In this document: positions 1 to 64,000 of the stretch, one piece after another
Numbering within the stretch: the first letter of the stretch is position 1
How the letters are laid out: each line of letters starts with the position of its first letter
DNA from: an uncultured Alphaproteobacteria bacterium
Lineage (GTDB): Bacteria > Pseudomonadota > Alphaproteobacteria > Rhizobiales > Beijerinckiaceae
Assembly: GCA_963774195.1 (NCBI GenBank)
Contig: CAVZDY010000004.1
Span: forward strand, 365,878-429,877
Length of the DNA: 64,000 bases
Direction: 5' to 3'
The notes under the pieces: generated by a model
What the model was told of the DNA's origin: nothing
Seen by the model: the letters and a program-made list of their open reading frames with translations, nothing else
Database searches by the model: none
Made by a program: the position numbers and the translations under genes

Positions 1-675
1 GATCGCTTCCGCGCCAGCGCGACCCGCATCATTTGCAACGTCGGCACGCTGACGGTCGGAATTGACCTCGACGTGCGTTGCCTGATCGACGCCCGGCCGA
101 CGAAAAGCGAGATGCGCTTCGTCCAAACGATCGGGCGCGGCCTGCGCACGGCGCGCGGCAAGGACCGGCTGATCATCCTTGACCATGCGGGGAATCATCT
201 TCGGCTCGGCCTGGTCACGGATATTCATCACGATAGCCTTGACGACGGATCGCCTCGTCGCGGCGGCCAAGACCGCGTCGAGCGTGCCAAGCCGTTGCCG
301 CGGCTGTGCGAGGAGTGCAAGGCGGTCTTGCCGCGTAGGCTCACCGTCTGCCCGTCTTGCGGCGCTTTCCGTGAGGCCAAGTCTGAGGTGATCCACACCG
401 ACGGCGAACTTGTTTCGCTCGGCTCGCGCGCCCCTGCGAGCGCCGGGCCGACCATCGCGGAAATGGCGGCCTTCTACGCCGAGTTGAGCGGATATGCCCG
501 CCAGCGCGGCTATGCCGTTGGCTGGGCGTCTCATAAGTTCCGCGAGAAGTTCGGCGTTTGGCCGAACGATCCGCGCATCAAGTACGCGGCGCCGACCTTG
601 CCGTCTCTGAAGGTCAAGCAGTGGATCCGATCAAGGCAGATCGCTTTCGCGAAAGTGCGCGCCGCCTATGGCTAA
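1..675 (+). CDS. Superfamily II (DEAD/DEAH-like) phage helicase, C-terminal part; 5' end outside window
   Basis: Open frame from base 1. Motif V-like NVGTLTVGID, motif VI QTIGRGLR, C-terminal CxxC...CxxC zinc finger (CEEC/CPSC). Confidence 0.85.
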   Translation, partial: DRFRASATRIICNVGTLTVGIDLDVRCLIDARPTKSEMRFVQTIGRGLRTARGKDRLIILDHAGNHLRLGLVTDIHHDSLDDGSPRRGGQDRVERAKPLPRLCEECKAVLPRRLTVCPSCGAFREAKSEVIHTDGELVSLGSRAPASAGPTIAEMAAFYAELSGYARQRGYAVGWASHKFREKFGVWPNDPRIKYAAPTLPSLKVKQWIRSRQIAFAKVRAAYG

Positions 676-1141
676 GACGCCTCGCCGCAATCGGATCGCG
701 GGGCAGTTTGCCGCTCGCCCTATCGAGATGATGGAGTCGCCCGCTTATCGAGCGCTCAGTCTGTCGGCGCATCGCGTGCTGTCTCGTCTCGAAATCGAGT
801 TGGCGCATCACGGCGGCGCCGACAACGGCAAGCTGCCAGTTATCTACGATCACTTCGCCGAGTATGGGCTCGACCGCCACGCCATCGCGCCGGCCATTCG
901 CGAGCTCGTCGCGCTGGGCTTCGTCGAGATCACACGCCGCGGCTGCGCGATCAATGGCGACATGCGGCAATCGGCGCTGTACCGGATCACCTACCGTCAT
1001 GTGCGAGGCGTCGACGGCGACGGCACTCACGAATGGCGGCAGATCAAGAGCGACGAGGAGGCCAAGGCCATCGCGAAAGAGGCGCGCCAAGACGCCGACC
1101 CGCGCGCTCGCCAACTCGCCTTGGCCCGCTCCAAAAAATAA
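668..1141 (+). CDS. Phage-type helix-turn-helix protein, possible replication initiator
   Basis: Overlaps helicase stop, wHTH-like segment (IAPAIRELVALGFVEITRRG), directly followed by iteron-like repeats. Confidence 0.55.
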   Translation: MAKTPRRNRIAGQFAARPIEMMESPAYRALSLSAHRVLSRLEIELAHHGGADNGKLPVIYDHFAEYGLDRHAIAPAIRELVALGFVEITRRGCAINGDMRQSALYRITYRHVRGVDGDGTHEWRQIKSDEEAKAIAKEARQDADPRARQLALARSKK

Positions 1142-1144
1142 AAG

Positions 1145-1253
1145 ACCAGTGGGGGTTTTTCCCGTCTACCAGTGGGGGGTTTCCCCACTGAAAGCCTGAT
1201 TTACCAGTGGGGGTTTCCCACACTACCGTCCCAGTGGGGGTTTCCCACACTAC
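1145..1253 (+). repeat. Four direct repeats CCAGTGGGGG(G)TTT(TT)CCC, iteron-like
   Basis: Copies begin at ~1146, 1169, 1204 and 1231; the last two extend to ...TTTCCCACACTACC. Confidence 0.85.
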
Positions 1254-1682
1254 CTCTATATCTCGGGGGGATTACCAACCCGATCACAGCGCGACCGGCC
1301 TGTGCCGCGATGGGCGATGATGGCAGCAACGGCCCGATAAACGGAAGCTCTACCTCGTGCATTTTTTCGGTGAGTGCGCCGCCCCTGCCCGCCCGCCGCC
1401 GCTGCCCGCGTCACACCCGCGTCGTCATGCACAGGCACGCCAGGCCGCCAGCCGGCGCGCGCCCAGCCAGGCGCGGCGAGGATGAACGCGCGCGAGCGTC
1501 GGCTTGATCTCCGGCCTCTGTGCGTCGCTCCGGCGACCGACACCTGATACACAATCAGATGCTCTTGCTCTCGCAAATGTCGCAAAATGTCTTGTTTTGT
1601 CGATCTTGCAGAGAATAGCATATCGCGCGCATACTGACGGGGTAACGTTCGGGTATCAGGCCGCGCCATTTCAGAGATCAGA

Positions 1683-2129
1683 ATGCTCGAAAGCCAACCC
1701 CTCGCGAAGCCTTTGTCGCCCGTTCGCAGCGGGCGCGCGACGCGTCCGGCGACGATCTGCAACAAGTCGACGAATGACCCCCGCTTCGTTCATGGGGCTG
1801 ACGGGCGTTCCAGGCTGATGCGCCGCCGCCGCGACCTGATCGCAATCTTCGTGGCGGACCTGGGTGGCGACGCCGCAGTGACGCCCTCCCTCATGGTGAG
1901 CGTGACACGTGCAGCGGACGCCGTCGCCATCGCTGAGAGCCATCGTTCCCGCGCACTGCGCGGCGAGGCGATCAACCTCGACGACTTGGTTCGAGTTGAG
2001 AACATCGCGTCTCGTGCCGTGAAGGCGCTTGGGATCAAGCCGGGCGCGGGTGGTGCGAAGCCTCCGTCTCTCAGCGACTACCTCGCGTCCCGCAAGCCTT
2101 CCCCTCCCGCTGAGGAGGCCGCGGAGTGA
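1683..2129 (+). CDS. Putative terminase small subunit-like protein
   Basis: DGRS..RRRRDLI..F..DLGG pattern; ends overlapping the terminase large subunit start. Confidence 0.5.
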   Translation: MLESQPLAKPLSPVRSGRATRPATICNKSTNDPRFVHGADGRSRLMRRRRDLIAIFVADLGGDAAVTPSLMVSVTRAADAVAIAESHRSRALRGEAINLDDLVRVENIASRAVKALGIKPGAGGAKPPSLSDYLASRKPSPPAEEAAE

Positions 2130-3640
2130 TCAACATCGTCGAAGCGATCGACGACCCCTCGCTGTTCGGCCCGTGGTTCCAAGGGCCGTCTTGGGCGACC
2201 TGGCGGGCGATCCTGAAGGCCGCCTTCGCCCTTCCCATGTCGAAGCGCGAGCGCGAGCTATTCCGCCGCGTCGCCGATCGTGAACCGCCTCGCAAGCGTG
2301 TCCGTGAGTTGTGGATCATCGCCGGCCGCCGCGCTGGGAAGGACAGCGTCGCGAGCGCCATTGCCGCATGGTTCGGCGCAATCCCAGACTATTCGGGCCT
2401 TCTTCGTCCGGGCGAAGCCGCGAGCGTCATGTGTCTCGCGGTCGATCGCCAGCAAGCCAAGATCGTCTTGAGATACACCAAGGCGTTCTTCGAGCGCATC
2501 GAGTTGCTGCACGGTCTCGTCACCCGCGAGCATGCCGAGGGCCTCGATCTCAGCACCGGCGCCGAGCTTTCCGTCTTGGCCAGCAACTATCGATCGGTTC
2601 GCGGGCGTTCCGTCGCGTGCGCTGTCCTCGACGAGTGCGCGTTTTGGCGATCCGACGAAAGCGTGTCCCCCGATACCGAGACATACGCCGCCCTCGTTCC
2701 TGGCCTCGCGACGCTGCCCGGTTCGATGATTGTCGGCATATCGTCGCCCCATCGTCGCGGCGGCCTTCTCTATGAGAAGTATCGAGCGCACTACGGCAAG
2801 CCCGACGACGACGTCCTCGTGATCCGCGCCCCGTCGCGGGTGCTCAATCCGACGCTCGACCAGAAGATCATAGACGACGCAATGGCGCGTGATCCGGACG
2901 TGGCTCGAGCTGAATGGCTTGCGGAGTGGCGCGACGACATCGCGACGTTCCTCTCTCGCGACCTAATCGAGAATGCCGTCGACACTGGCGTCCCGGTCCG
3001 TCCGCCGCGTCCCGATGTTCGATATGTCGGCTATGTCGACGCAGCTTCCGGCGTCGGAAAGGACTCTTTCGCCTGCGCAATTGCTCACGCCGAAGGCGAA
3101 GAGATCATCGTCGACTTGGTGCATGAAATCCGCCCCGGGTTTAACCCGACTTCGGCGACGGCTGAGGTTTGCGCGCTGCTCAAAACCTACAGAATCAGTA
3201 CAGTCCGCGGGGACAAGTATGCTGCCGGCTTCGTAATCGAAGCGCATGCGAAGTTCGGGATCAATTACCTGTACTGCGACAACGACACGTCGACGAACTA
3301 TCTCGGCGCGCTTCCGTTGTTCACCAGCGGACGCGTCAGACTTGTCGATAACGAACGCTTGGTCGCCCAGTTCGCAGGCCTTGAACGTCGGACGTCGCCG
3401 GGAGGGCGCGACCGGGTCGATCACGGCGTCGGTGATCGGCACGACGACGCGGCTGCGGCTGTGGCGGGCGCCTTGGTCCTTGCGACGCAACACGAGCCCG
3501 AAATCCCGGTCATTGCGCCGGTCCTGATCGGCAGGCCCGCGCCGCGGTACTTCCCCGAAAGCAGCATCTACACGGCGGGCGGCCTTGAAGGCGCGATCGC
3601 CGACACCCGCAAATCCGGATTTTCAAGGAGACTCGCATGA
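2126..3640 (+). CDS. Terminase large subunit-like protein
   Basis: Walker A-like AGRRAGKD, Walker B AVLDE, coupling motif ISSP, RNase H-like acidic residues (YVDAASG...DS; DH..GDRHDDAA). Confidence 0.8.
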   Translation: MINIVEAIDDPSLFGPWFQGPSWATWRAILKAAFALPMSKRERELFRRVADREPPRKRVRELWIIAGRRAGKDSVASAIAAWFGAIPDYSGLLRPGEAASVMCLAVDRQQAKIVLRYTKAFFERIELLHGLVTREHAEGLDLSTGAELSVLASNYRSVRGRSVACAVLDECAFWRSDESVSPDTETYAALVPGLATLPGSMIVGISSPHRRGGLLYEKYRAHYGKPDDDVLVIRAPSRVLNPTLDQKIIDDAMARDPDVARAEWLAEWRDDIATFLSRDLIENAVDTGVPVRPPRPDVRYVGYVDAASGVGKDSFACAIAHAEGEEIIVDLVHEIRPGFNPTSATAEVCALLKTYRISTVRGDKYAAGFVIEAHAKFGINYLYCDNDTSTNYLGALPLFTSGRVRLVDNERLVAQFAGLERRTSPGGRDRVDHGVGDRHDDAAAAVAGALVLATQHEPEIPVIAPVLIGRPAPRYFPESSIYTAGGLEGAIADTRKSGFSRRLA

Positions 3641-4236
3641 GCACCAGCGAAGCCCAGGCCACCCTCGAGGCCTTGCGGGCCAAGCTTGCCGAGGCATCGT
3701 CCCGCGAGATCGCGCTCTCCGTCGAGCGTCGGCGTCTCAGCTTTGATGCGAACACGGGCGACGCGGCCGCCGCCAAAGCCCTCGACGAAGCGAACAAGGC
3801 GACGGCGACGCTCGGCCTTGAAACCGAAAACCTTGTCTCCGCGATCGACGAGGCGAAGCGCCGGCTTGCGGCGGCCGAGCGCGTCGAAGAGATGGTGGCG
3901 ATGCGCGACAGGGCGACCGAGGCGCAAGTGCTCGGCGAAATGCTGATCGAGCGTGCCCGCAAGATCGACGCGGCGCTGGAGATCGTGGCGGCCGAGTTGC
4001 TGGGCTTCGTGGCCGACATCACGGCTTTGAACCGGTTGGGCGCTTCGAACCCGCGGGCCGAGCAATTCACGGCGCTGGGCGAGCGCGCTCTCGCTACGGC
4101 TCTCATGCCGACGCCGCTGAAGGTTCGCCACCTCGGCCACGGTGAAAAGCGGACCTTTTCCGAGTTGGCCAAGGGCTGGCGCGACAGCGTCGAGCGCTGG
4201 GCGTCGGCGTTCGTTGGCAACGCGGAGGCCGCATAG
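3637..4236 (+). CDS. Hypothetical coiled-coil protein
   Basis: 199 aa, A/E/R/L-rich helical composition, coupled to neighbouring genes. Confidence 0.65.
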   Translation: MSTSEAQATLEALRAKLAEASSREIALSVERRRLSFDANTGDAAAAKALDEANKATATLGLETENLVSAIDEAKRRLAAAERVEEMVAMRDRATEAQVLGEMLIERARKIDAALEIVAAELLGFVADITALNRLGASNPRAEQFTALGERALATALMPTPLKVRHLGHGEKRTFSELAKGWRDSVERWASAFVGNAEAA

Positions 4237-4499
4237 TGGCGAACGCGCTCGGAACTGCCGCGCACGCGCTCGACGGAGACGTCGCTCAACTGCAAACCGA
4301 CCTTGCGACGTACCTCGCCGCGGGCGGCTCGCCCCGCGATTTCTATTGGTGGCTGCTTCAAAAGCTCACCCAGACAAGCGGCCACACGAACACGATGACG
4401 AACATCATCAGGAAGGGCGCCAGCAAGGGCACGCGCCCGTCTCCGGCAATGCTCAACACGACGCTCTCGGCGCTCACGCCTGGTGCGACCTATCCCTGA
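4236..4499 (+). CDS. Hypothetical protein
   Basis: 87 aa ORF whose GTG start overlaps the upstream stop. Confidence 0.55.
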   Translation: MANALGTAAHALDGDVAQLQTDLATYLAAGGSPRDFYWWLLQKLTQTSGHTNTMTNIIRKGASKGTRPSPAMLNTTLSALTPGATYP

Positions 4500-4518
4500 A
4501 CAGAGAGAGGAAACCAAC

Positions 4519-4887
4519 ATGTCGAACGTCAACATCGGCGGCCTCGCGCAAATCGTCCTGGAAGGCAAAGCCGCCGAGTATCGCAAGGCGCACCCGGAAC
4601 TGACCGAGGAGCAGGCCTTCGCGAAGGTCTATAGCGATCCCGCCAACCGGGAGGCGGCGGCCGCGGAGCGGCTCGCGAACCGCAGCGCCACGGCGGAGCC
4701 GATGGCGATCTCGACGGCGCTAGCCAAGCGCGAGAGCGCGATGGATGCGCTCACGGCCAAGGCGGAAGAATTGCGGGCATCCCACCCCGAGCTATCCGAG
4801 GCCCAGGCTTTCGCCAAAACCTACAAGGCGAACCGCGGGCTCGCAGTGGCGGAACGCGGCGCGGCGCGGGCGGCGATCGGCGCATGA
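4519..4887 (+). CDS. Hypothetical protein with internally duplicated motif
   Basis: RBS GAGAGG. Motif KA.E.R..HPEL(T/S)E.QAFAK.Y occurs twice. Confidence 0.7.
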   Translation: MSNVNIGGLAQIVLEGKAAEYRKAHPELTEEQAFAKVYSDPANREAAAAERLANRSATAEPMAISTALAKRESAMDALTAKAEELRASHPELSEAQAFAKTYKANRGLAVAERGAARAAIGA

Positions 4888-6206
4888 GTTTGGCGCTCAC
4901 AGTGCAGGAGCGTCAGAGGCGCAGCGGACGGTCGCCTAAAACATCCGCCGCGGAGGTCGTGCTCTTCGCTGGGGCAGCGGCCTCCGCATTTCAATCGAAA
5001 GGGAAGCTGATGGGTGAAGCGATCTCGTTAAAAGGCCTCCGCCGCACGCTCGCGGCCGCGACGCTTCTCGCCGCCTCGATCGGCCTTGCGCAAGCGCAGG
5101 GCGTCAGAATCGACGATCTCGGGAGCATCCCGTCGATCGACGGCTCGGAGAGCATGTTTTGCAGCCAGGACGGGACGCCGTATCGCTGCGCACCCGCGCA
5201 GATCGCGACCTATCTTCAAGGCATCATAGGGGGATGGCCGCTCACTTGGACGGCGCGCGCCACTTTTGCCGTAGCGCCAGTTTACACCGCGACGACCGGC
5301 TTTGGGAACTCGGTCGTCAATCCAGGAACCGGCTATCTCGAAAGCGTTCTCCCGGTCCAAACCATCACGGGCGCGTCTTACTCCTTCTCGACAACGGACC
5401 TATTTAAGAAGACGCGCCGCTCCAATGCGGGCGCGGCGATGGCAGACACGTTTCCTGCGGCGACGACGCTGGGAATTGTCAACGGCGCGCGCATCATTGT
5501 CTCGAATACGGACGCAACAGCCTCGATCACGATCACGGCGGGCGCCGGCACGTCGATGCCTTCCGGGTCGACCGACGTCATCGGCCCCGGCCGCGACGTC
5601 GCCTATGAATACGACGCGGCCTCGGCGACCTGGCGCGGAGCGTTCAACACGCGCACCGCGCTCCTGTCGGGCGGCGACGTCGCGATCGGCGCGAACGGCG
5701 CGACGCAAGTCAACAAGATCCAGGGGACGGCTGTCTCGACGCCGACCGGCTCCGGCGCCGTGGTGCTCGCGCAGAGTCCCGCGCTAACCGGAACGCCGAC
5801 AGCGCCTACCCAAACGACCGGCGACAATACGACGAAGATCGCGACGGATCAGTTCGTCTCGTCGGCGGTAGCGAACGCTGCAGCGGGCGCGATCCCTGCG
5901 CCGCAAGGACGCCTGACGCTGACGAACGGCTCACCGGTTATGACCTCGAATGTCTCGGCGGCAGGGACGGTCTTTTACGCGCCCTATGCCGGATCGAGCA
6001 TTCCGCTCTGGAACGGAACGGCGTTCGTCCCGAACTCGGTTCGCGCAACTCAGCAATGTCCTCGCCAACTCGTCGACCGGCAACGCCGGGCCGGCGGCTG
6101 CTGTCGCGTCAGCTCTCTATGATTTCTTCGTCTGGAACAACGGAGGCGCGCTTACCCTCACTCGCGGTCCTGCCTGGACAAGCGCGAACGCGCGCTCGCT
6201 GTCGAT

Positions 6207-7261
6207 TAGAGCGGTTCCCGTTCAGGTTGGTTCATAGCCGGCGGCCTCGAAATAGTTTGCGCATTCGCGCGGCGTGACAAGCGGAATGCATTCGGCGATT
6301 GCGCGCCACAGACCTTCGACGGTGCGTTCGGCGGCTCTGCGCAGCAGCGCCTTGAGCTTGGAGAACATCTTCTCGATCGGGTTGAAGTCGGGGCTGTAGG
6401 GCGGCAAGTAGAGCAAGGTCGCGCCGGCGGCTTCGATCATTTGGCTGATCCTCGGTCCTTTGTGGCTGGACAAATTGTCCATGACGACGATGTCGCCAGG
6501 CGACAGCGTCGGGACCAGGAATTGCTCGACATAGGCTTCGAAGACCTGGGCGTTGATCGGTCCGTCAAAGACCAGCGGCGCGACAACCCCCGCCAGCCTC
6601 AGTCCGGCCACGAAGGTCGTGGTTTTCCAATGGCCGTGGGGGACGGCGGCGCGCAGGCGTTCGCCTCGCGGAGCGCGACCGTATCTTCGCGCCATGTTCG
6701 TGGAGGCCCAGGTTTCGTCGATGAAAACCAGCTTCGCCGGATCAAGATCGAGCTGAGACGCGAACCATTGCCGACGGCGCTTCAGGATATCGGGGCGATC
6801 TTGCTCGGCCGCGTGCGCGGACTTTTTTTGAGCGTGATCCTCCTTCGGGCGAAGAAGCGCGAGAGCGCGGAGATGCTGAAGGAATGGCCCTTGGCTGCGA
6901 GGGCGGCGCGCATTTCGGCCAAGGTGGCGTCGCTGCCGGGGCCGAGCAGGGACAGGATGAAATCAGCCTGCGCCTCGATCGCCGCTGATCGACGATCGCC
7001 GCCCTGCCGCTTGGGCGCAAGGTCGCCCGTCGCCAGCGCCTGCGCAACCCAGCGGATCGCGCTCGATACCCCGACCTTGAAATGCGCCGCCGCCTGACGG
7101 CGCGACATTCCCCCATTCACCGCGTCAACCACGCGCTCGCGAAGATCCGTCGAAAGAGGTTCCCCCATGTCGGCCGGCCTCCTTCGCCAGCCAACACGGT
7201 GAATCAGAAACACGTCGATTCGGGAATCCCAAGCGATTCTAATCGGTCGAGAACCGCTCTA
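6207..7261 (-). mobile_element. IS630-family insertion sequence (1055 bp including both TA)
   Basis: Terminal inverted repeats TAGAGCGGTTC at 6207 and GAACCGCTCTA at 7251-7261, TA target duplication, two-ORF transposase. Confidence 0.95.
6222..7168 (-). CDS. IS630 transposase (ORF A 7168-6782 plus ORF B, -1 frameshift at A7G, 6823-6829)
   Basis: HTH N-terminus (DLRERVVDAV), DDE motifs FIDET, DNLSSHK, YSPDFNPIE. Confidence 0.93.
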
Positions 7262-7880
7262 GTCGCGTCAATGGCGTTCTCACCAATGCCTCTGCAATCA
7301 CCAACGGCCCAACAGCCGGGTATGGAACTTACGTCGGCACAGGCGCGACCGACGCCTCCGGCGGCACGATCACCTGGAACATGGGTAGCTCGGCCTCAGG
7401 GGGCGGTGCGGCGTATCTCGACCTTTGGAATCAGTACAACCGCGTCAACGTCGTAGCGAATGTCGTGGACTCGGGCGCGACCTATACCTACGCGACGGCT
7501 TCTTGGCGCGAAGTGCGCGGCGGCGCCACGGATCAAATTAACTTCGTGATGGGGCTTGCTGAAGACCAAGTTCTCTCCAGCTACGGCACGACCGCGACAA
7601 CGAGCGGCACTGTCGGATCGACGAATATTTTCTCGGTTGGGTTCAATTCGACAACCGCGCCTCTTTCGCCGCAGTTCACCCTTGTGGCCCAAGTGGCGAG
7701 TTCGACGTTAGGCCTTAGCGGTTCCACTTCGTATTCCGTGTGGCCGTTGCCAGGCTGGAATTATCTTGCCGCGTGCGAGTTCGGCGAAAGTCCTTCGAAC
7801 ACTCTCAATCCCAACGAAAACAGCACGCTACTCGCAGAGCTGCGCATGTAGGCTTCGCGCCCTAATCAAGAGGAAGACTG

Positions 7881-8117
7881 ATGGGTGAAGTCATCGCGTT
7901 CCCAGACATCCGCCGCGCGCAGCCCGTGCCATCGGCGCCCGTCCATATGTGGGCGGTCATCGCCTCGATGGCCAAGCCACCTCCGGGCGTCTCGGAAGCG
8001 ATGGCGGCGATGGACGCCATCAGCGACGTCGGCCGGCGGCTTTGGGAGGTCCCGACGCTTCCCGGCGAGGCACGGTTTCTCAAGCAACTGAAGGAAATCA
8101 CGCAATGGATGGGTTGA
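7881..8117 (+). CDS. Hypothetical protein
   Basis: 78 aa ORF with upstream GAGGA RBS. Confidence 0.5.
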   Translation: MGEVIAFPDIRRAQPVPSAPVHMWAVIASMAKPPPGVSEAMAAMDAISDVGRRLWEVPTLPGEARFLKQLKEITQWMG

Positions 8118-8525
8118 AAGTGGAAGTTCAAGGCGACGCCGCGCCTTTCGCGGCGGCGGTCGAAGAGAAGAAAACGGAGCGCACGGCGAACCCGGTGACG
8201 GTGATCGATGATCGCACGGCGAAGGTGGTCGAACTCGGCCGGGCGGCTTCTCGAGGTCAGGCGGCTTTCCGCGCTCGACCGCATGCGGCTCCTCAAAGTC
8301 GCCGGAGCGAAGGATTCCGAAAACGCGCAGTGGATGAGCTACGCGACGCTGGCGGCCAGCGTGCAGAAGATCGACGGCAATCCGATCGGAATGATCACGT
8401 CGCAAGTCAAGCTCGAAGGCGTGGTCCAGCAGCTCGACGAGCACGGCCTCAAGGCGGTAGTCAGCGCCCTTCTTGCGCTCATGCCGCCGGAAGAGGAGGT
8501 GGCCGACGCCGCCCGAAATTTGTAG
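8105..8525 (+). CDS. Tail assembly chaperone (G-like); apparent frameshift near 8235
   Basis: MDGLKVEVQ... continues after a shift as AGRLLEVRRLSALDRMRLLKV...ARNL*. Lies upstream of the tape measure-like gene. Confidence 0.6.
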
Positions 8526-8695
8526 AGCGCACCCCGCTTCGCTCCATCGCGTGGCTGGTCAAAAACGGCCTGTCGCTCGAGCAAGTCGACCGAATGGACG
8601 AAGCGGAAATGCTGGCGTGGCACATCGCGTTCGGTGAGATCGAAGGCGGCGAATGGGATTGGGACAGGATGCGCTGGGAGAAGCCTGAAACCTAG
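8516..8695 (+). CDS. GT-like -1 frameshift extension of the tail chaperone
   Basis: Heptamer A AAT TTG (8516-8522) just before TAG. The -1 frame gives FVERTPLRSIAWLVKNG...GEWDWDRMRWEKPET with no start of its own. Confidence 0.65.
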   Translation, partial: KFVERTPLRSIAWLVKNGLSLEQVDRMDEAEMLAWHIAFGEIEGGEWDWDRMRWEKPET

Positions 8696-8919
8696 CGAAG
8701 CAAGGGGGCGATCTTGGTCTCGACGACAGCGGACAGCACGCACCACACGACGAACAACAGCGCGGCGGTCGCAAGCCCGCGGAAGACGACACGGGGGAAC
8801 CACTCCATCGCGCGCAGCCATGCTGGCGCGCTGGGGTCGTTGAAGTCGCGCGGGGTGACGATGATGCCCGTGTGGATCGGGCCGATCCGTGGGCCAGAAA
8901 TCCAGAAGCGAAGGCGCAT
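8692..8919 (-). CDS. Small membrane protein, antisense to the tail module
   Basis: 75 aa MRLRFWISGPRIG... with a C-terminal hydrophobic helix (GLATAALLFVVWCVLSAVV). Confidence 0.55.
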   Translation of the reverse strand: MRLRFWISGPRIGPIHTGIIVTPRDFNDPSAPAWLRAMEWFPRVVFRGLATAALLFVVWCVLSAVVETKIAPLLR

Positions 8920-8952
8920 GCCCCAACATACGCCCGGTAAGGGAATCCAGCA

Positions 8953-11556
8953 ATGATCGAGGCCGGCACAGTTGGTGCAATTTTCCAAATTCAGGACGAA
9001 GCCTCCGCCACCCTTCGCAGGCTTGCCGGCGAGTTCGAACGGCTCGACGGGCTGATCAGCAGCACGAAAAAGGAGCTGTCGTCACTCTCCGCGACGCAGT
9101 TCTCCGGCATGATCAAACGGCTTTCGGGCGTCGGCCAGGAACTGACCGGGATCGGGGAAAAGTCGGCGGCCGCATCGAAGGCGATCGGCGAGAATTTTGA
9201 CGGCGCCGGCCTCGCAATCTACAAAGCGATCGAGACAGCAACGTCGAGCGTCTCGGCGAGCTTCGGCAAGATCGACACTGTGGCCGACACGTCGATCGCG
9301 GCGATCGGCAAGTTGAAGGCTGAATTGGCCAGTCTCGGCGCCGCAGCGAAGATCGAGACGCCGGCCATTGCTGCAGCTCAGCATATGCAGAGCTTTACGT
9401 ACAAAGGCCTTGGCGTAGGAGCCGGGCCCGACGGCAGCGTTGGCCGGCATGGCGAGCGCGGCAGCCACGGCCACATCACGCCCCATGGTCAAAGCGTCGG
9501 CCCTTATCACTTCGGCGGCGACGGCTTCATGGCGGCCGCCGGCGGGATCTTCGCCATCGAGGAGGAATTGAAGCATTCCTTCGATATGGCCCACTGGGTC
9601 GCGCAGATGCGCGCGGCAGGCGCCGATGCCAAGACGATCGCGGACGCTACCGGTGCGGCCTGGCAGAATGCCAGCCTGAACTGGAACACCACAGCCGCTG
9701 AGGGCGTCAAAAACATCATCGAGGCCAAGAAGGCCACGGGGGATTGGGGCGAGGCTATCAGGCTATTGCCCGCCCTCTCGACGGCGTCCTTCGCGCTTCA
9801 TTCGGTCACTGCGGCGGGGATGAAGGAAGGCTTTAACTCAGACGCGCAAATCCTGAACTTCGGCCGCACGCTCGACGAACTCGGCATCACCCAAAAAGGA
9901 GCGACCCCAGAGGCGCGCGAAGCGATCATCCGCGATTACTCCGCTGAGATGATCCGGACGATGATCGGCACGCGCGGCCTTGTCGACGCGAACCAGTTTT
10001 ACGCCATGGCCAACAATTCCGGCGGCACGGCGATGAACTGGGACGAGCGCTTCGCGACCGTCGTCGCCCCCATCATCGGGTCGATTATGAAAGCCGGGAA
10101 GCTTGGCAACAGCGACTATATGGCGTTGCGCAGCTACCAACAGGGCGTGATTCCGTCGAAGACGGTCGATCAAATGCTCGACCTGCAACTCCCCGGCGCC
10201 GATGGCAAGATGCGACCGATCAAGCTGCTTTCCGATGCCGATTGGTATCAGGACAAGGCGGGCGTGCACCTCCATCCGAACAACCCGTTCTCGGAAGGGC
10301 TCCAAACCAACCCCTGGGAATGGAGCGCGAAGATCCTGAAGTCGCTCAAGGCGCAAGGCGTCGACATCAGCAACCAGGACACGATGAACAAACTCGTCAA
10401 CGTGATCGCGCCGAACAAGTCGACCGGGCTGTTCATGCGCGAGCTGTTCGAACCGCTGGCGCGCGCGCTCATCCAAAAGGACATCGATTCGCGCGACGCC
10501 GTGCCGAAGGACGCCGCCGGCATTCTCCAGCGCGACGATCCGCTGCTCAAGATGGACGCCCTGTCCAAGAAGTGGCAGGACCTCATGACCGCGCTCGGCG
10601 GCCCAGTCACCGATCCGGCGATCGCCGCCTTGGTCAACTTGACCAAAGGCCTGAATGATATCTCGCAGTTTTTGACGAAGTACCCTGCTGCGTCGAACAT
10701 CTCCTCTTATGCCTTGACGGCCGCGGCGAGCATCGCGGTCCTTGCAGGCGCGATCAAGCTGCTCGGTCTCGCCGGCCCGCTGGCCTGGCTGTTCAAAGGC
10801 CCTGGTGGCGGCGCTCCTACGGCTCCGGCAGCGCCGGTTGCGCGCGACATGCTCGGCGACATCACCAAGACGGTTGAAGGCGCAGTCGACGGGGCCGTGA
10901 AAGGCGGCGCAGTCGAAGGCATGCTGAGCAAGACGCTGCGCGGCGGCGTGGTTGGCGGCCTCGTCTACGCTCTTGGCGATTGGGCGATCAACACGTTGGT
11001 CCCACTGACCCCGGAGCAGCAGAAGAACCTCGAGGATCATTCGGTGGCAGGATGGCTGCGCTACCTCGCCGAACAGGCGGCGCCGCTCATGTCAGCCGTC
11101 GGCGGCACTGTCCCAAACGCCTCGACTACGCCGATAACGCATCAGGAGCGGGCGACCCTTCCATATCTCAACAACCAAGACCTGCAAGGTATTGGCGCTG
11201 AGCCGGTCGTCTACCCCGGCCTTCCTGGCAGCAGAGAGGCTCAGCGCGCACGCGACGCGCTTTACAATGCCGGCTACTCAAGCGCCGCGCTCTCGGCCGA
11301 AATGGCCCGAGAGTCCGCTCGTGGGCGCGTCATGTCCTCGCCCGAATTCCGCGCCGCCAACCCGCCGAAAGTCGACGTCACCTTGAACAACCAAATCGAC
11401 AACAAGCTGACGATCTATATCGACGGCCAGCAGATCGTCGGCCGCGTCGTCGCCGAGGTCCAGTCGAAAATCATGCAAGGCGCCGAGTTCCGCAAGACGC
11501 CGGCGACCTTCGACACCCACGCCTCATTCGCCGATTCCGGCGCGGAGTTCGGCTGA
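8953..11556 (+). CDS. Tape measure-like protein
   Basis: 867 aa, Ala/Gly-rich helical composition, directly after the G/GT chaperone pair. Confidence 0.7.
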   Translation: MIEAGTVGAIFQIQDEASATLRRLAGEFERLDGLISSTKKELSSLSATQFSGMIKRLSGVGQELTGIGEKSAAASKAIGENFDGAGLAIYKAIETATSSVSASFGKIDTVADTSIAAIGKLKAELASLGAAAKIETPAIAAAQHMQSFTYKGLGVGAGPDGSVGRHGERGSHGHITPHGQSVGPYHFGGDGFMAAAGGIFAIEEELKHSFDMAHWVAQMRAAGADAKTIADATGAAWQNASLNWNTTAAEGVKNIIEAKKATGDWGEAIRLLPALSTASFALHSVTAAGMKEGFNSDAQILNFGRTLDELGITQKGATPEAREAIIRDYSAEMIRTMIGTRGLVDANQFYAMANNSGGTAMNWDERFATVVAPIIGSIMKAGKLGNSDYMALRSYQQGVIPSKTVDQMLDLQLPGADGKMRPIKLLSDADWYQDKAGVHLHPNNPFSEGLQTNPWEWSAKILKSLKAQGVDISNQDTMNKLVNVIAPNKSTGLFMRELFEPLARALIQKDIDSRDAVPKDAAGILQRDDPLLKMDALSKKWQDLMTALGGPVTDPAIAALVNLTKGLNDISQFLTKYPAASNISSYALTAAASIAVLAGAIKLLGLAGPLAWLFKGPGGGAPTAPAAPVARDMLGDITKTVEGAVDGAVKGGAVEGMLSKTLRGGVVGGLVYALGDWAINTLVPLTPEQQKNLEDHSVAGWLRYLAEQAAPLMSAVGGTVPNASTTPITHQERATLPYLNNQDLQGIGAEPVVYPGLPGSREAQRARDALYNAGYSSAALSAEMARESARGRVMSSPEFRAANPPKVDVTLNNQIDNKLTIYIDGQQIVGRVVAEVQSKIMQGAEFRKTPATFDTHASFADSGAEFG

Positions 11557-11834
11557 TGGCGGAATTAGACCGATCGCTTCTGCTGCCGAATAGCCCCGAA
11601 TTGGAGGCGGCTATCGAGTATCTTTTTGGGGAAGGGAAATGTAGCCGCGATAGCGAAAGCGAGGCTCTCCAGGAGGAGCATCGGGCAGCTCTTCGAGAAG
11701 CGATTTGTCAAGCGGAACGCGAACGGGCTGAGCGAGAGGGCGTCCCGTATGATCCTCAGACACAATCGCGAACGGCTGACCGTTCTCAAAGACAATATTG
11801 CATACTGACCGTCGGCCCACCGCTTCAAAGTTGA
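11556..11834 (+). CDS. Hypothetical protein
   Basis: 92 aa ORF whose start overlaps the tape measure stop. Confidence 0.45.
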   Translation: MAELDRSLLLPNSPELEAAIEYLFGEGKCSRDSESEALQEEHRAALREAICQAERERAEREGVPYDPQTQSRTADRSQRQYCILTVGPPLQS

Positions 11835-11983
11835 GCGCAATGTCGTCCGCCACGGCCTCGTCTCTCCCTTTTTCGGCATCCAAGCACCGGACGGGGAGCG
11901 AGTTCGAATCTGGGCGCCGCCACCTCGACAAAGGCCAGCGGGCCATGGTCGCGGCCAAGCCGCACGGGAGAGGTCAAGACGAA

Positions 11984-12472
11984 ATGCCGACGCCGCTTGA
12001 AAAGATGCCCTCATGGCAACGCACGATCGTCGAAGCCAGGCGCGCCGCGATGGACGGCCTGGCGCTCGAAGAGCAGGAAGCGGCCAAGCTGGCGCAGAAA
12101 GCGGCGCGGGAACGTGCGGCCGCGCGCCGTGAGGCATCCAAGCGGCTCGCCCAGAAGATCTACGCGATGTATTTCGACGGCGCCCACATCGGCGAGATCG
12201 CCCATGCCGTCGGCCGCAGCATCAGCAGCGTGCGCCAAGTTGCGGCCCGCTGGGGCTTCCCGATCTCGGTCAGCACGCAAATCCGAATGATCCCGGTTGC
12301 AGTGGCCGACGCCCGCGCTGCTGCGCTCGATCGGGCTTCGGCCGACTACGGCACGACGCGGGCACAGACGCTTGAGGACGCGATGACGTTCCTGCTCGAT
12401 GAGGACGCGCTCGCGCTGCGTCGGCTGCTGCATATCCGGCGGCGCGAAGCCGGCGCGGCTCTCACCGGGTAA
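11984..12472 (+). CDS. Putative HTH DNA-binding protein
   Basis: HTH-like GAHIGEIAHAVGRSISSVRQVAARWG; ATG at 11984 after GGAGAGG. Confidence 0.5.
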   Translation: MPTPLEKMPSWQRTIVEARRAAMDGLALEEQEAAKLAQKAARERAAARREASKRLAQKIYAMYFDGAHIGEIAHAVGRSISSVRQVAARWGFPISVSTQIRMIPVAVADARAAALDRASADYGTTRAQTLEDAMTFLLDEDALALRRLLHIRRREAGAALTG

Positions 12473-12612
12473 GCCATTGATTTTAATCGCCTCAAAATTG
12501 AGGTGCCGCTAAGTCCTTGATTTCAATCGGTCCAAATTTGGACCATCGCTAAGCCGTTGACTTTGAACGACGCAAAATTGCGCCATTGGGTTTCATCCCG
12601 CCCAATTTGGTC
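12470..12612. repeat. 40-bp-period array: IHF-like box plus variable-arm palindrome, three units and a partial fourth
   Basis: Units start at 12470, 12510 and 12550. Bottom strand reads AATCAATGGCTTA, AATCAAGGACTTA, AGTCAACGGCTTA. Palindromes are CCTCAAAATTGAGG, GGTCCAAATTTGGACC, CGCAAAATTGCG. Confidence 0.8.
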
Positions 12613-12640
12613 AGAAAGCGCCGCTTTCAGCTTCGCGACG

Positions 12641-12880
12641 TCACCAAGGAAGCGCCCCATCGGGCCAACAATCGAGCGTCGCTCGCGCGCCGATCTCCGT
12701 CATCTCCACCAGTTGCGCAGGCATACCTTGTGGCCCGAGCAACGTAAGGCTGTGCCCTGGCCCGAATCGGAACGAAATTCCGGTCTGTTGATGCTGAATT
12801 TGACGGGTGTCCGGAAGAACAGAGTAATCGATATATCGAAATCCTGGAGGAAGAGCTTCGTTTGCCATTGACACCACCAC
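12641..12880 (-). CDS. Small hypothetical protein
   Basis: 79 aa ORF converging on the repeat array. Confidence 0.4.
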   Translation of the reverse strand: MVVSMANEALPPGFRYIDYSVLPDTRQIQHQQTGISFRFGPGHSLTLLGPQGMPAQLVEMTEIGARATLDCWPDGALPW

Positions 12881-13018
12881 ACACGCGGGCGCTCAAAGCC
12901 TCGAGGCGACGCTATACCCTAGCTGAAGGTGGTAAAAGAGACGGGGTTCTTCAAGAGGGCTCGCTAATGGTGCGCCGCGAGATTTCCACGGCGGTTGCCG
13001 CATCGAATCCCGTACCAA

Positions 13019-13265
13019 TCATCTTGCCTTCCTCAGCCTCACGCCCGGCCCCTCGCCGTTCTCCTCGACGAAGATGACGCCAGCAGAATTCGAGGGCGCG
13101 CTGAATTGCCGCCAGATTCGGACTCGTCATACTGCCGACGCCATCCACAAGCTCAGCGCGACGTATGGTCGCGACCCCGACGCCAGAAGCGTTGGCCAGG
13201 TCCTCAGCTCGCCACCGGATCAGGGATCGCGCGGCCCGTATTTGAGCGCCGGTGATATCTGACAT
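13019..13265 (-). CDS. XRE-family HTH transcriptional regulator (apparent 1-nt frameshift near 13088)
   Basis: ITGAQIRAARSLIRWRAEDLANASGVGVATIRRAE; the shifted frame supplies the expected tail SAGVIFVEENGEGPGVRLRKAR*. Confidence 0.8.
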
Positions 13266-13371
13266 ATCGTTTGATCTCTCGTTTGACAATTGGCCATCGT
13301 GTGATATTCAGTATATCACGCGATGTATCGACGATCAAACGATCATTGCTGGACGCATCAAGGAGCAACCC

Positions 13372-14053
13372 ATGTCGAAACGCACCGTTTCGGCCGCCGG
13401 CGGAGCTATGCCCGCCCAAGGCCAGCCATCGAACCATCTGGACGCCGCGCTCTTCGCCCTCGCCGAGGAATGCATCGCGGCTGGTCGCGAGCGTGACAAA
13501 GCGCTCGACCGGCTGAAGGCCGCCGAAAAGCGCTATCGCCCGGTTCCGCCGCCGGCTGCCGTCCTTAAAACGGAGAAAGACGCGAGGCTTGGGCTCTACG
13601 TCGGCCCCGGTGCTGACGAGCCTTACGACCGCGAAGAAATCGCGGCGATCCGCGTCTTCTGCCGCGCCGAGGGCGCCAAGCCATGCGGCTCGTCAGTCAA
13701 AACCGCCGCCTATTTTCGCGGACTCGAAATCCTCGACGCCTGGGCAGACTGGCAAGAGAAGGTCGTCCGCGAGGAAGAGCGGTCCGGCTTGGCCGCGGCG
13801 ACGCGAGCCGACATCGAGACCGCAGGCAAGTTTGACGCGATCGCGGGGAAACTCGCAACGACGCCGGCCAGCACTGTCGAGGGCGTCCTAGCGAAGACCC
13901 GGGCGAACTCTTAGCGTCTTCGTCGGCGACGATGCGATCGCGAAGAGCATTCGGGAGGGATTGCGCCATTACGGGCCAAACGACGACGTCGTTTCGGAGA
14001 GCCTCGCGCGCGATCTTATTCGTTTGGTCAAGAGCGAAGGGGTTGCGAAATGA
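13372..14053 (+). CDS. Prophage hypothetical protein (apparent frameshift near 13905)
   Basis: ATG after AAGGAG, divergent from the XRE gene. The alternate frame gives a plausible C-terminus ending at 14053. Confidence 0.5.
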
Positions 14054-14161
14054 AAACCGCCCCGAACCGCGGCGCCGCGCTTGGCGTTCTCGCGTCCGCC
14101 AACAACGTGGCACAGAGCGTCCTTCGCGACTGGGCGCGCCTTTCACGGAGCGAGGCCGCCA

Positions 14162-14530
14162 ATGCCTAAGCGAGGGGATCAAGACGCCGAGCCCAGCCGA
14201 GCCGAGGAACGAGCGCGGCTCGAGCGGGTGGCCGTAGCGGACGAGTTCGAGCGCCTCTATTCGAAGTGGCTCAGGGCGCGTGCGGCGCTCGACGATCCGG
14301 ACTCTGACGAGGATGGCGCGTTGAGAGACGATCGATGCGACGCCGCGGCGCGGGCGCTGCTCATGGTGCCCGCGGTCATGCCCTGGATGATCTGGCAGAA
14401 ATGGCAGGTCCTCGACGAGTGGATGTCCGGCGAGAACGGGTTGCCTGACTGGGCCGACAACCGCATCACCATGGCGCTCGGCGTCATCAAAGCGGACATC
14501 ATGAGCGTGGGCTTGCAGGAGCCGGGCTGA
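14162..14530 (+). CDS. Prophage hypothetical protein
   Basis: Helical ORF (LYSKWLRARAALDD...IWQKWQVLDEW) with coding-like composition. Confidence 0.55.
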   Translation: MPKRGDQDAEPSRAEERARLERVAVADEFERLYSKWLRARAALDDPDSDEDGALRDDRCDAAARALLMVPAVMPWMIWQKWQVLDEWMSGENGLPDWADNRITMALGVIKADIMSVGLQEPG

Positions 14531-14902
14531 GCCGGGGTGCAGCCCGCACCATGGTTGGCCGCCCGAGTTGTTCGAGGCGAAGCGGCGGCCGTTGGCCGCC
14601 CTTTTCATTTTGGACTTAGAGGTAGAGGTGTCTGTACGCCAAAAGATCGCAGACCGACCACCGCTGGCCGTCGACCTCGATCTCGGCAGGCGACGCGGGA
14701 GTTCTATTGAACACGCAGGCGAGGCCAGACGCGAACTTCATGGCGCCGATCCTGGACGGAAAATTGTAGCCGCCGGACGCGCCGGGCAGGCGAACCTGAT
14801 GCTTTGCCATAGAGCCCCTCCGGGCTGTTACCCCTCCCGTCACCCCAGCGAAAATTGCAGGTGGGAGCGGTTTCAAAAAAACAGCTAAGTCATTGAAATA
14901 AA

Positions 14903-14948
14903 TGGCGCGCCCGAAGAGATTCGAACTCCTGACCCCCAGATTCGTAGT
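14903..14948 (-). repeat. att site: 46-bp duplication of the tRNA-Arg 3' half
   Basis: TGGCGCGCCCGAAGAGATTCGAACTCCTGACCCCCAGATTCGTAGT matches 25309-25355 apart from one extra T in the tRNA copy. Confidence 0.95.
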
Positions 14949-15106
14949 TTGACGGTCTAGCATTTTTTGACGTTTCTCGGGGTTTCCGCCTGCTACCAAT
15001 GCCCTGTTTTGCTTAATGTTTCTCATTTCGGCTTGTCGCCGAACGGTTCGCGAGGTAGCCTGTAACTGCTTACCGGCTGCTTACCGGAACGACGCGGAGA
15101 CTCGCA

Positions 15107-16384
15107 ATGCCACAGGGTCGGATTTCCAAAAAGACCGTAGACGCCCTCGCCTGCCCCTCTGACAAGGACCGTGAAATTTTGTGGGACAGTGCGCTGGCGG
15201 GCTTCGGCGTTGCGGCCTTTCCCACAGGACGCAAGGTGTACGTGGCGCAATACCGCCAACACGGGCGCTCGCGCCGCGTCGCCATCGGCGAGCATGGCCG
15301 GCTCACCCCGGACGAAGCGCGCTCGGCGGCCAAAACGATCCTTGGACAGGTCGAGCAAGGAGCCGACCCAATTGACGAGCGGCGCAAGGCGCGAGCCGTC
15401 CGCACGTTCCAGGAGGTCGCCGACGACTTCATGAAGCTGCATGTCGCCGCCAAGCGGAAGGGGCGCACCAGCGAGGAATACGGGCGGCTCCTCCGCCTTC
15501 ACGTGCTTCCGGCGATTGGAGCGCGGCGCGTCTTGGACCTTCGGCGCACGGACCTTGGCCGCCTTCACGGGGAGATGTCTGAGACGCCCCGCACCGCAAA
15601 TCACGCGCTCGCGCTCGTTTCCGCAATCTGGAATTGGGCCGCGCGTCGCGACGAAGTGTCAGCAAGCGACAATCCGGCCAAAGGGATCGAACGCTACGCC
15701 GAAAATGGGCGCGAGCGGTTCTTGACGACCGAAGAGCTTGCTCGCCTCGGAGCCGCGCTGGCGGATGGCGAGTTGGTCGGATTGCCCTACGAAGTGGATG
15801 AGACGAAGCCCGGGGCGAAGCACGCTCCGAAGGCCGAAAAGCGCCGCGTCCGGCTCGACCCATTCGCCGCGGCAGCAATCCGCCTCTTGATCTTAACCGG
15901 GGCGCGCCTTCGCGAGATTTTGGACGCCAAATGGTCAGAGGTCGATTTGGAGCGCGGCGTGATCTTCCTCGCCGACAGCAAGACGGGCAAGAAGCCGATC
16001 TATTTGAGTGCGGCGGCGCAAGAGGTGTTGGCGGGCCTTCCGCGTGTCCAAGGGAATCCGCACGTCATCGCCGGAGCAAGGGAAGCCGCGCCCCGCGCCG
16101 ACCTCAAGAAGCCTTGGGCGGCAGTTACGCGCGCCGCTGGCCTTGAACGCTTACGACTGCACGATTTGCGCCATTCGTTTGCGAGCTTTGGTGCGGGCGC
16201 TTCGCTTGGACTCCCAATCATCGGGAAGTTGCTCGGCCACGCCCAGGCGGCGACGACGCAAAGATACGCTCACCTTGACGCCGACCCTATGCGCCGAGCG
16301 GTTGAAACAATTAGCTCTACGATTGGAGCCGCCCTAAACGGCGGCACAACACGCAATGTCATCGCCCTTGCCAAGCGCAAATGA
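15107..16384 (+). CDS. int: Tyrosine recombinase/integrase with N-terminal arm-binding domain
   Basis: Catalytic R (LTGARLREI), HxxR (LHDLRH), H (LLGH), Y (TQRYAH); about 160 bp from att. Confidence 0.95.
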   Translation: MPQGRISKKTVDALACPSDKDREILWDSALAGFGVAAFPTGRKVYVAQYRQHGRSRRVAIGEHGRLTPDEARSAAKTILGQVEQGADPIDERRKARAVRTFQEVADDFMKLHVAAKRKGRTSEEYGRLLRLHVLPAIGARRVLDLRRTDLGRLHGEMSETPRTANHALALVSAIWNWAARRDEVSASDNPAKGIERYAENGRERFLTTEELARLGAALADGELVGLPYEVDETKPGAKHAPKAEKRRVRLDPFAAAAIRLLILTGARLREILDAKWSEVDLERGVIFLADSKTGKKPIYLSAAAQEVLAGLPRVQGNPHVIAGAREAAPRADLKKPWAAVTRAAGLERLRLHDLRHSFASFGAGASLGLPIIGKLLGHAQAATTQRYAHLDADPMRRAVETISSTIGAALNGGTTRNVIALAKRK

Positions 16385-16622
16385 GCGACGCAAGTTACGC
16401 CGTCAGATTACGTTATGTATTGCCTCACTCCATCCCTGTCATATACGCTATCTTGATCCTGCATTACGGTATTATTTCTTTGGCTTGCCTTACGTTTACG
16501 TGTAATAATTCGCGAAAAACGTGGAAAAACCCACCTAGACGTCGAAAAATATACTTGACGCCCAATATGATGCTTGGTACCCCCCATAGCTTCTTGCTGA
16601 ATAGCGGTGACTATGGAGGGTT

Positions 16623-16865
16623 ATGATGGCGGGCAAGTTGTACACGGAACGAGAGGCGTCTGAGTATTTGAAGCGAGAGAGGGGCATTGACCGCGCACCG
16701 AAGACGCTACGCAAAATGCGCTGCACAAGCTCAGACGGTCCGAAGTTCTTCAAGCTAGGCCGCCGTGTTTATTACGAACAATCCGCTCTTGACGATTTCG
16801 TAACGAGCAAGCTCGGACCGTCGTACTCGTCCACATCCGAAATACGACAGGAACGCTTGAGATGA
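16623..16865 (+). CDS. Excisionase/AlpA-like HTH protein
   Basis: LYTEREASEYL...APKTLRKMRC...GPKFFKLGRRVYYEQSALDDF pattern. Confidence 0.8.
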   Translation: MMAGKLYTEREASEYLKRERGIDRAPKTLRKMRCTSSDGPKFFKLGRRVYYEQSALDDFVTSKLGPSYSSTSEIRQERLR

Positions 16866-17371
16866 TCACTCTTATCGGAGACGAATACGATCAAAAGCCA
16901 AAGGCAGTGTTCGGCATAAAGAAGCAAACGCCCAAAGGTGAGCGAGTTGTGGCGCTGATAGACAGACCGCATGCGGACTCAAGTGAAAGAGCAAAAGAGG
17001 ATTTTGCTCAACTACAGTCAATGTCTTGGTCGCCAAGAATACTCTGCCGCGACACTGAAGGTAGTGATGTGCTTGGATGCGGTTATATACTGTGTGAAGA
17101 TGCGCAAGGAAGACCGGAATTTGCGAATATGGTGATTGTCGAAATGGTTTTGTCTCCGCGGCAATTTGGAATGCGCAAACTTACGTTTTATTACCACAAA
17201 GGCAAGCGCCCGCGCTCTAAAGCACAAATTGAGGCGTACAGGGAGGCAAATGAGCACAAGGGGTTCTTGTTTGCCGGGACTGATCCGATTGCTAATTTAG
17301 AAACACACGTTGAGCACGTTGTCGCGCGTATTCGTGCTCTCTCTCAACAAAGCGCGCCTAACTTCGATTGA
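16862..17371 (+). CDS. Hypothetical protein
   Basis: 169 aa ORF overlapping the upstream stop. Confidence 0.6.
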   Translation: MITLIGDEYDQKPKAVFGIKKQTPKGERVVALIDRPHADSSERAKEDFAQLQSMSWSPRILCRDTEGSDVLGCGYILCEDAQGRPEFANMVIVEMVLSPRQFGMRKLTFYYHKGKRPRSKAQIEAYREANEHKGFLFAGTDPIANLETHVEHVVARIRALSQQSAPNFD

Positions 17372-17404
17372 TGGGAACGTTATCGTAATTCGCTGGGTTT
17401 CGAC

Positions 17405-19612
17405 GTGAACGCGCTTGCTCAAATATCTTACACAAATCCAAACCTTGAAGCAGCGCTTATTCTGGCTGAACGTGGCTACGCGATGTTTCCTTGCAAGCCT
17501 GACAAAAAGCCTCACGTTGAATGGCGCAACCAATCGACAACCGATAGTGAGGCCATCCGCCGTTGGTGGCGGACGTGGCCCGACGCCCTTCCTGCCATCG
17601 ATTGCGCGAAGTCTGGCATCGTCGTCGTTGACCTCGACCTCCCGAAGACGCAGGGCGCTCCGAATGGCTTGAAAAGCTTTGGCGCGCTCCTTGAGGAAGA
17701 TAGAGTGCCGTGGGGCGTCGGGAGTGACAGCGTAGCCGTGGCGACCCTACACGGCGGCTTGCACCTTTTTCACAGACAGCCGGACCCTCATAACCCGCTT
17801 GGCAACAGCCCAGGCAGACTCGCTGGGCGCGGCATCGACATTCGCGGCGCGGGCGGCTACGTGATTGCCCCTGGCGCGCGTCGCGTTGACGGTAGCGGCT
17901 ACCGATACGTCGACAACTCACGAGAACTGCCGCGACCCGAAGACCTTCCCCCTTTGCCTGAAGCGCTCGTTTCACGTATTCGCAGTAAACAGGCCGCGCC
18001 AGCCGTCCCGGCTCCGCAGCCTGCGCAATTCCCCGCCCATGTGGGGTCCGGGGGCGATGCGAGCGACGAACGCGGGCTTGCCTACGCCGAACGGGCACTT
18101 GAACTTGAAGCAAGCGAGCTTTCCGACGCCCCGAAGGGCGGGCGCAACGCGGCACTGAATAAGGCCGCGCACAAGCTCGGCGGATACGTTCACCTCGGCC
18201 TAAGCGAGCTGCGCATAGCTGACGCGTTGATGGGTGCGGCCAATGCAAACGGATTGATTGCTGACGATGGCGAAGATGCCGCGCGCAAAACGATCAAGAG
18301 CGGCCTTGAAGCCGGAAGACAAAGGCCGCGCTCGATTCCGCAAGACGCTCTGACCGGCGTTGAGCTCACCGGCCAAGAGGAAGCTCGCGAACGCTTCTTG
18401 AAATCGGGGAGGCAAATGCAAGCAGCGACTCCGGCTGCGCAACCCTCGCGTGCGCGAATCAAGGCAGCGCCGTTTCCCTTTCTCAACCCGGCGGACATTC
18501 CCCGCCGCGAGTGGCTGTACGGCGGCCATTACATTCGTAAGTACGTGACCGCAACCATAGCGCCCGGCGGCGTTGGCAAAACCACGCTGATAACGGTTGA
18601 AGCACTGGCTATGGCTTCAGGCAGGAACTTGCTCGGCCCTCATCCCGCATACGCCGCACGCGTATGGTTGCACAACGGCGAAGACCCGATGGACGAAATG
18701 CAGCGGCGCGTTACCGCTGCAATGCTTCACCATAAGCTTGTACCGGACGACGTTGCGGGCCACTTATTTGTCACATCTGGGCGTACGACGCCTATAACGA
18801 TTGCCGAAACGAGGGGTAACGGAACCGCAATCGCCGCTCCAAACATTGAAGAGATAAAGGTCGAAATAATCGCCAACAGAATAGACGTTTTAATCGTTGA
18901 TCCATTCGTCTCCTGCCATCGCGTCAACGAAAATGATAACAACGCTATTCAGCAGGTGGCAGCTGAGTGGGCCAAAATAGCCGAAGAAACTAATTGCTCC
19001 ATCGAACTTGTACACCATTCCCGGAAGGCGAATGGAAACGGGACAACTGTGGACGACGCGCGCGGCGCATCCGCGCTCGTATCCGCCGCTCGCTCTGTTC
19101 GTACGCTCAACGTCATGACGAAGGATGAGGCGGAAAAAGCCGGTGTAGAAAACCCTCGCTCGCATGTCCGTATTGAAGACGGCAAGCCAAATATGACGCA
19201 AGCCGGCGAGTTTACCCGCTGGTATCGGCTCGAAAGCGTCCAACTACACAATGGGCTCATGGGCACTCCCGGCGATAAAGTCGGCGTAGCTACGGCCTGG
19301 CGAATGCCAAATCAGTCGTTGGAATTAACCGAAGAAGCCAAGCAGACAATCTTTCAGAAGATTTGCGCCGGTTCTTGGCGCGAAGACCTTCGATCCGCCG
19401 ATTGGGTTGGCTTCCCGATCGCCGAGACGCTAGGCCTCGACAGCAACAGCCCCACCCACAAGGCGCACATCAAGGCAGTCATTACCATGATGATAAAACA
19501 GGGATTTTTGACGGTCACAACCAAGTTAGACGCGAACCGCAAAAGCCGCCAGTACGTCGAAGTCGCGCCCCCAAATCTTCTGGTTGCGCCAGTGCGTCAG
19601 TTCGAAAAATAA
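17405..19612 (+). CDS. Bifunctional primase-polymerase fused to RepA/AAA_25 helicase
   Basis: Prim-Pol motifs (FPCKPDKKP, VVDLD, GGLHLF, GIDIRG.GGYVIAP) plus Walker A APGGVGKT, Walker B LIVDP and LVHHSRK. Confidence 0.9.
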   Translation: MNALAQISYTNPNLEAALILAERGYAMFPCKPDKKPHVEWRNQSTTDSEAIRRWWRTWPDALPAIDCAKSGIVVVDLDLPKTQGAPNGLKSFGALLEEDRVPWGVGSDSVAVATLHGGLHLFHRQPDPHNPLGNSPGRLAGRGIDIRGAGGYVIAPGARRVDGSGYRYVDNSRELPRPEDLPPLPEALVSRIRSKQAAPAVPAPQPAQFPAHVGSGGDASDERGLAYAERALELEASELSDAPKGGRNAALNKAAHKLGGYVHLGLSELRIADALMGAANANGLIADDGEDAARKTIKSGLEAGRQRPRSIPQDALTGVELTGQEEARERFLKSGRQMQAATPAAQPSRARIKAAPFPFLNPADIPRREWLYGGHYIRKYVTATIAPGGVGKTTLITVEALAMASGRNLLGPHPAYAARVWLHNGEDPMDEMQRRVTAAMLHHKLVPDDVAGHLFVTSGRTTPITIAETRGNGTAIAAPNIEEIKVEIIANRIDVLIVDPFVSCHRVNENDNNAIQQVAAEWAKIAEETNCSIELVHHSRKANGNGTTVDDARGASALVSAARSVRTLNVMTKDEAEKAGVENPRSHVRIEDGKPNMTQAGEFTRWYRLESVQLHNGLMGTPGDKVGVATAWRMPNQSLELTEEAKQTIFQKICAGSWREDLRSADWVGFPIAETLGLDSNSPTHKAHIKAVITMMIKQGFLTVTTKLDANRKSRQYVEVAPPNLLVAPVRQFEK

Positions 19613-19689
19613 CCGACTGGCGCACCAGTGCTCCAGTTGCTCCACTCCCCCTTTAGGGGGGTGGACTGGAGCGGACCTTCTGGAGCGGA
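19585..19689. promoter_or_regulatory. Candidate replication origin of the satellite
   Basis: Inverted TGCGCCAGT/ACTGGCGCA, GCTCCAGT/ACTGGAGC repeats and a CCCCCTTTAGGGGG palindrome at the primase 3' end. Confidence 0.55.
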
Positions 19690-19859
19690 AACGTGCAGCA
19701 GAGATTCCCGCACTTGAAGCGAGAAAAGGTCATTGACGAAAGGGTTATCGAAATGAGCAGCGAGAGCGGCGGCGCGCCCCTGCCTGAGCCGCGGTGGTTA
19801 GGCTTGTGGTCAATTGCGGTCGGCACATTCCGAAGCGCTGTCAACAAAGAGGCTGGTCG

Positions 19860-20300
19860 ATGACTGATACCGTGCGAAAAAACGCGCCGAAAACGCGCGG
19901 CAGGCCCTTTCAGCGCGGCAACCCGGGGAGACCAAAGGGGGCGCGCCACAAGTCTACGATCGCGGCTGAAGCCCTTCTGGACGGAGAGGCTGACGCGCTG
20001 ACTCGGAAGGCAATCGAGCTTGCCCTGGCAGGCGACACGTTCGCGTTACGCCTCTGCCTGGAGCGCATCTTGCCGGCACGCAAAGATCGCCCCGTTTCGT
20101 TCGCTATGCCCTCAATTGCCGGTGCCGGCGAAGCGGCCAAGCTCGCAAGCGCGATCCTCTCAGCCGTCGCCAGGGGGCAATTGACGCCCGGTGAAGCATC
20201 GGAAGTCGCAAAGCTGATCGACACTTTCACCCGAACGCTTGAAGCGACTGAATTCGAAACCCGCCTTAGGGCGCTTGAGGAGTTGGGAGAAAACCAATGA
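19860..20300 (+). CDS. DUF5681-like protein (small terminase-like)
   Basis: GRPFQRGNPGRPKGARHK...LLDGEADALTRKAIELALAGD..ALRLCLERILP signature. Confidence 0.8.
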   Translation: MTDTVRKNAPKTRGRPFQRGNPGRPKGARHKSTIAAEALLDGEADALTRKAIELALAGDTFALRLCLERILPARKDRPVSFAMPSIAGAGEAAKLASAILSAVARGQLTPGEASEVAKLIDTFTRTLEATEFETRLRALEELGENQ

Positions 20301-20503
20301 AGGCGGCGACCAGAGCCCGTCTTTGCAGGCTTGAAGAAGAACTACGAGACCGCGACGACGAACTAGGGCTTCAATTCATTCGGGAGACCCCGGTAATGGA
20401 AGGGTCAAAGGAGCACCTCGCAGCACTGAATGATCCGACTAGGCACGACGGCCTCATCGTTATATTCGCCGACGAACCCGGCCCCGAGCGGGCCATTCTG
20501 TGA
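20297..20503 (+). CDS. Small hypothetical protein
   Basis: 68 aa ORF coupled to the DUF5681 gene. Confidence 0.55.
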   Translation: MKAATRARLCRLEEELRDRDDELGLQFIRETPVMEGSKEHLAALNDPTRHDGLIVIFADEPGPERAIL

Positions 20504-20767
20504 ATTCAGTGCGACTTCGCTTTGCGGGTGAACTCGCCTAGCTGAGATAGTTGGTCGTTTACACATGCTAGTGGAATCTGTCGCTTGGTAACCGCCGCCA
20601 ACCGCTGTTGTCGACCCATTGCGGACGGTCGACATGTTGCGACTATCAAGATATATGGAACAGCGTTTTTTGTGGGAAATCGGGGGAGCTATTGAGAGAA
20701 GGTCCAACGAGGCGGCGTTTCTGGAAAAGGGATGATTTCTAAGAGAGAGTTAAGTACTAACTAAGCG

Positions 20768-21178
20768 ATGGGCGGGGATCACATCATGAGCGTGAACGGG
20801 ACTTACAGCTTCGCTTATTCCGGGTCACTCGGCGTAGGGGTTGGCGTCCTTTCTATTCAAAACAGCACACTCACTGGCGCTGATCTTGGCGGCGGGCGGT
20901 ATCACGGCGTCGTTATTCCTGATCCTGAGTCAGCAGGCTTTCGTGTCGTCTTTGATATGCTTGTTCCTGCGGGTGCCTTCTTGGTGCAAAACGCTTCGCC
21001 TCAAGCCATTAGCCACACGCGAAGCGGTATCTCTGTCGATTTTCGCCCGGACTTCGATAACGGCGAGCCAATCAAAATCTATGTGCCTCCGGGCGATATA
21101 ACCCTTATGGTTCGACGAATTTCAGATGAGTACGCTTGGTGCGCGTCTGGCGTGAAGGTGACGATCACCCCGGCGTAG
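20768..21178 (+). CDS. Hypothetical protein, possibly GrlR-like beta-barrel
   Basis: NGTYSFAY.G..GVGVGVLSIQN..LTGAD.GGGRYHG resembles GrlR-family N-termini (recalled, not searched). Confidence 0.4.
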   Translation: MGGDHIMSVNGTYSFAYSGSLGVGVGVLSIQNSTLTGADLGGGRYHGVVIPDPESAGFRVVFDMLVPAGAFLVQNASPQAISHTRSGISVDFRPDFDNGEPIKIYVPPGDITLMVRRISDEYAWCASGVKVTITPA

Positions 21179-21197
21179 CGGGTTGCCGCCCAAAGCG

Positions 21198-21746
21198 TCA
21201 GGTGCTTGGATTCGGCGTGCGCTGAATTTGTGCGCGCGCCAAGGCTTTGCGCCAAAGTGATTTGAGCCAAAGTCGAAAGTCTACCAGCTCGCCATACTTC
21301 GCAACGTCCCATTCTCGCTTGAAAACGACTCGAGCCTGCTCGATTGCGCAGTTTTCCAATTCAAGGTCAATACCTTTTGCCTCCCGCAATTCCTTCAGTC
21401 GCTTCTCTAGTGCAATGTGATCGTTTTCTTTCGGATTCAATCTAAGCACGACCTTCATAAGCAGTGTATCAGCGACATCTTTCTTGGTGTCGATGCGTTG
21501 CCGGATCGAATCGCGCTGTTCCGCATCCTGTTGAAGCAAAATAAGGTCTTTAGTATCGGCCTGCACTCTGTGGGCGCTGGCTATATACTCTGCAACGTCA
21601 TCGCGCAAAGCGTTAATCCAATTTTGCCGATGCTCGGAAATTTTGACGAACTTCGCTGCGCGTCCGGCCACAAAGGCGGCAATCACGGCACCGCCGCCGA
21701 TCCATAAAGTTGCCGTCAGATAGGAAAAATGCGTGGTGTCTGTCAT
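21198..21746 (-). CDS. Membrane-anchored hypothetical protein
   Basis: N-terminal TM, then KISEHRQNWINALRDD...LRLNPKE...KREWDVAKYGE. Confidence 0.7.
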   Translation of the reverse strand: MTDTTHFSYLTATLWIGGGAVIAAFVAGRAAKFVKISEHRQNWINALRDDVAEYIASAHRVQADTKDLILLQQDAEQRDSIRQRIDTKKDVADTLLMKVVLRLNPKENDHIALEKRLKELREAKGIDLELENCAIEQARVVFKREWDVAKYGELVDFRLWLKSLWRKALARAQIQRTPNPST

Positions 21747-21958
21747 ATGTGTCCCCGTATTTGAGGGTGCTGAATTCTTGCGCTTTTGGCGAGTTAGCGC
21801 GCCCATCCCCCAAAACCGATGGAACCATACAGGACGAATGATAATTGCCAAGCCGCTCATGTGACTTCGCGTGCGTAACGATGAAGGTAACCTGCCGGAT
21901 GGTGAAGAGGCTTCATAAAGAAGCGATTTAGGCCGCCTCTTGCGTTTGCCGCGTTCTG

Positions 21959-22933
21959 GTGCAAGTTGGGTCTATTGAACTTGTACTAACTAGAAAAAAG
22001 ACTATTGGAGGCATTGCCGTGGCTACCTCGCTTATCCAGGAATTGCAGCTAGACGCGGCCGACGCCGGAGTATCGGCTTCAAATTTGCTGCGGAAGGCGT
22101 TGATCGTTGCCGCCAAGCTGGGGGTGTCCGATGTTCCCGAGTGGATCGACAAGGAGCTATCAGGCTATCGCGATAGTGATACCTTGCCCTCGTACCGGGT
22201 TGTGCATGGAACGGTAAAAGGCCACAGCTTGCGCGGATGGCTTCCCGCTCAATTCCCGACGGACGACTTAGAAGATACGATTTCGAAAAAGCATCTTTAT
22301 GATTCGGTGGCCGAAATCGAGGCGCTGAGGAATAAAGATGGGATGCTAGTGGTCAAGTTTTCTGCCGAAGCAACACGATTGTTGCAGGAAATGTTCAGTC
22401 ACAATTCTGAATTTGTATGCGTACTAGAAAAGACCAAGCTGGACGCGATTATAGATGAAATACGAAATCGACTTCTGCGATGGGCGCTCGCCTTGGAGAA
22501 AGCAGGCGTCAGGGGAGACGGTCTGACCTTCACCGGCGCAGAGAAGCAGAAGGCTCATAACCTAGTATTTCATGTCGATACGGGCAACGTAAATGTCGGA
22601 GTCATTGGCGATGTCGGAGGACAGGCGAACGTCGCGACAGGCGTTCAGCCCACAGCGGGCAGCATCGACGGTGACGATATCGGCAAGTTGCTAGCGGACA
22701 TTGGAGCCCACATTAGCACCATCCCGGTCTCGGGTAACCATCAAAACGAATTGAAAGATGCCCTAAGCACGTTGACAACTGCGAGTTCCGGAAATCCAGT
22801 CAAGACTGGGATAGTGCGTCAAGCGCTCGACCGCGTTCTGCACATAGTAGGCAAAGCGGGCGACACCGTTGTCACCCTTGGAATCAAGGCGATTGTTGAG
22901 AGCTGGATGAAACAGCACGGCGTGGTTCCATAG
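21959..22933 (+). CDS. AbiTii-domain protein (candidate abortive infection)
   Basis: N-terminal LIQELQLDAAD...SNLLRKALIVAAKL...EWIDKELSGY...LPSYR fits the AbiTii domain pattern; start may be downstream of 21959. Confidence 0.75.
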   Translation: MQVGSIELVLTRKKTIGGIAVATSLIQELQLDAADAGVSASNLLRKALIVAAKLGVSDVPEWIDKELSGYRDSDTLPSYRVVHGTVKGHSLRGWLPAQFPTDDLEDTISKKHLYDSVAEIEALRNKDGMLVVKFSAEATRLLQEMFSHNSEFVCVLEKTKLDAIIDEIRNRLLRWALALEKAGVRGDGLTFTGAEKQKAHNLVFHVDTGNVNVGVIGDVGGQANVATGVQPTAGSIDGDDIGKLLADIGAHISTIPVSGNHQNELKDALSTLTTASSGNPVKTGIVRQALDRVLHIVGKAGDTVVTLGIKAIVESWMKQHGVVP

Positions 22934-22975
22934 AGAACGCGACCAGGCTGTGGGATAGCGCAGCGTCGCTGTTTT

Positions 22976-23230
22976 CGACATCCGCGTTCCAGAGCGCATT
23001 CTCCGCCGGATTGCTGCAAGTCGTCCCGCAAACGAGGCGATTGAAGACCGCGAAGGGGCTTCCAGACGTAGGTGTGCTCGTACGCGAGCTTGAAAGCTTT
23101 GAGGTCAAAATCTCAGCTAGCGGCAATGAAAGGCTTCGAAGCGTGGCGCGAATTGGTCCATGACGATTTGGTTCTCGCCACGGCCCTGGCAGGTTTGGCA
23201 GGCGGAGGACCGGGCGCAGCCGGCTGCGGT
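22976..23230 (+). pseudogene. Terminase-like nuclease C-terminal remnant
   Basis: Broken frames read LQVVPQTRRLKTAKGLPDVGVLVRELESFEVKISASGNE / FEAWRE / HDDLVLATAL. Confidence 0.6.
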
Positions 23231-23325
23231 GCGTCGACATGAGATGGTTTGAGAGGTTGCAGCGTCTTTTGCCCCTCGTTTTTTCCGCTCTCGAATGTCC
23301 ACAGGGTCGCGCCGGTTTGCGGATT

Positions 23326-23691
23326 TCAGGTCGGCGCAGCCTCTGCGACGCTTACCTTTGAAGATTTCCTTGTTCCGACCATAGCGACAAGACCGCCGAC
23401 GAACGCAAGAGCCATGAAAACTGCCACTAAAGTTCCACCCAGAATTGCGCCCGCGATAGCCGAGAGCGTCAGTAAAGCACCGGGGAGCCTGCTCTTCGCC
23501 CCGATCGCAATTGCGCCTAAGACGATGACCAAAAACGAAAATAGGACACCGCCCCAACCTAGGCCTACTACCGTAGATGCGTTCTCCGCATGAAATGCCG
23601 ATCCCAACCCTCCGACCAGCAGCGTTATAGCGGCCGCGAGAACCCCGAAGATTCCTGCAACCAAACCAATGATCCCGCCCGCCTTTTGCAT
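23326..23691 (-). CDS. Small integral membrane protein
   Basis: 121 aa, about four Gly/Ala-rich hydrophobic helices. Confidence 0.75.
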   Translation of the reverse strand: MQKAGGIIGLVAGIFGVLAAAITLLVGGLGSAFHAENASTVVGLGWGGVLFSFLVIVLGAIAIGAKSRLPGALLTLSAIAGAILGGTLVAVFMALAFVGGLVAMVGTRKSSKVSVAEAAPT

Positions 23692-23804
23692 GGTTAACCT
23701 CCCCCAAGCTGTTCGCCAGTCGCGGCTAGATTTTCGTTGTGACTTCGCCCAAGCTACGACACCCTTGCAGTATTACGCGTACACACTCGCGCTAACGCCA
23801 GTCC

Positions 23805-24260
23805 TTATCTGACCGCGGCATTGTCGATAATCATGCCGAGCTGCATCATAACTCGTTCAACTGTTCCATGAACAACTACGTCACAACCGTGTCCGCAATT
23901 TTCAAAAATCGAGTGCCGCTGATCGCGAGAAATGTTCTTTGTATCTAGGAACAAAGCGCTCATTTCGCCTTGGCTTTTGTATAATAACGCCTGTTCTCCC
24001 ATCATGATCAAAAATCCTTGGACCTGCACGTGCTTACCGCGCAACTCGTCAAAGTCGGCCATAACATCGGTGACCGTGACTTTATCTCCAGCCACGGGAC
24101 GTTTTGAACGGAGAACGGCTTCGTCAAAACACGCAAGCCGCGCAGGGTCGCTCGCTATGCCTACACACTTGTCTACCTCAACTTCTTGAGCAATTGCGCA
24201 TGGGAAATTCGATCCCCAAGCCATGGCCGCAATCAAGCCAATCACCCTAAGTTTGCTCAT
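23805..24260 (-). CDS. Exported hypothetical protein
   Basis: Signal peptide, CxxIxxDxxRLACFD motif, C-terminal OB-fold-like segment. Confidence 0.65.
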   Translation of the reverse strand: MSKLRVIGLIAAMAWGSNFPCAIAQEVEVDKCVGIASDPARLACFDEAVLRSKRPVAGDKVTVTDVMADFDELRGKHVQVQGFLIMMGEQALLYKSQGEMSALFLDTKNISRDQRHSIFENCGHGCDVVVHGTVERVMMQLGMIIDNAAVR

Positions 24261-24287
24261 CGACCCCCTCCCAGGTGCAATACTCTC

Positions 24288-24821
24288 TTAGCAGAGCTTC
24301 TCGTATGTTTCAGCATCAATACAAGTCAGTTTATACATTCTATCCAAATATGTAATAAAACTTTCTCTGCCCATCTCCATCGCGTTTGTTGCTGTGTCGG
24401 TTGTGTACTCGTTCTTTGGAGGTATTACGCTTATTATTTCTCCATCCATCTTTATTTCGTAGCCCAGGTCAACATACGAATCGTCATCCAGGCGCTTTAG
24501 TCCAATCCAGTATCCAATATCCACTGCCTCTGGATCGCCGCTTTCGCCATTGTATCCGACGTCTATTGAGCCGACCTTAAATTTGTTCGGCCGCATTTTT
24601 TCGGCAAATTGCAACACCTGCCATACGGTTGCGCCGTCTGCTGTCTTCCGTTGCTTGACCGCCTCAATCCATTTCTTTTCAGCGGCCGGAGATAGCTCCT
24701 TCGCCTTCCACCCCGGCGGCGGATCAGCCTGCGCTGTGAAGCCCGGGGCGAGCAAAATGAAGACGGCGAAGCCGACGCTTAGGGGTCCAATGAGAGTGAG
24801 CTTCAAGGCGGCCTCCGGCAA
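24288..24821 (-). CDS. Exported hypothetical protein
   Basis: N-terminal hydrophobic signal (VGFAVFILLAPGFTAQA), 177 aa. Confidence 0.65.
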   Translation of the reverse strand: MPEAALKLTLIGPLSVGFAVFILLAPGFTAQADPPPGWKAKELSPAAEKKWIEAVKQRKTADGATVWQVLQFAEKMRPNKFKVGSIDVGYNGESGDPEAVDIGYWIGLKRLDDDSYVDLGYEIKMDGEIISVIPPKNEYTTDTATNAMEMGRESFITYLDRMYKLTCIDAETYEKLC

Positions 24822-24894
24822 TAGCAGCTGAGTTATGGAAAATTGCTGGAGGTAGCGTCAAGGCCATTTGCCTTGCCTTCGCGGCCGGACCCGA

Positions 24895-25060
24895 GATCGC
24901 CTGTAGTTGACGCTGCCGAGATCGAATGGCCAATCGTAGACCTGTTGCTCAAGGAAGGGCTAACGCCAATCATCATCACGATCACCGGCGGCGATACCGT
25001 CAACCGCATTGCGTACAACGACATCCGCGTTCCGGAGCGCATTCTCCGCCGGATTGCTGC
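24895..25060 (+). pseudogene. Terminase-like remnant (upstream part of the same gene family as 22976-23230)
   Basis: VVDAAEIEWPIVDLLLKEGLTPIIITITGGDTVNR...DIRVP; shares a 42-bp repeat with 22976-23017. Confidence 0.55.
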
Positions 25061-25308
25061 TGCGATGTATTTGGTTATTCCCCGCGATGCCGCGGGCTGC
25101 ACAATGGGGCCTAGGGGGATGGACCGACTTGCCCCGCACCAGACGGCGGTCGGAGGTTTTATGATTGGGAGCCTGCGGCGTGGAAAGCGCCACCATCCCG
25201 CGTCCAACCGCGCCGGGCAACTTTCAATTTCCGCTTACCGGGCGCTTACCGAAACCGTCGGCTTACCTGCGTCGGCCCCGAAAATCACAGCTAAGCTATT
25301 GAAAAGAA

Positions 25309-25386
25309 TGGCGCGCCCGAAGAGATTTCGAACTCCTGACCCCCAGATTCGTAGTCTGGTGCTCTATCCAGCTGAGCTACGGGCGC
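25309..25386 (-). tRNA. tRNA-Arg(ACG)
   Basis: GCGCCCGTAGCTCAGCTGGATAGAGCACCAGACTACGAATCTGGGGGTCAGGAGTTCGA...GGGCGCGCCA. One extra base in the T arm relative to the att copy. Confidence 0.95.
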
Positions 25387-25521
25387 CCTGACCGCGTTTC
25401 GGTGTGTCCCTCTTGCGGTAGGGGCGGCGTATAGACGGCTTCTCGGCTGGCCGCAAGAGGCGATTTTGCATTTGGCGAACATCGGCTTGCCTCGTCGCGC
25501 TGGCGCGGCTAACTCACGCTC

Positions 25522-26814
25522 ATGCCGTCCACTCGTCCCCTCGCCCTCATCAACGCTCGCCTGATCGATCCCGCCGAGGAGCGGGAGTGGCGCGGGGGCG
25601 CGCTGATCGTCGGCGACAAGATCGCCGCTCTCGGTCCCGAGGTCACCCGCGAATCGGCGCCGGCCGACGCGCGGCTGATCGATTGCGAGGGCGACGTCGT
25701 CGCGCCGGGGCTGATCGACATGCGCGCTTTCGTCGGCGAGCCCGGCGCCGAACACCGCGAGACGATCGCATCCGCGAGCGCTGCTGCCGCGGCCGGCGGC
25801 GTGACGACGATTCTCGCGCGGCCCGACACCAATCCGCCGGTCGACGATCCCGCGGTGGTCGACTTCATCCTGCGTCGGGCGCGCGACACCGCCAAGGTGC
25901 GCGTGCTGCCCTCCGCTGCTTTGACCAAAGGCCTCGAGGGGCGCGAGATCGCCGAGATCGGCCTACTCGCCGAGGCGGGCGCGGTGGCCTTCTCCGACGG
26001 GCCGCGCAGCCTCGCCAATGCGCAGACGATGCGCCGCGCCCTCACCTACGCCGGCGACTTCGGCGCCCTCGTCATGCACTATTGCGAGGATCGCGATCTC
26101 GTCGGCGACGGCGTGATCGCCGAGGGCGAGCGGGCGAGCCGGCTCGGCCTCGCCGGCATTCCCCGCGAGGCCGAGACGATCGTGCTCGAACGCGACCTGC
26201 GTCTCGTCGCGCTGACCGGCGCGCGCTACCATGCCGTCTTCGTCTCGAACCAACTGTCGCTCGACGCCTTGGCGCGGGCGCGCCGCGCCGGGCTGCCGGT
26301 GACGTCAGGCGTCTCGATCAACCATCTGACGCTCAACGAGATCGACGTCGGCGACTATCGCACCTTCCTGAAGCTGAACCCGCCGCTCCGGGGCGAGGAC
26401 GAACGGCTCGCTTTGGTCGAAGCGCTGCGCGAAGGCCTGATCGACGTCATCGTCTCCGATCACGATCCGCAGGATGTCGAAACCAAGCGCCTGCCCTTCG
26501 CGGAGGCGGCGGCGGGCGCGATCGGCGTCGAGACGATGCTCTCGGCGAGCCTGCGCCTCGTCTCGGCCGGCCACATCGCCCTGCCCCGGCTGCTGCGCGC
26601 GATGTCGACGCGGCCGGCGGAGATCCTGGGGATTCCGGGCGGCCGGCTCGCGGTCGGCGCGCCGGCGGACCTCATTCGCTTCGATCCCGAGGCGCCCTTC
26701 GTGCTCGATCCGGCGACGCTGCATTCGCGCTGCCGCAACACGCCCTTCGACCAGGCGCGGCTCGAGGGGCAGATCAAGTTGACGCTGGTTGCGGGAAACG
26801 TCGCGCACGAATAG
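25522..26814 (+). CDS. pyrC: Dihydroorotase-like protein (PyrC' type; lacks the HxH metal ligands)
   Basis: Amidohydrolase fold motifs (APGLIDMRAFVGEPG, SDHDP); DMRAF replaces D.HxH. Confidence 0.85.
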   Translation: MPSTRPLALINARLIDPAEEREWRGGALIVGDKIAALGPEVTRESAPADARLIDCEGDVVAPGLIDMRAFVGEPGAEHRETIASASAAAAAGGVTTILARPDTNPPVDDPAVVDFILRRARDTAKVRVLPSAALTKGLEGREIAEIGLLAEAGAVAFSDGPRSLANAQTMRRALTYAGDFGALVMHYCEDRDLVGDGVIAEGERASRLGLAGIPREAETIVLERDLRLVALTGARYHAVFVSNQLSLDALARARRAGLPVTSGVSINHLTLNEIDVGDYRTFLKLNPPLRGEDERLALVEALREGLIDVIVSDHDPQDVETKRLPFAEAAAGAIGVETMLSASLRLVSAGHIALPRLLRAMSTRPAEILGIPGGRLAVGAPADLIRFDPEAPFVLDPATLHSRCRNTPFDQARLEGQIKLTLVAGNVAHE

Positions 26815-26856
26815 GCTCCGCCTCGTTTTTCCACGAAATACGAGGCCTGCGCCCGG

Positions 26857-27471
26857 ATGGCGATTTCTCTCAACGGCGTCGATGCGGTCCTCGCGCTCGC
26901 GCTCGGCTATCTCCTCGGCTCGATTCCGTTCGGCCTGTTGCTGACGCGCATCGCCGGCACCGTCGATCTGCGCACCATCGGCTCCGGCAATATCGGCGCG
27001 ACCAACGTGCTGCGCACCGGCCGCAAGGATCTCGCTGCGGCGACGCTGGTCCTCGACGCGCTCAAAGCGACGGCCGCCTTCGTCTTGGCGGGCCTGCTTT
27101 TTAAGGACGAAGCGGCGTCGATCGCCGCGGCGGCGGGAGCTTTTCTCGGCCATGTCTATCCGGTCTGGCTGCGCTTTCGCGGCGGCAAGGGCGTCGCGAC
27201 CTTCGTCGGCGGCCTCATCGCCGCCTGCTGGCCGGCCGCAATCGGCTTCGCCGTCGTCTGGCTCGCCGTCGCGGCGACGACCCGCTATTCCTCGCTCGCC
27301 GCGCTGGCGGCGAGCCTCGTTGCACCGCTCATCGCGCTTGCGGTCGGCTCGAGCGCCGTCGCCTCCGCCTTCGGCTTGCTCGCCCTGTTGCTGTGGATGA
27401 AGCACAGCGCGAACATCGCTCGCCTCCTCGGGGGGACCGAAAGCAAGATCGGCCGAAGGGGCGCCGCGTGA
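26857..27471 (+). CDS. plsY: Glycerol-3-phosphate acyltransferase
   Basis: [43 protein letters not shown] motifs. Confidence 0.95.
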
Positions 27472-28685
27472 GCAAAGGCTCCAAGCCGGCGCGTCTCGAC
27501 GACGATCAGCGGTTCGACTGGCTGCGGCTGATTCGCTCGGAGAATGTCGGCCCGCGCACGTTCCGCGCCCTGATCGAGCGCTACGCGAGCGCCCGCGCCG
27601 CGCTCGCCGCTTTGCCCGACCTCGCCCAGCGCGGCGGCGCGAAACGGCCGATCCGCGTCGCGACGATCGGCGAGATCGAGCGCGAATTCGCGGCCGCGCA
27701 AAAGCTCGGCGCGCGCTTCATCGCGCTCGGCGAGCCCGAGTATCCGCCGGCGCTGCGGCAAATCGACGCCGCGCCGCCCGTCCTCGCGCTGCTCGGGCGC
27801 GAAGAGGCGCTGCAGCAGCCCGCCGTCGCGATCGTCGGCTCCCGCAACGCCTCGGCGGCGGGGCTGACCTTCGCGGACAGGCTCGCGCGCGGCCTCGGCC
27901 AGGAGGGCTATGTCGTCGTCTCCGGCCTGGCGCGCGGCATCGATCAGGGCGCCCATGTCGCCGCCCTGCCGACCGGCACGATCGGCGTGCTGGCGGGCGG
28001 CCTTGCAAAGCCCTATCCGCCAGAGGCCACAGCGCTGCTGCCGCGTATCGCCGAATACGGCGCCGTCCTTTCCGAGATGCCGATCGAATGGGAACCGCGC
28101 GGCCGCGATTTCCCGCGTCGCAACCGCATCGTCTCCGGCCTCTCGCTCGGCACGGTGATCGTCGAGGCGGCGCGCGGCTCGGGATCGCTCATCACCGCCC
28201 GCTTCGCCGTCGAGCAGAACCGCGAGGTGTTCGCCGTGCCCGGTTCGCCGCTCGATCCGCGCGCCGAGGGAACCAACGACCTGCTGCGCGATGGCGCCAA
28301 CCTCTGCGCCCGCACGGAGGACGTCCTCGCCGTGCTCGATCCGCTACGCGCGCGCAACCCGTTCGGCAGCTTCGAGGAGAGCGGTCGCGAGATCGGCGAT
28401 CCGCTCTGGAGCGAATCCGACCTCTTCGGCGCAGACCCCGATGCCACGCCGCGGGCCGAGAGCGCCGAGCCGTTCGAGGTAGACGCGGGCGAACGGGGCA
28501 CCTCGCCGCTCCGCCGCATCGAAGCCCTGCTCGGCCCGTCCCCGGTGTCGATCGACGATCTCGCCCGCGCCGCCGAAGTCTCGCCGCGCGAGATCAGGGC
28601 AGTGCTGATCGAGCTCGAACTTGCCGGGCGCATCGAACATCACGGCGGCGACCGGGTGGCCTTCGTCGCGCCGACGACGGATTAG
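27468..28685 (+). CDS. dprA: DNA processing protein DprA
   Basis: [43 protein letters not shown] motifs. Confidence 0.95.
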
Positions 28686-28708
28686 TACGTTCAGCCGTTA
28701 TGCGGAGC

Positions 28709-28836
28709 CGTCTTTGCGAGCGGAGCGAAGCAATCCAGCGATTGAGGCCTCGCCAGAAAGTCGCGAGTTGTTTCGTGGGCGCCTCAATCGGCTGACGCTT
28801 CGATCTCTGGATCGCCGCGCTTCGATCGTGATGACG
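28709..28836. repeat. REP-like palindromic element
   Basis: CGTCTTTGCGAGCGGAGCGAAGCAATCCAG ... CTGGATCGCC...GATGACG ends, with an internal CGATTGAGGC/GCCTCAATCG hairpin. Confidence 0.7.
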
Positions 28837-29055
28837 CCTGCGGTCCGGTTCAACCAAAAGACAGCGTTTTCTAGCGCCATCTTTACTGCCGGCGCTGAAG
28901 TTTTACATCGACTACCAGCTCGAATTCCTACATCCGTACTTAGCAAATCTGTGCGGCAACAAAGGAACGCTTGATATCCAATGGAATATAGCGTAGCGTC
29001 CGGCCAACTTCGGCGGCGCGACGGGCGTCCATACAACCATCCCCGAGGCAAGCTC

Positions 29056-29970
29056 ATGGGCAGACTGACCACCGCCGCCGCCATGATTGCGGCGACTCTC
29101 ACAATCTCCTCAACCGCCGCACACGCAGACACCATCCGGATCGCCTACGCGGGCTCTATGGGCGTCGTCATGGACAAAGGTCTTGGCCCGGCCTTCTCGA
29201 AACAGACGGGGGACGAGTTCCAGGGCATCGGGCAAGGCGCCTATGGGCTTGCGCGACTGATCGCCGGCGGCCAGGTGCAGGCCGACGTCTTTGTTTCGAT
29301 CACGCCCGGACCGATCCGCATTCTCCAGGACGCCGGCCTCGTCGGACAGGCCGTGCCGGTGGCGAGCACATCGATGGTGATCGTCTACAACGACAAGGGG
29401 CCGTATGCTGCGCAATTTGCCGCTGCGCGCAAGGGCAAAGCCGAATGGTGGAAGGTGCTCGAGACGCCGGGCCTCAAATTCGGCCGGACGGATCCGGCAA
29501 CCGACCCGCAGGGACAGAACATCATCTTCACAATGCTGCTCGCGGAGCGATACTACAAGCAGCCCGACCTCGACGCGAAAGTGCTGGGAGACGTCACCAA
29601 CCCACAGGAGGTGTTCGCCGAGGGTTCGGTGATGGCGCGGGTCCAGGCGGGGCAGCTCGACGCGAGCTCCGGCTATGAAAGCGCGGCGGTGTCGGCCAAG
29701 ATGCCGTTCATCGCGCTCCCCGACGAGATCAATCTCAGCAATCCCGCATTGCAATCGGAATGGTACGACAAGGTCAGCTTCAATCTCCCCGGCAAGGACG
29801 GCAAGCCGAAGGAGATCAAGCCTCAGCCGATGGTGTTCTATGCCGCCGTCCTGAAGAATAGTAAGAATCCCTCCGGCGCCGCCCACTTCCTCGATTTCCT
29901 GACGAGCGCCGAGGGTCGGAAGATTTTCAAAGACAATGGCTACGGCGAACCCAAGGGTGACAAGATTTGA
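29056..29970 (+). CDS. Molybdate/tungstate ABC substrate-binding protein (WtpA/ModA-like)
   Basis: Signal peptide, YAGSM, DVFVS, GRTDPATDPQG, YES motifs. Confidence 0.8.
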   Translation: MGRLTTAAAMIAATLTISSTAAHADTIRIAYAGSMGVVMDKGLGPAFSKQTGDEFQGIGQGAYGLARLIAGGQVQADVFVSITPGPIRILQDAGLVGQAVPVASTSMVIVYNDKGPYAAQFAAARKGKAEWWKVLETPGLKFGRTDPATDPQGQNIIFTMLLAERYYKQPDLDAKVLGDVTNPQEVFAEGSVMARVQAGQLDASSGYESAAVSAKMPFIALPDEINLSNPALQSEWYDKVSFNLPGKDGKPKEIKPQPMVFYAAVLKNSKNPSGAAHFLDFLTSAEGRKIFKDNGYGEPKGDKI

Positions 29971-29993
29971 CGCGGTTCGGCAAAGCTTTCCCC

Positions 29994-30776
29994 ATGAAGC
30001 CGCCCGCGCCATGGCATTCCCGGTGGCGCGGCGCCCTACCTGTAACCGGCGGCGTCGTCCTTGCGATGCTCGCTGCCCCATTCCTCGCCTTGGCGACGCA
30101 AACGCGCTGGTCGGCGTTCGCGCTGGCCGACGGCGATCTTGCCGCAATACGAGTCTCGGTTGGCTACGGCGCGCTGGCGCTGGTGTTCATCTTTGTCCTG
30201 GGCACGCCGGTGGCGTGGTGGTTGGCGCGAGCGCGCTTCACAGGAAAATGGATCGCTGACGTTCTGCTGCTGCTGCCTTTGCTCTCGCCGCCCCTGGCGC
30301 TCGGCATCTTGCTTGCTTCTTTCTATGGTCCGTATGGTCCGGCGGGCTCGTTATTGTCGCGGGCCGGCTTTCTCTTGGCGAATAATGCCGCCGCTTTCGT
30401 GCTCGCGACATGCTACGGGACCGGCCCGTACTACATCGTGGCGGCGCGAGCTGCCTTCGAATCCGTACCCGGCGAAATGGAGCGCATTGCGCTAACGCTG
30501 GGTAAGCGACCGTGGCAAACGTTTGTCCTCGTGACGCTCCCCCTCGCCCGCAACGGTCTCATCGCCGCGATCGCAGTCGCCTGGGTTAGGGCGCTTGGGG
30601 AGTTCGGCATCGTGCTCGTGGTTGCCTACTATCCGCAGGGCATGCCTGTGAAGCTTTGGGTGAATCTCCAAGACGTCGGGCTGGACGCCGTCTATCCGCT
30701 TCTGTGGGCGTTCTTCCTTGTCGCCATGCCGCTGCCGCTGCTTCTGCGCGCCTTCGCGCGACAGTATGGACCGTGA
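29994..30776 (+). CDS. Molybdate/tungstate ABC permease (ModB-like)
   Basis: LPLLSPPLALG, EAA-loop-like EMERIALTLG, WVRALGEFG. Confidence 0.85.
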   Translation: MKPPAPWHSRWRGALPVTGGVVLAMLAAPFLALATQTRWSAFALADGDLAAIRVSVGYGALALVFIFVLGTPVAWWLARARFTGKWIADVLLLLPLLSPPLALGILLASFYGPYGPAGSLLSRAGFLLANNAAAFVLATCYGTGPYYIVAARAAFESVPGEMERIALTLGKRPWQTFVLVTLPLARNGLIAAIAVAWVRALGEFGIVLVVAYYPQGMPVKLWVNLQDVGLDAVYPLLWAFFLVAMPLPLLLRAFARQYGP

Positions 30777-30779
30777 TCG

Positions 30780-31469
30780 ATGGAGATCCGCTATCAGCTG
30801 AAGCAGCCGATCTTGCTCGACGTCCGCTTCGAGGTCGAAGGCTTCACGGTGATGATGGGCCGCAGCGGCCAAGGCAAGACATCCTTGCTGCGCGCGATCG
30901 CGGGCCTCCTGCCCGCCGAAGGAACGCCCTATGGCGGGCTTGCGCCCTACGAACGCCCGATTGGCTATGTGCCGCAGGATCTGTGCCTGTTCCCGCATCT
31001 CTCGGTCTGGCGAAATGTCGCCTTCGGTGTGGCCTCGCCAGGGAAGCGCGATATTGCAATGCGCCTGCTTGATCTTTTCGGGCTCGGAGGTTTGGCGGAT
31101 CGCGAGCCGGCGCAACTCTCCGGCGGGCAGCAGCAGCGCGTCGCGCTCGCGCGGGCGCTTGCGCCCAGTCCCGAACTCCTATTGCTCGACGAGCCGACCT
31201 CCGCCCTCGATCCTGTGACCCGCGACGAAGTGCTGGCTGAACTGCGCGGCGTCTGCGGCAAGAATGGGCCGGTCATCCTGGCCGTCACGCACGACCGCCA
31301 GACGGCGCTTGCGGCTGATCGCCTCGTGATCCTCGATCACGGATACATCGTGCAGCAAGGACCGCCGCACGAACTCGCGCGCAATCCTCGCGACGAGAAT
31401 GTGGCGCGGCTGCTGGGTTGCTCGATCGGCGCTCCCTACGCGGGGCGCGGAATCGGCGCCGTCGGATAG
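30780..31469 (+). CDS. ABC ATP-binding protein (ModC-like)
   Basis: GRSGQGKT, LSGGQQQR, LLLDEP. Confidence 0.9.
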   Translation: MEIRYQLKQPILLDVRFEVEGFTVMMGRSGQGKTSLLRAIAGLLPAEGTPYGGLAPYERPIGYVPQDLCLFPHLSVWRNVAFGVASPGKRDIAMRLLDLFGLGGLADREPAQLSGGQQQRVALARALAPSPELLLLDEPTSALDPVTRDEVLAELRGVCGKNGPVILAVTHDRQTALAADRLVILDHGYIVQQGPPHELARNPRDENVARLLGCSIGAPYAGRGIGAVG

Positions 31470-32222
31470 ATCGCAATTCCGTCCTGCTCGAGGCGAACAA
31501 TCCGACAATCGACGCCGTAGATTTCTGCAATGCGCGGACGCGTGAGGGCGTCGTGCAGCCCTCCCGCATAGGCGAGGCGTCCCTCATCGAGCATTGCCGC
31601 TTGATCGGCGTAGCGGGCTGCGAGGTTGAGATCGTGCAGGACCATGACGGTGGCGATCGCATTTCGCTTGGTATAGTCGCTGACGACGTCGAGCAGATGC
31701 AGTTGGTTCGCCAGATCGAGCGCCGAGGTGGGCTCGTCGAGCAGCAGCAGACGCGGCCGCCGAACCAGCGCTAGGGCCAGGCCCACAAGCTGACGCTGGC
31801 CGCCGGACATCGCGCCAATCGGGCGATGGGCGAGATCGCCGAGGGCGAGCATGGCGAGCACGTCCTCCGCGCGCGCAAGGTGATCCGGCGCCACGCGCCA
31901 ACCCAGGCGATTTCCATTGAGCGCAAGCAGAAGCAGATCGAGCGTGGTCAGATCGCCGGAAGCGACGGAAGGTTCCCTGCGCGACATAGCCGATATAGCG
32001 CGCCCGCGCCGCCGGGCTCAGGCCAGTCAGAACGACATCGTCGAGAACGACCTCGCCGCGAGTCGGGAGAAGGCCAGCCAGACCCCGGATCAGCGTGCTC
32101 TTGCCGGCGGCGTTGCGGCCAAGCAGAGCAAGGCGTCGCCCGGGCGCGACTTCCAGCGAGACGTCAGTGACGATGCGCTTACGACCGATCTGGACGGAGA
32201 GGTTTTTGATGCGAAGGCTCAA
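31436..32222 (-). CDS. Iron-complex/cobalamin ABC ATP-binding protein (apparent frameshift near 31976)
   Basis: GRNAAGKST in one frame; MSGGQRQ, LLLDEPTSALD, VLHDLNLA in the next. Confidence 0.85.
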
Positions 32223-33322
32223 TGGTGTCTTCTGAGGCGCTTGTGAATGATCTGCAGGAGGAAGAAAGGCACGCCGAACAGGGACGTCAGCATGCCTATC
32301 GGCAGGACGACGCCCGGTACGATGAGCTTGCTCGCGAGTGATGCCGTCGTCAGCAAGAGCGCGCCGAGAGCCGCAGTCATCAAGAGCGCGAAGCGCTGAT
32401 CTTCACCTACCAGCAGCCGCGCGATTTGTGGCGCGACGAGGCCGATGAAGCCGACGATCCCGATCGTCGAGGTGGCGGCGGCGGCCAGGATCGCCGCGGC
32501 CACCATCATTCCGATACGAAGCCGCTGGACTCTGATCCCGTGAACGATGGCCTCGTCGCCAAGCCCCCGCAGCGTGGTCAAAGCCCAGGCCTGGAGAAGA
32601 ACGACAGGAAGCACGACAAGGAGAATAACGCCGTTGAGGTCAGCCTTCAGCCACGTCGCGCGCAACAGCGAACCGAGCAGCCAGAAGATCAGCGATTGGA
32701 GCTGGTTCGGGTCCGCGACATATTGCGCGAAGGCGAGAAGAGCGCTGAACGTGAAATGCACGGCGATGCCAATGAGCGTGACGCTCTCCGTGCCAAGGCC
32801 CAGCCAAATCGAAAGGCCGGCAATCAGGATGACGGCGACGAGGGCGAAGACGAAGGCGTCGCCGGCGACGAACAATTCCGCCGGCATCCACCCGGAAAAG
32901 CTCATGATCGAGGTTTGAAAGACAATCGCGACGGCCGCCCCAAAAGCCGCGGCCGAGGAGATTCCGAGAGTGAACGGCTCAGCAAGTGGATTGTTCAGGG
33001 CGGTCTGCATCAGCGAGCCGGCGATCGCGAGCTCGACGCCGGCGAAGGCGGCGACGAGCGTCATTGGCGCACGGATGCTCCAGATCACCGCATGGACCGT
33101 CGGATCCGCACTACCAGGGGAAAACAGGCCTGCCAGGACGTCTGAGAAGGAGAGCGTGCCCGATCCCGCCATGAGATCGGCAAGCATGGCGAGACCGGCC
33201 AGGATCGTCACCAGGGCGAGCAGCGACGTCCGGACGAGGACCGATCGGCGGTATCGGATCGAGGTTTCAGTCGATCCGATCAGCGGGGCCGCAGGGGATG
33301 CGAGGCGCGCGTCGTGGATCAA
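32219..33322 (-). CDS. FecCD/BtuC-family ABC permease
   Basis: NNPLAEPFTLGISSAA, GIVGFIGLVAPQIAR, LPIGMLTSLFG; TTG start overlapping the upstream stop. Confidence 0.9.
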   Translation of the reverse strand: MIHDARLASPAAPLIGSTETSIRYRRSVLVRTSLLALVTILAGLAMLADLMAGSGTLSFSDVLAGLFSPGSADPTVHAVIWSIRAPMTLVAAFAGVELAIAGSLMQTALNNPLAEPFTLGISSAAAFGAAVAIVFQTSIMSFSGWMPAELFVAGDAFVFALVAVILIAGLSIWLGLGTESVTLIGIAVHFTFSALLAFAQYVADPNQLQSLIFWLLGSLLRATWLKADLNGVILLVVLPVVLLQAWALTTLRGLGDEAIVHGIRVQRLRIGMMVAAAILAAAATSTIGIVGFIGLVAPQIARLLVGEDQRFALLMTAALGALLLTTASLASKLIVPGVVLPIGMLTSLFGVPFFLLQIIHKRLRRHH

Positions 33323-34464
33323 GGCGCGATCTCTGGCGCTGGCGCCGCGAAGATGAAAGGCTCGTCGGGGATCTGCGTGAATCGCTCGATGATCGTGCGA
33401 TAGGTGCGGTCTGGATCGACGTCGGAGAAGAGGTTCGGGTAGGCGAACTTCGCCAGCCATTCCAGCGCGACGATGTTGAAGGGGTGGCTGTAGAACAGGT
33501 GCCAGAGGCCGAACACCCTGCCGTTTCGCGCAGCCGTGGAAGCGTCGAAGCCGGGTCGTTTCTCAAGCGTCTGGAGCGCCGCGTCGATGTCGGCGCGTTG
33601 GGCTCCGTAGCCGAATGGCGGCATCGCCGAGCCGCTCTTGTCAGTGATGCGGCCCGTCATGAGATACATGTCCGGTTGCTGCGCCAGCACCGTTTCCAGT
33701 GTGATGTCTCCGGTCCGCTTCGCGAGGAGCTCAGACCCGATGTTCTTGGCCCCGATCGCCTGGACGAGCAGCCCCCACCCGACATCGCCATGCGTTAAGC
33801 AGCACTGCTCCGGCCCTTGGCGCCCTGCGAGCGGCTCGACGAACACGCGGGGACGCTGCGAGCCCGGCACTGTCGCGATCGCCTTCTGCAGGCGCGTCAA
33901 ATGGTCGCTGTAGAAGCTCGTAAACTCTCCCGCTTCCGCCCGCCGGTTGAAGATCGCGCCCAACAAGGCGATCGACCGGGGCGTGTTCGCCACGGGATCG
34001 TCGAACAGGTCGACATAGACAATCGGGATGTTGAGCGCCGCCAATTGCTTGTCGACGCCCGCCGCCTCGAAGCTTCCCTTTGCTCGCAGTTCGGCGATGA
34101 CGAGTTGCGGCCGCTGGAGCAGCATCTCTTCGACATTGACCTGGCCGTCGTCGCCGAAGCCCATGTCGACAGCTTTGGCCGCCTCCGGCCATTTCGTCGA
34201 GAGAATCCGCCATGACCGCGGATCCTCGCGGGACTGAATGTTGTTCCAGACGACGAGCCGCTTGAACGGATCTGCCCGATCGAGCAGCGCAATCATCAGA
34301 ATATCGCGACCATCCTGCAGCCCGATCCGTTCGGGCTCTCCAGGGATCGTCACCTGCCGGCCGGCGAGATCCGTCACGGTGAGAGGATAGTCAGCCGCCA
34401 CAGCGGGGCCGAACCTGCCGCATAGGAAAACAGCGGCGCAAAGGAGCAGGAAAGCTTTCGTCAT
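33319..34464 (-). CDS. Iron-siderophore/cobalamin periplasmic binding protein
   Basis: Signal peptide, YPLTVTDLAGRQVTI..EPERI, VNVEEMLLQRPQLVI. Confidence 0.9.
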   Translation of the reverse strand: MTKAFLLLCAAVFLCGRFGPAVAADYPLTVTDLAGRQVTIPGEPERIGLQDGRDILMIALLDRADPFKRLVVWNNIQSREDPRSWRILSTKWPEAAKAVDMGFGDDGQVNVEEMLLQRPQLVIAELRAKGSFEAAGVDKQLAALNIPIVYVDLFDDPVANTPRSIALLGAIFNRRAEAGEFTSFYSDHLTRLQKAIATVPGSQRPRVFVEPLAGRQGPEQCCLTHGDVGWGLLVQAIGAKNIGSELLAKRTGDITLETVLAQQPDMYLMTGRITDKSGSAMPPFGYGAQRADIDAALQTLEKRPGFDASTAARNGRVFGLWHLFYSHPFNIVALEWLAKFAYPNLFSDVDPDRTYRTIIERFTQIPDEPFIFAAPAPEIAP

Positions 34465-34868
34465 CGTGGCGATGTCTCGGGGGAGCGCGCCGTGAGCGCC
34501 ATGAGCTCAAAGCGGCGAGAAAAATGGCTTGGGCTTATATACACGCCGCCGATTGAGCTGCAATGACGCTACTTTGTACTTGTTCTAACCTATGCGCACA
34601 AAACCGATATCGCGCATTTTCAGACTTCGGCAGTCTCACAGCCTCGGGGAGAATATTGGCGGCTGATAAACGTCTTGCGTTCGCCTGCCTCGCCCCGCGG
34701 TCGCGCCGATTGGCTAGGGCGTTCGCGAAAACTTGAAGCTGGTTCGAGCCCAGATGTCCAAAGGCTCCTGGCGCCATGTCCTCTCCGGCGAGAGTTCTGC
34801 TGTTTGATCGAACCAGCCAATCCTTTGCCGGCGTAAGACGCTTTCGCGGGACCATCCGCCCGGAGCCG

Positions 34869-34976
34869 CTGTCATGCCCGCCAAAGCGGGCATCCAGAGT
34901 GAAAGGGCGAAGGCCTGCGGCGGTTGTCTGGAACCCCGCTTTCGCGAGGGTGACAGCAGCGTCGCGTCGACCAAAA
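34869..34976. repeat. REP-like dispersed repeat, copy 1
   Basis: GTCATGCCCGCCAAAGCGGGCATCC...GGAACCCCGCTTTCGCGAGGGTGAC; inverted near-copy at 63165-63273. Confidence 0.85.
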
Positions 34977-35239
34977 AGCAGATGGCTCTAGGTCCTGGTG
35001 ACGAACATTGAACATGGCGCGCTCTTCTGCGCCGCCAAGCGAGGGAGGCCATTGGACCACCGAACCGCTACCCTATGGTCGCGCGCGAACTCGTGCTGGA
35101 TCCCGCCGCCGACGAACCTGCAGAGCCGCCGTATTCACGGCGAGCGAACGGCATCGTGTCGCGGACAAGATTGGCATGCGACAAAAAGCCAGAGCAGCTC
35201 TCTTTTCCACGGCGGCTTGGCGACAAGGCGCGCTGCGCT

Positions 35240-35578
35240 TCAGGACATCAGCGACTCCTCGGGCCTCGCCTGCCGGGTCGCGCTCGCCGAGCGCGCCGCC
35301 GTTTCGCTCTCGGCTCGCGCCATGGCGAGAAAATAGGCGAGGAGATCAAGCCCCGCGGCGGTCGCCATCGTCTCGAGTTGCGCGGTCATATCGGCGATGT
35401 AGTCCGCGACCGCGACCTCTTTGGAATCGCTATCGGATCGGCCCTGCCGTATTGGCGAGCCGAGACCCATTCTACGGCGCGGGCTTCGACGTTCGGCGTC
35501 CCTCATCACACCCATCGCCTCCCAACGACAAGCTTCAGTACGCGCATAAGGTGTACGCAGCGCCAAGGAGGGTTGCAA
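35240..35578 (-). CDS. Small conserved-type hypothetical protein; true start probably downstream
   Basis: ADYIADMTAQLETMATAAGLDLLAYFLAMARAE motif seen in small Rhizobiales proteins. Confidence 0.55.
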   Translation of the reverse strand: MQPSLALRTPYARTEACRWEAMGVMRDAERRSPRRRMGLGSPIRQGRSDSDSKEVAVADYIADMTAQLETMATAAGLDLLAYFLAMARAESETAARSASATRQARPEESLMS

Positions 35579-35605
35579 GATGTTTTTAACGATACGACGA
35601 TGGAT

Positions 35606-36115
35606 TTATTGCGCTGAATCCGGCGATCGTTTGTCCGCCGCGATGTTGGCCAGCCGGTCCAACGCGCCTTGCAGAATATAGGCCGCCGCCATCTTGTCGA
35701 CGACCTCCGCCCGCCGCGCGCGTGAGACGTCGGCGCCGATCATCGCTCGCGTGACCGCCGCGGTCGACAGGCGCTCGTCCCAGAACACGACCGGCGTTGG
35801 ATCGACGCGCGCAAGATTGCGCGCGAAAGCTCGCGTCGCCTGGACGCGCTGGCCCTCGCTTCCGTCCATGTTGAGCGGCAATCCGAGCACGAGCGCGAAG
35901 GCTTCGAATTTGCGGATCTGCTCGCCGAGCGCCTGCGCGTCACGCGAAAACTGCGAGCGCGTCAGGGTGACGAGCGGCGTCGCGATGCGCCGCTCGACGT
36001 CGGACAGCGCGAGCCCGATCGTCTTCGTTCCGAGATCAACGCCGATCAACCGCGCCTTGGCGGGCAACGTGGCGGCGAGAGCTTCGAGCGTGAGCGCGGC
36101 GGCGAGCATGGCCAA
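35606..36115 (-). CDS. ruvX: Holliday junction resolvase-like / pre-16S rRNA nuclease YqgF
   Basis: GVDLGTKTIGLALSD, GLPLNMDGSEG, WDERLST, VDKMAAAYILQG. Confidence 0.95.
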   Translation of the reverse strand: MAMLAAALTLEALAATLPAKARLIGVDLGTKTIGLALSDVERRIATPLVTLTRSQFSRDAQALGEQIRKFEAFALVLGLPLNMDGSEGQRVQATRAFARNLARVDPTPVVFWDERLSTAAVTRAMIGADVSRARRAEVVDKMAAAYILQGALDRLANIAADKRSPDSAQ

Positions 36116-36233
36116 GCGCTAGCACGCGGCGAGGCTGAGCTGAAGCCTCATTGCGCCAGCGAGCGCGTTGCCACGCCTGCACCTGCGATGTATGAGGTCC
36201 AACACGCCAAAGCCCGCGATTTCAGGAGCTCTC

Positions 36234-36521
36234 ATGTCCGTCGATCAGGCCACGGTCTGCCGCATCGCGCATCTCGCGCGCATCGCCGTGACCGACGCCG
36301 AAGTGCCGCATTTGCAGAACGAGATCAACGCCATTCTCGCCTTCATCGAGGAACTCAGCGCGGTCGACGTCTCCGGCGTCGAGCCCATGACTTCGGTCAT
36401 TCCGATGAAGCTGCCGATGCGCGAGGACGTGGTGACGGACGGCGAGATCGAACGCGCCGTGCTCGCCAACGCGCCGCTCGCCGAGGACGGCTTCTTCCTC
36501 GTGCCCAAGGTCATCGAATAA
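36234..36521 (+). CDS. gatC: Asp/Glu-tRNA amidotransferase subunit C
   Basis: [17 protein letters not shown]...VEPMTSV...NAP...FFLVPKVIE. Confidence 0.95.
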
Positions 36522-36552
36522 GCCGCCGCTCTCATTCGTCCCATTGCCTGAC

Positions 36553-38087
36553 ATGGATGCCGACTTGACCGACCTCACCGCCCTGACGCTCGCTGAAGCG
36601 CGCGACGCTCTGCGATCCCGCCGACTTTCCAGCGTCGAACTGACGCAGGCGCATCTCGACGCGATCGAGCGCGGCAGCGCCCTGAACGCCTATGTCGCGA
36701 CGACGCCGCAGCGCGCCCTGGAAATGGCGCGTGACAGCGACGCGCGGCTCGCATCCGGAGACGCGGGGCCGCTCGAAGGCCTGCCGATCGGCGTCAAGGA
36801 TCTCTACGCGACCCTCGGCGTTCACACGCAGGCGTGCAGCCACATTCTCGACCATTTCAAACCGCCTTACGAATCCACCGTCACCGCCAATCTCTGGCGC
36901 GACGGCGCGGTGATGCTCGGCAAGCTCAACATGGACGAGTTCGCGATGGGTTCGTCGAACGAGACCTCCTATTACGGCCCCGTCGCTTCGCCCTGGCTGC
37001 CGCCGAACTGGAGCGCCGATCAGGCGCGCGCTGCGCTTGCCGGCGACAAGCGCGGCCTGCTGACGCCGGGCGGTTCGTCCGGCGGTTCGGCCGCCGCCGT
37101 CGCCGCGCGCCTCTGCCTCGCCGCGACGGCGAGCGACACCGGCGGCTCGATCCGTCAGCCCGCCGCCTTCACCGGCACCGCCGGCGTCAAGCCGACTTAC
37201 GGGCGCTGCTCGCGCTTTGGCATGGTCGCCTTCGCCTCCTCGCTCGATCAGGCGGGGCCGATCGCGCGCACAGTGCGCGACTGCGCGATCATGCTGCGCT
37301 CGATGGCGGGCGCACGACCCGAAGGATTCGACCTGCGCCGACGCGCCGGTGCCGGACTACGAGGCCGCGATCGGCCGCTCGATCAAGGGGATGACGATCG
37401 GCATTCCCAGGGAATACCGCCTCGAGGGCATGAACCCCGAGATCGAGGCGCTGTGGCGGCGCGGCGCCGACTGGCTGCGTGACGCGGGCGCGAAGATCGT
37501 CGACGTCTCGCTGCCCAACACGCGCCACGCTTTGCCCGCCTATTACATCGTCGCGCCCGCCGAAGCCTCGAGCAACCTCGCGCGCTACGACGGCGTCCGC
37601 TATGGCTTGCGCGAACAGGGCGACGACATCATCGAACTCTATGAGAAGACGCGCGCCAAAGGCTTCGGCGCGGAAGTGCGCCGGCGCCTGATGATCGGCA
37701 CCTATGTGCTCTCGGCCGGCTATTACGACGCCTACTACGTGCGCGCGCAGAAAATCCGTACGCTCATCAAGCGCGACTTCGAGACTGTGTTCGCCAACGG
37801 CGTCGATGCGATCCTGACGCCGGCGACGCCGTCGGCGGCCTTCGGCATCGGCGAGAAAGGCTCAGCCGATCCGGTCGAAATGTATCTCAACGACGTCTTC
37901 ACCGTGACGGTCAACATGGCCGGCCTGCCGGGCCTCGTCGCCGCCTGCGGGCCTGTCGGGCGAGGGCCTGCCGCTCGGCCTGCAGGTGATCGGCCGGCCG
38001 TTCGACGAGGAGACCCTGTTCACGCTCGGCCACGCGATCGAGCAATCGGCGGGCGCCTCGCGACTGCCCGAGGCGTGGTGGGCCTGA
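36553..38087 (+). CDS. gatA: Asp/Glu-tRNA amidotransferase subunit A (apparent frameshifts near 37311 and 37945)
   Basis: [30 protein letters not shown]; consecutive parts lie in different frames. Confidence 0.9.
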
Positions 38088-38132
38088 GGCCACCGCGCGG
38101 TTTCTTGCGATCGTAAGTTTGGGATGAAACAC

Positions 38133-39622
38133 ATGTCGGCGACAGCGGCCAATTCGAAGCTCATCAAAGGCGCGACTGGAGACTGGGAGGTCGTCATCGG
38201 CCTCGAGGTTCACGCGCAGGTCAATACGCGCGCCAAGCTGTTTTCCGGCGCGTCTACGGAGTTCGGCGGAGCGCCCAATACGCATGTGTCGCTGGTCGAC
38301 GCCGCCATGCCCGGCATGCTTCCGGTCATCAACCGGGAATGCGTCGCCCAGGCGGTGCGCACCGGCCTCGGCCTCAAGGCCAAGATCAATCACGCGCTCG
38401 ACCTTCGATCGCAAGAACTACTTCTACCCCGACCTGCCGCAGGGCTATCAGATCTCGCAGTACAAGAACCCGATCGTCGGCGAAGGCGAGATCCAGGTCG
38501 ACCTGTCGCCCGAGCATGCGATCACGGTCGGCATCGAGCGTCTGCATCTCGAACAGGACGCCGGCAAGTCGCTGCACGACCAGTCGCCGACGATGAGCTT
38601 CGTCGATCTCAACCGCTCCGGCGTCGCGCTGATGGAGATCGTGTCGAAGCCCGACATGCGCTCGGCCGAGGAGGCCAAGGCCTATGTGACCAAGCTGCGC
38701 ACGATCCTGCGCTACATCGGCTCGTGCGACGGCGACATGGAGAAGGGTAACCTGCGCGCCGACGTCAACGTGTCGGTGCGCCGTCCGGGCGCGCCCTTCG
38801 GCACGCGCTGCGAGATCAAGAACGTCAATTCGATCCGCTTCATCGGCCAGGCGATCGAGACCGAGGCGCGTCGCCAGATCGCCATCATCGAGGACGGCGG
38901 GCAGATCGAGCAGGAGACGCGGCTGTTCGACCCGGACTCGCGGCGAGACGCGATCGATGCGCTCGAAGGAAGAGGCGCACGACTACCGCTATTTCCCCGA
39001 TCCCGATCTGTTGCCGCTCGAATTCGACGAGGCCTTCGTCGCTGCGCTCGGCGCCGATCTGCCGGAGCTTCCCGACGCGAAGAAGGCGCGCTTCATGGCG
39101 GATTACGGCCTCTCCGCCTACGACGCGACGATCCTCGCGGCGGACAAGGAGACGGCGGATTTCTTCGAGGCGGCAGCCAAGCACGGCGGCGCCAAGCGCG
39201 ACGCCAAGGCGGTCGCCAACTGGCTGATGGGCGATCTCTCGGCCGCCGCAAACGCCCAGAACGTCGCAGTCTCCGAGGCCGGCCTCAGCAGCGGCGCGCT
39301 CGCGACGCTCGTCGATCTGATCGGCGAGAGCGTGATCTCCGGCAAGATCGCCAAGGACCTGCTCGCGATGCTGCTCGGGCCTGACAAAGGCGCCGATCCG
39401 CGCGCACTCGTCGAAGCGCGCGGCCTCAAGCAGGTCACTGACACGGGCGCGATCGAGCGCGCTGTCGACGCTGTTCTCGCCGCCAATCCCGAGAAGGCCG
39501 AGCAGGCGAAGGCCAAGCCCGGCATGCTCGGCTGGTTCGTCGGACAGGTGATGAAGACGACCGGCGGCAAAGCGAATCCGCAAGCCGTCAGCGACGTCCT
39601 GAAAGCGCGGTTGGGTCTCTGA
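38133..39622 (+). CDS. gatB: Asp/Glu-tRNA amidotransferase subunit B (apparent frameshifts near 38395 and 38940)
   Basis: [49 protein letters not shown]. Confidence 0.9.
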
Positions 39623-40176
39623 ATCGCGCGCAAGCATCCAAGCGCTTCGCGCGATTCGACGGCGAGAGTTCGCACGTGCGAGCGCACAGCGCGTGCGACA
39701 CGAAAAAAATTCGTCGTCGCAGGCCAAGAAAAATTCGATCGCGACTCATCGTTTTCTTGCATCGTTTTGAAACGCGACGTCGAGCGCGATGCATGCCGAA
39801 GCTCGACGCAAGGCTTTGAAAATGCGGCCGACGGCGCCGATCGGAACGCCGGTCGCCGCGCGATGGCGTTTCGCGGAGTCAAGCGGAAAACATAGCTTCC
39901 GCAAGAGCAGCTGCCTTGCGATCCGTGATCTCGACGCGGCCTCGCAAAGCGATCACGAAGCCGCTCAATGCGCCTGAGGTCGCGGCTCCGCTTGCGCGCT
40001 CGACGACAAGCGCGAAGGCTCCGCTGCGCGCGATAATTCGATAGCAGGCTCTGCGAGAGGCTCGAAGTTGCAGCGGCTTCCCTTGCTCCGCGCAAAAACA
40101 AATATAACTTCTATGATGCCTTCCGTTCGCGCGAGAGAACACGCGCGTGCGGGACGATCCAGAGGGACGCATTACA

Positions 40177-40572
40177 ATGGCGAGAGCTGCTGCGAAGAAG
40201 TCGGCGACGAAAGCCGCCGCACGAAAGACCGCGAAGAAGACCACGGCCAAGAAAGCGACGAAGAAGGCCGCCGCCAAGAAGGGCGCGCGCAAAGTCGTCG
40301 CCAAGAAGGCGGCCCGCAAGTCGGCGGTGAAGAAGAGCGCTCGGAAGACCGCGGCGAAGAAGACCACGCGCAAGGTCGCCCGGAAGGCCGTGGCGAAGAA
40401 GACCGCTCGCAAGGTCGCCCGGAAAACTGTCGCCAGGAAGACCGTCGGCAGGAAGACTGCCGCCAAGAAGACCGTCGCGAGAAAGGCCGCCACCAAGCGC
40501 GCGCCCGTCAAGCGCCGGAAGGCTGCTGTTCCGACGCCGGCCACTCCGACCGACACCCCGGTCGAGTCCTGA
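40177..40572 (+). CDS. Histone H1-like Lys/Ala/Arg-rich basic protein
   Basis: Repeated KKTA/RKVA/KKAA pentamers; AAG/GCC codon usage typical of coding sequence here. Confidence 0.85.
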   Translation: MARAAAKKSATKAAARKTAKKTTAKKATKKAAAKKGARKVVAKKAARKSAVKKSARKTAAKKTTRKVARKAVAKKTARKVARKTVARKTVGRKTAAKKTVARKAATKRAPVKRRKAAVPTPATPTDTPVES

Positions 40573-40918
40573 CGTAGTCGCATTGAACGCGCATCGGCTG
40601 ATCAGACTGGGCGTGCGGCGTATCTGCCCTGTCTGATCAGCCTGCTCGGCGATGCGCTTGGGTCTCCCCACCGCAGCGTCGTATTCGTCGAGCGAGACAG
40701 CTTGTCGGCGTCAAACGTCGATTGGCGGGAAACGTTCGACGATTCGATCGAGGACCAGCGAAGTCCGAGCTCGCTCGTCCACGCGAACGACCGCTTCGCA
40801 CGCGGCGCGTGTTGATCCGCGCAAGCAAGCGAAGTAAACCTTCGATACCTTCGTCTCGGCTCTTGCATTGGCGGCGAGCGTCGGGCATATGTCCCGCCGA
40901 GGCGGCGGTATCGCCCGT

Positions 40919-41012
40919 GGAGACGTGGCCGAGAGGCTGAAGGCGGCGGTTTGCTAAACCGTTATAGGGTTGTAAAGCCCTATCGAGGGTTCGAATCCCT
41001 CCGTCTCCGCCA
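40919..41012 (+). tRNA. tRNA-Ser(GCT)
   Basis: GGAGACGTGGCCGAGAGGCTGAAGGCGGCGGTTTGCTAAACCG...long variable arm...GGTTCGAATCCCTCCGTCTCCGCCA. Confidence 0.97.
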
Positions 41013-41080
41013 TCCTACCTGCCGACAATGGCCCTTCGAGCTTAACCCGACATTACCGCCGTTCTGCCACCCTCGCGGCC

Positions 41081-42553
41081 ATGTCGATCGCGTTTCCGCT
41101 CGCCTCCGATCCGCCGAACTTGGCGCGCGCCGCCTCCCGCGGCGTCGATCCGACGGCGCTGCTCGTCGCGCTCGCGGTCTTCACGCTCGGCGCCTTCGCG
41201 CCCGCCGTCTTGAACGACGGCGACACCTGGTCGCATGTCGCGACCGGCGATTGGATTCTGCGACACGCCGACGTTCCCCGCACGGACCCTTTCTCCTACA
41301 GCTTCGCGGGCGCACCGTGGACTGCCCATGAATGGCTGAGTGAGACGCTGTTGGCGCTCGCCGATCGCCTCGCCGGATGGGGCGGCGTGATGCTGCTGAC
41401 GGGCGCGGCGGCCGGCCTTGCGGCCTTCATCATGGCCCATCGCGCGGCGCGCGATCTGACGGGCATTCCGCTCATCGTCGTGGCTGCGCTCGCCGCCAGC
41501 CTGCTCGCGCCTAGCCTGCTGGCGCGTCCGCATATGCTCGCCTTGCCGGTCCTGGCGCTGTGGGGCGCAGGCCTGATGGAGGCGCGCCGGTTGGGCCGGG
41601 CGCCTTCGCTCGCGCTCATCCCCTTGATGACGCTGTGGGCCAATCTGCACGGCGGCTTCGCGCTTGGCTTGGCGCTCATCGCGCCCTTCGCGATCGAAGG
41701 CGTCGTCGTCGCGCCGCGGGAGAGCCGAGCCGCCCAGTTCAGGAACTGGGGCGTCTTCGCCCTGGCGAGCCTCGCTGCCGCCCTGCTGACGCCCTTCGGC
41801 TTCGAGGGGCTGCTGTTCCCCTTCAAGCTGGTCGGGATCGCCCATCTCGCCAATATCGGGGAATGGCGGCCGGAGGATTTTTCCCGCACTGGACCGATGG
41901 AGGTCGCGCTACTCGCCCTGCTCGGGCTTACCCTCACGCGGCCGTTCCGGATGGCGCTGACGCCCGCGGCGGTGCTGGTCGGCTTGATCCACCTTGCGCT
42001 GCAACACACCCGCCACGAGACGCTGCTGGCGATCCTCGCCCCCATGCTGCTCGCCGAGCCGATCGCCGGGGCGCTCGCTCTGCCCTCCCCTGCCGCGGCT
42101 CCCCGCCGTTGGCCGATCCTCGCCGCGGCAGCGGTGGCGATCGGCCTCGTCGGCGCGCGCCTCGCCCTACCAGTTGTGCGGGCAGACGGACCGACCGCGC
42201 CGATCACGGCGCTGCAGGCCGTTCCCGAGGTCTTGCGGCAGCGGCCCGTGCTCAACGACTATGCCTTCGGCGGCTATCTCATTTGGGCCGGCGCGCGCCC
42301 GTTCATCGACGGCCGCGCTGATATGTACGGCGACGATTTTCTCGGCCGCTACGAGCGGATCGCCGCCGGGGATACTGACGCTCTGGAAGCGGCGCTGAAG
42401 CGCTACGACGTCGCCTGGACGATTTTTGCCCCAGGTGAGCGCGTCCTCGCGCTGATGGACCGTGAGCCGGGCTGGCGCCGGCTCTACGCCGATCGGTTTG
42501 CGGTGGTGCACGTGCGAGGAGACGCGCAAGACGCCGAGGGGTTGCGCCGATAA
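41081..42553 (+). CDS. Polytopic membrane protein, GT-C glycosyltransferase-like
   Basis: LNDGDTW.H...G.WI....DPFSY loop, WANLHGGF, C-terminal FIDGRADMY. Confidence 0.65.
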   Translation: MSIAFPLASDPPNLARAASRGVDPTALLVALAVFTLGAFAPAVLNDGDTWSHVATGDWILRHADVPRTDPFSYSFAGAPWTAHEWLSETLLALADRLAGWGGVMLLTGAAAGLAAFIMAHRAARDLTGIPLIVVAALAASLLAPSLLARPHMLALPVLALWGAGLMEARRLGRAPSLALIPLMTLWANLHGGFALGLALIAPFAIEGVVVAPRESRAAQFRNWGVFALASLAAALLTPFGFEGLLFPFKLVGIAHLANIGEWRPEDFSRTGPMEVALLALLGLTLTRPFRMALTPAAVLVGLIHLALQHTRHETLLAILAPMLLAEPIAGALALPSPAAAPRRWPILAAAAVAIGLVGARLALPVVRADGPTAPITALQAVPEVLRQRPVLNDYAFGGYLIWAGARPFIDGRADMYGDDFLGRYERIAAGDTDALEAALKRYDVAWTIFAPGERVLALMDREPGWRRLYADRFAVVHVRGDAQDAEGLRR

Positions 42554-42659
42554 ACGACCTCCATCGCGCCCCGCCCGCGAACCGGCGGCGCGGCCGCCTT
42601 GTCTGCCCGCCGCAACGCTATTATTCTGGCCACCGATAGCCAGAAGGGTGAGCCACGAA

Positions 42660-42911
42660 ATGGCGACCTACTCCATCGCAGAAGCCAAAGATCAGCTATC
42701 CAAACTCGTTCGCGAGGCAGCGGAAGGTGAGGAAGTGGCGATCACTCGGCATGGCAAGGTCGTGGCCTATCTACGCCCGGCGGCCGAACGTCCCCTCCGG
42801 CAACCGCCGCACGACCTCGTCGCGCGGATTATGGCGCGCGCCAGGAGACGTCCCCAGCTCGAAGAACCGGCTGCCGATATCGTTCGCCGTATGCGTGATG
42901 ACGGCCTATGA
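42660..42911 (+). CDS. Phd/YefM-family antitoxin
   Basis: YSIAEAKDQLSKLVREAAEGEEVAITRHGKVVA. Confidence 0.9.
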   Translation: MATYSIAEAKDQLSKLVREAAEGEEVAITRHGKVVAYLRPAAERPLRQPPHDLVARIMARARRRPQLEEPAADIVRRMRDDGL

Positions 42912-43330
42912 CTGTCTATCTCGACGCGTCGGTCGTGCTGTCTATCATAATGCTTGACGCTCACTCCGACCGAGCGGCCCGGTGGTACGCGGCGCTAGAG
43001 GCGTCGGTGATCATCAGCGACCTTGCCAATCTCGAAGTCTGCGCTGTCATTTCTAGGGAACTTCGGGCGAAGCGCTTCTCACGCGAGGCCGCGGACCAAG
43101 CCCTGCTCGACTTTGACGCGTTGCGCGCCGCGTCCGAACGGGCGGCTCTCAATGCGCAAGACTTTGCGCTGGCCGATCGGCTTGTGCGCGACTTCGCGAC
43201 CAAGCTTGCTGCGGCCGACGCGCTGCATCTCGCTTCGACAATAAGCGCCGGCGCGACGCTAGCGACCTTCGACACAAGATTGTCGGAGGCCGCTCGCGCG
43301 CAGGGCGTCGGAGTCGCGGCCATTAATTAG
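42908..43330 (+). CDS. vapC: PIN-domain (VapC) toxin
   Basis: VYLDASV, EV, ADALHLA, LATFD acidic PIN residues; overlaps the antitoxin stop. Confidence 0.9.
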   Translation: MTVYLDASVVLSIIMLDAHSDRAARWYAALEASVIISDLANLEVCAVISRELRAKRFSREAADQALLDFDALRAASERAALNAQDFALADRLVRDFATKLAAADALHLASTISAGATLATFDTRLSEAARAQGVGVAAIN

Positions 43331-43394
43331 AGAACGGCGCTATCGACGCAGCGCCGCCTATCGGCGCCCTCGACCGAAGGCCGCTATGGCTCGA

Positions 43395-43426
43395 CGTGGC
43401 TGGCCGGGACAAGCCTGGCCAGGACG
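43395..43426. repeat. Half REP-like hairpin between convergent vapC and ettA
   Basis: CGTGGCTGGCCGGGACAAGCCTGGCCAGGACG stem-loop. Confidence 0.5.
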
Positions 43427-43439
43427 GCGCCGGAGCCGC

Positions 43440-45095
43440 TCAGCGCGAAAACTTCTTATACTTCAGCCGGTGTGGAATCACGCTGTCGATGCCAAGCCGG
43501 CGCTTTTTGTCTTCTTCGTAGTCGCCGAAGTTGCCCTCGAACCACTCGACATGCGAGTCGCCCTCGAAGGCGAGCATGTGGGTGGCGATGCGGTCGAGGA
43601 AGAAGCGATCGTGGCTGATGACCACCGCGCAGCCCGCAAATTCGAGCAGCGCCTCTTCCAGCGCGCGCAAGGTGTCGACGTCGAGATCGTTGGTCGGTTC
43701 GTCGAGCAGGAGCAGATTGGCGCCGCTCTTCAGCATCTTGGCGAGGTGAACGCGATTGCGCTCGCCGCCCGAGAGCATGCCGACCTTCTTCTGCTGGTCC
43801 GCGCCCTTGAAGTTGAACGCGCCGCAATAGGCGCGCGAATTGATCTCGCGCTTGCCCAGATAGAGGATGTCGTTGCCGCCCGAGATCTCCTCCCAGACGG
43901 TCTTCTTGTCATCGAGCGCGTCGCGCGACTGGTCGACGTAGCCGAGTTGCACGGATTCGCCGACCTTGATCGCGCCCGAATCCGGCGTCTCCTGCCCCGT
44001 GATCATGCGGAACAAGGTCGACTTGCCGGCGCCGTTCGGCCCGATCACGCCGACGATGCCGCCTGGCGGCAGCTTGAAGGAGAGCTTGTCGATCAGCAGG
44101 CGGTCGCTGAAGCCCTTGGAGAGAGCTTCGAAGTCGATGACGTTGTTGCCGAGCCGCTCGGCGACCGGAATGATGATCTGAGCGGTCGTCGGCGCCTTGT
44201 CGTTCTGCTTCCTGACGAGTTCCTCGTAGGCGGCGATGCGCGCCTTGGACTTGGCCTGACGCGCCTTGGGAGATGCGGCGATCCACTCGCTTTCCTCCGC
44301 CAGCGCGCGTTGGCGCGCGACCTCCTCGCGGCTTTCCTGCTGCAGCCGCTTCTGCTTCTGCTTGAGCCAGGCGGAATAATTGCCCTCGTAGGGAATGCCG
44401 CGGCCGCGATCGAGCTCCAGGATCCAGCCGGTCACGTTGTCGAGGAAGTAGCGGTCGTGAGTGACGATCAGGATCGCCCCGGGATAGGTGCGCAAGTGCC
44501 CTTCAAGCCAGTTGACCGTTTCGGCGTCGAGATGGTTGGTCGGTTCGTCAAGCAGCAGCAGCTCGGGCTTTTCGAGCAGCAGGCGGCAGAGCGCGACGCG
44601 GCGGCGCTCGCCGCCCGAGAGCGTCTCGACGTCGGCGTCGTCGGGCGGGCACCCGAGCGCGTCCATCGCCTGCTCGACCTGGCTGTCGAGATCCCAGAGG
44701 CCCTGCGCCTCGATCTCGTCCTGCAGGCGCGTCATTTCGTCCGCCGTCTCGTCGGAATAGTTCATCGCGAGTTCGTTGTAGCGGTCGAGGATGGCCTGCT
44801 TTTCCTTGACGCCGAGCATTACGTTGCCGCGCACGCCAAGCGCCGGATCGAGATGGGGCTCCTGCGGGAGATAGCCGACCCGCGCCCCTTCGGCGACGAA
44901 ACCTTCGCCGGTGAATTCCGTGTCGATGCCCGCCATGATGCGCAGCAGCGTCGATTTACCCGAGCCGTTGACGCCGAGAACGCCGATCTTAGCGTCCGGA
45001 TAGAACGACAAGTGGATGTTTTCGAGGACCTTCTTGCCGCCGGGCCATGTCTTGTTCAGACCCTGCATGTGATAGACGAATTGACGCGCGGCCAT
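43440..45095 (-). CDS. ettA: Energy-dependent translational throttle protein EttA (ABC-F)
   Basis: Two ABC domains ([18 protein letters not shown]), [17 protein letters not shown]-terminal YKKFSR. Confidence 0.97.
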
Positions 45096-45273
45096 GACGA
45101 TGCGCCCTTGAAGACGAGGGAAAAGCGGAGCGCTGGGGATTATCAGGCGCGGGCGGCGGTTACAAGGCTGCGATCTGCCCTAAAGCGCGTGGCGAAAAAG
45201 GAAATGCCGTTTTCCCTGCGGAAGCCCGCGAGATCAAGGCAAGCCAAGGTCCGCGCTCCCTGGGCGGACCCTT

Positions 45274-47982
45274 TTAGGCCGCGAAAATCCTAGCGCGCTC
45301 GGACGCGCCGTCGCCCGGGGCGTTCAGGTCGATGGCTTCGATCGGCTGCGGCCTACCGAAAAAATAGCCTTGCATCGTCGAGACGCCGAAGGCGCGCAAC
45401 GTGTCGTATTGGTCCTGTGTCTCCACCCCTTCCGCCGTCGTCTCGATGCCGAGCCCGCGCGCCAAGGCGACAATCGCCGCCACGATGGCGATCGATTGCT
45501 GGTTGCGGCAGATGTCGTCGACGAAGCCCTTGTCGATCTTCACTTTGTCGAGCGGAAAGGATTTGAGATAAGCGAGCGAGGCGAAGCCGGTGCCGAAGTC
45601 GTCGAGCGCGAAGGTCACGCCGGCGCTGCGCAACCGACCGAGCGCCCGTTTGGTCGCCTCGTTGTTGCGCAGCAGGATCGATTCGGTAATCTCTAGTTGC
45701 AGGCGGCGGGGCGTGAGCCCGCTCTCGGCGACCACGCCCAAGACCGTCTCGGCGAAATCCGGCCGCTCGATCTGTAACGAAGAGACGTTCACCGCCACGA
45801 CGATGTCCGGCGGCAGGGCGGCGGCGTCGGCGCAAGCGCGCCGCAGCACCGCATTGCCCAGCGCGACCACCAGCCCGGTCTCCTCCGCGATGCGCACGAA
45901 GATCGCCGGCGAGATGGGCCCCCGGGTCGGATGACGCCAGCGCGCGAGCGCCTCGAGGCAGACGACCCGACGCCCGGCGGCGTCGACGATCGGCTGGTAA
46001 TGGACGGAGAGCTCCTCGCGCTCGATCGCCTCGCGAAGGTCCTGCGCCAGTTGTATCCGATCGTCGTACTGGCGCTCCAATTCGGCATCGAACCGCCTGA
46101 CGCAATTGTGGTTGTCTTTCTTGGCGGCGTCGAGCGCGAGATCGGCGCGCCGCATGACGCGCGAAAAATCGCACTCGTTTTCGACATATTTGACGCCAGC
46201 GCACATGCGAAGCGCGACGACCCGGCCGCCCAGGTCGATCGGCTGCTGAATGGCCGTGACGAATCGCTCCGCGAGGCGAATGGCGTCGGCGGGTTGGAGG
46301 CTAGGGCCGGAGATGACCGCCGCGAATTCGTCGCCGCCAAGGCGCGCAACAAAGGCCTCGCGTCCTTCGGCGCACAGGCGACGGGCAACCTCGATCAGCA
46401 CGTCGTCGCCGATCTCGTGGCCGTAGTTGTCGTTCACCTCTTTGAAGCCGACGACGTCAACGAGGAGGACGGCGATCCGCTCGTTCGGCTGCTTCGTAAA
46501 GAGATCGAGCAGGTGGGTTTTGAAGGCGCTGCGGTTGGGAAGCTGCGTCAGGCTGTCGTGCAGCGCGGCGTGCGCCAGCTCCTGGGCGGCGTGCGTTCGC
46601 TCGGTCACGTCCTCGTGGACGACGGCCCAGCCGCCTCCGTCGACCTCCCTTTCCCGCGCGAGAATGATGCGTCCGTTCTTGAGGTAGTCGAGACGGCCGG
46701 GAGAACAGGGCTCGTCGAGGATCCGCATGTAATCCTGCGGCGTCGCTCGGGCGTAGGCGCCGTTGGCGATCCGCAGCGCGAGGATTTCCCGCGCATCCAT
46801 TCCAGGCCTTATCTGCTCGGCCCGCAAGCCAAAGAGTTCTGCAAAGCAGCCGTTGGAGAAGACGAGCTTGTCATTGGCGTCGAACATCGCCATGCCCTGC
46901 GACATATGATCGAGCGTTAGGCCGAAGCGTTTGCGGGTGTTGAGCAATTCGTTCTCGCTCGCCGCCAGCCGCTTGCCGCGCATCCACTCGCGGATCCGCG
47001 AGCGCGCCAGACGATCGGTGAGCCGCAACTGCAGGAATAGCAGCCCGACGATGAGCGCGATGACGATCACGCCGCCGCCGATGATCGTCTTCATGCGATT
47101 GCGCCAATGCGCGAGCGCCGCCTGCTCGGTGACGGCGACATTGACGACGAGGGGATAGCCGGCGACGGGCCGAGTGGCGACATATTTCGCATAGCCGTCG
47201 AGCATGCCCGGAGACCAGTACAATCCGCCGCCGCGCGCGGCGGCATCCCACCATTTGGCGTCGCGAGCGATGCGTGTGCCGACCCAGCCGCCACCACCGG
47301 GTTCGCGCATGGCGATCGTCCCATCCTGGTGAAACAGCGAGAAACTCACAGCGCCCTTTCCCGTCATCTCGGGATGGGCCCGAAAGAGCTTGGCCGGCGC
47401 GACCCCGATGAAGGCGACCCCAAGAAAGCGCCCGTCCGCAGCCTCGATGCGGCGGCTGAAGAAGATCGTCCAGGCGCCGGTCGATCGGCTGGCCAGCGGC
47501 CGACTGACAAAGAGACCGATGGAACGGTCGTCGCGCAAGCGCGTGAAGTACTCGCGATCGCCGACGCTCGGGGATGTATGGCCGCGGTCGTGGATGGCCG
47601 CGACGATATCGCCGGCCGCGTTGACGACGGCGATCAGATTGACCCTGCCGGCGGCGAGGCGGCGAGAGGCGAGCGCGCTCTCGATAGCCTCCGCATTGTG
47701 TGCCGTGATCGGACCGCCCTGCGTCGCGGTCGAAGCGATTTCGACGGCCTCGCGCAAAGTGAGATCGATCGTGTCCGCCGCATCCTCGACGTCCTCGGAG
47801 AGGATCGTCGCCATGTCGCTGATATGGCTGGTCGCGATCGCGACGGCGTCGGCGCGAAGCTCCCACACGGCGAAGCCGATCATCGCGACGGCCAGAGCAG
47901 CGACCAGGATCGCGACCCCGACGAAACGCCGCCCGCGCGACATCCTCCCCAACGACGTCATTTTCGCAGAATCCCCCGACAC
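45274..47982 (-). CDS. Membrane sensor diguanylate cyclase/phosphodiesterase (Cache-PAS-GGDEF-EAL)
   Basis: Two TM helices around a periplasmic domain, PAS-like segment, GGDEF, EAL and DDFGTG motifs. Confidence 0.93.
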   Translation of the reverse strand: MSGDSAKMTSLGRMSRGRRFVGVAILVAALAVAMIGFAVWELRADAVAIATSHISDMATILSEDVEDAADTIDLTLREAVEIASTATQGGPITAHNAEAIESALASRRLAAGRVNLIAVVNAAGDIVAAIHDRGHTSPSVGDREYFTRLRDDRSIGLFVSRPLASRSTGAWTIFFSRRIEAADGRFLGVAFIGVAPAKLFRAHPEMTGKGAVSFSLFHQDGTIAMREPGGGGWVGTRIARDAKWWDAAARGGGLYWSPGMLDGYAKYVATRPVAGYPLVVNVAVTEQAALAHWRNRMKTIIGGGVIVIALIVGLLFLQLRLTDRLARSRIREWMRGKRLAASENELLNTRKRFGLTLDHMSQGMAMFDANDKLVFSNGCFAELFGLRAEQIRPGMDAREILALRIANGAYARATPQDYMRILDEPCSPGRLDYLKNGRIILAREREVDGGGWAVVHEDVTERTHAAQELAHAALHDSLTQLPNRSAFKTHLLDLFTKQPNERIAVLLVDVVGFKEVNDNYGHEIGDDVLIEVARRLCAEGREAFVARLGGDEFAAVISGPSLQPADAIRLAERFVTAIQQPIDLGGRVVALRMCAGVKYVENECDFSRVMRRADLALDAAKKDNHNCVRRFDAELERQYDDRIQLAQDLREAIEREELSVHYQPIVDAAGRRVVCLEALARWRHPTRGPISPAIFVRIAEETGLVVALGNAVLRRACADAAALPPDIVVAVNVSSLQIERPDFAETVLGVVAESGLTPRRLQLEITESILLRNNEATKRALGRLRSAGVTFALDDFGTGFASLAYLKSFPLDKVKIDKGFVDDICRNQQSIAIVAAIVALARGLGIETTAEGVETQDQYDTLRAFGVSTMQGYFFGRPQPIEAIDLNAPGDGASERARIFAA

Positions 47983-48098
47983 CTGCGGGCGCGATGCTAG
48001 GGAGCGTCTCTTAATTTATCCCTTGGCCGTCGGAGCCGACCGCCCGCAACTTAGCGTTAGGTAAATCAAGGGTTTCGCCGGAATCGCATTGTGTAATC

Positions 48099-49109
48099 TC
48101 ACAGCGCGCCAGCGGCCAAACGGGCCCAAGCGAGACGCGCTGCGAAGCCCAGTCCGCCGAGCAATTGCCGCAGGACGTTCTTGCGCTCTTCGGCGGCGAC
48201 CTCGAACAGGCGCGCTTCGGCTCGGGCGCGGAACAGCAATTCGTCGCCGGTCGACAGGGCGTCGACGAGGCCGAGGCCGAGCGCTTCCGACGCGAGCCAG
48301 ACGTCGCCGTTGGCGACCTTGTCGATGTCCAGGCTCGGCCGCCGCTCCTGGACGAAGCTCTTGAACGCCTCGTGAGTCGTGTCGAGCTTGCCCCGGAAAT
48401 GCTCGCGTCCAGCGGGGGTAATTTCGCCGAGCATCGAGACGCTGCGCTTGAACTCGCCCGCCGTCATCTCCTCGAAGTCGATGTCGTTGCGCTTGAGCAA
48501 ACGATGCAGATTGGGGATCTGAGCCACGACTCCGATACTGCCGATCATCGCGAAAGGCGCAGCGATGATTCTGTCGGCGGCGCACGCCATCATATAGCCG
48601 CCGCTGGCCGCGACCTGATCGACCGAGGCGGTCACGCGGATCTTGCGGTCGCCGAGCCGCATCACTTGTGCAGCGGCAAGGCCGTAGCCGGTCACCGTGC
48701 CGCCTGGACTTTCGATGCGAAGCACGACCTCGTCGACCTCGGGTCGCGCCGCGGTCAGCACGGCGTCGATCTCCGCAGCGAGCCGCTTGACGGCGTGCGC
48801 GCGGACGTCGCCCTTGAAGGCGAGGACGAAAATGCGCTTGCCGGAAGCGCGGGTCTTGGCGGCCTCCTTAGCCTCTTTCTTGCAGGCGGCGGCAAAGGCT
48901 TTGCGGGCCTTCTTATCGAGGATTTGCGCATGCATGGCGTCGCGCATCGCATCATAGCGCTCATCGAGCGAGCGTACCTTGATGTCGGCGGCGTGAGGCT
49001 CGCCGCCGCCGCGCGTCAGGCGCACGACGAGGGCGATGAGCGCCCCAGCCGCCGCAACGATCAGAAACGCCTTCAGCGCGAAGGCGGCGATATCCAACCA
49101 GAACGCCAC
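48099..49109 (-). CDS. sohB: Protease SohB (S49 family)
   Basis: VLAFKGD, LRIESPGG.V.GYGLAA, VAASGGYMMAC, TAGEFKR. Confidence 0.92.
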   Translation of the reverse strand: MAFWLDIAAFALKAFLIVAAAGALIALVVRLTRGGGEPHAADIKVRSLDERYDAMRDAMHAQILDKKARKAFAAACKKEAKEAAKTRASGKRIFVLAFKGDVRAHAVKRLAAEIDAVLTAARPEVDEVVLRIESPGGTVTGYGLAAAQVMRLGDRKIRVTASVDQVAASGGYMMACAADRIIAAPFAMIGSIGVVAQIPNLHRLLKRNDIDFEEMTAGEFKRSVSMLGEITPAGREHFRGKLDTTHEAFKSFVQERRPSLDIDKVANGDVWLASEALGLGLVDALSTGDELLFRARAEARLFEVAAEERKNVLRQLLGGLGFAARLAWARLAAGAL

Positions 49110-49232
49110 GCCGGCTCCCTTTGCGCGCAGCCCGGCAGCCGAAGGACCGGCTGACGGCCACAAAAGGCAATTTCACGTCAATGCGACAATGGCAAGCCGC
49201 CTTTTCTCCACGAGTTATCTGCGCTGAGGCGA

Positions 49233-49718
49233 TCAGGCACGCGAGATCAAGTCGTGGCGGCGGCGAGAGACGATGTCGCGCAGCGAGCGAAGCGCCTCGT
49301 CGCCAAGCTCGAACGTCCGGCGCAAGTCCTGAGACGCGTATTGAACGCGCTCGGCCCGCCCTGCCCCGTTCGCTTCGCTCGACAAGGCCCGCAATTCGTC
49401 TTGCAACGCCTCCGCGGAGGCGTAAAAGCCCGCCGACAGCCGCGCGAGATGAGCGCCGAGCAAGGCCATTCGAGGCGCGTCGGTCCGATAGCTGACGGTC
49501 GGAAGCACGGGCAGGCTCGGGGCGGGCCGACCACCATCGCCGAATTGCGCCAGCGCCCGCTCGACGTCGTGCGTTTCGAGCAGGTTCAACGTTTCCGCGA
49601 TTTCCCCGATGAGGCCCGCCGCGAGCGCGCGGCGCCCCGCTCTGATCGCGACGACCACGCCAAGCGCAACGCCTAAGATGGCCAGAACAACGACGAGCAA
49701 GGCCAAGATCACGCCCAT
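49233..49718 (-). CDS. Hypothetical membrane-anchored protein
   Basis: N-terminal TM helix followed by a helical soluble domain. Confidence 0.65.
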   Translation of the reverse strand: MGVILALLVVVLAILGVALGVVVAIRAGRRALAAGLIGEIAETLNLLETHDVERALAQFGDGGRPAPSLPVLPTVSYRTDAPRMALLGAHLARLSAGFYASAEALQDELRALSSEANGAGRAERVQYASQDLRRTFELGDEALRSLRDIVSRRRHDLISRA

Positions 49719-49836
49719 CCCGACCTCCTCCCAGGGAACCCGGGGCAAGTCATTCAACGCCGACTCGGGCCTCGACGCAAGCGGCCCGGCCGGGAATTGA
49801 CATGGCCAGCCGAACGCCTAGGATCTCACTTCTGAA

Positions 49837-49883
49837 GGGGATGGAGTCCCCCAAAACCGCCTGTCCAGGCTGATGACTCCTGC
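49837..49883 (+). promoter_or_regulatory. Fluoride (crcB-motif) riboswitch
   Basis: GGGGATGGAGTCCCCCAAAACCGCCTGTCCAGGCTGATGACTCCTGC: P1 GGGGA/TCCCC, P2 GCCTG/CAGGC, pseudoknot GGAGT/ACTCC, conserved GATGG and CTGATG. Confidence 0.9.
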
Positions 49884-49963
49884 CGCGTCGCGCGCGTGGC
49901 AGGGGCCGTTTGATCTCCTATACGCCCTGCCGCTCGCCGCGACTCCAGAGCATGGAGGTCGAG

Positions 49964-51127
49964 ATGGGGCAGGTCTGGTTCAACTCCGCCATATGGCTCG
50001 GATTGGCGCTGACGGCGTCGATCGTCTCCATTCGCATCGCGATCTCGGTGGCGCTCATCGAGATCATCGTCGGCGCGCTCGCGGGCAACGCGATCGGCCT
50101 CAACCTAACGGAATGGGTCAACTTCCTGGCCGGATTCGGCGCAATCCTCCTCACCTTTCTCGCTGGAACGGAGATCGATCCCGCCGTCGTGCGCAAGCAC
50201 TTTCGCTCCAGCCTCTCGATCGGCGTCGTCGGCTTTCTCGCCCCTTATCTCGGCATCCTCGCCTACGCCCGCTACGGGTTGCACTGGTCGTGGAGCGAAG
50301 CGCAAATCGCCGGGATTTCGCTGTCGACGACATCAGTCGCGGTTGTCTATGCGGTGATGGTGGAGACCGGCTTCAACCGAAGCGAGATCGGCAAGATCAT
50401 TCTTGCTGCCTGCTTCGTCAACGACCTCGGGACGGTGCTGGCCCTCGGCGTCGTGTTCGCGCACTACGATTTGCGGCTCGCTCTCTTCGGCGCTGCGACC
50501 GCCATCGTCCTTTGGCTGTTGCCGCGCTTTGCGCCATGGTTCTTCGCGCAGGTCGGCCATCGCGTCAGCGAACCCGAAACGAAGTTCGTCGCGGTGATCC
50601 TGCTCGCGCTCGGCGGCTTGGCCAGCGCCGCCGGCAGCGAGGCCGTGTTGCCGGCCTATCTCGTCGGAATGGCGCTGGCGCCGGCCTTCCTCGCCGACCC
50701 CGAATTGCCGCACCGGATGCGGATCATCGCCTTCACGATCCTGACCCCATTCTATTTCCTGAAAGCCGGTTCGCTCGTCGAGTTCTCTCAGATCGCCGGC
50801 GCTGTCGGGCTGATCGTCGTCTTCCTCGGCATCAAGATGGCGACGAAGTTTCTGGGCATCTTGCCGCTGACGCGCGCCTTCCGCTTTGATCCGCGCGAAG
50901 GCCTCTACACGACGCTGCTGATGTCCACCGGCCTGACGTTCGGCACGATCTCCGCACTGTTCGGCCTGACCAACCACATCATCGACCGCAGCCAATATAC
51001 GACACTCGTCACCGCCGTGATCGGGAGCGCGATCGTGCCGACGCTCATCGCGCAGCGTTGGTTTCAACCAACGTTCCGATCGGCCGAGAACGAAGCGATC
51101 GGCGCGCCCGCCGCGGATGAGGGCTGA
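49964..51127 (+). CDS. Cation:proton antiporter (CPA2-like)
   Basis: Multi-TM protein with TFLAGTEID, STTSVAVV and FVNDLGT motifs; GGAGG RBS. Confidence 0.88.
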   Translation: MGQVWFNSAIWLGLALTASIVSIRIAISVALIEIIVGALAGNAIGLNLTEWVNFLAGFGAILLTFLAGTEIDPAVVRKHFRSSLSIGVVGFLAPYLGILAYARYGLHWSWSEAQIAGISLSTTSVAVVYAVMVETGFNRSEIGKIILAACFVNDLGTVLALGVVFAHYDLRLALFGAATAIVLWLLPRFAPWFFAQVGHRVSEPETKFVAVILLALGGLASAAGSEAVLPAYLVGMALAPAFLADPELPHRMRIIAFTILTPFYFLKAGSLVEFSQIAGAVGLIVVFLGIKMATKFLGILPLTRAFRFDPREGLYTTLLMSTGLTFGTISALFGLTNHIIDRSQYTTLVTAVIGSAIVPTLIAQRWFQPTFRSAENEAIGAPAADEG

Positions 51128-51215
51128 CCCGGCGCCGAGCGCGCTAGCCGGCGCTGCGGGCTCCGGTGGCGACGACAAGCCCCTCGGCGTCGCGCAGGGC
51201 TGCGCGAGCGAGCTC

Positions 51216-52270
51216 TAGAGCGCTGGACCGTCACATTGAATTGAGCGCCGGGATTCCGACGACGGGAGGTTCGTGATTCACTTCTCTAGGGAGGTGATTC
51301 GCGATGCCGAAGCCCTATTCACTCGATCTGCGTGAGCGTGTCGTCGCGTTTGTCGAGGCCGGGCACTCGCGGCGCGCGGCGGCAGCTCATTTCGACGTGT
51401 CGGTGTCCTTCGTCGTCAACCTGATGATGGCCTACCGGACGCGCGGCAGCCTCGAGCCCAAGCCGAGCGGCGGGAAGCGACACGCCAAGCTCGACCCGCA
51501 TCGCGAGTTTCTCTTAGGCCGGGTGACCGAGCAGGCCGACATCACCATGCCGGAATTGGCGGCCGAGCTCGAAGCGCGCGGCACGCGGGCCGATCCGGCG
51601 TCCCTATCGCGCTGGCTGATCCGCAACGGCTATCGCTATAAAAAAAACGCTGCTCGCGAGCGAATGCGATCGCCCCGACATTCGCCAGGCGCGCGAGCAA
51701 TGGCGGGCTGAGCGGCAACCGAAGATGCAGCTCGAGGCGCATCGGCTGGTCTTCCTCGACGAGACCGGAACAACCACGAAAATGACGCGTTTACGCGGCC
51801 GCAGCCCCAAGGGGCAACGCCTGCGCGCCAAAGCCCCGTTCGGCCATTGGAAGACGCAGACCTTCATCGCCGGCCTGCGCTGCGACGGGCTCACCGCGCC
51901 CTTCGTCATCGACGCGCCGATGGACCGGCGCATCTTCGAAACCTATGTCGCGACCCAGCTCGCGCCGACCCTCAAGGCCGGCGACATCGTCATCATGGAC
52001 AATCTGCCGGCGCACAAGAGCCTGATCGCCGAAATGGCCATTCGCGACCGCGGCGCCTGGGTGCTGTTCCTGCCGCCCTACAGCCCCGACCTCAACCCGA
52101 TCGAAATGGCCTTCGCCAAACTGAAAGCGCATCTGCGCGCCAGAGCCGTCCGAACCATCGACGCGCTCTGGCGCGCGATCGGCCAAATCTGCGACCTCTT
52201 TAGCCCCGACGAATGCAAGCACTACCTCGCCGCCGCTGGCTATGGATTCACATGAGCGTCCGGTGCTCTA
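51216..52270 (+). mobile_element. IS630-family insertion sequence (1055 bp including both TA)
   Basis: Imperfect terminal inverted repeats TAGAGCGCTGGAC / GTCCGGTGCTCTA, TA duplication, transposase inside. Confidence 0.93.
51304..52255 (+). CDS. IS630 transposase (two ORFs, slippery A8 run at 51640-51647)
   Basis: YSLDLRERVV HTH; FLDET, DNLPAHK, YSPDLNPIE DDE motifs. Confidence 0.93.
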
Positions 52271-52838
52271 GACCAAGAAAGCGAGCGCGGTCGACCGGTC
52301 CCGGTAGGGCGAGACGAGCGGTCAACGCGGCGGAAAAACCGAAGCTCGCGTAATAGGGCGCGTCGCCCACCAATAGGATCGCGCGATGGCCGCTTGCCGC
52401 CGCCCGCTCTATCGCTTGGCGCATGAGACTCGCGCCGACGCCGAGGCAGCGGTGCGAGCGCGCCACCGCAAGCGGCCCGAGCAGCAGCGCGTCGACGCCG
52501 CCGGCGCAAACCGGCCAGAGACGAACGGTGCCGATCAGCGCCGCTCCGTCCTCGGCGACGAGAGCGAGCCCTTCGGCCGGCAGCCGGCCGTCGCGAAGTC
52601 GCGCGCTCGTCTTCTTGAAGCGCGCGGCGCCAAACGCCCCGTCGAGCAGCGCCTCACGCGCCGGGACGTCCTGCGGCCGCTCGGCGCGCATCGTAAACGC
52701 CGGCAGAGGAATCGCCGCGTCGAGCGCGGCAAGGTCGATCAGAGCAGTCATCGGCCCCTCCAAGGGGTTGAGTGGGCAAAGCTGGCGGCGCGCGGCGCCG
52801 CCGGCTGGAGGGCGGATGGGATGGGGTGAACGGACCCT

Positions 52839-53987
52839 TCAGATCACGTAGGACTTCAGCGGCGGAAAGCCGTTGAAGCCGACGGCCGAGTAGGTGGTCG
52901 TATAGGCCCCGGTTCCCTCGATCAGCACCTTCGCGCCGATCTCGAGGCTGATGGGCAACAGATACGGCTCCTTCTCGTAGAGCACGTCGACGGAATCGCA
53001 GGTCGGCCCGGCAATGACGCAGGGCGACATCACGTCGTCGTCGTAGTCCGTGCGGATCGGGTAGCGGATCATCTCGTCCATCGTCTCGGCGAGGCCGTTG
53101 AACTTGCCGATGTCGAGATAGACCCAGCGCTGCGGATCGTCCTCGGACTTGCGGGAGATGAGCACCACCTCCGCCTCGATGACGCCAGCGTTGCCGACCA
53201 TGCCGCGGCCCGGCTCGATGATCGTCTCCGGGATGCGATTGCCGAAGTGCCGCCGCAGCGCGCGGAAGATCGTCTGACCGTAGGTGCGCACGCCAGGGAT
53301 CGGCTTGAGATAGCGGGTGGGAAAGCCGCCGCCGAGATTGATCATCGACAGCTGGATGCCGCGCTCCGCGAGGTCTTTGAACACCGCCGCGGAGGCCTTC
53401 AGCGCGCCGTCCCACATGCGCGGATTGCGCTGCTGCGATCCGACATGGAACGACAGGCCGTAGGCGACAAGGCCCAGCCGATGCGCGTGCTCGAGCACCT
53501 TGGCCGCCATTTCGGGCGCGCAGCCGAATTTGCGGGACAGCGGCCATTCGGCGCCGTCGCCGCGGCACAGAATGCGGCAGAACACCTTCGAGCCCGGAGC
53601 CGCGCGCGCGATCTTCTCGACCTCGGCCTCGCAGTCGACAGCAAACAGGCGCACGCCCAAAACATAGGCGCGTGCGATGTCCGCCTCTTTCTTGATGGTG
53701 TTGCCGTAGCTGATGCGGTCGGGCGTCGCGCCGGCGGCCAGCGCCTGCTCGATCTCGACGATGGAGGCGGTGTCGAAGCACGAGCCGAGGCGCACCAGGA
53801 GATCCAGGATCTCCGGCGCCGGATTCGCCTTGACGGCGTAAAAGACGCGCGTGTCGGGCAACGCCTTGGCGAAGCCGAGATAGTTCTCGCGCACGACCTC
53901 GAGGTCGACGACGAGACGCGGGCCATTCCCTTCGGTGCGGGCGAGAAATTCTTTAATGCGATTGGTCATCGCGGCATCCTCCGTCAC
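52839..53987 (-). CDS. speF: Type III PLP-dependent ornithine/lysine decarboxylase
   Basis: PLP lysine motif FYAVKAN, FDTAS, HVGSQ, EPGR, GPTCDSVD. Confidence 0.9.
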   Translation of the reverse strand: MTEDAAMTNRIKEFLARTEGNGPRLVVDLEVVRENYLGFAKALPDTRVFYAVKANPAPEILDLLVRLGSCFDTASIVEIEQALAAGATPDRISYGNTIKKEADIARAYVLGVRLFAVDCEAEVEKIARAAPGSKVFCRILCRGDGAEWPLSRKFGCAPEMAAKVLEHAHRLGLVAYGLSFHVGSQQRNPRMWDGALKASAAVFKDLAERGIQLSMINLGGGFPTRYLKPIPGVRTYGQTIFRALRRHFGNRIPETIIEPGRGMVGNAGVIEAEVVLISRKSEDDPQRWVYLDIGKFNGLAETMDEMIRYPIRTDYDDDVMSPCVIAGPTCDSVDVLYEKEPYLLPISLEIGAKVLIEGTGAYTTTYSAVGFNGFPPLKSYVI

Positions 53988-54214
53988 GCGGCTAGCGCCG
54001 CGCTTGGCAAGAACAGGGGATCGGAGGCGATGCGTCCGCGGCCACGCGCGTTGGAGACGCGAGGCGTAGACGTTGACCCGCCGCCGCGACCGCTCGTGGC
54101 TCGGTCAAGCGGCGAAGAGCCGCTCAGCCGACCCCGCGAGGGTCAGATGCTGCGCCGTAGCCGCTCTCGCGCCGCAGGAAGCTCCTGTCAGCGAAATCCG
54201 CGGCCATCGTTTGG

Positions 54215-54400
54215 AGGGGAATGACCCTTCCGCACACCCGGCAAGATAGACAAGCCTCTTCGGTAAGCCGACCTTTGGAGGGCCGTCAGAGACGAAAAAG
54301 CCCGGTCCGTCGTTGCTTCAAGTCGCGTCCCCCGTTTGGCGGGGTGCGCCGGTTTGCCTCCGGCTGCCGGTCTGCCTAGGGCGGTTAACTGGCCTCTTGT
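54215..54400 (-). promoter_or_regulatory. speF leader RNA motif (alphaproteobacterial orphan riboswitch candidate)
   Basis: Minus strand ...CCGGCGCAC...GCAACGACGGACCGGGCTTTTTCGTCTC...CCAAAGG...GAAGAGGC...TTGCCGGGTGTG resembles the speF motif as recalled; sits upstream of the decarboxylase. Boundaries approximate. Confidence 0.65.
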
Positions 54401-54870
54401 CCAGATCCCCGCCGACCGACACACGACCACAGGCACGTGCGTATTGGGCAAGTTCTTATTTGTGCGAATCACCTCTGAAAGCAAGAGGTTTTTTTCGCTT
54501 CGCGCAATTTTTTCTCACTCCGTCACAAAACCTTCACGAACACGCCTCCCCAGGGGGAGTACGGGCGGGTCGAGGCCCGCTTGGAAAAGGACACGGCTCG
54601 CCCTGGTTCGCGGAGCGCACACAATCTCCAATCGCCTGCCGTTAGGGCTCGCCGCAGAAAAGATTTTGCTCACGCACGCCGCTCATCTGCTGTCTTTACA
54701 TGTCTTCGCTTTGGCAGATCGCGGCAAACCGCCATTCGAGCCAATCCAACCGGAAACGAAAACTGTTGAGGGGGCGCCAAAAACGACAGATCATCGTTGT
54801 TTAAGCAATGCTTTTTCTCTACCCAAGTCCGAGACCGAGGCCTGTGAGCGCACGCGTTAGGGAGGAGGCC

Positions 54871-56316
54871 ATGGATGTCCATCAGGCCGCGCGTGGGTTC
54901 TGGCGGCTGTGCGGCCCGATGCTATTCGCCTCTGCCTGCCTCATGACGGGAGCAAGGGCTCAGAACGCGCCGGCAGCGCCGGCGACCACGAGCGAAGGAC
55001 CATTCGGATTCTTGGGCGCCGCCGCCAACAGCCCCACTCTGCTCGGCGACATGTGGGGGCTGAGGCCCGCGCTCGCCAAATATGGCGCGACGCTGAGCAT
55101 CGTCGACAACAGCGAGGTGTTCGGCAACGTCACCGGCGGCATCCACCGTGGCTTTGAATACGATGGACTGACCACCGCGACGCTCCAGGTGGACACGAAG
55201 AAAGCCTTCGGGCTCGAGGGAGGCATGTTCAATGCGAGCGCGCTGCAAATCCGCGGCAACAATCTGAGCACGTCGAATCTCGGCACGCTGCAATTTGCAA
55301 CCGGGATCGAGGCCGATCCCGCCACACGGCTATGGGAGCTCTGGTATCAGCAGAAATTCGGCGAGACGTTCGACGTCAAGGTCGGCCAGCAGAGCCTCGA
55401 CCAGGAGTTCATGATCAGCCAGAACGCCGCCTATTTTCTCAACAGCAGTTTTGGCTGGGCGATCCTGCCTACGGAGGACATGCCGGGCGGCGGCCCCGCC
55501 TATCCGCTCTCCTCGCTCGGCGTGCGCGGCAGAGCGCACTTGAACGACAACCTGACGCTGCTCGCCGGCGTCTACAACGGCTCCCCCTCCCCCAGCAAAG
55601 TCGGCGATCCGCAGAGAGCGGACCCTTACGGCCTGAGCTTTCCGCTCAACGGCGGCGTGCTGGCGATCGTCGAGCTGCAGTTCGCCTATCCCGCGCCGAA
55701 CGCTCCGGCCAAAGCCGGCCAAGCGCAGCCGCTTCCGCTCACCTATAAGATCGGCGCTTGGTACGACAGCGAGGCGTTCGCGGATCTGCGATACGACAAT
55801 ACCGGAATGCCGCTGGCCAGTCCCGCCAGCGACGGAACGCCTGCAAGCCATCGAGGCAACTATGCGTTCTATGCGGTCGCGGACCAGATGCTTTGGCGCT
55901 CTGCAAAGGAGACCAATCGCACCATCAACGCGTTCGTACGGCCGATGTTCACGCCGCTGCAGGACCGCAATCTGATCGCCTTCGGCCTGAGCGCTGGCGT
56001 GACGATTCACGAGCCCTTCGTCGGACGAGGCGACGACACCGCGGGGCTCGGGGTGAACTTCGCGCAGGTCAGCGGCGCCGCCACGGGCTTCAACCAGGAC
56101 ATGGCGTTCTACAACCCCAGCGTCTTCTCGGTGGTCCGCCATAACGAGACCGTGCTCGAGGCGACATATCAATACCAGGTCGCGCCCTGGTGGCAGATCC
56201 AGCCGGATGTCCAATACGTGTTCAACCCAGGCACGGGCATCGTCAATCCGGACAACCCGAGCCAGAGGGTCAAGAACGAACTGGTTCTCGGGATCCGGAC
56301 GAACGTCACCTTTTAG
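54871..56316 (+). CDS. OprB-family (carbohydrate-selective) porin, copy 1
   Basis: Signal peptide, LLGDMWGLRP, RLWELWYQQ, KVGQQSLDQEF, QPDVQYVFNPG, C-terminal Phe. Confidence 0.9.
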   Translation: MDVHQAARGFWRLCGPMLFASACLMTGARAQNAPAAPATTSEGPFGFLGAAANSPTLLGDMWGLRPALAKYGATLSIVDNSEVFGNVTGGIHRGFEYDGLTTATLQVDTKKAFGLEGGMFNASALQIRGNNLSTSNLGTLQFATGIEADPATRLWELWYQQKFGETFDVKVGQQSLDQEFMISQNAAYFLNSSFGWAILPTEDMPGGGPAYPLSSLGVRGRAHLNDNLTLLAGVYNGSPSPSKVGDPQRADPYGLSFPLNGGVLAIVELQFAYPAPNAPAKAGQAQPLPLTYKIGAWYDSEAFADLRYDNTGMPLASPASDGTPASHRGNYAFYAVADQMLWRSAKETNRTINAFVRPMFTPLQDRNLIAFGLSAGVTIHEPFVGRGDDTAGLGVNFAQVSGAATGFNQDMAFYNPSVFSVVRHNETVLEATYQYQVAPWWQIQPDVQYVFNPGTGIVNPDNPSQRVKNELVLGIRTNVTF

Positions 56317-56597
56317 AGCTGCAGCCCGCCCCGACCGCCCTGCTCGTCGCCGCGGAAGACAATCCCAACTCGAGACGGCCTAGCGATATGAGCGCGCTCG
56401 GGTGCGTCGTGGCGACGCTGCGCACCGGAGAGTCCGGCGCGGAGCACGCGGCGGCAATGGAGCCTGCCGAGCGCGCGGCTCGTGAGGAGTCCCTCGGCGC
56501 CTCAGAGCGAAGGCATAGACAGGTCATGTCAATGTATATGTCGCCAATCTGTCATCTTTACATTTCAGTGACAAAGAACAACTCAGCGATGCCCTTG

Positions 56598-56645
56598 TTT
56601 TGAATGGATCTAAACAGCTGCGGCCCTGTTTAGAAAATGTCCAAA
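56598..56645. promoter_or_regulatory. Two Irr-box (ICE)-like sites
   Basis: TTTTGAA-TGG-ATCTAAA (56598-56614) and TTTAGAA-AAT-GTCCAAA (56629-56645) versus the ICE consensus TTTAGAA-N3-TTCTAAA. Confidence 0.65.
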
Positions 56646-56735
56646 AGACGGAATCTTCGTTGCGCCGCGAATTGTTCTTCTCTACGCAATGAGCCGCGAC
56701 AGCGGGCCTTGAACCCGCCAGTTAGCGAGGGGAAT

Positions 56736-58388
56736 ATGAAAGATAATTTCGTCACGCGTCGTGACTGGGCGAAGTTTCGTTCGCCGCTCATGGCCGGAGT
56801 TTGTCTTGCCTGCCTGATGGCGGGGGCTCACGCGCAAGACGCGAACACCAAACCCGACCAATCCCAGGAATTCATCGAAACGCCCGTTGGGGCAAGCGCG
56901 CCCGCCGCCGCGAACCCGACCGCCAGCCAGTCAGCGACCGCCGGCGCCGCTGGCGATGCGAGCTCTAAGTCCGACCAGTCGCCGGAATTCGTCGAAACGC
57001 CCGTCGGCGCGAGCATGCCCGCCGCCAATTCGGTCGCCACGGCGACGGCGCCCCCCAGCAACATCCCTAACCCCTTCGGCTTTCTGAGCACCGCCCAGCG
57101 CAGCTCCAATCTGCTGGGCGACATGTGGGGCCTCAGGCCGATGCTCGCCAAATACGGCGTGACGCTCAACTTCGTCGAAAACAGCGAAGTCCTCGGCAAC
57201 GTGACCGGCGGCTACCGGCAAGGCTTCTACTACGAAGGCCTGACCACTGGGACGCTGCAAATGGACACGCAGCGCGCGTTTGGCCTCCAGGGCGGCACGT
57301 TCAATATCAGCGCGGAACAAATTCACGGCGGCAATCTGAGCGCCGCCAATCTCGGCACTTTGCAGACTGCGAGCGGCATCGAGGCGGATCCCACCACCCG
57401 CCTGTGGGAGCTCTGGTACCAGCAGAAGTTCGGCGACAACTTCGACGTGAAGGTCGGCCAGCAGAGCATCGACCAGGAATTCATGGTCAGCCAGAACTCG
57501 GGCTATTTCGTCAACACGATGTTCGGGTGGCCGATGCTGCCCTCCGCGGACATGCCCGGCGGCGGCCCCGCCTATCCGCTGTCGGCCCTCGGCGTCCGCG
57601 GGCGGGTGCACATCAGCGACGATCTGACGTTGCTCGCCGGCGTCTATAACGGCAGCCCGTCGCCGACCAACATCGGCGACCCGCAAAAGGCCAATCCCTT
57701 CGGCGTCAGCTTCCCGCTCAACGGCGGCGTGCTGGCGATCGCCGAGTTGCAATACACCTACCCCGGCCCGGGCACGCTGGTGGACCCGGACCAGCCGGAC
57801 CCGCTCGCGCGCACCTATAAGATCGGCATGTGGTACGACAGCGAGGACTTCGCCGATCTGCGCTACGACAACACGGGCCTCCCGCTCGCCGATCCCGCGA
57901 GCACGGGCATTCCGGCCACCCATCGGGGAGACTATGCGTTTTACGGGGTCGCCGATCAGATGCTGTGGCGCGCCGACAAAGAGCCCGATCGCACCATCAA
58001 CGCCTTCATACGCCCGATGTTCACCCCGTTGCAGGATCGCAATCTCATTGCGTTCAGCCTCAGCGCTGGCCTGACGATGCACGAGCCCTTCTTGGGACGC
58101 GACGACGACACCGCGGGCATCGGCGTGAACTTCGCGCAGGTGAGCAGCGCGGCGACCGGGTTCGACCAGGACACGGCCGTTTACAATCCGGGCGTCTTCA
58201 ACGCCGTGCGCCACAACGAGACCGTGCTCGAAGCGACCTACCAGTATGAGGTGATGCCGGCCTGGCAGGTCCAGCCGGATATCCAATACGTCTTCAATCC
58301 CGGCGCGGGGATCGTCAATCCGTATAACCAGACGCAGAAAGTCGAGAACGAACTCGTGTTCGGCGTTCGTACGAACGTCACCTTCTAA
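56736..58388 (+). CDS. OprB-family porin, copy 2 (tandem paralogue)
   Basis: Same motifs as copy 1; extended N-terminus with a duplicated EF(I/V)ETPVGAS segment. Confidence 0.9.
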   Translation: MKDNFVTRRDWAKFRSPLMAGVCLACLMAGAHAQDANTKPDQSQEFIETPVGASAPAAANPTASQSATAGAAGDASSKSDQSPEFVETPVGASMPAANSVATATAPPSNIPNPFGFLSTAQRSSNLLGDMWGLRPMLAKYGVTLNFVENSEVLGNVTGGYRQGFYYEGLTTGTLQMDTQRAFGLQGGTFNISAEQIHGGNLSAANLGTLQTASGIEADPTTRLWELWYQQKFGDNFDVKVGQQSIDQEFMVSQNSGYFVNTMFGWPMLPSADMPGGGPAYPLSALGVRGRVHISDDLTLLAGVYNGSPSPTNIGDPQKANPFGVSFPLNGGVLAIAELQYTYPGPGTLVDPDQPDPLARTYKIGMWYDSEDFADLRYDNTGLPLADPASTGIPATHRGDYAFYGVADQMLWRADKEPDRTINAFIRPMFTPLQDRNLIAFSLSAGLTMHEPFLGRDDDTAGIGVNFAQVSSAATGFDQDTAVYNPGVFNAVRHNETVLEATYQYEVMPAWQVQPDIQYVFNPGAGIVNPYNQTQKVENELVFGVRTNVTF

Positions 58389-58456
58389 GACCGCTCGTCG
58401 CCGCGGTGATCCGCGGCGACGAGTCCATCCAACGACAAGACTGAGAGGCAAGGGTC

Positions 58457-59600
58457 ATGTTGAATCTGCGACGAATGGGGGACGCAAGCGTCCTGGGCTG
58501 TATCGCCGCCGCTCTTCTGCTCGGCGCGCCGACGGCGCGCGCCGCGGGCGTGTTGGAAGGCTTGAAGCATCACACCACCGTAGTCTCGACTATCACCGAC
58601 AACGGCGATCTCAACCCCTACGCGGTCGTCGTCGCGCCCGTTACGTCGGGCATGATTCATAAGGGCGACGTGCTGGTCGACAATTTCAACAACCAGTCGA
58701 ACTTGCAGGGCACGGGCGGCACGATCATCGTCGTCGACCCCGCGTCGAAATCCACCAAACTTTTCGCCAAGCTGCCGCAGAACATGCCGCAATGTCCCGG
58801 CGGCATCGGCCTTTCCACCGCGATGGCGATGCTCACCAGCGGTTGGGTGATCGTCGGCAGTGCGCCGAGCACCGACGGCACGACCGCGACCCTCGGCCAC
58901 GGCTGCCTGTTGGTCTTCGACTCCAACGGTCAACTTGCGACCGTGTGGTCGGGCTCGCACATCAGCGCACCCTGGGGCAACATGGCCGTCATCGACAACG
59001 GCTCGAAGGCGACCTTGTTCGTCAGCATGTCGGGCTTCGACGTCCCTGCGCCAAGCAAGATCGATTCCTCGACGGGGCAACCTGTCGTCGTCAACAAGGC
59101 GACCGTACTGCGCATCCAGCTTGCGATCCCGGCGAGCGGGCCGCCGAAGGTGACGAGCCAGACCGTGATCGCCGACGGCTTGGCCGAACAGGCTGACAAG
59201 GACGTGTTCCTCGTCGGACCGACCGGCCTCGCGCTGATCGGCTCGACCCTCTACGTGTCCGACGCCGTCGAGAATCGCATCGTCGCAATCGCCGACGCCA
59301 CGTCGCGCACCAGCAGCGCCGGAGCCGGCCGCACCGTCACCAAGGACGGCCTGTTGCTGCGCCCGCTCGCGTTGGCGACGACCCCGAGCGGCCACATCAT
59401 CGCCGCCAACGCCAAGAACGGTCAGGTCGTCGAATTCGACCCGACGTCCGGCAAGCAGGTCGCGGCGCAGTGGGTCGAACTCGAACCAGGCCCAGTCGCC
59501 GCCCGGCAACGGCGATCTCTTCGGCCTTGCGATGGCGCCCGACGGCGGCTTCTATTACGTCGAGGACGACGTCAACATGCTCGCGAAGGCGACGCCATGA
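58457..59600 (+). CDS. Secreted beta-propeller-like protein (apparent frameshift near 59480 causes a false fusion to Dyp in the ORF track)
   Basis: Signal peptide, repeated P.GLA blades; the alternate frame ends ...PPGNGDLFGLAMAPDGGFYYVEDDVNMLAKATP* overlapping the Dyp ATG. Confidence 0.7.
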
Positions 59601-60889
59601 CGACGTCCGACCTCAATCCGAAGGCCACTCGCCGCGGCTTTCTCGGCGCGGCGGCGGGGCTTGCGGCTTTCACAGGACTCAGCAGCGCGCCGGGCGGGGC
59701 CCGCGCGCTCGAGGCGACCGAGTCCGCCCCGGCGGCGAGCGCGGTCGTGCCCTTCTGGGGCGAGCATCAGGCCGGCGTCGCGACGCCTCAACAAGCGTAC
59801 ACCTACCTCGCCGCCTTCGACCTCACGACGACCAAGCGCGCGGACGTCGAGACCCTGCTCCGCCGTTGGACCGAAGCGTCTGCGGCGATGAGCGAGGGAC
59901 GGCCGGTGGAAATCCCGGGCGATGGCGACCCGGACACCAGAACCGATCCGGCCGATGTGCTGGAGCTCTCGCCGTCGCGCCTCTCGATCACCTTCGGCTT
60001 CGGGCTCGGGCTGTTCGAGAAGAACGGCGTCGACCGCTATGGGCTCAAGGCGCAACGACCGGCGGCCTTCATCGATATGCCGCATTTCCCTGGCGAACAG
60101 CTCGCGCCCGAACGCACCGGCGGCGATCTTCTCGTCCAGGCCTGCGCGGATAACCCGCAAGTCGCCTTCCATGTGGCGCGCCAGCTTGCCCGCATCGCCT
60201 ATGGCGTCGCCGACCTCCGCTGGGTCCAGTCGGGATTCATCTCCGACTACGGCCCCGGCAAGACGCCGCGCAATCTCATGGGGTTCAAGGACGGCATTGT
60301 GAACCCCGCCACCGACGATCCAAAGCAGATGGACGCCGTCATCTGGGTCGGCGACGAAGCGCCCGCCTGGATGCGCGGCGGCGCCTACATGGTGGTGCGC
60401 CGGGCGCGCATCGCGCTCGAGCATTGGGACCGCATGAGGGTCTCCTTCCAGGAGCAGACCTTCGGGCGCCAGAAGCTCTCAGGTGCGCCGCTCGGCGGCA
60501 AGAACGAGTCCGATCCCGTCGACTTCGACGCCAAGGACGCCAACGGCGATCCGCTCATCCCCGAGAACGCGCATATACGCCTCGCTCGGCAGATGACGCG
60601 CGAGGGATCGCAAATCCTGCGGCGCGCCTACTCATACAACGACGGCGCCAACATCACCGCTGAGCGATGGCCGCCCTGGAAGCAGGGAATGGAGTTCGAC
60701 GCGGGTCTGATCTTCATCTGCCACCAGCGCGACCTCGCCAAGGGCTTCGTGAAGATCAACGACAAGCTGTCGCGCTTCGACATGATGAACCAATTCGTCA
60801 CCAATGTCGGAGGCGGCCATTTTGCCGTGCCGCGCGGCGCGGTAAAGGGCGAGTATATCGGTCAACGGCTTTTCGAGGCGTCTTCATAA
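59597..60889 (+). CDS. efeB: Tat-exported Dyp-type peroxidase (EfeB-like)
   Basis: Tat motif TRRGFL, NLMGFKDG, HIRLA, ILRRAYSY. Confidence 0.9.
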   Translation: MTTSDLNPKATRRGFLGAAAGLAAFTGLSSAPGGARALEATESAPAASAVVPFWGEHQAGVATPQQAYTYLAAFDLTTTKRADVETLLRRWTEASAAMSEGRPVEIPGDGDPDTRTDPADVLELSPSRLSITFGFGLGLFEKNGVDRYGLKAQRPAAFIDMPHFPGEQLAPERTGGDLLVQACADNPQVAFHVARQLARIAYGVADLRWVQSGFISDYGPGKTPRNLMGFKDGIVNPATDDPKQMDAVIWVGDEAPAWMRGGAYMVVRRARIALEHWDRMRVSFQEQTFGRQKLSGAPLGGKNESDPVDFDAKDANGDPLIPENAHIRLARQMTREGSQILRRAYSYNDGANITAERWPPWKQGMEFDAGLIFICHQRDLAKGFVKINDKLSRFDMMNQFVTNVGGGHFAVPRGAVKGEYIGQRLFEASS

Positions 60890-60914
60890 TGGAGAGCCCG
60901 TACAGGAGGCGACT

Positions 60915-61253
60915 GTGAACATTTTGATGCGGACCCTCTCCTGTGTAACTTTGGCGCTTCCCCTCGGCGCCGTCGCGCGCGCCGAGGACCTTGCGACCTA
61001 TACGCTGACCCTCAGCCATCATCGCTTCACGCCGGCGCAGATCGATGTGCCCGCTGGCCAGGCCTTCTACGTCACCGTCAAGAATCTCGACGACGCAGCG
61101 GACGAATTCGAGATGCACGCTCCGGCGATCGAGAAGGTGATCGCGGCCGGAGGCGAGGGAAAGCTGCGGTTCCGCCCGCTGGCGCCGGGCCGCTTTCCTT
61201 TCATGGGAGAATTTCACGCCGACACAGCGCAGGGCGTGATCATTGCGCAATGA
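60915..61253 (+). CDS. Cupredoxin-domain protein (EfeO/FtrB-like)
   Basis: Signal peptide, FTPAQIDVPAG, DEFE...IEKVI, PGRFPFMGEFH. Confidence 0.85.
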   Translation: MNILMRTLSCVTLALPLGAVARAEDLATYTLTLSHHRFTPAQIDVPAGQAFYVTVKNLDDAADEFEMHAPAIEKVIAAGGEGKLRFRPLAPGRFPFMGEFHADTAQGVIIAQ

Positions 61254-61303
61254 AGCGCTGAAACCAAAAAGGCCGCGCCGGTCGGCCAGGGAGGAGGAGC
61301 ACG

Positions 61304-61652
61304 ATGAAAAAGAAAATGCACGTGTCCGCGCTTGGGTTGGCAATCGCGCTGGCGAGCGCGGCGGTAGCGCCGACGCTCGCCGATGATGAGACGCACATCC
61401 CGATCTCGATCAAGGGTCACCGTTTTGATCCGGCCGAGCCGACCGCTCCCGCAGGCAAACCGGTGGTCTTCGAGGTGTCCAATCGCGATGGAACGCCGGC
61501 CGAATTCGAGAGCAAGGCGCTGCGCGTCGAGAAGGTCGTCCCCGGCGGCGGGACGGTGATGGTGAAGGTCCGTGCGCTGCAACCCGGCCGCTATCGCTTC
61601 TATGACGATTATCATGAAGAGTTCGACGGTAGGGTTCCTCGTCGTACAGTAA
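61304..61652 (+). CDS. Second cupredoxin-domain protein (apparent frameshift near 61620)
   Basis: FDPAEPTAPAG, AEFESKALRVEKVV, PGRYRFYDDYH; shifted tail STVGFLVVQ*. Confidence 0.8.
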
Positions 61653-61667
61653 GGGAAAGGGGCGACC

Positions 61668-62513
61668 ATGCTCGGCGCGCTGATTATAGTTTTTCGTGAG
61701 GTCATCGAAGCCGGCATCATCGTCGGCATCGTGATGGCGGTCACGAAGGGGTTGCCGGGCAGTCGGCTGATGGCGGCTCTGGGCGTGCTCGCTGGGGTTC
61801 TCGGCGCGTCGCTCGTCGCCGCCTTCGCGGGAGCCATCGCCAACGCGCTGAACGGCGTCGGACAGGAATTGTTCAACGCCTCGATCCTCGCGCTCGCCGT
61901 CTGCATGCTCACTTGGCACAACATATGGATGGCGAGCCACGGGCGCGAACTCGCTGCCGAAGCGCGTCAACTCGGCCAGGAAGTGCGCAGCGGCGCACGC
62001 TCCGGGATCGCGCTCGCGATCGTCATCGCAGTCGCGGTGATGCGCGAAGGCTCGGAGATCGTGCTGTTTCTCTACGGCCTCTCAGCCTCCGGCGGAACGA
62101 CCGCCAGCGACGTTCTGCTTGGCTCGATTCTCGGCCTTCTCGCCGGAGCGGGGCTCAGCACGCTGACCTATTTCGGACTGGTGTCGATCCCGGCGCGGCG
62201 TCTCTTCGGCGCCACCAGCGCGCTGATCACGCTGCTTGCGGCCGGCCTAGCGGCGCAGGCGGCGAATTTCCTCCAGCAGGCGGGCGTCGTCACGGCTTTG
62301 AGCCAAACGGCGTGGGACACCTCGGGCATCCTCTCCGACACGAGCATTCTGGGCCGCGTCCTGCACACTTTGGTCGGCTACAGCGATCAGCCCTCCGTGT
62401 TGCAAGTGGTCGTCTATTGCGCCACGCTGGCGACCATCTTCGCGCTGTCGAAGGCCTTCACCTCGCGCGCGATATCGCGCCGAGCGGCGGCGCCGGCGCC
62501 GCAAAGGGGCTGA
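61668..62513 (+). CDS. FTR1-family iron permease (EfeU/FtrC-like)
   Basis: Two RExxE motifs (REVIE, REGSE) and seven predicted TM segments. Confidence 0.92.
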   Translation: MLGALIIVFREVIEAGIIVGIVMAVTKGLPGSRLMAALGVLAGVLGASLVAAFAGAIANALNGVGQELFNASILALAVCMLTWHNIWMASHGRELAAEARQLGQEVRSGARSGIALAIVIAVAVMREGSEIVLFLYGLSASGGTTASDVLLGSILGLLAGAGLSTLTYFGLVSIPARRLFGATSALITLLAAGLAAQAANFLQQAGVVTALSQTAWDTSGILSDTSILGRVLHTLVGYSDQPSVLQVVVYCATLATIFALSKAFTSRAISRRAAAPAPQRG

Positions 62514-62594
62514 GGCCAAAATCAGGGTCGCCAACGGGCAGGGAATGGCCTAATTCCTTTCCCGCGCTTCGCCGCGCCAACATCGGAGAAGACT

Positions 62595-63146
62595 ATGGTT
62601 CGGATCGCCCGCCCGTTCGCCCTCGCTCTGCGCTTTGCCGCTCTCGCTCCGCTGACGATCATCGTTGCTCCGCTGCCGGTTCTGGCCCAGGCCCAGCAAG
62701 ATCAGGCGCCGCCGCAGGTTGCGCTGACCGACGCGCAGGTTCAGGCCTACCTCGACGCGCAGGGCGAAATGGCGGGGCTTACGACCAAGCAGGACGGCGC
62801 TCAGGACAAACCCGACCCGAAGGTCGAGGCGCAACTCGATGCGATCGCCAAGAAGCATAACTTCGCTTCGCTTGACGACTTCAGCGTCGTCGAAGCGAAC
62901 ATCGGAATGGTCATGGACGGCGTCGACCCGCAGAGCCGCAAATACGTCGGAGCCGACGTCGTGCTGAGGAAGCAGATTGCAGAGGTCCAGGGAGACAAGT
63001 CGATGGCGGCGGGCGACAAGAAGGCGGCGCTCGCCGAAATGAACGGCGCCCTGAAAGCCGTCCAGCCGCTTAAATACCAGGCCAACGTCGCCGTCGTCCT
63101 CAAATACTACGACAAGCTCGCCGCCGTGAGCGGCCAGACGGACTAA
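62595..63146 (+). CDS. Exported hypothetical protein
   Basis: Signal peptide ending VLAQA, helical body (LTDAQVQAYL...AKKHNFASLDDF). Confidence 0.75.
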   Translation: MVRIARPFALALRFAALAPLTIIVAPLPVLAQAQQDQAPPQVALTDAQVQAYLDAQGEMAGLTTKQDGAQDKPDPKVEAQLDAIAKKHNFASLDDFSVVEANIGMVMDGVDPQSRKYVGADVVLRKQIAEVQGDKSMAAGDKKAALAEMNGALKAVQPLKYQANVAVVLKYYDKLAAVSGQTD

Positions 63147-63164
63147 GGCCAGAGGCGATCGTCA

Positions 63165-63273
63165 TTTTGATCGACGCGGCGCTGCTGTCACCCCCGCGAA
63201 AGCGGGGCTCCAGACAACCGCCGCAGGCCTTGCCCTTTGACTCCTGTCATGCCCGCTTTCGCGGGCCTGACAG
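63165..63273. repeat. REP-like dispersed repeat, copy 2
   Basis: Inverted near-copy of 34869-34976, lying between convergent genes. Confidence 0.85.
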
Positions 63274-63288
63274 GATCGTCGCCCTGAG

Positions 63289-63972
63289 TCAGATCGCAGC
63301 GACCGCCTGGAGGATCGCACGGATTTGGTCGGCGAAGCCGCGCGACGGCGCCGGAAAGGCGCCGTCGATCGCCGCCGAGCCGATGGTGAAGCCAGCCGCC
63401 CCACTCGCTGCGACCTCGGCGATCCGCGCCGGGTCGTCGATCGAACCAGCGACGATCACCGGCTTGTCGACCGCCCCGACCACGACGCGCATCAGCGCCG
63501 GAACGTCGCCCGGACGACGATAGGCGAGGAGGTCGAGGCCCGCCACGCCTTCGACCGCGCATAGCGCTCGCGCGCTTTCGGCGATCTCGTCGATCTCGCC
63601 CTGCAATGTGCTCGGATGGCCGACGACTGTTCCAGGAAATGGCGCATAGCGGATGCCGGCGCTCTTGGCGATCGGCGCCACTTCCGCGGCGCGCACGCCG
63701 CCGAGCAGCCAATCGACGCCGAGGTCCGCGGCGACGCCGGCCGAGGCGAGTTCGCTTTGCCGGTCGAGCGAGACAACCTCGAAGAAAGCGCGGCCGCCGC
63801 CGGCCTTGGTCGCCCTCGCGAGCTCCTTGAGCGCTGCGCGGGACAATCCGACGTCCTTGAAGCCGACATTGCCGACGCCGAGCGCAAGCGCCTCGTCGAT
63901 CAGGGCGCGCGCCTGCGGGACCGTGCGATCGCGCTGCGTAGCCATGAAGATGAAGCCGACCGACATGGCCAT
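63289..63972 (-). CDS. Putative TIM-barrel enzyme of unknown function
   Basis: Alternating beta/alpha pattern, GFKDVG, GLDLLAYR, VIVAGSID phosphate-binding-like end. Confidence 0.7.
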   Translation of the reverse strand: MAMSVGFIFMATQRDRTVPQARALIDEALALGVGNVGFKDVGLSRAALKELARATKAGGGRAFFEVVSLDRQSELASAGVAADLGVDWLLGGVRAAEVAPIAKSAGIRYAPFPGTVVGHPSTLQGEIDEIAESARALCAVEGVAGLDLLAYRRPGDVPALMRVVVGAVDKPVIVAGSIDDPARIAEVAASGAAGFTIGSAAIDGAFPAPSRGFADQIRAILQAVAAI

Positions 63973-64000
63973 GACGATCTCGCCGCTGGTCGCCGAGAGC

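Follow-up and report, generated by a model that had tools for sequence, protein, structure and literature searches.

A putative helper-dependent phage satellite with a terminase and tail-assembly genes, and without recognised capsid genes, in an alphaproteobacterial genome

Results

Gene content and boundaries of the element

The stretch of DNA analysed here, referred to as the window, comprises 64,000 nucleotides of an uncultured Beijerinckiaceae bacterium (contig CAVZDY010000004.1). Its first approximately 14,900 nucleotides hold the features in Table 1. The genes from 1 to 4887 are all encoded on the forward strand, as are the further open reading frames at 4884-6122, 8208-8525, 8953-11556 and 11556-11834. 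Many of them overlap by 1-17 nt (675/668, 2129/2126, 3640/3637, 4236/4236, 4499/4483, 4887/4884 and 11556/11556). The coupling noted in a previous, sequence-only reading of this DNA is thus retained for the overlapping genes, yet not for every gene, and the fibre gene is disrupted. All the parts which that reading had listed were recovered in place, as judged by ORF order, strand, overlaps, and family or fold searches. Nevertheless, it had overlooked an IS630 insertion and a 1-nt frameshift in the fibre gene, the tRNA-Arg fragment at the end of the element, and a second island.

Table 1. Features of the element and its right flank, in window coordinates
Feature	Position	Strand	Basis or remark
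SF2 helicase, C-terminal 224 aa	1-675	+	phrog_16, 1.5e-20; replication module
157-aa protein, putative iteron-binding replication initiator	668-1141	+	Iterons follow the gene; no family match
Four iterons CCAGTGGGGGTTTCCC, putative replication origin	1146-1254		Repeat count versus chance
148-aa helical TerS-like protein	1683-2129	+	TerS position; 4-nt overlap with terL start
TerL, ATPase and RNase H-like nuclease domains	2126-3640	+	phrog_2, 8e-29; fold
199-aa Ala/Glu/Arg-rich protein	3637-4236	+	Function unknown; no family or PDB match
87-aa ORF	4236-4499	+	No matches; no homologue in fetched loci
122-134-aa protein, duplicated HPELxEEQAFAK motif	4483-4887	+	Function unknown; no PDB match
Fibre/spike gene, 5' (N-terminal) part	5010-6208	+	Tail-fibre PHROGs, 1.5e-6; likely start ATG 5010
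IS630-family element	6209-7259	-	DDE_3, 1.5e-31; HTH_28/HTH_Tnp_IS630
Fibre/spike gene, 3' (C-terminal) part	7262-7851	+	Alignment of repaired protein across IS site
78-aa ORF	7881-8117	+	Start region repeats fibre gene start
Tail assembly chaperone G/GT	8208-8695	+	phrog_20383, 4.7e-17
Divergent tape measure protein (TMP), 867 aa	8953-11556	+	Remote homologues
Two small ORFs past TMP, 92 aa and 175-224 aa	11556-12472	+	Function unknown
XRE-like regulator, candidate repressor	12951-13289	-	phrog_5823, 0.0035
Two accessory ORFs, 168-220 aa and 122-149 aa	13252-14530	+	No matches; function unknown
Right boundary, att repeat	14875-14959		Direct repeat of 25281-25366
tRNA-Arg	25309-25386	-	Gene right of element

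At the right boundary, the 3' 57 nt of tRNA-Arg recur as a displaced copy (14903-14959), together with 28 nt of flank. The integrase and the left att site, expected at the left end of the element, fall outside the window. To the right of the element, a second island follows in tandem. The only sequencing run that contained the window sequence was a thin, low-coverage soil metagenome.

Between the TerL and fibre genes, a gap of about 1.25-1.4 kb (about 1.4 kb in the previous reading) contains only small ORFs. None of them was similar to a capsid or portal protein in Pfam and PHROG searches, nor in PDB searches for the 199-aa and 134-aa products, and at 199, 87 and 134 aa they are too short to be either. 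A homologue of the 199-aa protein is the first gene past TerL in three relatives, and in two of these the HPELxEEQAFAK protein is kept after it. Calling the 199-aa protein scaffold-like would be a guess only.

Across 1-14,900, no ORF matched a portal, protease, capsid, tube or baseplate family in Pfam or PHROGs, in line with the earlier statement that portal, capsid and tube are missing here. The same scans of the window ORFs gave no family corresponding to the P4 genes Psu, Delta, Sid or alpha primase. The window also lacks head-tail adaptor/connector genes, a baseplate hub (BhuB), and the siphovirus gene order, in which portal, protease/scaffold, capsid, connectors and tube follow terL. Past the TMP gene, distal tail, hub and lysis genes are absent, and small unknown ORFs and the regulator lead to the att site. 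The second of the two small ORFs past TMP (175-224 aa) resembles the one that comes after the TMP of a relative, L086, and has a weak phrog_323 match. The regulator had no PDB match, and one relative carries a similar HTH_3 gene on the opposite strand past its TMP.

Replication and terminase genes

The complete helicase, with its N-terminus taken from an overlapping soil contig, comprises 464 aa and contains the domains ResIII and Helicase_C, and homologues are found upstream of TerL in four relatives. The 157-aa protein had zero matches in Pfam, PHROG and PDB sequence searches. Of the helix-turn-helix protein with iterons described earlier, the iterons were confirmed (n = 4, at 1146, 1169, 1204 and 1231; 0.01 copies of CCAGTGGGGGTTTCCC expected by chance), but the helix-turn-helix label remains unverified. 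In three relatives, homologues of the 157-aa protein are each followed by their own iterons, of a different sequence and similar spacing. Helicase, 157-aa protein and iterons form a replication module of the element's own, with an iteron origin, and the same arrangement is present in relatives.

The terL-like label of the previous reading holds. The AlphaFold model of TerL (pLDDT 83) matches full-length large terminases, with HK97 as the first Foldseek hit (8e-18), followed by Sf6, T4 and D6E (E-values for the four between 1e-18 and 1e-10). Taken by domain, the nuclease resembles that of G20c (TM 0.79) and the ATPase that of P74-26 (TM 0.62). Among 24 homologues, G67, G71, K72, D73, E170, D305, D363, D440 and D441 are invariant and D169 nearly so. 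Judged by its predicted fold, TerL is a genuine, complete terminase of the HK97 type. No close relative was found among 50,697 phage genomes, where the best matches were 22-29% identical.

The TerS assignment is weaker. The gene previously called terS-like encodes a small helical protein directly before terL. This position is kept in the family, as in 58 of 80 loci the gene precedes TerL at a distance within 700 nt. The protein has no Pfam match and no PDB sequence match. Its model (pLDDT 76) shows a three-helix core, whose best fold matches are small terminases, all below significance (BFVD, E 0.09; HK97 TerS, TM 0.61 at E of about 4). Position and weak fold resemblance make a small terminase only likely.

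Tail genes

The fibre gene is split by the IS630 element, which is bounded by terminal inverted repeats (GAGCGGTTC...GAACCGCTC) and TA duplications (6207-6208 and 7260-7261). Deleting the element and one TA regains the reading frame. The gene also carries a 1-nt frameshift, between about 6024 and 6036, which may be an assembly error, since the assemblies differ by indels elsewhere. The repaired protein has 595 aa, is 33% identical over residues 300-576 to the tail spike of Pseudanabaena phage Pam5 (E 3e-22), and aligns across the IS site to Agrobacterium phage Rivra. The earlier identification as a fibre holds, but the break in the gene had been missed. Because of the insertion and the possible frameshift, fibre function is at present lost in the window copy, which may be decaying. 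A 57-nt repeat links the start regions of the fibre gene (4993-5049) and of the 78-aa ORF (7864-7920).

The tail assembly chaperone is well preserved. Product G ends at 8525, possibly starting at 8105, and GT is made through a -1 frameshift that opens 59 codons, to 8695. The slippery heptamer, A_AAT_TTG (8516-8522), precedes the G stop by 9 nt. Two relatives (L067 and L054) also have a heptamer 9 nt before the stop and a homologous 59-aa extension, which supports the G/GT chaperone with an intact slippery site proposed before. The T part additionally matches three other relatives.

The 867-aa TMP had no direct match in Pfam or PHROGs. Its identity, already suspected, comes from its remote homologues (n = 406), as 33 of the 52 sampled match the TMP family phrog_28, at best with 1e-21. 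It could also be linked locally to the TMPs of four relatives. Phage tails measure about 1.5 Å per TMP residue, which predicts a tail about 130 nm long.

The chaperone and TMP module, with its frameshift site conserved, returns 2-3.6 kb past TerL in relatives, four of which have a TMP at this distance. The module even returns beside another TerL family. In L086, which has a Terminase_6 TerL, the TMP shares 45% identity with that of the window, and the helicase, primase and resolvase modules found alongside are the same. Across the family, tail genes are a variable cargo of some members and not a defining trait.

Relatives of the element

TerL relatives were compared in 79 fetched genomic loci. 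Cultured carriers include Acidiphilium iwatense KCTC 23505 and Bradyrhizobium sp. SZCCT0180. The common order is integrase, replication genes, TerS-like gene, TerL and a variable region. An upstream integrase was present in 47 of 66 loci, and a portal-sized ORF (at least 330 aa) directly past TerL in only one of 60. Twenty relatives, of 9,229-18,290 bp, are delimited by att repeats at tRNA 3' ends (at least 25 nt long in 18 of them), and in these both att sites and the integrase, which in the relatives is of the tyrosine type and sits at tRNA genes, are present. These comparisons show what the family has at its core: an integrase, a replication module with iterons as origin, and a complete TerL next to a small helical TerS-like protein.

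The region past TerL often holds a chaperone, TMP, neck, hub, fibre or portal gene, in addition to defence-like genes. Neck1/tail-completion genes were found in four relatives, phrog_196 hub genes in at least five, and, among the matches listed, a portal in two only (L030 and L088) and protease-like genes in a few. No relative had a capsid gene among the top 25 families listed per batch scan (PHROG and Pfam), although a weak capsid match in some of them is not excluded at this depth.

Discussion

The first approximately 14,900 nucleotides of the window probably stem (we estimate a probability of about 0.65) from a helper-dependent phage satellite that is integrated here, and would make up its right-hand and larger part. 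As far as sequence comparison can tell, it is one copy of a widespread family of small tRNA-integrated islands, mainly from soil Alphaproteobacteria, which apparently has no prior description. Most likely, its members spread in particles whose head, and most of whose tail, are borrowed from a helper phage. That a satellite uses a helper capsid had been proposed before, with the reservation that capsid or portal proteins encoded by the small ORFs, or TerL homologues found only in complete prophages, would refute it. Both points were checked, neither refuted the proposal, and our results support it.

It could be argued that the element is a decayed prophage, a full siphovirus that lost its portal-to-tube block and tail-tip genes and whose remnant is drifting. 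The IS630 insertion and frameshift in the fibre gene, the incomplete tail gene set, and the IS elements in the same region of many relatives would fit such a history. However, the capsid-less layout centred on TerL recurs in att-bounded islands of 9-18 kb in many genera, and is thus not a one-off deletion. The TerL homologues do not lie in complete prophages in any fetched locus, nor is a close one known among the phage genomes searched. Furthermore, the catalytic residues of TerL vary little or not at all, relatives keep the chaperone frameshift, and genes remain coupled. Simple decay is therefore an unlikely origin of the layout, even if the window copy itself may be decaying.

An autonomous miniature temperate virus, with capsid and portal too divergent to be recognised, is even harder to support. 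Unannotated ORFs of 199, 87, 134, 92, 224, 220 and 149 aa do exist, and a 16.7-kb GenBank entry, "Virus Rctr16k", encodes a related TerL in a comparable arrangement. Yet these ORFs are short, the largest having 224 aa, and tube and tail-tip genes are absent. The two smallest islands (9.2-9.5 kb) have just 1.9-2.5 kb past TerL, leaving at most 2.5 kb beyond integrase, replication genes and terminase. We regard this possibility as very improbable.

The terminase-like pair might instead serve the host or the island as an anti-phage or interference device, for example one that cuts or mis-packages helper DNA, and the island would then have another route of movement. Defence genes are common in satellite cargo regions, genes for KAP NTPase, AAA_16, Fic and ART-PolyVal proteins lie past TerL in relatives, and TerL is far from known phage TerLs. 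On the other hand, a TerL with complete ATPase and nuclease domains, accompanied by a conserved small partner and by adjacent chaperone, TMP, neck or portal genes, resembles a module for packaging and virion assembly. Moreover, self-packaging and interference do not exclude each other in known satellites. A device for interference alone appears rather unlikely.

For a helper-dependent satellite, the following life cycle can be envisaged. A helper phage would derepress the island, possibly via the XRE-like regulator, and the integrase encoded to the left of the window would excise it. Replication would start from the iterons with the 157-aa initiator and the helicase. The TerS-like protein and TerL would recognise and cut island concatemers and pump the DNA into procapsids built by the helper. 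The island chaperone and TMP would take the place of their helper counterparts in tail assembly, resulting in chimeric tails about 130 nm long, and the fibre would retarget adsorption. Such a chaperone and TMP swap was shown experimentally for the Vibrio PLEs. The compatibility of TerL with a helper portal is an assumption, considering how distant TerL is from known phage TerLs, and no helper phage was identified, in the window or elsewhere.

A joint reading of the family, for which we see even odds, is that a complete TerS/TerL pair without a shell is accompanied by a variable cassette replacing those virion parts that are "axial" and present in few copies. By the same even estimate, these parts are the portal, neck, tail chaperone, TMP, hub and fibre. 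If true, such particles would consist of shells and tubes built by the helper, with DNA-conduit and host-range parts encoded by the satellite at their centre. Satellites that remodel a capsid (PICI, P4) and satellites that form one (cf-PICI) would thereby be joined by a third strategy, seemingly a widespread one in soil Alphaproteobacteria.

Comparison with known satellites

Classical PICIs (SaPIs and Gram-negative PICIs) share a similar order of integrase, regulator, replication genes with iteron origin, packaging and accessory genes, fixed integration sites, a size of about 10-15 kb, and a satellite terminase subunit that redirects packaging. Of the flanking att repeats and terminal integrase typical of them, the window shows the right att alone, the left end lying outside it, and 20 relatives have both features. 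However, their restriction to TerS or to redirectors of capsid size and packaging is not met, as the window encodes TerL, chaperone, TMP and fibre.

VEIMEs/PICMIs are small marine integrative elements, many from Alphaproteobacteria, most of them without capsid genes and some with small terminase genes (10.1101/2022.07.26.501625). Small terminase subunits or motor-like ATPases were described for them, not a TerL with a TMP module. The EPIPs of Mycolicibacterium, from a preprint of December 2025, are small satellites that encode a TMP, with a reported change in tail length (PMC12822802). They differ in having TerS only, with no TerL reported, a serine integrase, and adaptor, stopper and scaffold genes, and they belong to Actinobacteria.

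The cf-PICIs are the only other satellites known to encode TerL and TerS together (PMC10085698), a trait which is present in the window, firmly for TerL and only likely for TerS. With the island family they share the small size, the integrated state, the integrase and the replication module. In contrast, their defining genes are those for capsid, portal, protease and head-tail adaptor/connector, none of which is found in the window, and they steal tails only, whereas the window element encodes tail-assembly genes.

PLEs encode a chaperone, TMP and baseplate hub and build chimeric tails, with the capsid and most of the tail stolen (10.1101/2025.01.29.635557). Their chaperone and TMP have counterparts in the window, and they are the best functional precedent for 8208-11556. 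Their hub is absent from the window and present in at least five relatives. According to the cited PLE papers, PLEs need the ICP1 packaging motor, with no PLE-encoded TerL mentioned, whereas the window element has a TerL. PLEs further use a large serine recombinase and a lytic myovirus host in Vibrio, while the island relatives have tyrosine integrases at tRNA genes. Without experimental evidence so far, the best reading by analogy is a satellite type that would combine the chimeric tails of PLEs with the terminase of cf-PICIs, minus the capsid genes.

Gene layout and boundaries

Genes were called from the ORF list together with a codon-usage gene caller. From 1 to 14,530 they form a co-oriented string on the + strand, with one XRE-like gene on the opposite strand and with overlaps of 1-17 nt between neighbors at seven junctions. 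The GC content over 1-16 kb (0.62-0.66) is similar to that of the chromosome on the right. PDB sequence searches with the 199-aa, 134-aa, and XRE-like proteins gave no match.

Features of the studied island (island A) and its right-hand neighbor (island B)
Feature	Position	Strand	Basis
Helicase C-terminus	1-675	+	ORF list, gene caller
157-aa protein	668-1141	+	
148-aa protein (TerS-like)	1683-2129	+	
Large terminase (TerL), 504 aa	2126-3640	+	
Three ORFs (199, 87, and 134 aa)	3637-4887	+	
Fibre-like gene	start 4884 or 5010	+	
78-aa ORF	7881-8117	+	
Chaperone-like ORF	8208-8525	+	
867-aa protein (divergent tape measure protein, TMP)	8953-11556	+	
Small ORFs after the TMP	up to 14530	+	
XRE-like gene	12951-13289	opposite	
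Island B integrase	15107-16384		
Island B primase-like protein, 735 aa	17405-19612		

An 85-nt direct repeat, which includes the 3' 57 nt of a tRNA-Arg gene, is found at 14875-14959 and 25281-25366. Because the first copy carries this tRNA fragment, island A ends at about 14.9 kb. Between it and the tRNA-Arg lies island B (14960-25308), flanked by the 85-nt repeats and lower in GC content (0.54-0.59). It lacks a TerL, and its integrase and primase have homologues on TerL-carrying islands elsewhere. The two islands are not taken as one composite element, since a tRNA fragment lies between them. Within island B, a 168-aa ORF (19794-20300) occupies the place expected for the TerS-like gene, and a 42-nt direct repeat (98% identical, 22976-23017 and 25019-25060) is located near the tRNA.

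Chromosome with an ordinary gene content follows at 25.5-64 kb. The genes at 25400-64000 include an amidohydrolase, PlsY, DprA, GatB, RuvX, ABC transporters, OprB porins, and GGDEF/EAL proteins, as well as a tRNA-Ser (40919-41012) and a second, non-identical DDE_3 (IS630-type) transposase. There is no helper prophage in this range.

Replication module and terminase

To the left of the window, a search with the 157-aa protein added only 755 bases. The helicase, which matches phrog_16, could be completed from an overlapping soil contig to 464 aa with ResIII and Helicase_C domains. Directly 3' of the 157-aa gene there are four copies of CCAGTGGGGGTTTCCC, where 0.01 would be expected by chance. 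In three other loci, a homologue of the 157-aa protein likewise precedes iterons, which differ in sequence and keep the spacing pattern; this fits a putative initiator/origin pair. The 'HTH' label previously given to this protein found no support in Pfam, PHROG, or PDB sequence searches.

TerL is weakly recognized by Pfam and strongly by PHROGs (phrog_2, 8e-29), and its profile had no match in a PDB sequence search. Its structural model (pLDDT 83) matches the full-length large terminases of HK97, Sf6, T4, and D6E, as well as both terminase domains as isolated structures. Across 24 homologues, the Walker A and Walker B motifs and the acidic residues of the nuclease show little or no variation. 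More than 1,400 TerL homologues were found, and a close TerL was absent from 50,697 phage genomes, in which the best match was only 22-29% identical. The 148-aa protein belongs to no Pfam family and its profile has no PDB sequence match. Its predicted structure is a three-helix protein, with small terminases, including the HK97 TerS, as best fold matches, all below significance. We call it TerS-like because of its position and this weak fold evidence.

Tail genes

The sequence-only reading had relied on a retained coupling of the island genes. This does not hold for the fibre gene, which is interrupted by an IS630 element that had been overlooked. The insertion, whose DDE_3 transposase and HTH ORF are encoded on the - strand, has terminal inverted repeats at 6209 and 7259 with TA duplications. 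Without the IS and one TA, the gene is back in frame; to obtain a 595-aa protein, one more base has to be deleted, between approximately 6024 and 6036. An alignment of the repaired protein to a phage tail spike (33%, E 3e-22) runs through the IS site; a PDB sequence search with the fibre gave no match. The frameshift may be an assembly error and has to be treated cautiously, since single-base indels differ between assemblies: in L087, assembled independently from the same soil sample, an indel difference leaves the TMP as two pieces of 810 and 74 aa, versus one 867-aa ORF in the window. The window copy has lost its fibre to the IS and may therefore be partly disabled. For the fibre gene as for the 78-aa ORF, the ribosome-binding region and start codon fall within a 57-nt direct repeat (75% identical, 4993-5049 and 7864-7920). 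From the sequence, it looks as if the fibre gene had been inserted as a cassette between the 134-aa and 78-aa ORFs.

The chaperone-like ORF had no match among phage genomes. Its heptamer A_AAT_TTG (8516-8522) lies 9 nt short of the stop codon, and reading in the -1 frame can continue for 59 codons, which is the G/GT arrangement of tailed phages. Two related loci, L067 and L054, carry A_AAA_AAC equally far from the chaperone stop, with a homologous extension, and by this comparison the arrangement is conserved in both.

The 867-aa protein gave no direct Pfam or PHROG match and nothing by tblastn against phages. A word-based homologue search retrieved only a 98% identical twin, and an exhaustive search 406 homologues. 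As 33 of 52 sampled homologues match the TMP family phrog_28, the protein is a divergent TMP; a tail of about 130 nm would be predicted from its 867 aa.

Recurrence of the capsid-less layout

Whether the capsid-less gene order recurs had been raised as a question, and it does. A genome scan with TerL, followed by gene calling and clustering, recovered 79 loci, mostly from Alphaproteobacteria MAGs, but also from cultured Bradyrhizobium, Rhizobium, Mesorhizobium, Shinella, Methylocystis, Acidiphilium, Aureimonas, Sphingomonas, and Phenylobacterium. Cultured carriers include Acidiphilium iwatense KCTC 23505 (L067, with chaperone, neck, and TMP genes), Aureimonas leprariae YIM 132180 (L068, with a TMP), Bradyrhizobium sp. 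SZCCT0180 (L024), Mesorhizobium ventifaucium STM4922 (L053), and Wenzhouxiangella sp. EGI_FJ10409 (L077). A TerS-like gene precedes TerL by at most 700 nt in 58 of 80 loci, and integrase and replication genes stand upstream of TerL in 47 and 40 of 66 loci, respectively. In only one of 60 loci is TerL immediately followed by an ORF of 330 aa or more. A tRNA gene on the opposite strand, a few kb further downstream, is present in many loci; for 20 of these, a copy of the tRNA 3' end stands immediately before the integrase (repeats of 25-59 nt in 18/20). These att-bounded elements measure 9,229-18,290 bp, with 1.9-9.5 kb after TerL; the bounded elements L077 (9.2 kb) and L051 (9.5 kb) hold little besides integrase, replication genes, and terminase. 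A one-off deletion in the window is excluded, because the headless order recurs and no phage among the 50,697 genomes has a close TerL. A protein family of approximately 190-230 aa often stands directly before the TerS-like gene (e.g. L020, L027, L028, L031, and L038); it matches the Pfam Resolvase gene of the soil contig L086, the L031 copy being 58% identical.

The region after TerL is variable. A batch scan covered 100 proteins encoded after TerL in the 20 bounded elements (top 25 families listed), and targeted scans were added. Among the matches listed were TMPs (L002, L008, L009, L052, L054, L067, and L068), tail-completion/Neck1 genes (L054, L067, L070, and L088), tail fibres (L048, L011, and L031), portals (L030 and L088), and a few protease-like proteins; no capsid family was among those top 25. 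The L070 TMP was linked by a local HMM only, without a PHROG match. Baseplate-hub-like proteins occurred in at least five loci, and defence-like and IS genes also follow TerL.

Relatives of the window TMP begin 2-3.6 kb after TerL in their own loci, and the right arm of island A has a counterpart in L090, in the genes that follow the TMP. The Logan soil contig L086 (1-15072) carries a TerL of a different family (Terminase_6N/6C), two small ORFs, and then a TMP 45% identical to that of the window, along with helicase, primase, and resolvase modules common to TerL islands. Judged by gene content, the architecture persists there despite a swapped terminase. L088 (3-6315) encodes, in order, the C-terminal part of a portal, proteins of 138 and 77 aa, a G/T chaperone, Neck1, a 950-aa TMP, two small ORFs, and chromosomal fimbrial genes, with no capsid or tube gene between portal, neck, and TMP.

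L084 (KX853514.1, 'Virus Rctr16k', 16.7 kb), which comes from a methane-oxidising enrichment and is entered in GenBank as a 'virus', has a similarly small layout: integrase, replication genes, a terminase 28% identical to the window TerL, small ORFs, and a tail protein. Rather than a virus, it may be a satellite of the TerL-island kind. A literature search for 'Rctr16k' found no description.

Comparison with known systems

A tailocin was rejected for the lack of tube and sheath genes. Gene transfer agent heads hold approximately 4-14 kb and package host DNA at random; hijacking of such particles was rejected on this background alone. From gene content and precedent, we infer that the island depends on a helper for packaging into borrowed capsids and has chimeric tails; this mechanism remains undemonstrated. 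If true, a full terminase and partial tail assembly without a capsid would widen the known ways in which satellites exploit phages, and raise the testable question of how a satellite TerL docks on a foreign portal. TerL islands, which also bear defence-like cargo and would be missed by current satellite finders, would open up to satellite biology the Alphaproteobacteria of soil and plants (such as Bradyrhizobium, Rhizobium, Mesorhizobium, Methylocystis, and Acidiphilium), for which our literature search found no characterised satellite. Nor did it find a description of TerL-encoding, capsid-less satellites.

The island fails the membership tests for cf-PICIs, classical PICIs, and complete prophages. 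The SatelliteFinder survey lists TerL as a component peculiar to cf-PICIs, the class defined by genes for capsid, portal, protease, adaptor, and connector (PMC10085698), and two satellite surveys report TerL in capsid-forming PICIs only (PMC10085698, PMC12822802). All of these defining genes are absent from the window island. Classical PICIs, in turn, lack both TerL and tail genes, whereas the island has both. TMPs in satellites were first reported in 2025, in PLEs (10.1101/2025.01.29.635557) and EPIPs (PMC12822802). PLEs encode a tail chaperone, TMP, and baseplate hub, and their tail proteins enter chimeric tails and are required for efficient transduction; the authors considered the TMP unreported in any other satellite (2025 preprint, 10.1101/2025.01.29.635557). 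EPIPs of Mycolicibacterium also have one (PMC12822802). Taken together, the window element works most like a PICI-type satellite, one that encodes a complete terminase of its own and, in this copy, also a partial tail set resembling that of PLEs.

Follow-up and report, generated by a model that had tools for sequence, protein, structure and literature searches.

A single IHF covers about 35 bp of DNA, and in the H′ site of lambda attP, a full-length IHF site, an A-tract is followed after about 8 bp by WATCAANNNNTTR, a geometry taken from the IHF-H′ complex. Restraint of the phage gene rha by IHF has been known since the 1980s and 1990s, the Rha phenotype of P22 and phi80 being that the phage fails to grow on IHF-defective hosts, and to our knowledge no mechanism has been defined for this restraint. 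In its remarks on this gene, PMC4936722 (citing Henthorn & Friedman 1995) describes Rha as regulated by IHF and P22 rha as IHF-dependent. For E. coli, the RIB/RIP elements (BIME-1) were described, in which REP palindromes flank an IHF site at the 3′ ends of transcription units (PMC3333891).

The window, i.e., the whole stretch of 64 kb that was analyzed, is high-GC alphaproteobacterial DNA with a prophage-like left quarter. It carries an array whose units each combine YAANNNNTTGATW, i.e., the IHF consensus in reverse, with a palindrome behind it that is centred on A/T and has arms that vary and still pair. Reading of the sequence from 12200 to 12900 bore out the description in an earlier note on this DNA, namely three non-coding units (starts at 12470, 12510 and 12550) at a spacing of exactly 40 bp, with IHF-box matches on the bottom strand that are exact in units 1 and 2 and one base off in unit 3, and a partial fourth unit, here a degenerate copy at 12579:

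12470-12509, plus strand: unit 1, TAAGCCATTGATTTTAATCG CCTCAAAATTGAGG TGCCGC; IHF consensus AATCAATGGCTTA at 12470-12482 (bottom strand); palindrome CCTCAAAATTGAGG at 12490-12503; minus-strand reading L-N-F-E-A-I-K-I-N-G-L
12510-12549, plus strand: unit 2, TAAGTCCTTGATTTCAATCG GTCCAAATTTGGACC ATCGC; IHF consensus AATCAAGGACTTA at 12510-12522 (bottom strand); perfect palindrome of 16 bp, GGTCCAAATTTGGACC, at 12529-12544; minus-strand reading S-K-F-G-P-I-E-I-K-D-L, in a frame different from that of unit 1
12550 to about 12589, plus strand: unit 3, beginning TAAGCCGTTGACTTTGAACG ACGCAAAATTGCG; IHF box AGTCAACGGCTTA at 12550-12562, with one mismatch to the consensus; palindrome CGCAAAATTGCG at 12571-12582; minus-strand reading R-N-F-A-S-F-K-V-N-G-L
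12579-12612, plus strand: decayed unit 4, overlapping unit 3 (spacing 29) and 68% identical to unit 1; short palindrome CCAATTTGG at 12602-12610

A repeat search placed the units in one family (D1) with spacings of 40, 40 and 29 bp, an identity of 77–81% and a degenerate fourth copy at 12579-12609; the array escaped Tandem Repeats Finder. With up to three mismatches allowed, the 20-nt left half TAAGYCNTTGAYTTYRAWCG has three matches in the 64 kb, all of them in the array (0.13 expected), and exact WATCAANNNNTTR is found twice in the window, both times on the bottom strand of the array (units 1 and 2; 0.33 expected). On the bottom strand of every unit AAAWTT lies 10–11 bp upstream of WATCAA, i.e., the A/T tract is placed about one helical turn 5′, and for this reason a unit is approximately one IHF footprint long. 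A/T-centred palindromes of the array type comprise, in the window, the array copies and one chance match, shuffled sequences containing on average about one per 64 kb, and none of the copies in the 64 kb lies at a promoter. The units fall into three different minus-strand frames, and 40 is no multiple of 3. A scan for promoters and terminators yielded zero sites within 12440-12640, and Rfam gave no match over the array, neither at the gathering threshold nor at E-values up to 10. The RNA fold of the array has z = −2.0 for the plus strand and −0.8 for the minus strand. A search of sequencing runs for the locus returned fragmentary soil-metagenome contigs only and no RNA. Moreover, AATCGGAACGAAATTCCGG at 12765-12779 resembles the junction of box end and palindrome in unit 2 (73% identity, repeat family D2); it lies 240 bp rightward and may be one more decayed unit.

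The window contains the following features around the array and beyond it:

73-675: helicase fragment
2126-3640: large terminase gene, 9 kb from the array
8953-11556: ORF of 867 aa, tape-measure-like by eye, with no protein family matched
11945-12472, plus strand: P0001, the gene upstream of the array, 175 aa, HTH-like
12447-12469: recombination junction; homology of P0001 stops at about 12446
12641-12880, minus strand: ORF of 79 aa facing the array, GC3 (third-codon-position GC) 0.54
12951-13289, minus strand: gene of an XRE-family HTH regulator that points towards the array; first solid gene on this strand
15107-16384: tyrosine integrase, 2.6 kb from the array
49828-49889, plus strand: fluoride riboswitch (Rfam), an ordinary chromosomal feature
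54171-54449, minus strand: speF leader and adjoining sRNA ar45 (Rfam), ordinary chromosomal features, ar45 being alphaproteobacterial; with the riboswitch, they assign the host to the Alphaproteobacteria

The array had been placed between convergent genes by the earlier note. This holds on the left, where the TAA stop of P0001 forms the first three bases of unit 1. On the right the nearest minus-strand ORF, at 12641-12880, is probably not a real gene since a comparison with 5.8 billion proteins gave no homologue and its GC3 is 0.54, which leaves the XRE gene as the first solid convergent gene. The latter is frameshifted near 13040: after ..AIQRALE the other frame reads SAGVIFVEENGEGPGVRLRKAR followed by a stop, and it is this continuation that is matched by intact XRE relatives of 76–77 aa (L015, 6676-6909; L257, 5667-5897), so that the gene is either a pseudogene or affected by a sequencing error. 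As the 79-aa ORF is doubtful and the XRE gene frameshifted, the array sits within roughly 500 bp of non-coding or decayed DNA. P0001 has just two known homologues (62% identity); they sit in early regions of phages, and neither is followed by an array. In the DNA alignment the homology to P0001 switches at about 12447-12455 to a homology to antisense rha, where GCTCTCACCGGG, from about 12455, aligns to antisense rha codons (L-P-G-E-S versus L-T-G-E-S); the C-terminal end of P0001 comprises 8 residues beyond its homologues, which are added by this antisense-rha stretch.

Regarding the wider setting, the gene order at 8953-12472 is odd for a prophage, the 867-aa ORF being followed by a 92-aa ORF and the homologue of an early-region gene instead of tail genes, and the prophage element looks rearranged or truncated. 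Directly past the integrase gene, at 16300-16900, the GC content falls to 0.43–0.53, which may mark the attachment-site end of the element; a tRNA-Arg gene is found at 25309-25386, 9 kb beyond this drop. BLAST of phage records gave no match, and BLAST of plasmids only a short conserved piece of the XRE gene.

The origin of the units was traced by a scan of IMG/VR for TTGAYTTYRAWCGNNNCAAAWTTG, resulting in 16 loci. In 8 of these the motif belongs, on the opposite strand, to an intact gene composed of a Rha N-terminal domain and an antirepressor-like C-terminal part, where it encodes ..(R/L)NF(A/E)PFKINDLTGE... Likewise, the opposite strand of each unit of the array matches the segment x-N-F-x-x-F-K-I-N-D-L of Rha-family antirepressors. 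By tblastn, RHLNFEAIKINGLPGES (12508-12458) shows 70% identity to Rha over 17 aa, a match that reaches past the array into the end of P0001. Unit 3 is identical in 21 of 21 nt (CGCAATTTTGCGTCGTTCAAA) to an intact rha gene (L013/L141), and the arm classes of units 1–3 correspond to the known rha allele classes LNFE, S(N/K)FG and RNFA. The units are thus not free-standing elements but antisense copies of a conserved stretch of Rha-family genes, and their constant AAA(A/T)TT core corresponds to the invariant Asn-Phe codons. It is very probable that they are rha-derived modules made up of an IHF consensus and a hairpin. The earlier note had missed this antisense rha identity as well as the position of the array at a recombination junction. 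Within the 64-kb window neither a rha gene nor other parts of one were found, only about 13–17 codons per unit match, and an ORF covering the winged-helix domain of Rha (Phage_pRha) is absent at the array. The array has homology to rha DNA, but as only 13–17 codons per unit remain it is neither a rha gene nor a recognisable pseudogene.

Within rha genes, the segment is under constraint as nucleic acid, besides its constraint as protein. In a set of 15 rha genes from IMG/VR the codons flanking the invariant AAT-TTT are reverse complements of each other with differing residues, i.e., CGC..GCG (R/A), CTC..GAG (L/E), CTG..CAG (L/Q) and CAC..GTG (H/V), next to ACG..CGA (T/R), in which pairing is only partial; TCC..GGA (S/G) is found in further rha paralogues (L164). 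Therefore, a hairpin-forming palindrome is written across the protein code, and the pairing of its arms often runs on into neighbouring codons. In the aligned rha units 79% of cells are paired, compared to 70% in column shuffles and 30–35% with slid partner columns, and double-change cells number 12 compared to 3.5 in shuffles; 0 of 500 shuffles reached this value, and since the sequences are related to one another these counts cannot be read as probabilities. Furthermore, the Leu codon of the motif (K-I-N-D-L) is TTA in 15 of 15 rha genes, compared to 6 of 312 for other Leu codons, and WATCAANNNNTTR is retained in 13 of the 15. The same layout is found in P22 rha, with GCGCATTTTTGCG, 9 nt and then AATCAATAACTTA at codons homologous to the unit, and in a Bordetella phage antirepressor, with GCGCAATTTTGCGC and then AATCAATGGGTTA, while in rha of phages of E. 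coli (Stx-type), Pseudomonas and Acinetobacter, one each, the palindrome is preserved and the IHF consensus is not. The palindrome-plus-IHF layout in rha is old. A literature search found neither an intragenic rha palindrome nor arrays of this kind described; Henthorn & Friedman 1995 lay outside this search.

Overall, complementarity of the flanking codons was seen in rha of phages of Alpha-, Beta- and Gammaproteobacteria (L139-L153, L164, L170, L172, L253-L255). Two or more Rha-like ORFs (205-519 and 590-988) lie side by side in L164 (205-1080), with a third x-N-F-x′ site further on; three such sites each have a palindrome of their own (GCGCAAAATTGCGC, ATCCAAAATTGGAT, CTCCAAAATTGGAG), and between the two ORFs lie an oppositely oriented non-coding unit and a lone palindrome. 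The rha gene of L016/L146 (about 6121-6158) carries a hybrid palindrome, GGCGCAAAATTGAGCC, with the left arm and flank similar to one rha type and the right to another, which suggests that two alleles crossed over at the A/T centre.

Outside of rha genes, the module recurs in non-coding DNA. A metagenome scan with a pattern excluding the rha form yielded 16 loci, which were pooled with the IMG/VR loci; together these contain 21 distinct non-coding units at 15 loci including the window, on at least 14 other high-GC phage or metagenome contigs. The conservation of the IHF half and the core in these copies is partly circular because the search patterns fixed these positions, the arm columns being left free (N). 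In the arms, 82.5% of cells are paired, compared to 68% in shuffles and 33–39% in slid controls, and 29 cells are double changes compared to 10.5 (0 of 500 shuffles as high; the sequences are related, so that these are again not probabilities). This agrees with the claim of the earlier note that the arms pair although they differ. Across these loci 32 palindromes were found in 229 kb compared to 0.55 in shuffles, a few palindrome classes recur across different loci, and secondary units that were not selected by the search pattern keep their palindromes too.

Similar arrays, which the earlier note had expected in other elements, are present in two contigs. In L015 the boxes are spaced by 39, 40, 62 and 94 bp, the TAA stop of a GpA-type large terminase gene (TerL) marks the start of the array, and from the other side an operon composed of an XRE gene and an AT-rich gene converges on it. 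The array of L154 comprises two units at a distance of 41 bp, with a ParE/XRE pair on one side and, convergent to it, a HU-family gene on the other. In this contig the Bac_DNA_binding (HU/IHF family) gene at 3014-3622 (minus strand) ends about 20 bp from the two-unit array, and a ParE-like toxin with an XRE antitoxin lies on the other side. An XRE gene is thus found near all three arrays (window, L015 and L154). Units lie 69–84 bp apart in L155, L163 and L165, the remaining loci have lone units or lone palindromes, and in L157, L167, L165 and L018 truncated rha fragments end at the unit. A scan of genome contigs with a strict two-unit pattern returned two irrelevant repeats only, this pattern being too strict and also missing the window's own genome, and in two looser scans of IMG/VR for two boxes AT-rich phages dominated, with L015 and L018 as the only gain among high-GC contigs.

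The absence of an array from homologous elements had been named in the earlier note as an argument against a functional site, and it is found in part. The 180-aa gene to the right of the XRE gene has homologues of 84–89% identity in two long contigs (L257, L258), whose DNA aligns with the window at 13359-14086 and along part of the XRE gene (about 90% identity). These two have no match over 12473-13020 and no unit, and no units were found in the close relatives of the 180-aa gene (L257-L260); at the convergent junction of their own, the related elements carry an ordinary GC-rich hairpin followed by a run of T. Because the closest relatives lack it, the array is a recent or local acquisition of this element.

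The best explanation overall, to which we assign a probability of roughly 45%, is that the array consists of rha-derived IHF/hairpin modules that possibly form a phased IHF barrier. According to this proposal, the array would represent three to four tandem non-coding copies of a cis-element of about 40 bp that normally resides inside Rha-family (Phage_pRha) antirepressor genes, in antisense orientation to rha, where a recombination junction has joined them to the 3′ terminus of an unrelated gene. One part of the element would be the IHF consensus WATCAANNNNTTA over the K-I-N-D-L codons, the other the hairpin-forming palindrome about 10 bp upstream, centred on the invariant Asn-Phe codons AAT-TTT, with its A/T centre roughly where strong IHF sites carry their A/T tract. 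Host IHF would bind each unit, and given a footprint of about 35 bp the units would be packed side by side at the 40-bp spacing. The bent nucleoprotein block together with the hairpins might then keep convergent transcription units apart as a barrier or insulator, as is thought for E. coli RIB/RIP (BIME-1). Within rha itself, IHF would restrain Rha expression by way of this module. It is a tentative and rather doubtful part of the proposal that the array in the window continues to work as an IHF barrier. The ordinary hairpin with its run of T at the corresponding convergent junction of related elements counts in its favour. The locus is decayed, with the XRE frameshift, the doubtful ORF, the fused gene end, the lost consensus in unit 3 and the degraded unit 4 all speaking against a barrier, as do the closest relatives without an array and the scan without promoter or terminator sites.

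The same decay suits a serious rival to the barrier, although this rival is on balance somewhat unlikely. Short-patch or illegitimate recombination among rha genes of different phages, with the conserved 35-bp patch as a foothold, followed by slippage amplification in a decaying prophage, could have left a functionless scar. A recombination junction directly to the left of the array, closest relatives without the array, decayed units 3 and 4, a frameshifted XRE gene and a doubtful neighbouring ORF are in line with such a history, and so are the truncated rha fragments that stop at a unit and the hybrid palindrome of L016/L146 with its suggested crossing-over at the centre. The pairing of the arms would not require selection at this locus: it could have been inherited from the parent rha alleles, i.e., imported ready-made by recombination or gene conversion, because the arms of units 1–3 match common rha allele classes, or it could have been kept by template-switch ‘quasipalindrome correction’. 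What this history accounts for less well is that independent arrays in unrelated contexts share the spacing of about 40 bp and the position at a gene end, and that secondary units outside of the search pattern still have palindromes. Moreover, random gene decay would leave other parts of rha, and none exist elsewhere in the window.

An element acting at the RNA level is unlikely. The units could serve as stabilizing hairpins in a 3′ UTR, or as antisense to rha mRNA of three allele classes, which might silence antirepressor transcripts of the own or of incoming phages. Antisense RNAs are known to act on antirepressor genes (P22 sar; an oop-like RNA has been reported in the vicinity of rha). The stop of the upstream gene inside unit 1, here and in L015, the stronger fold of the plus strand and an excess of G.T over A.C pairs in unit orientation (22 versus 6) would suit a transcribed element. 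However, P22 and Pseudomonas rha have G.T on the sense strand instead, so that the bias does not hold throughout, and the sequences are related to each other; furthermore, the array shows no promoter or terminator signal and no Rfam match, and the 64-kb window contains no rha target gene. A wider version of this idea is very unlikely: the module would be a conserved signal overlapping the code, by which the host IHF level gates Rha expression across Proteobacteria, and the arrays would be copies co-opted against the antirepressors of competing phages, as antisense segments in 3′ UTRs or as titration sites, i.e., a small sequence-based immunity array.

It is highly improbable that the units are operators for dimeric regulators of several specificities, e.g., of XRE or Rha type, assisted by IHF. 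The short palindromes, GC-armed around an A/T centre and falling into a few classes that recur across loci, and the XRE gene near each array, would be compatible with the variable operator array that the earlier note had considered. This suggestion found no support, as no matching palindrome lies at any promoter of the window, one array would require three different regulators, and the arms are as variable as a constraint on structure alone permits. Finally, a cos/pac packaging site, an attP arm, a telomere-resolution site or an iteron replication origin, part of which had also been suggested by the earlier note, has next to no probability: only generic IHF boxes and repeats and, for packaging, the position of the L015 array after a large terminase gene point in this direction, whereas terminase and integrase are at 2126-3640 and 15107-16384, the units are only 77–81% alike, no replication or partition gene is adjacent and the unit occurs inside rha genes at varied genome positions.

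The array was also compared with several named elements. A lambda-type cos, which adjoins the terminase genes and has a nicking site and terminase-binding repeats, does not fit, with the large terminase gene 9 kb away. An attP of a tyrosine integrase is found beside int, with near-identical arm sites and a core that recurs at the prophage ends; here the integrase lies 2.6 kb off, the units are 77–81% alike and the left prophage end lies outside of the window. A CRISPR array, in which near-identical repeats of 23–47 bp alternate with unique spacers of about the same length, does not fit because the whole period is 40 bp and conserved and variable parts alternate within it. Repeats of a type III toxin-antitoxin system (ToxI-like), which are near-identical and precede a gene for a ToxN-type endoribonuclease, were dismissed as the units are 77–81% alike and the neighbouring ORFs have no match to such a family. 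By inspection only, promoters (sigma-70, sigma-54), the alphaproteobacterial LexA box, CtrA and FixK boxes, oriT nick regions and the cores of serine and tyrosine recombinases misfit in spacing or half-sites.

For the preferred reading, i.e., rha-derived modules that possibly form a phased IHF barrier, the meaning extends beyond this locus. The data point to one concrete conserved site inside rha, found from P22 to alphaproteobacterial phages, in which the hairpin arms covary at the expense of amino-acid identity, and this gives a handle on the action of IHF at rha. It is also a clear case in which a nucleic-acid signal within a protein-coding gene takes precedence over the choice of codons and even of residues. 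As the non-coding arrays show, the module can leave rha and accumulate at phage module boundaries.

Compared to known systems, the unit resembles P22 rha in having a palindrome, 9 nt and then AATCAATAACTTA at the homologous position. In contrast to rha of P22 and phi80, the window has no rha gene and retains only the module of about 40 bp, repeated and in antisense. With lambda H′ the units share an A/T-rich hexamer 10–11 bp upstream of WATCAA, which is a geometric comparison only; unlike in H′, this A/T tract is enclosed by covarying GC arms that make up a palindrome, a feature not required of IHF sites. A contig from IMG/VR (L085, 915-1090) has five IHF-like boxes, TGTAAGTCATTGATTTTAAAGCA, at spacings of 39, 39, 36 and 39 bp, and thereby shares the YAAGTCATTGATTTT box and a similar period with the array, but it is a low-GC contig with nearly identical copies, without an A/T-centred palindrome and unrelated to rha. 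These boxes adjoin an aminotransferase-like gene, and other AT-rich phage contigs have two to four such boxes in intergenic DNA (L075, L044, L069).

As a summary of these comparisons, the array may work most like the RIB/RIP (BIME-1) elements of E. coli. Both combine an IHF consensus with hairpin palindromes whose stems vary and stay complementary, and both are extragenic, at gene ends between convergent genes (PMC3333891). The location is similar in that unit 1 contains the stop codon both here and in L015, and that convergent genes flank the arrays of the window, L015 and L154. The array fails the defining features of BIME-1 because it has no GTAG-type REP consensus (no GTAG/CTAC), no inverted REP pair, with one palindrome per unit and all units direct, and no dispersal, there being one locus within the 64-kb window; it is moreover phage-borne and derived from coding sequence. 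If functional, such arrays would be to phages what the IHF-binding REP elements are to the chromosome.
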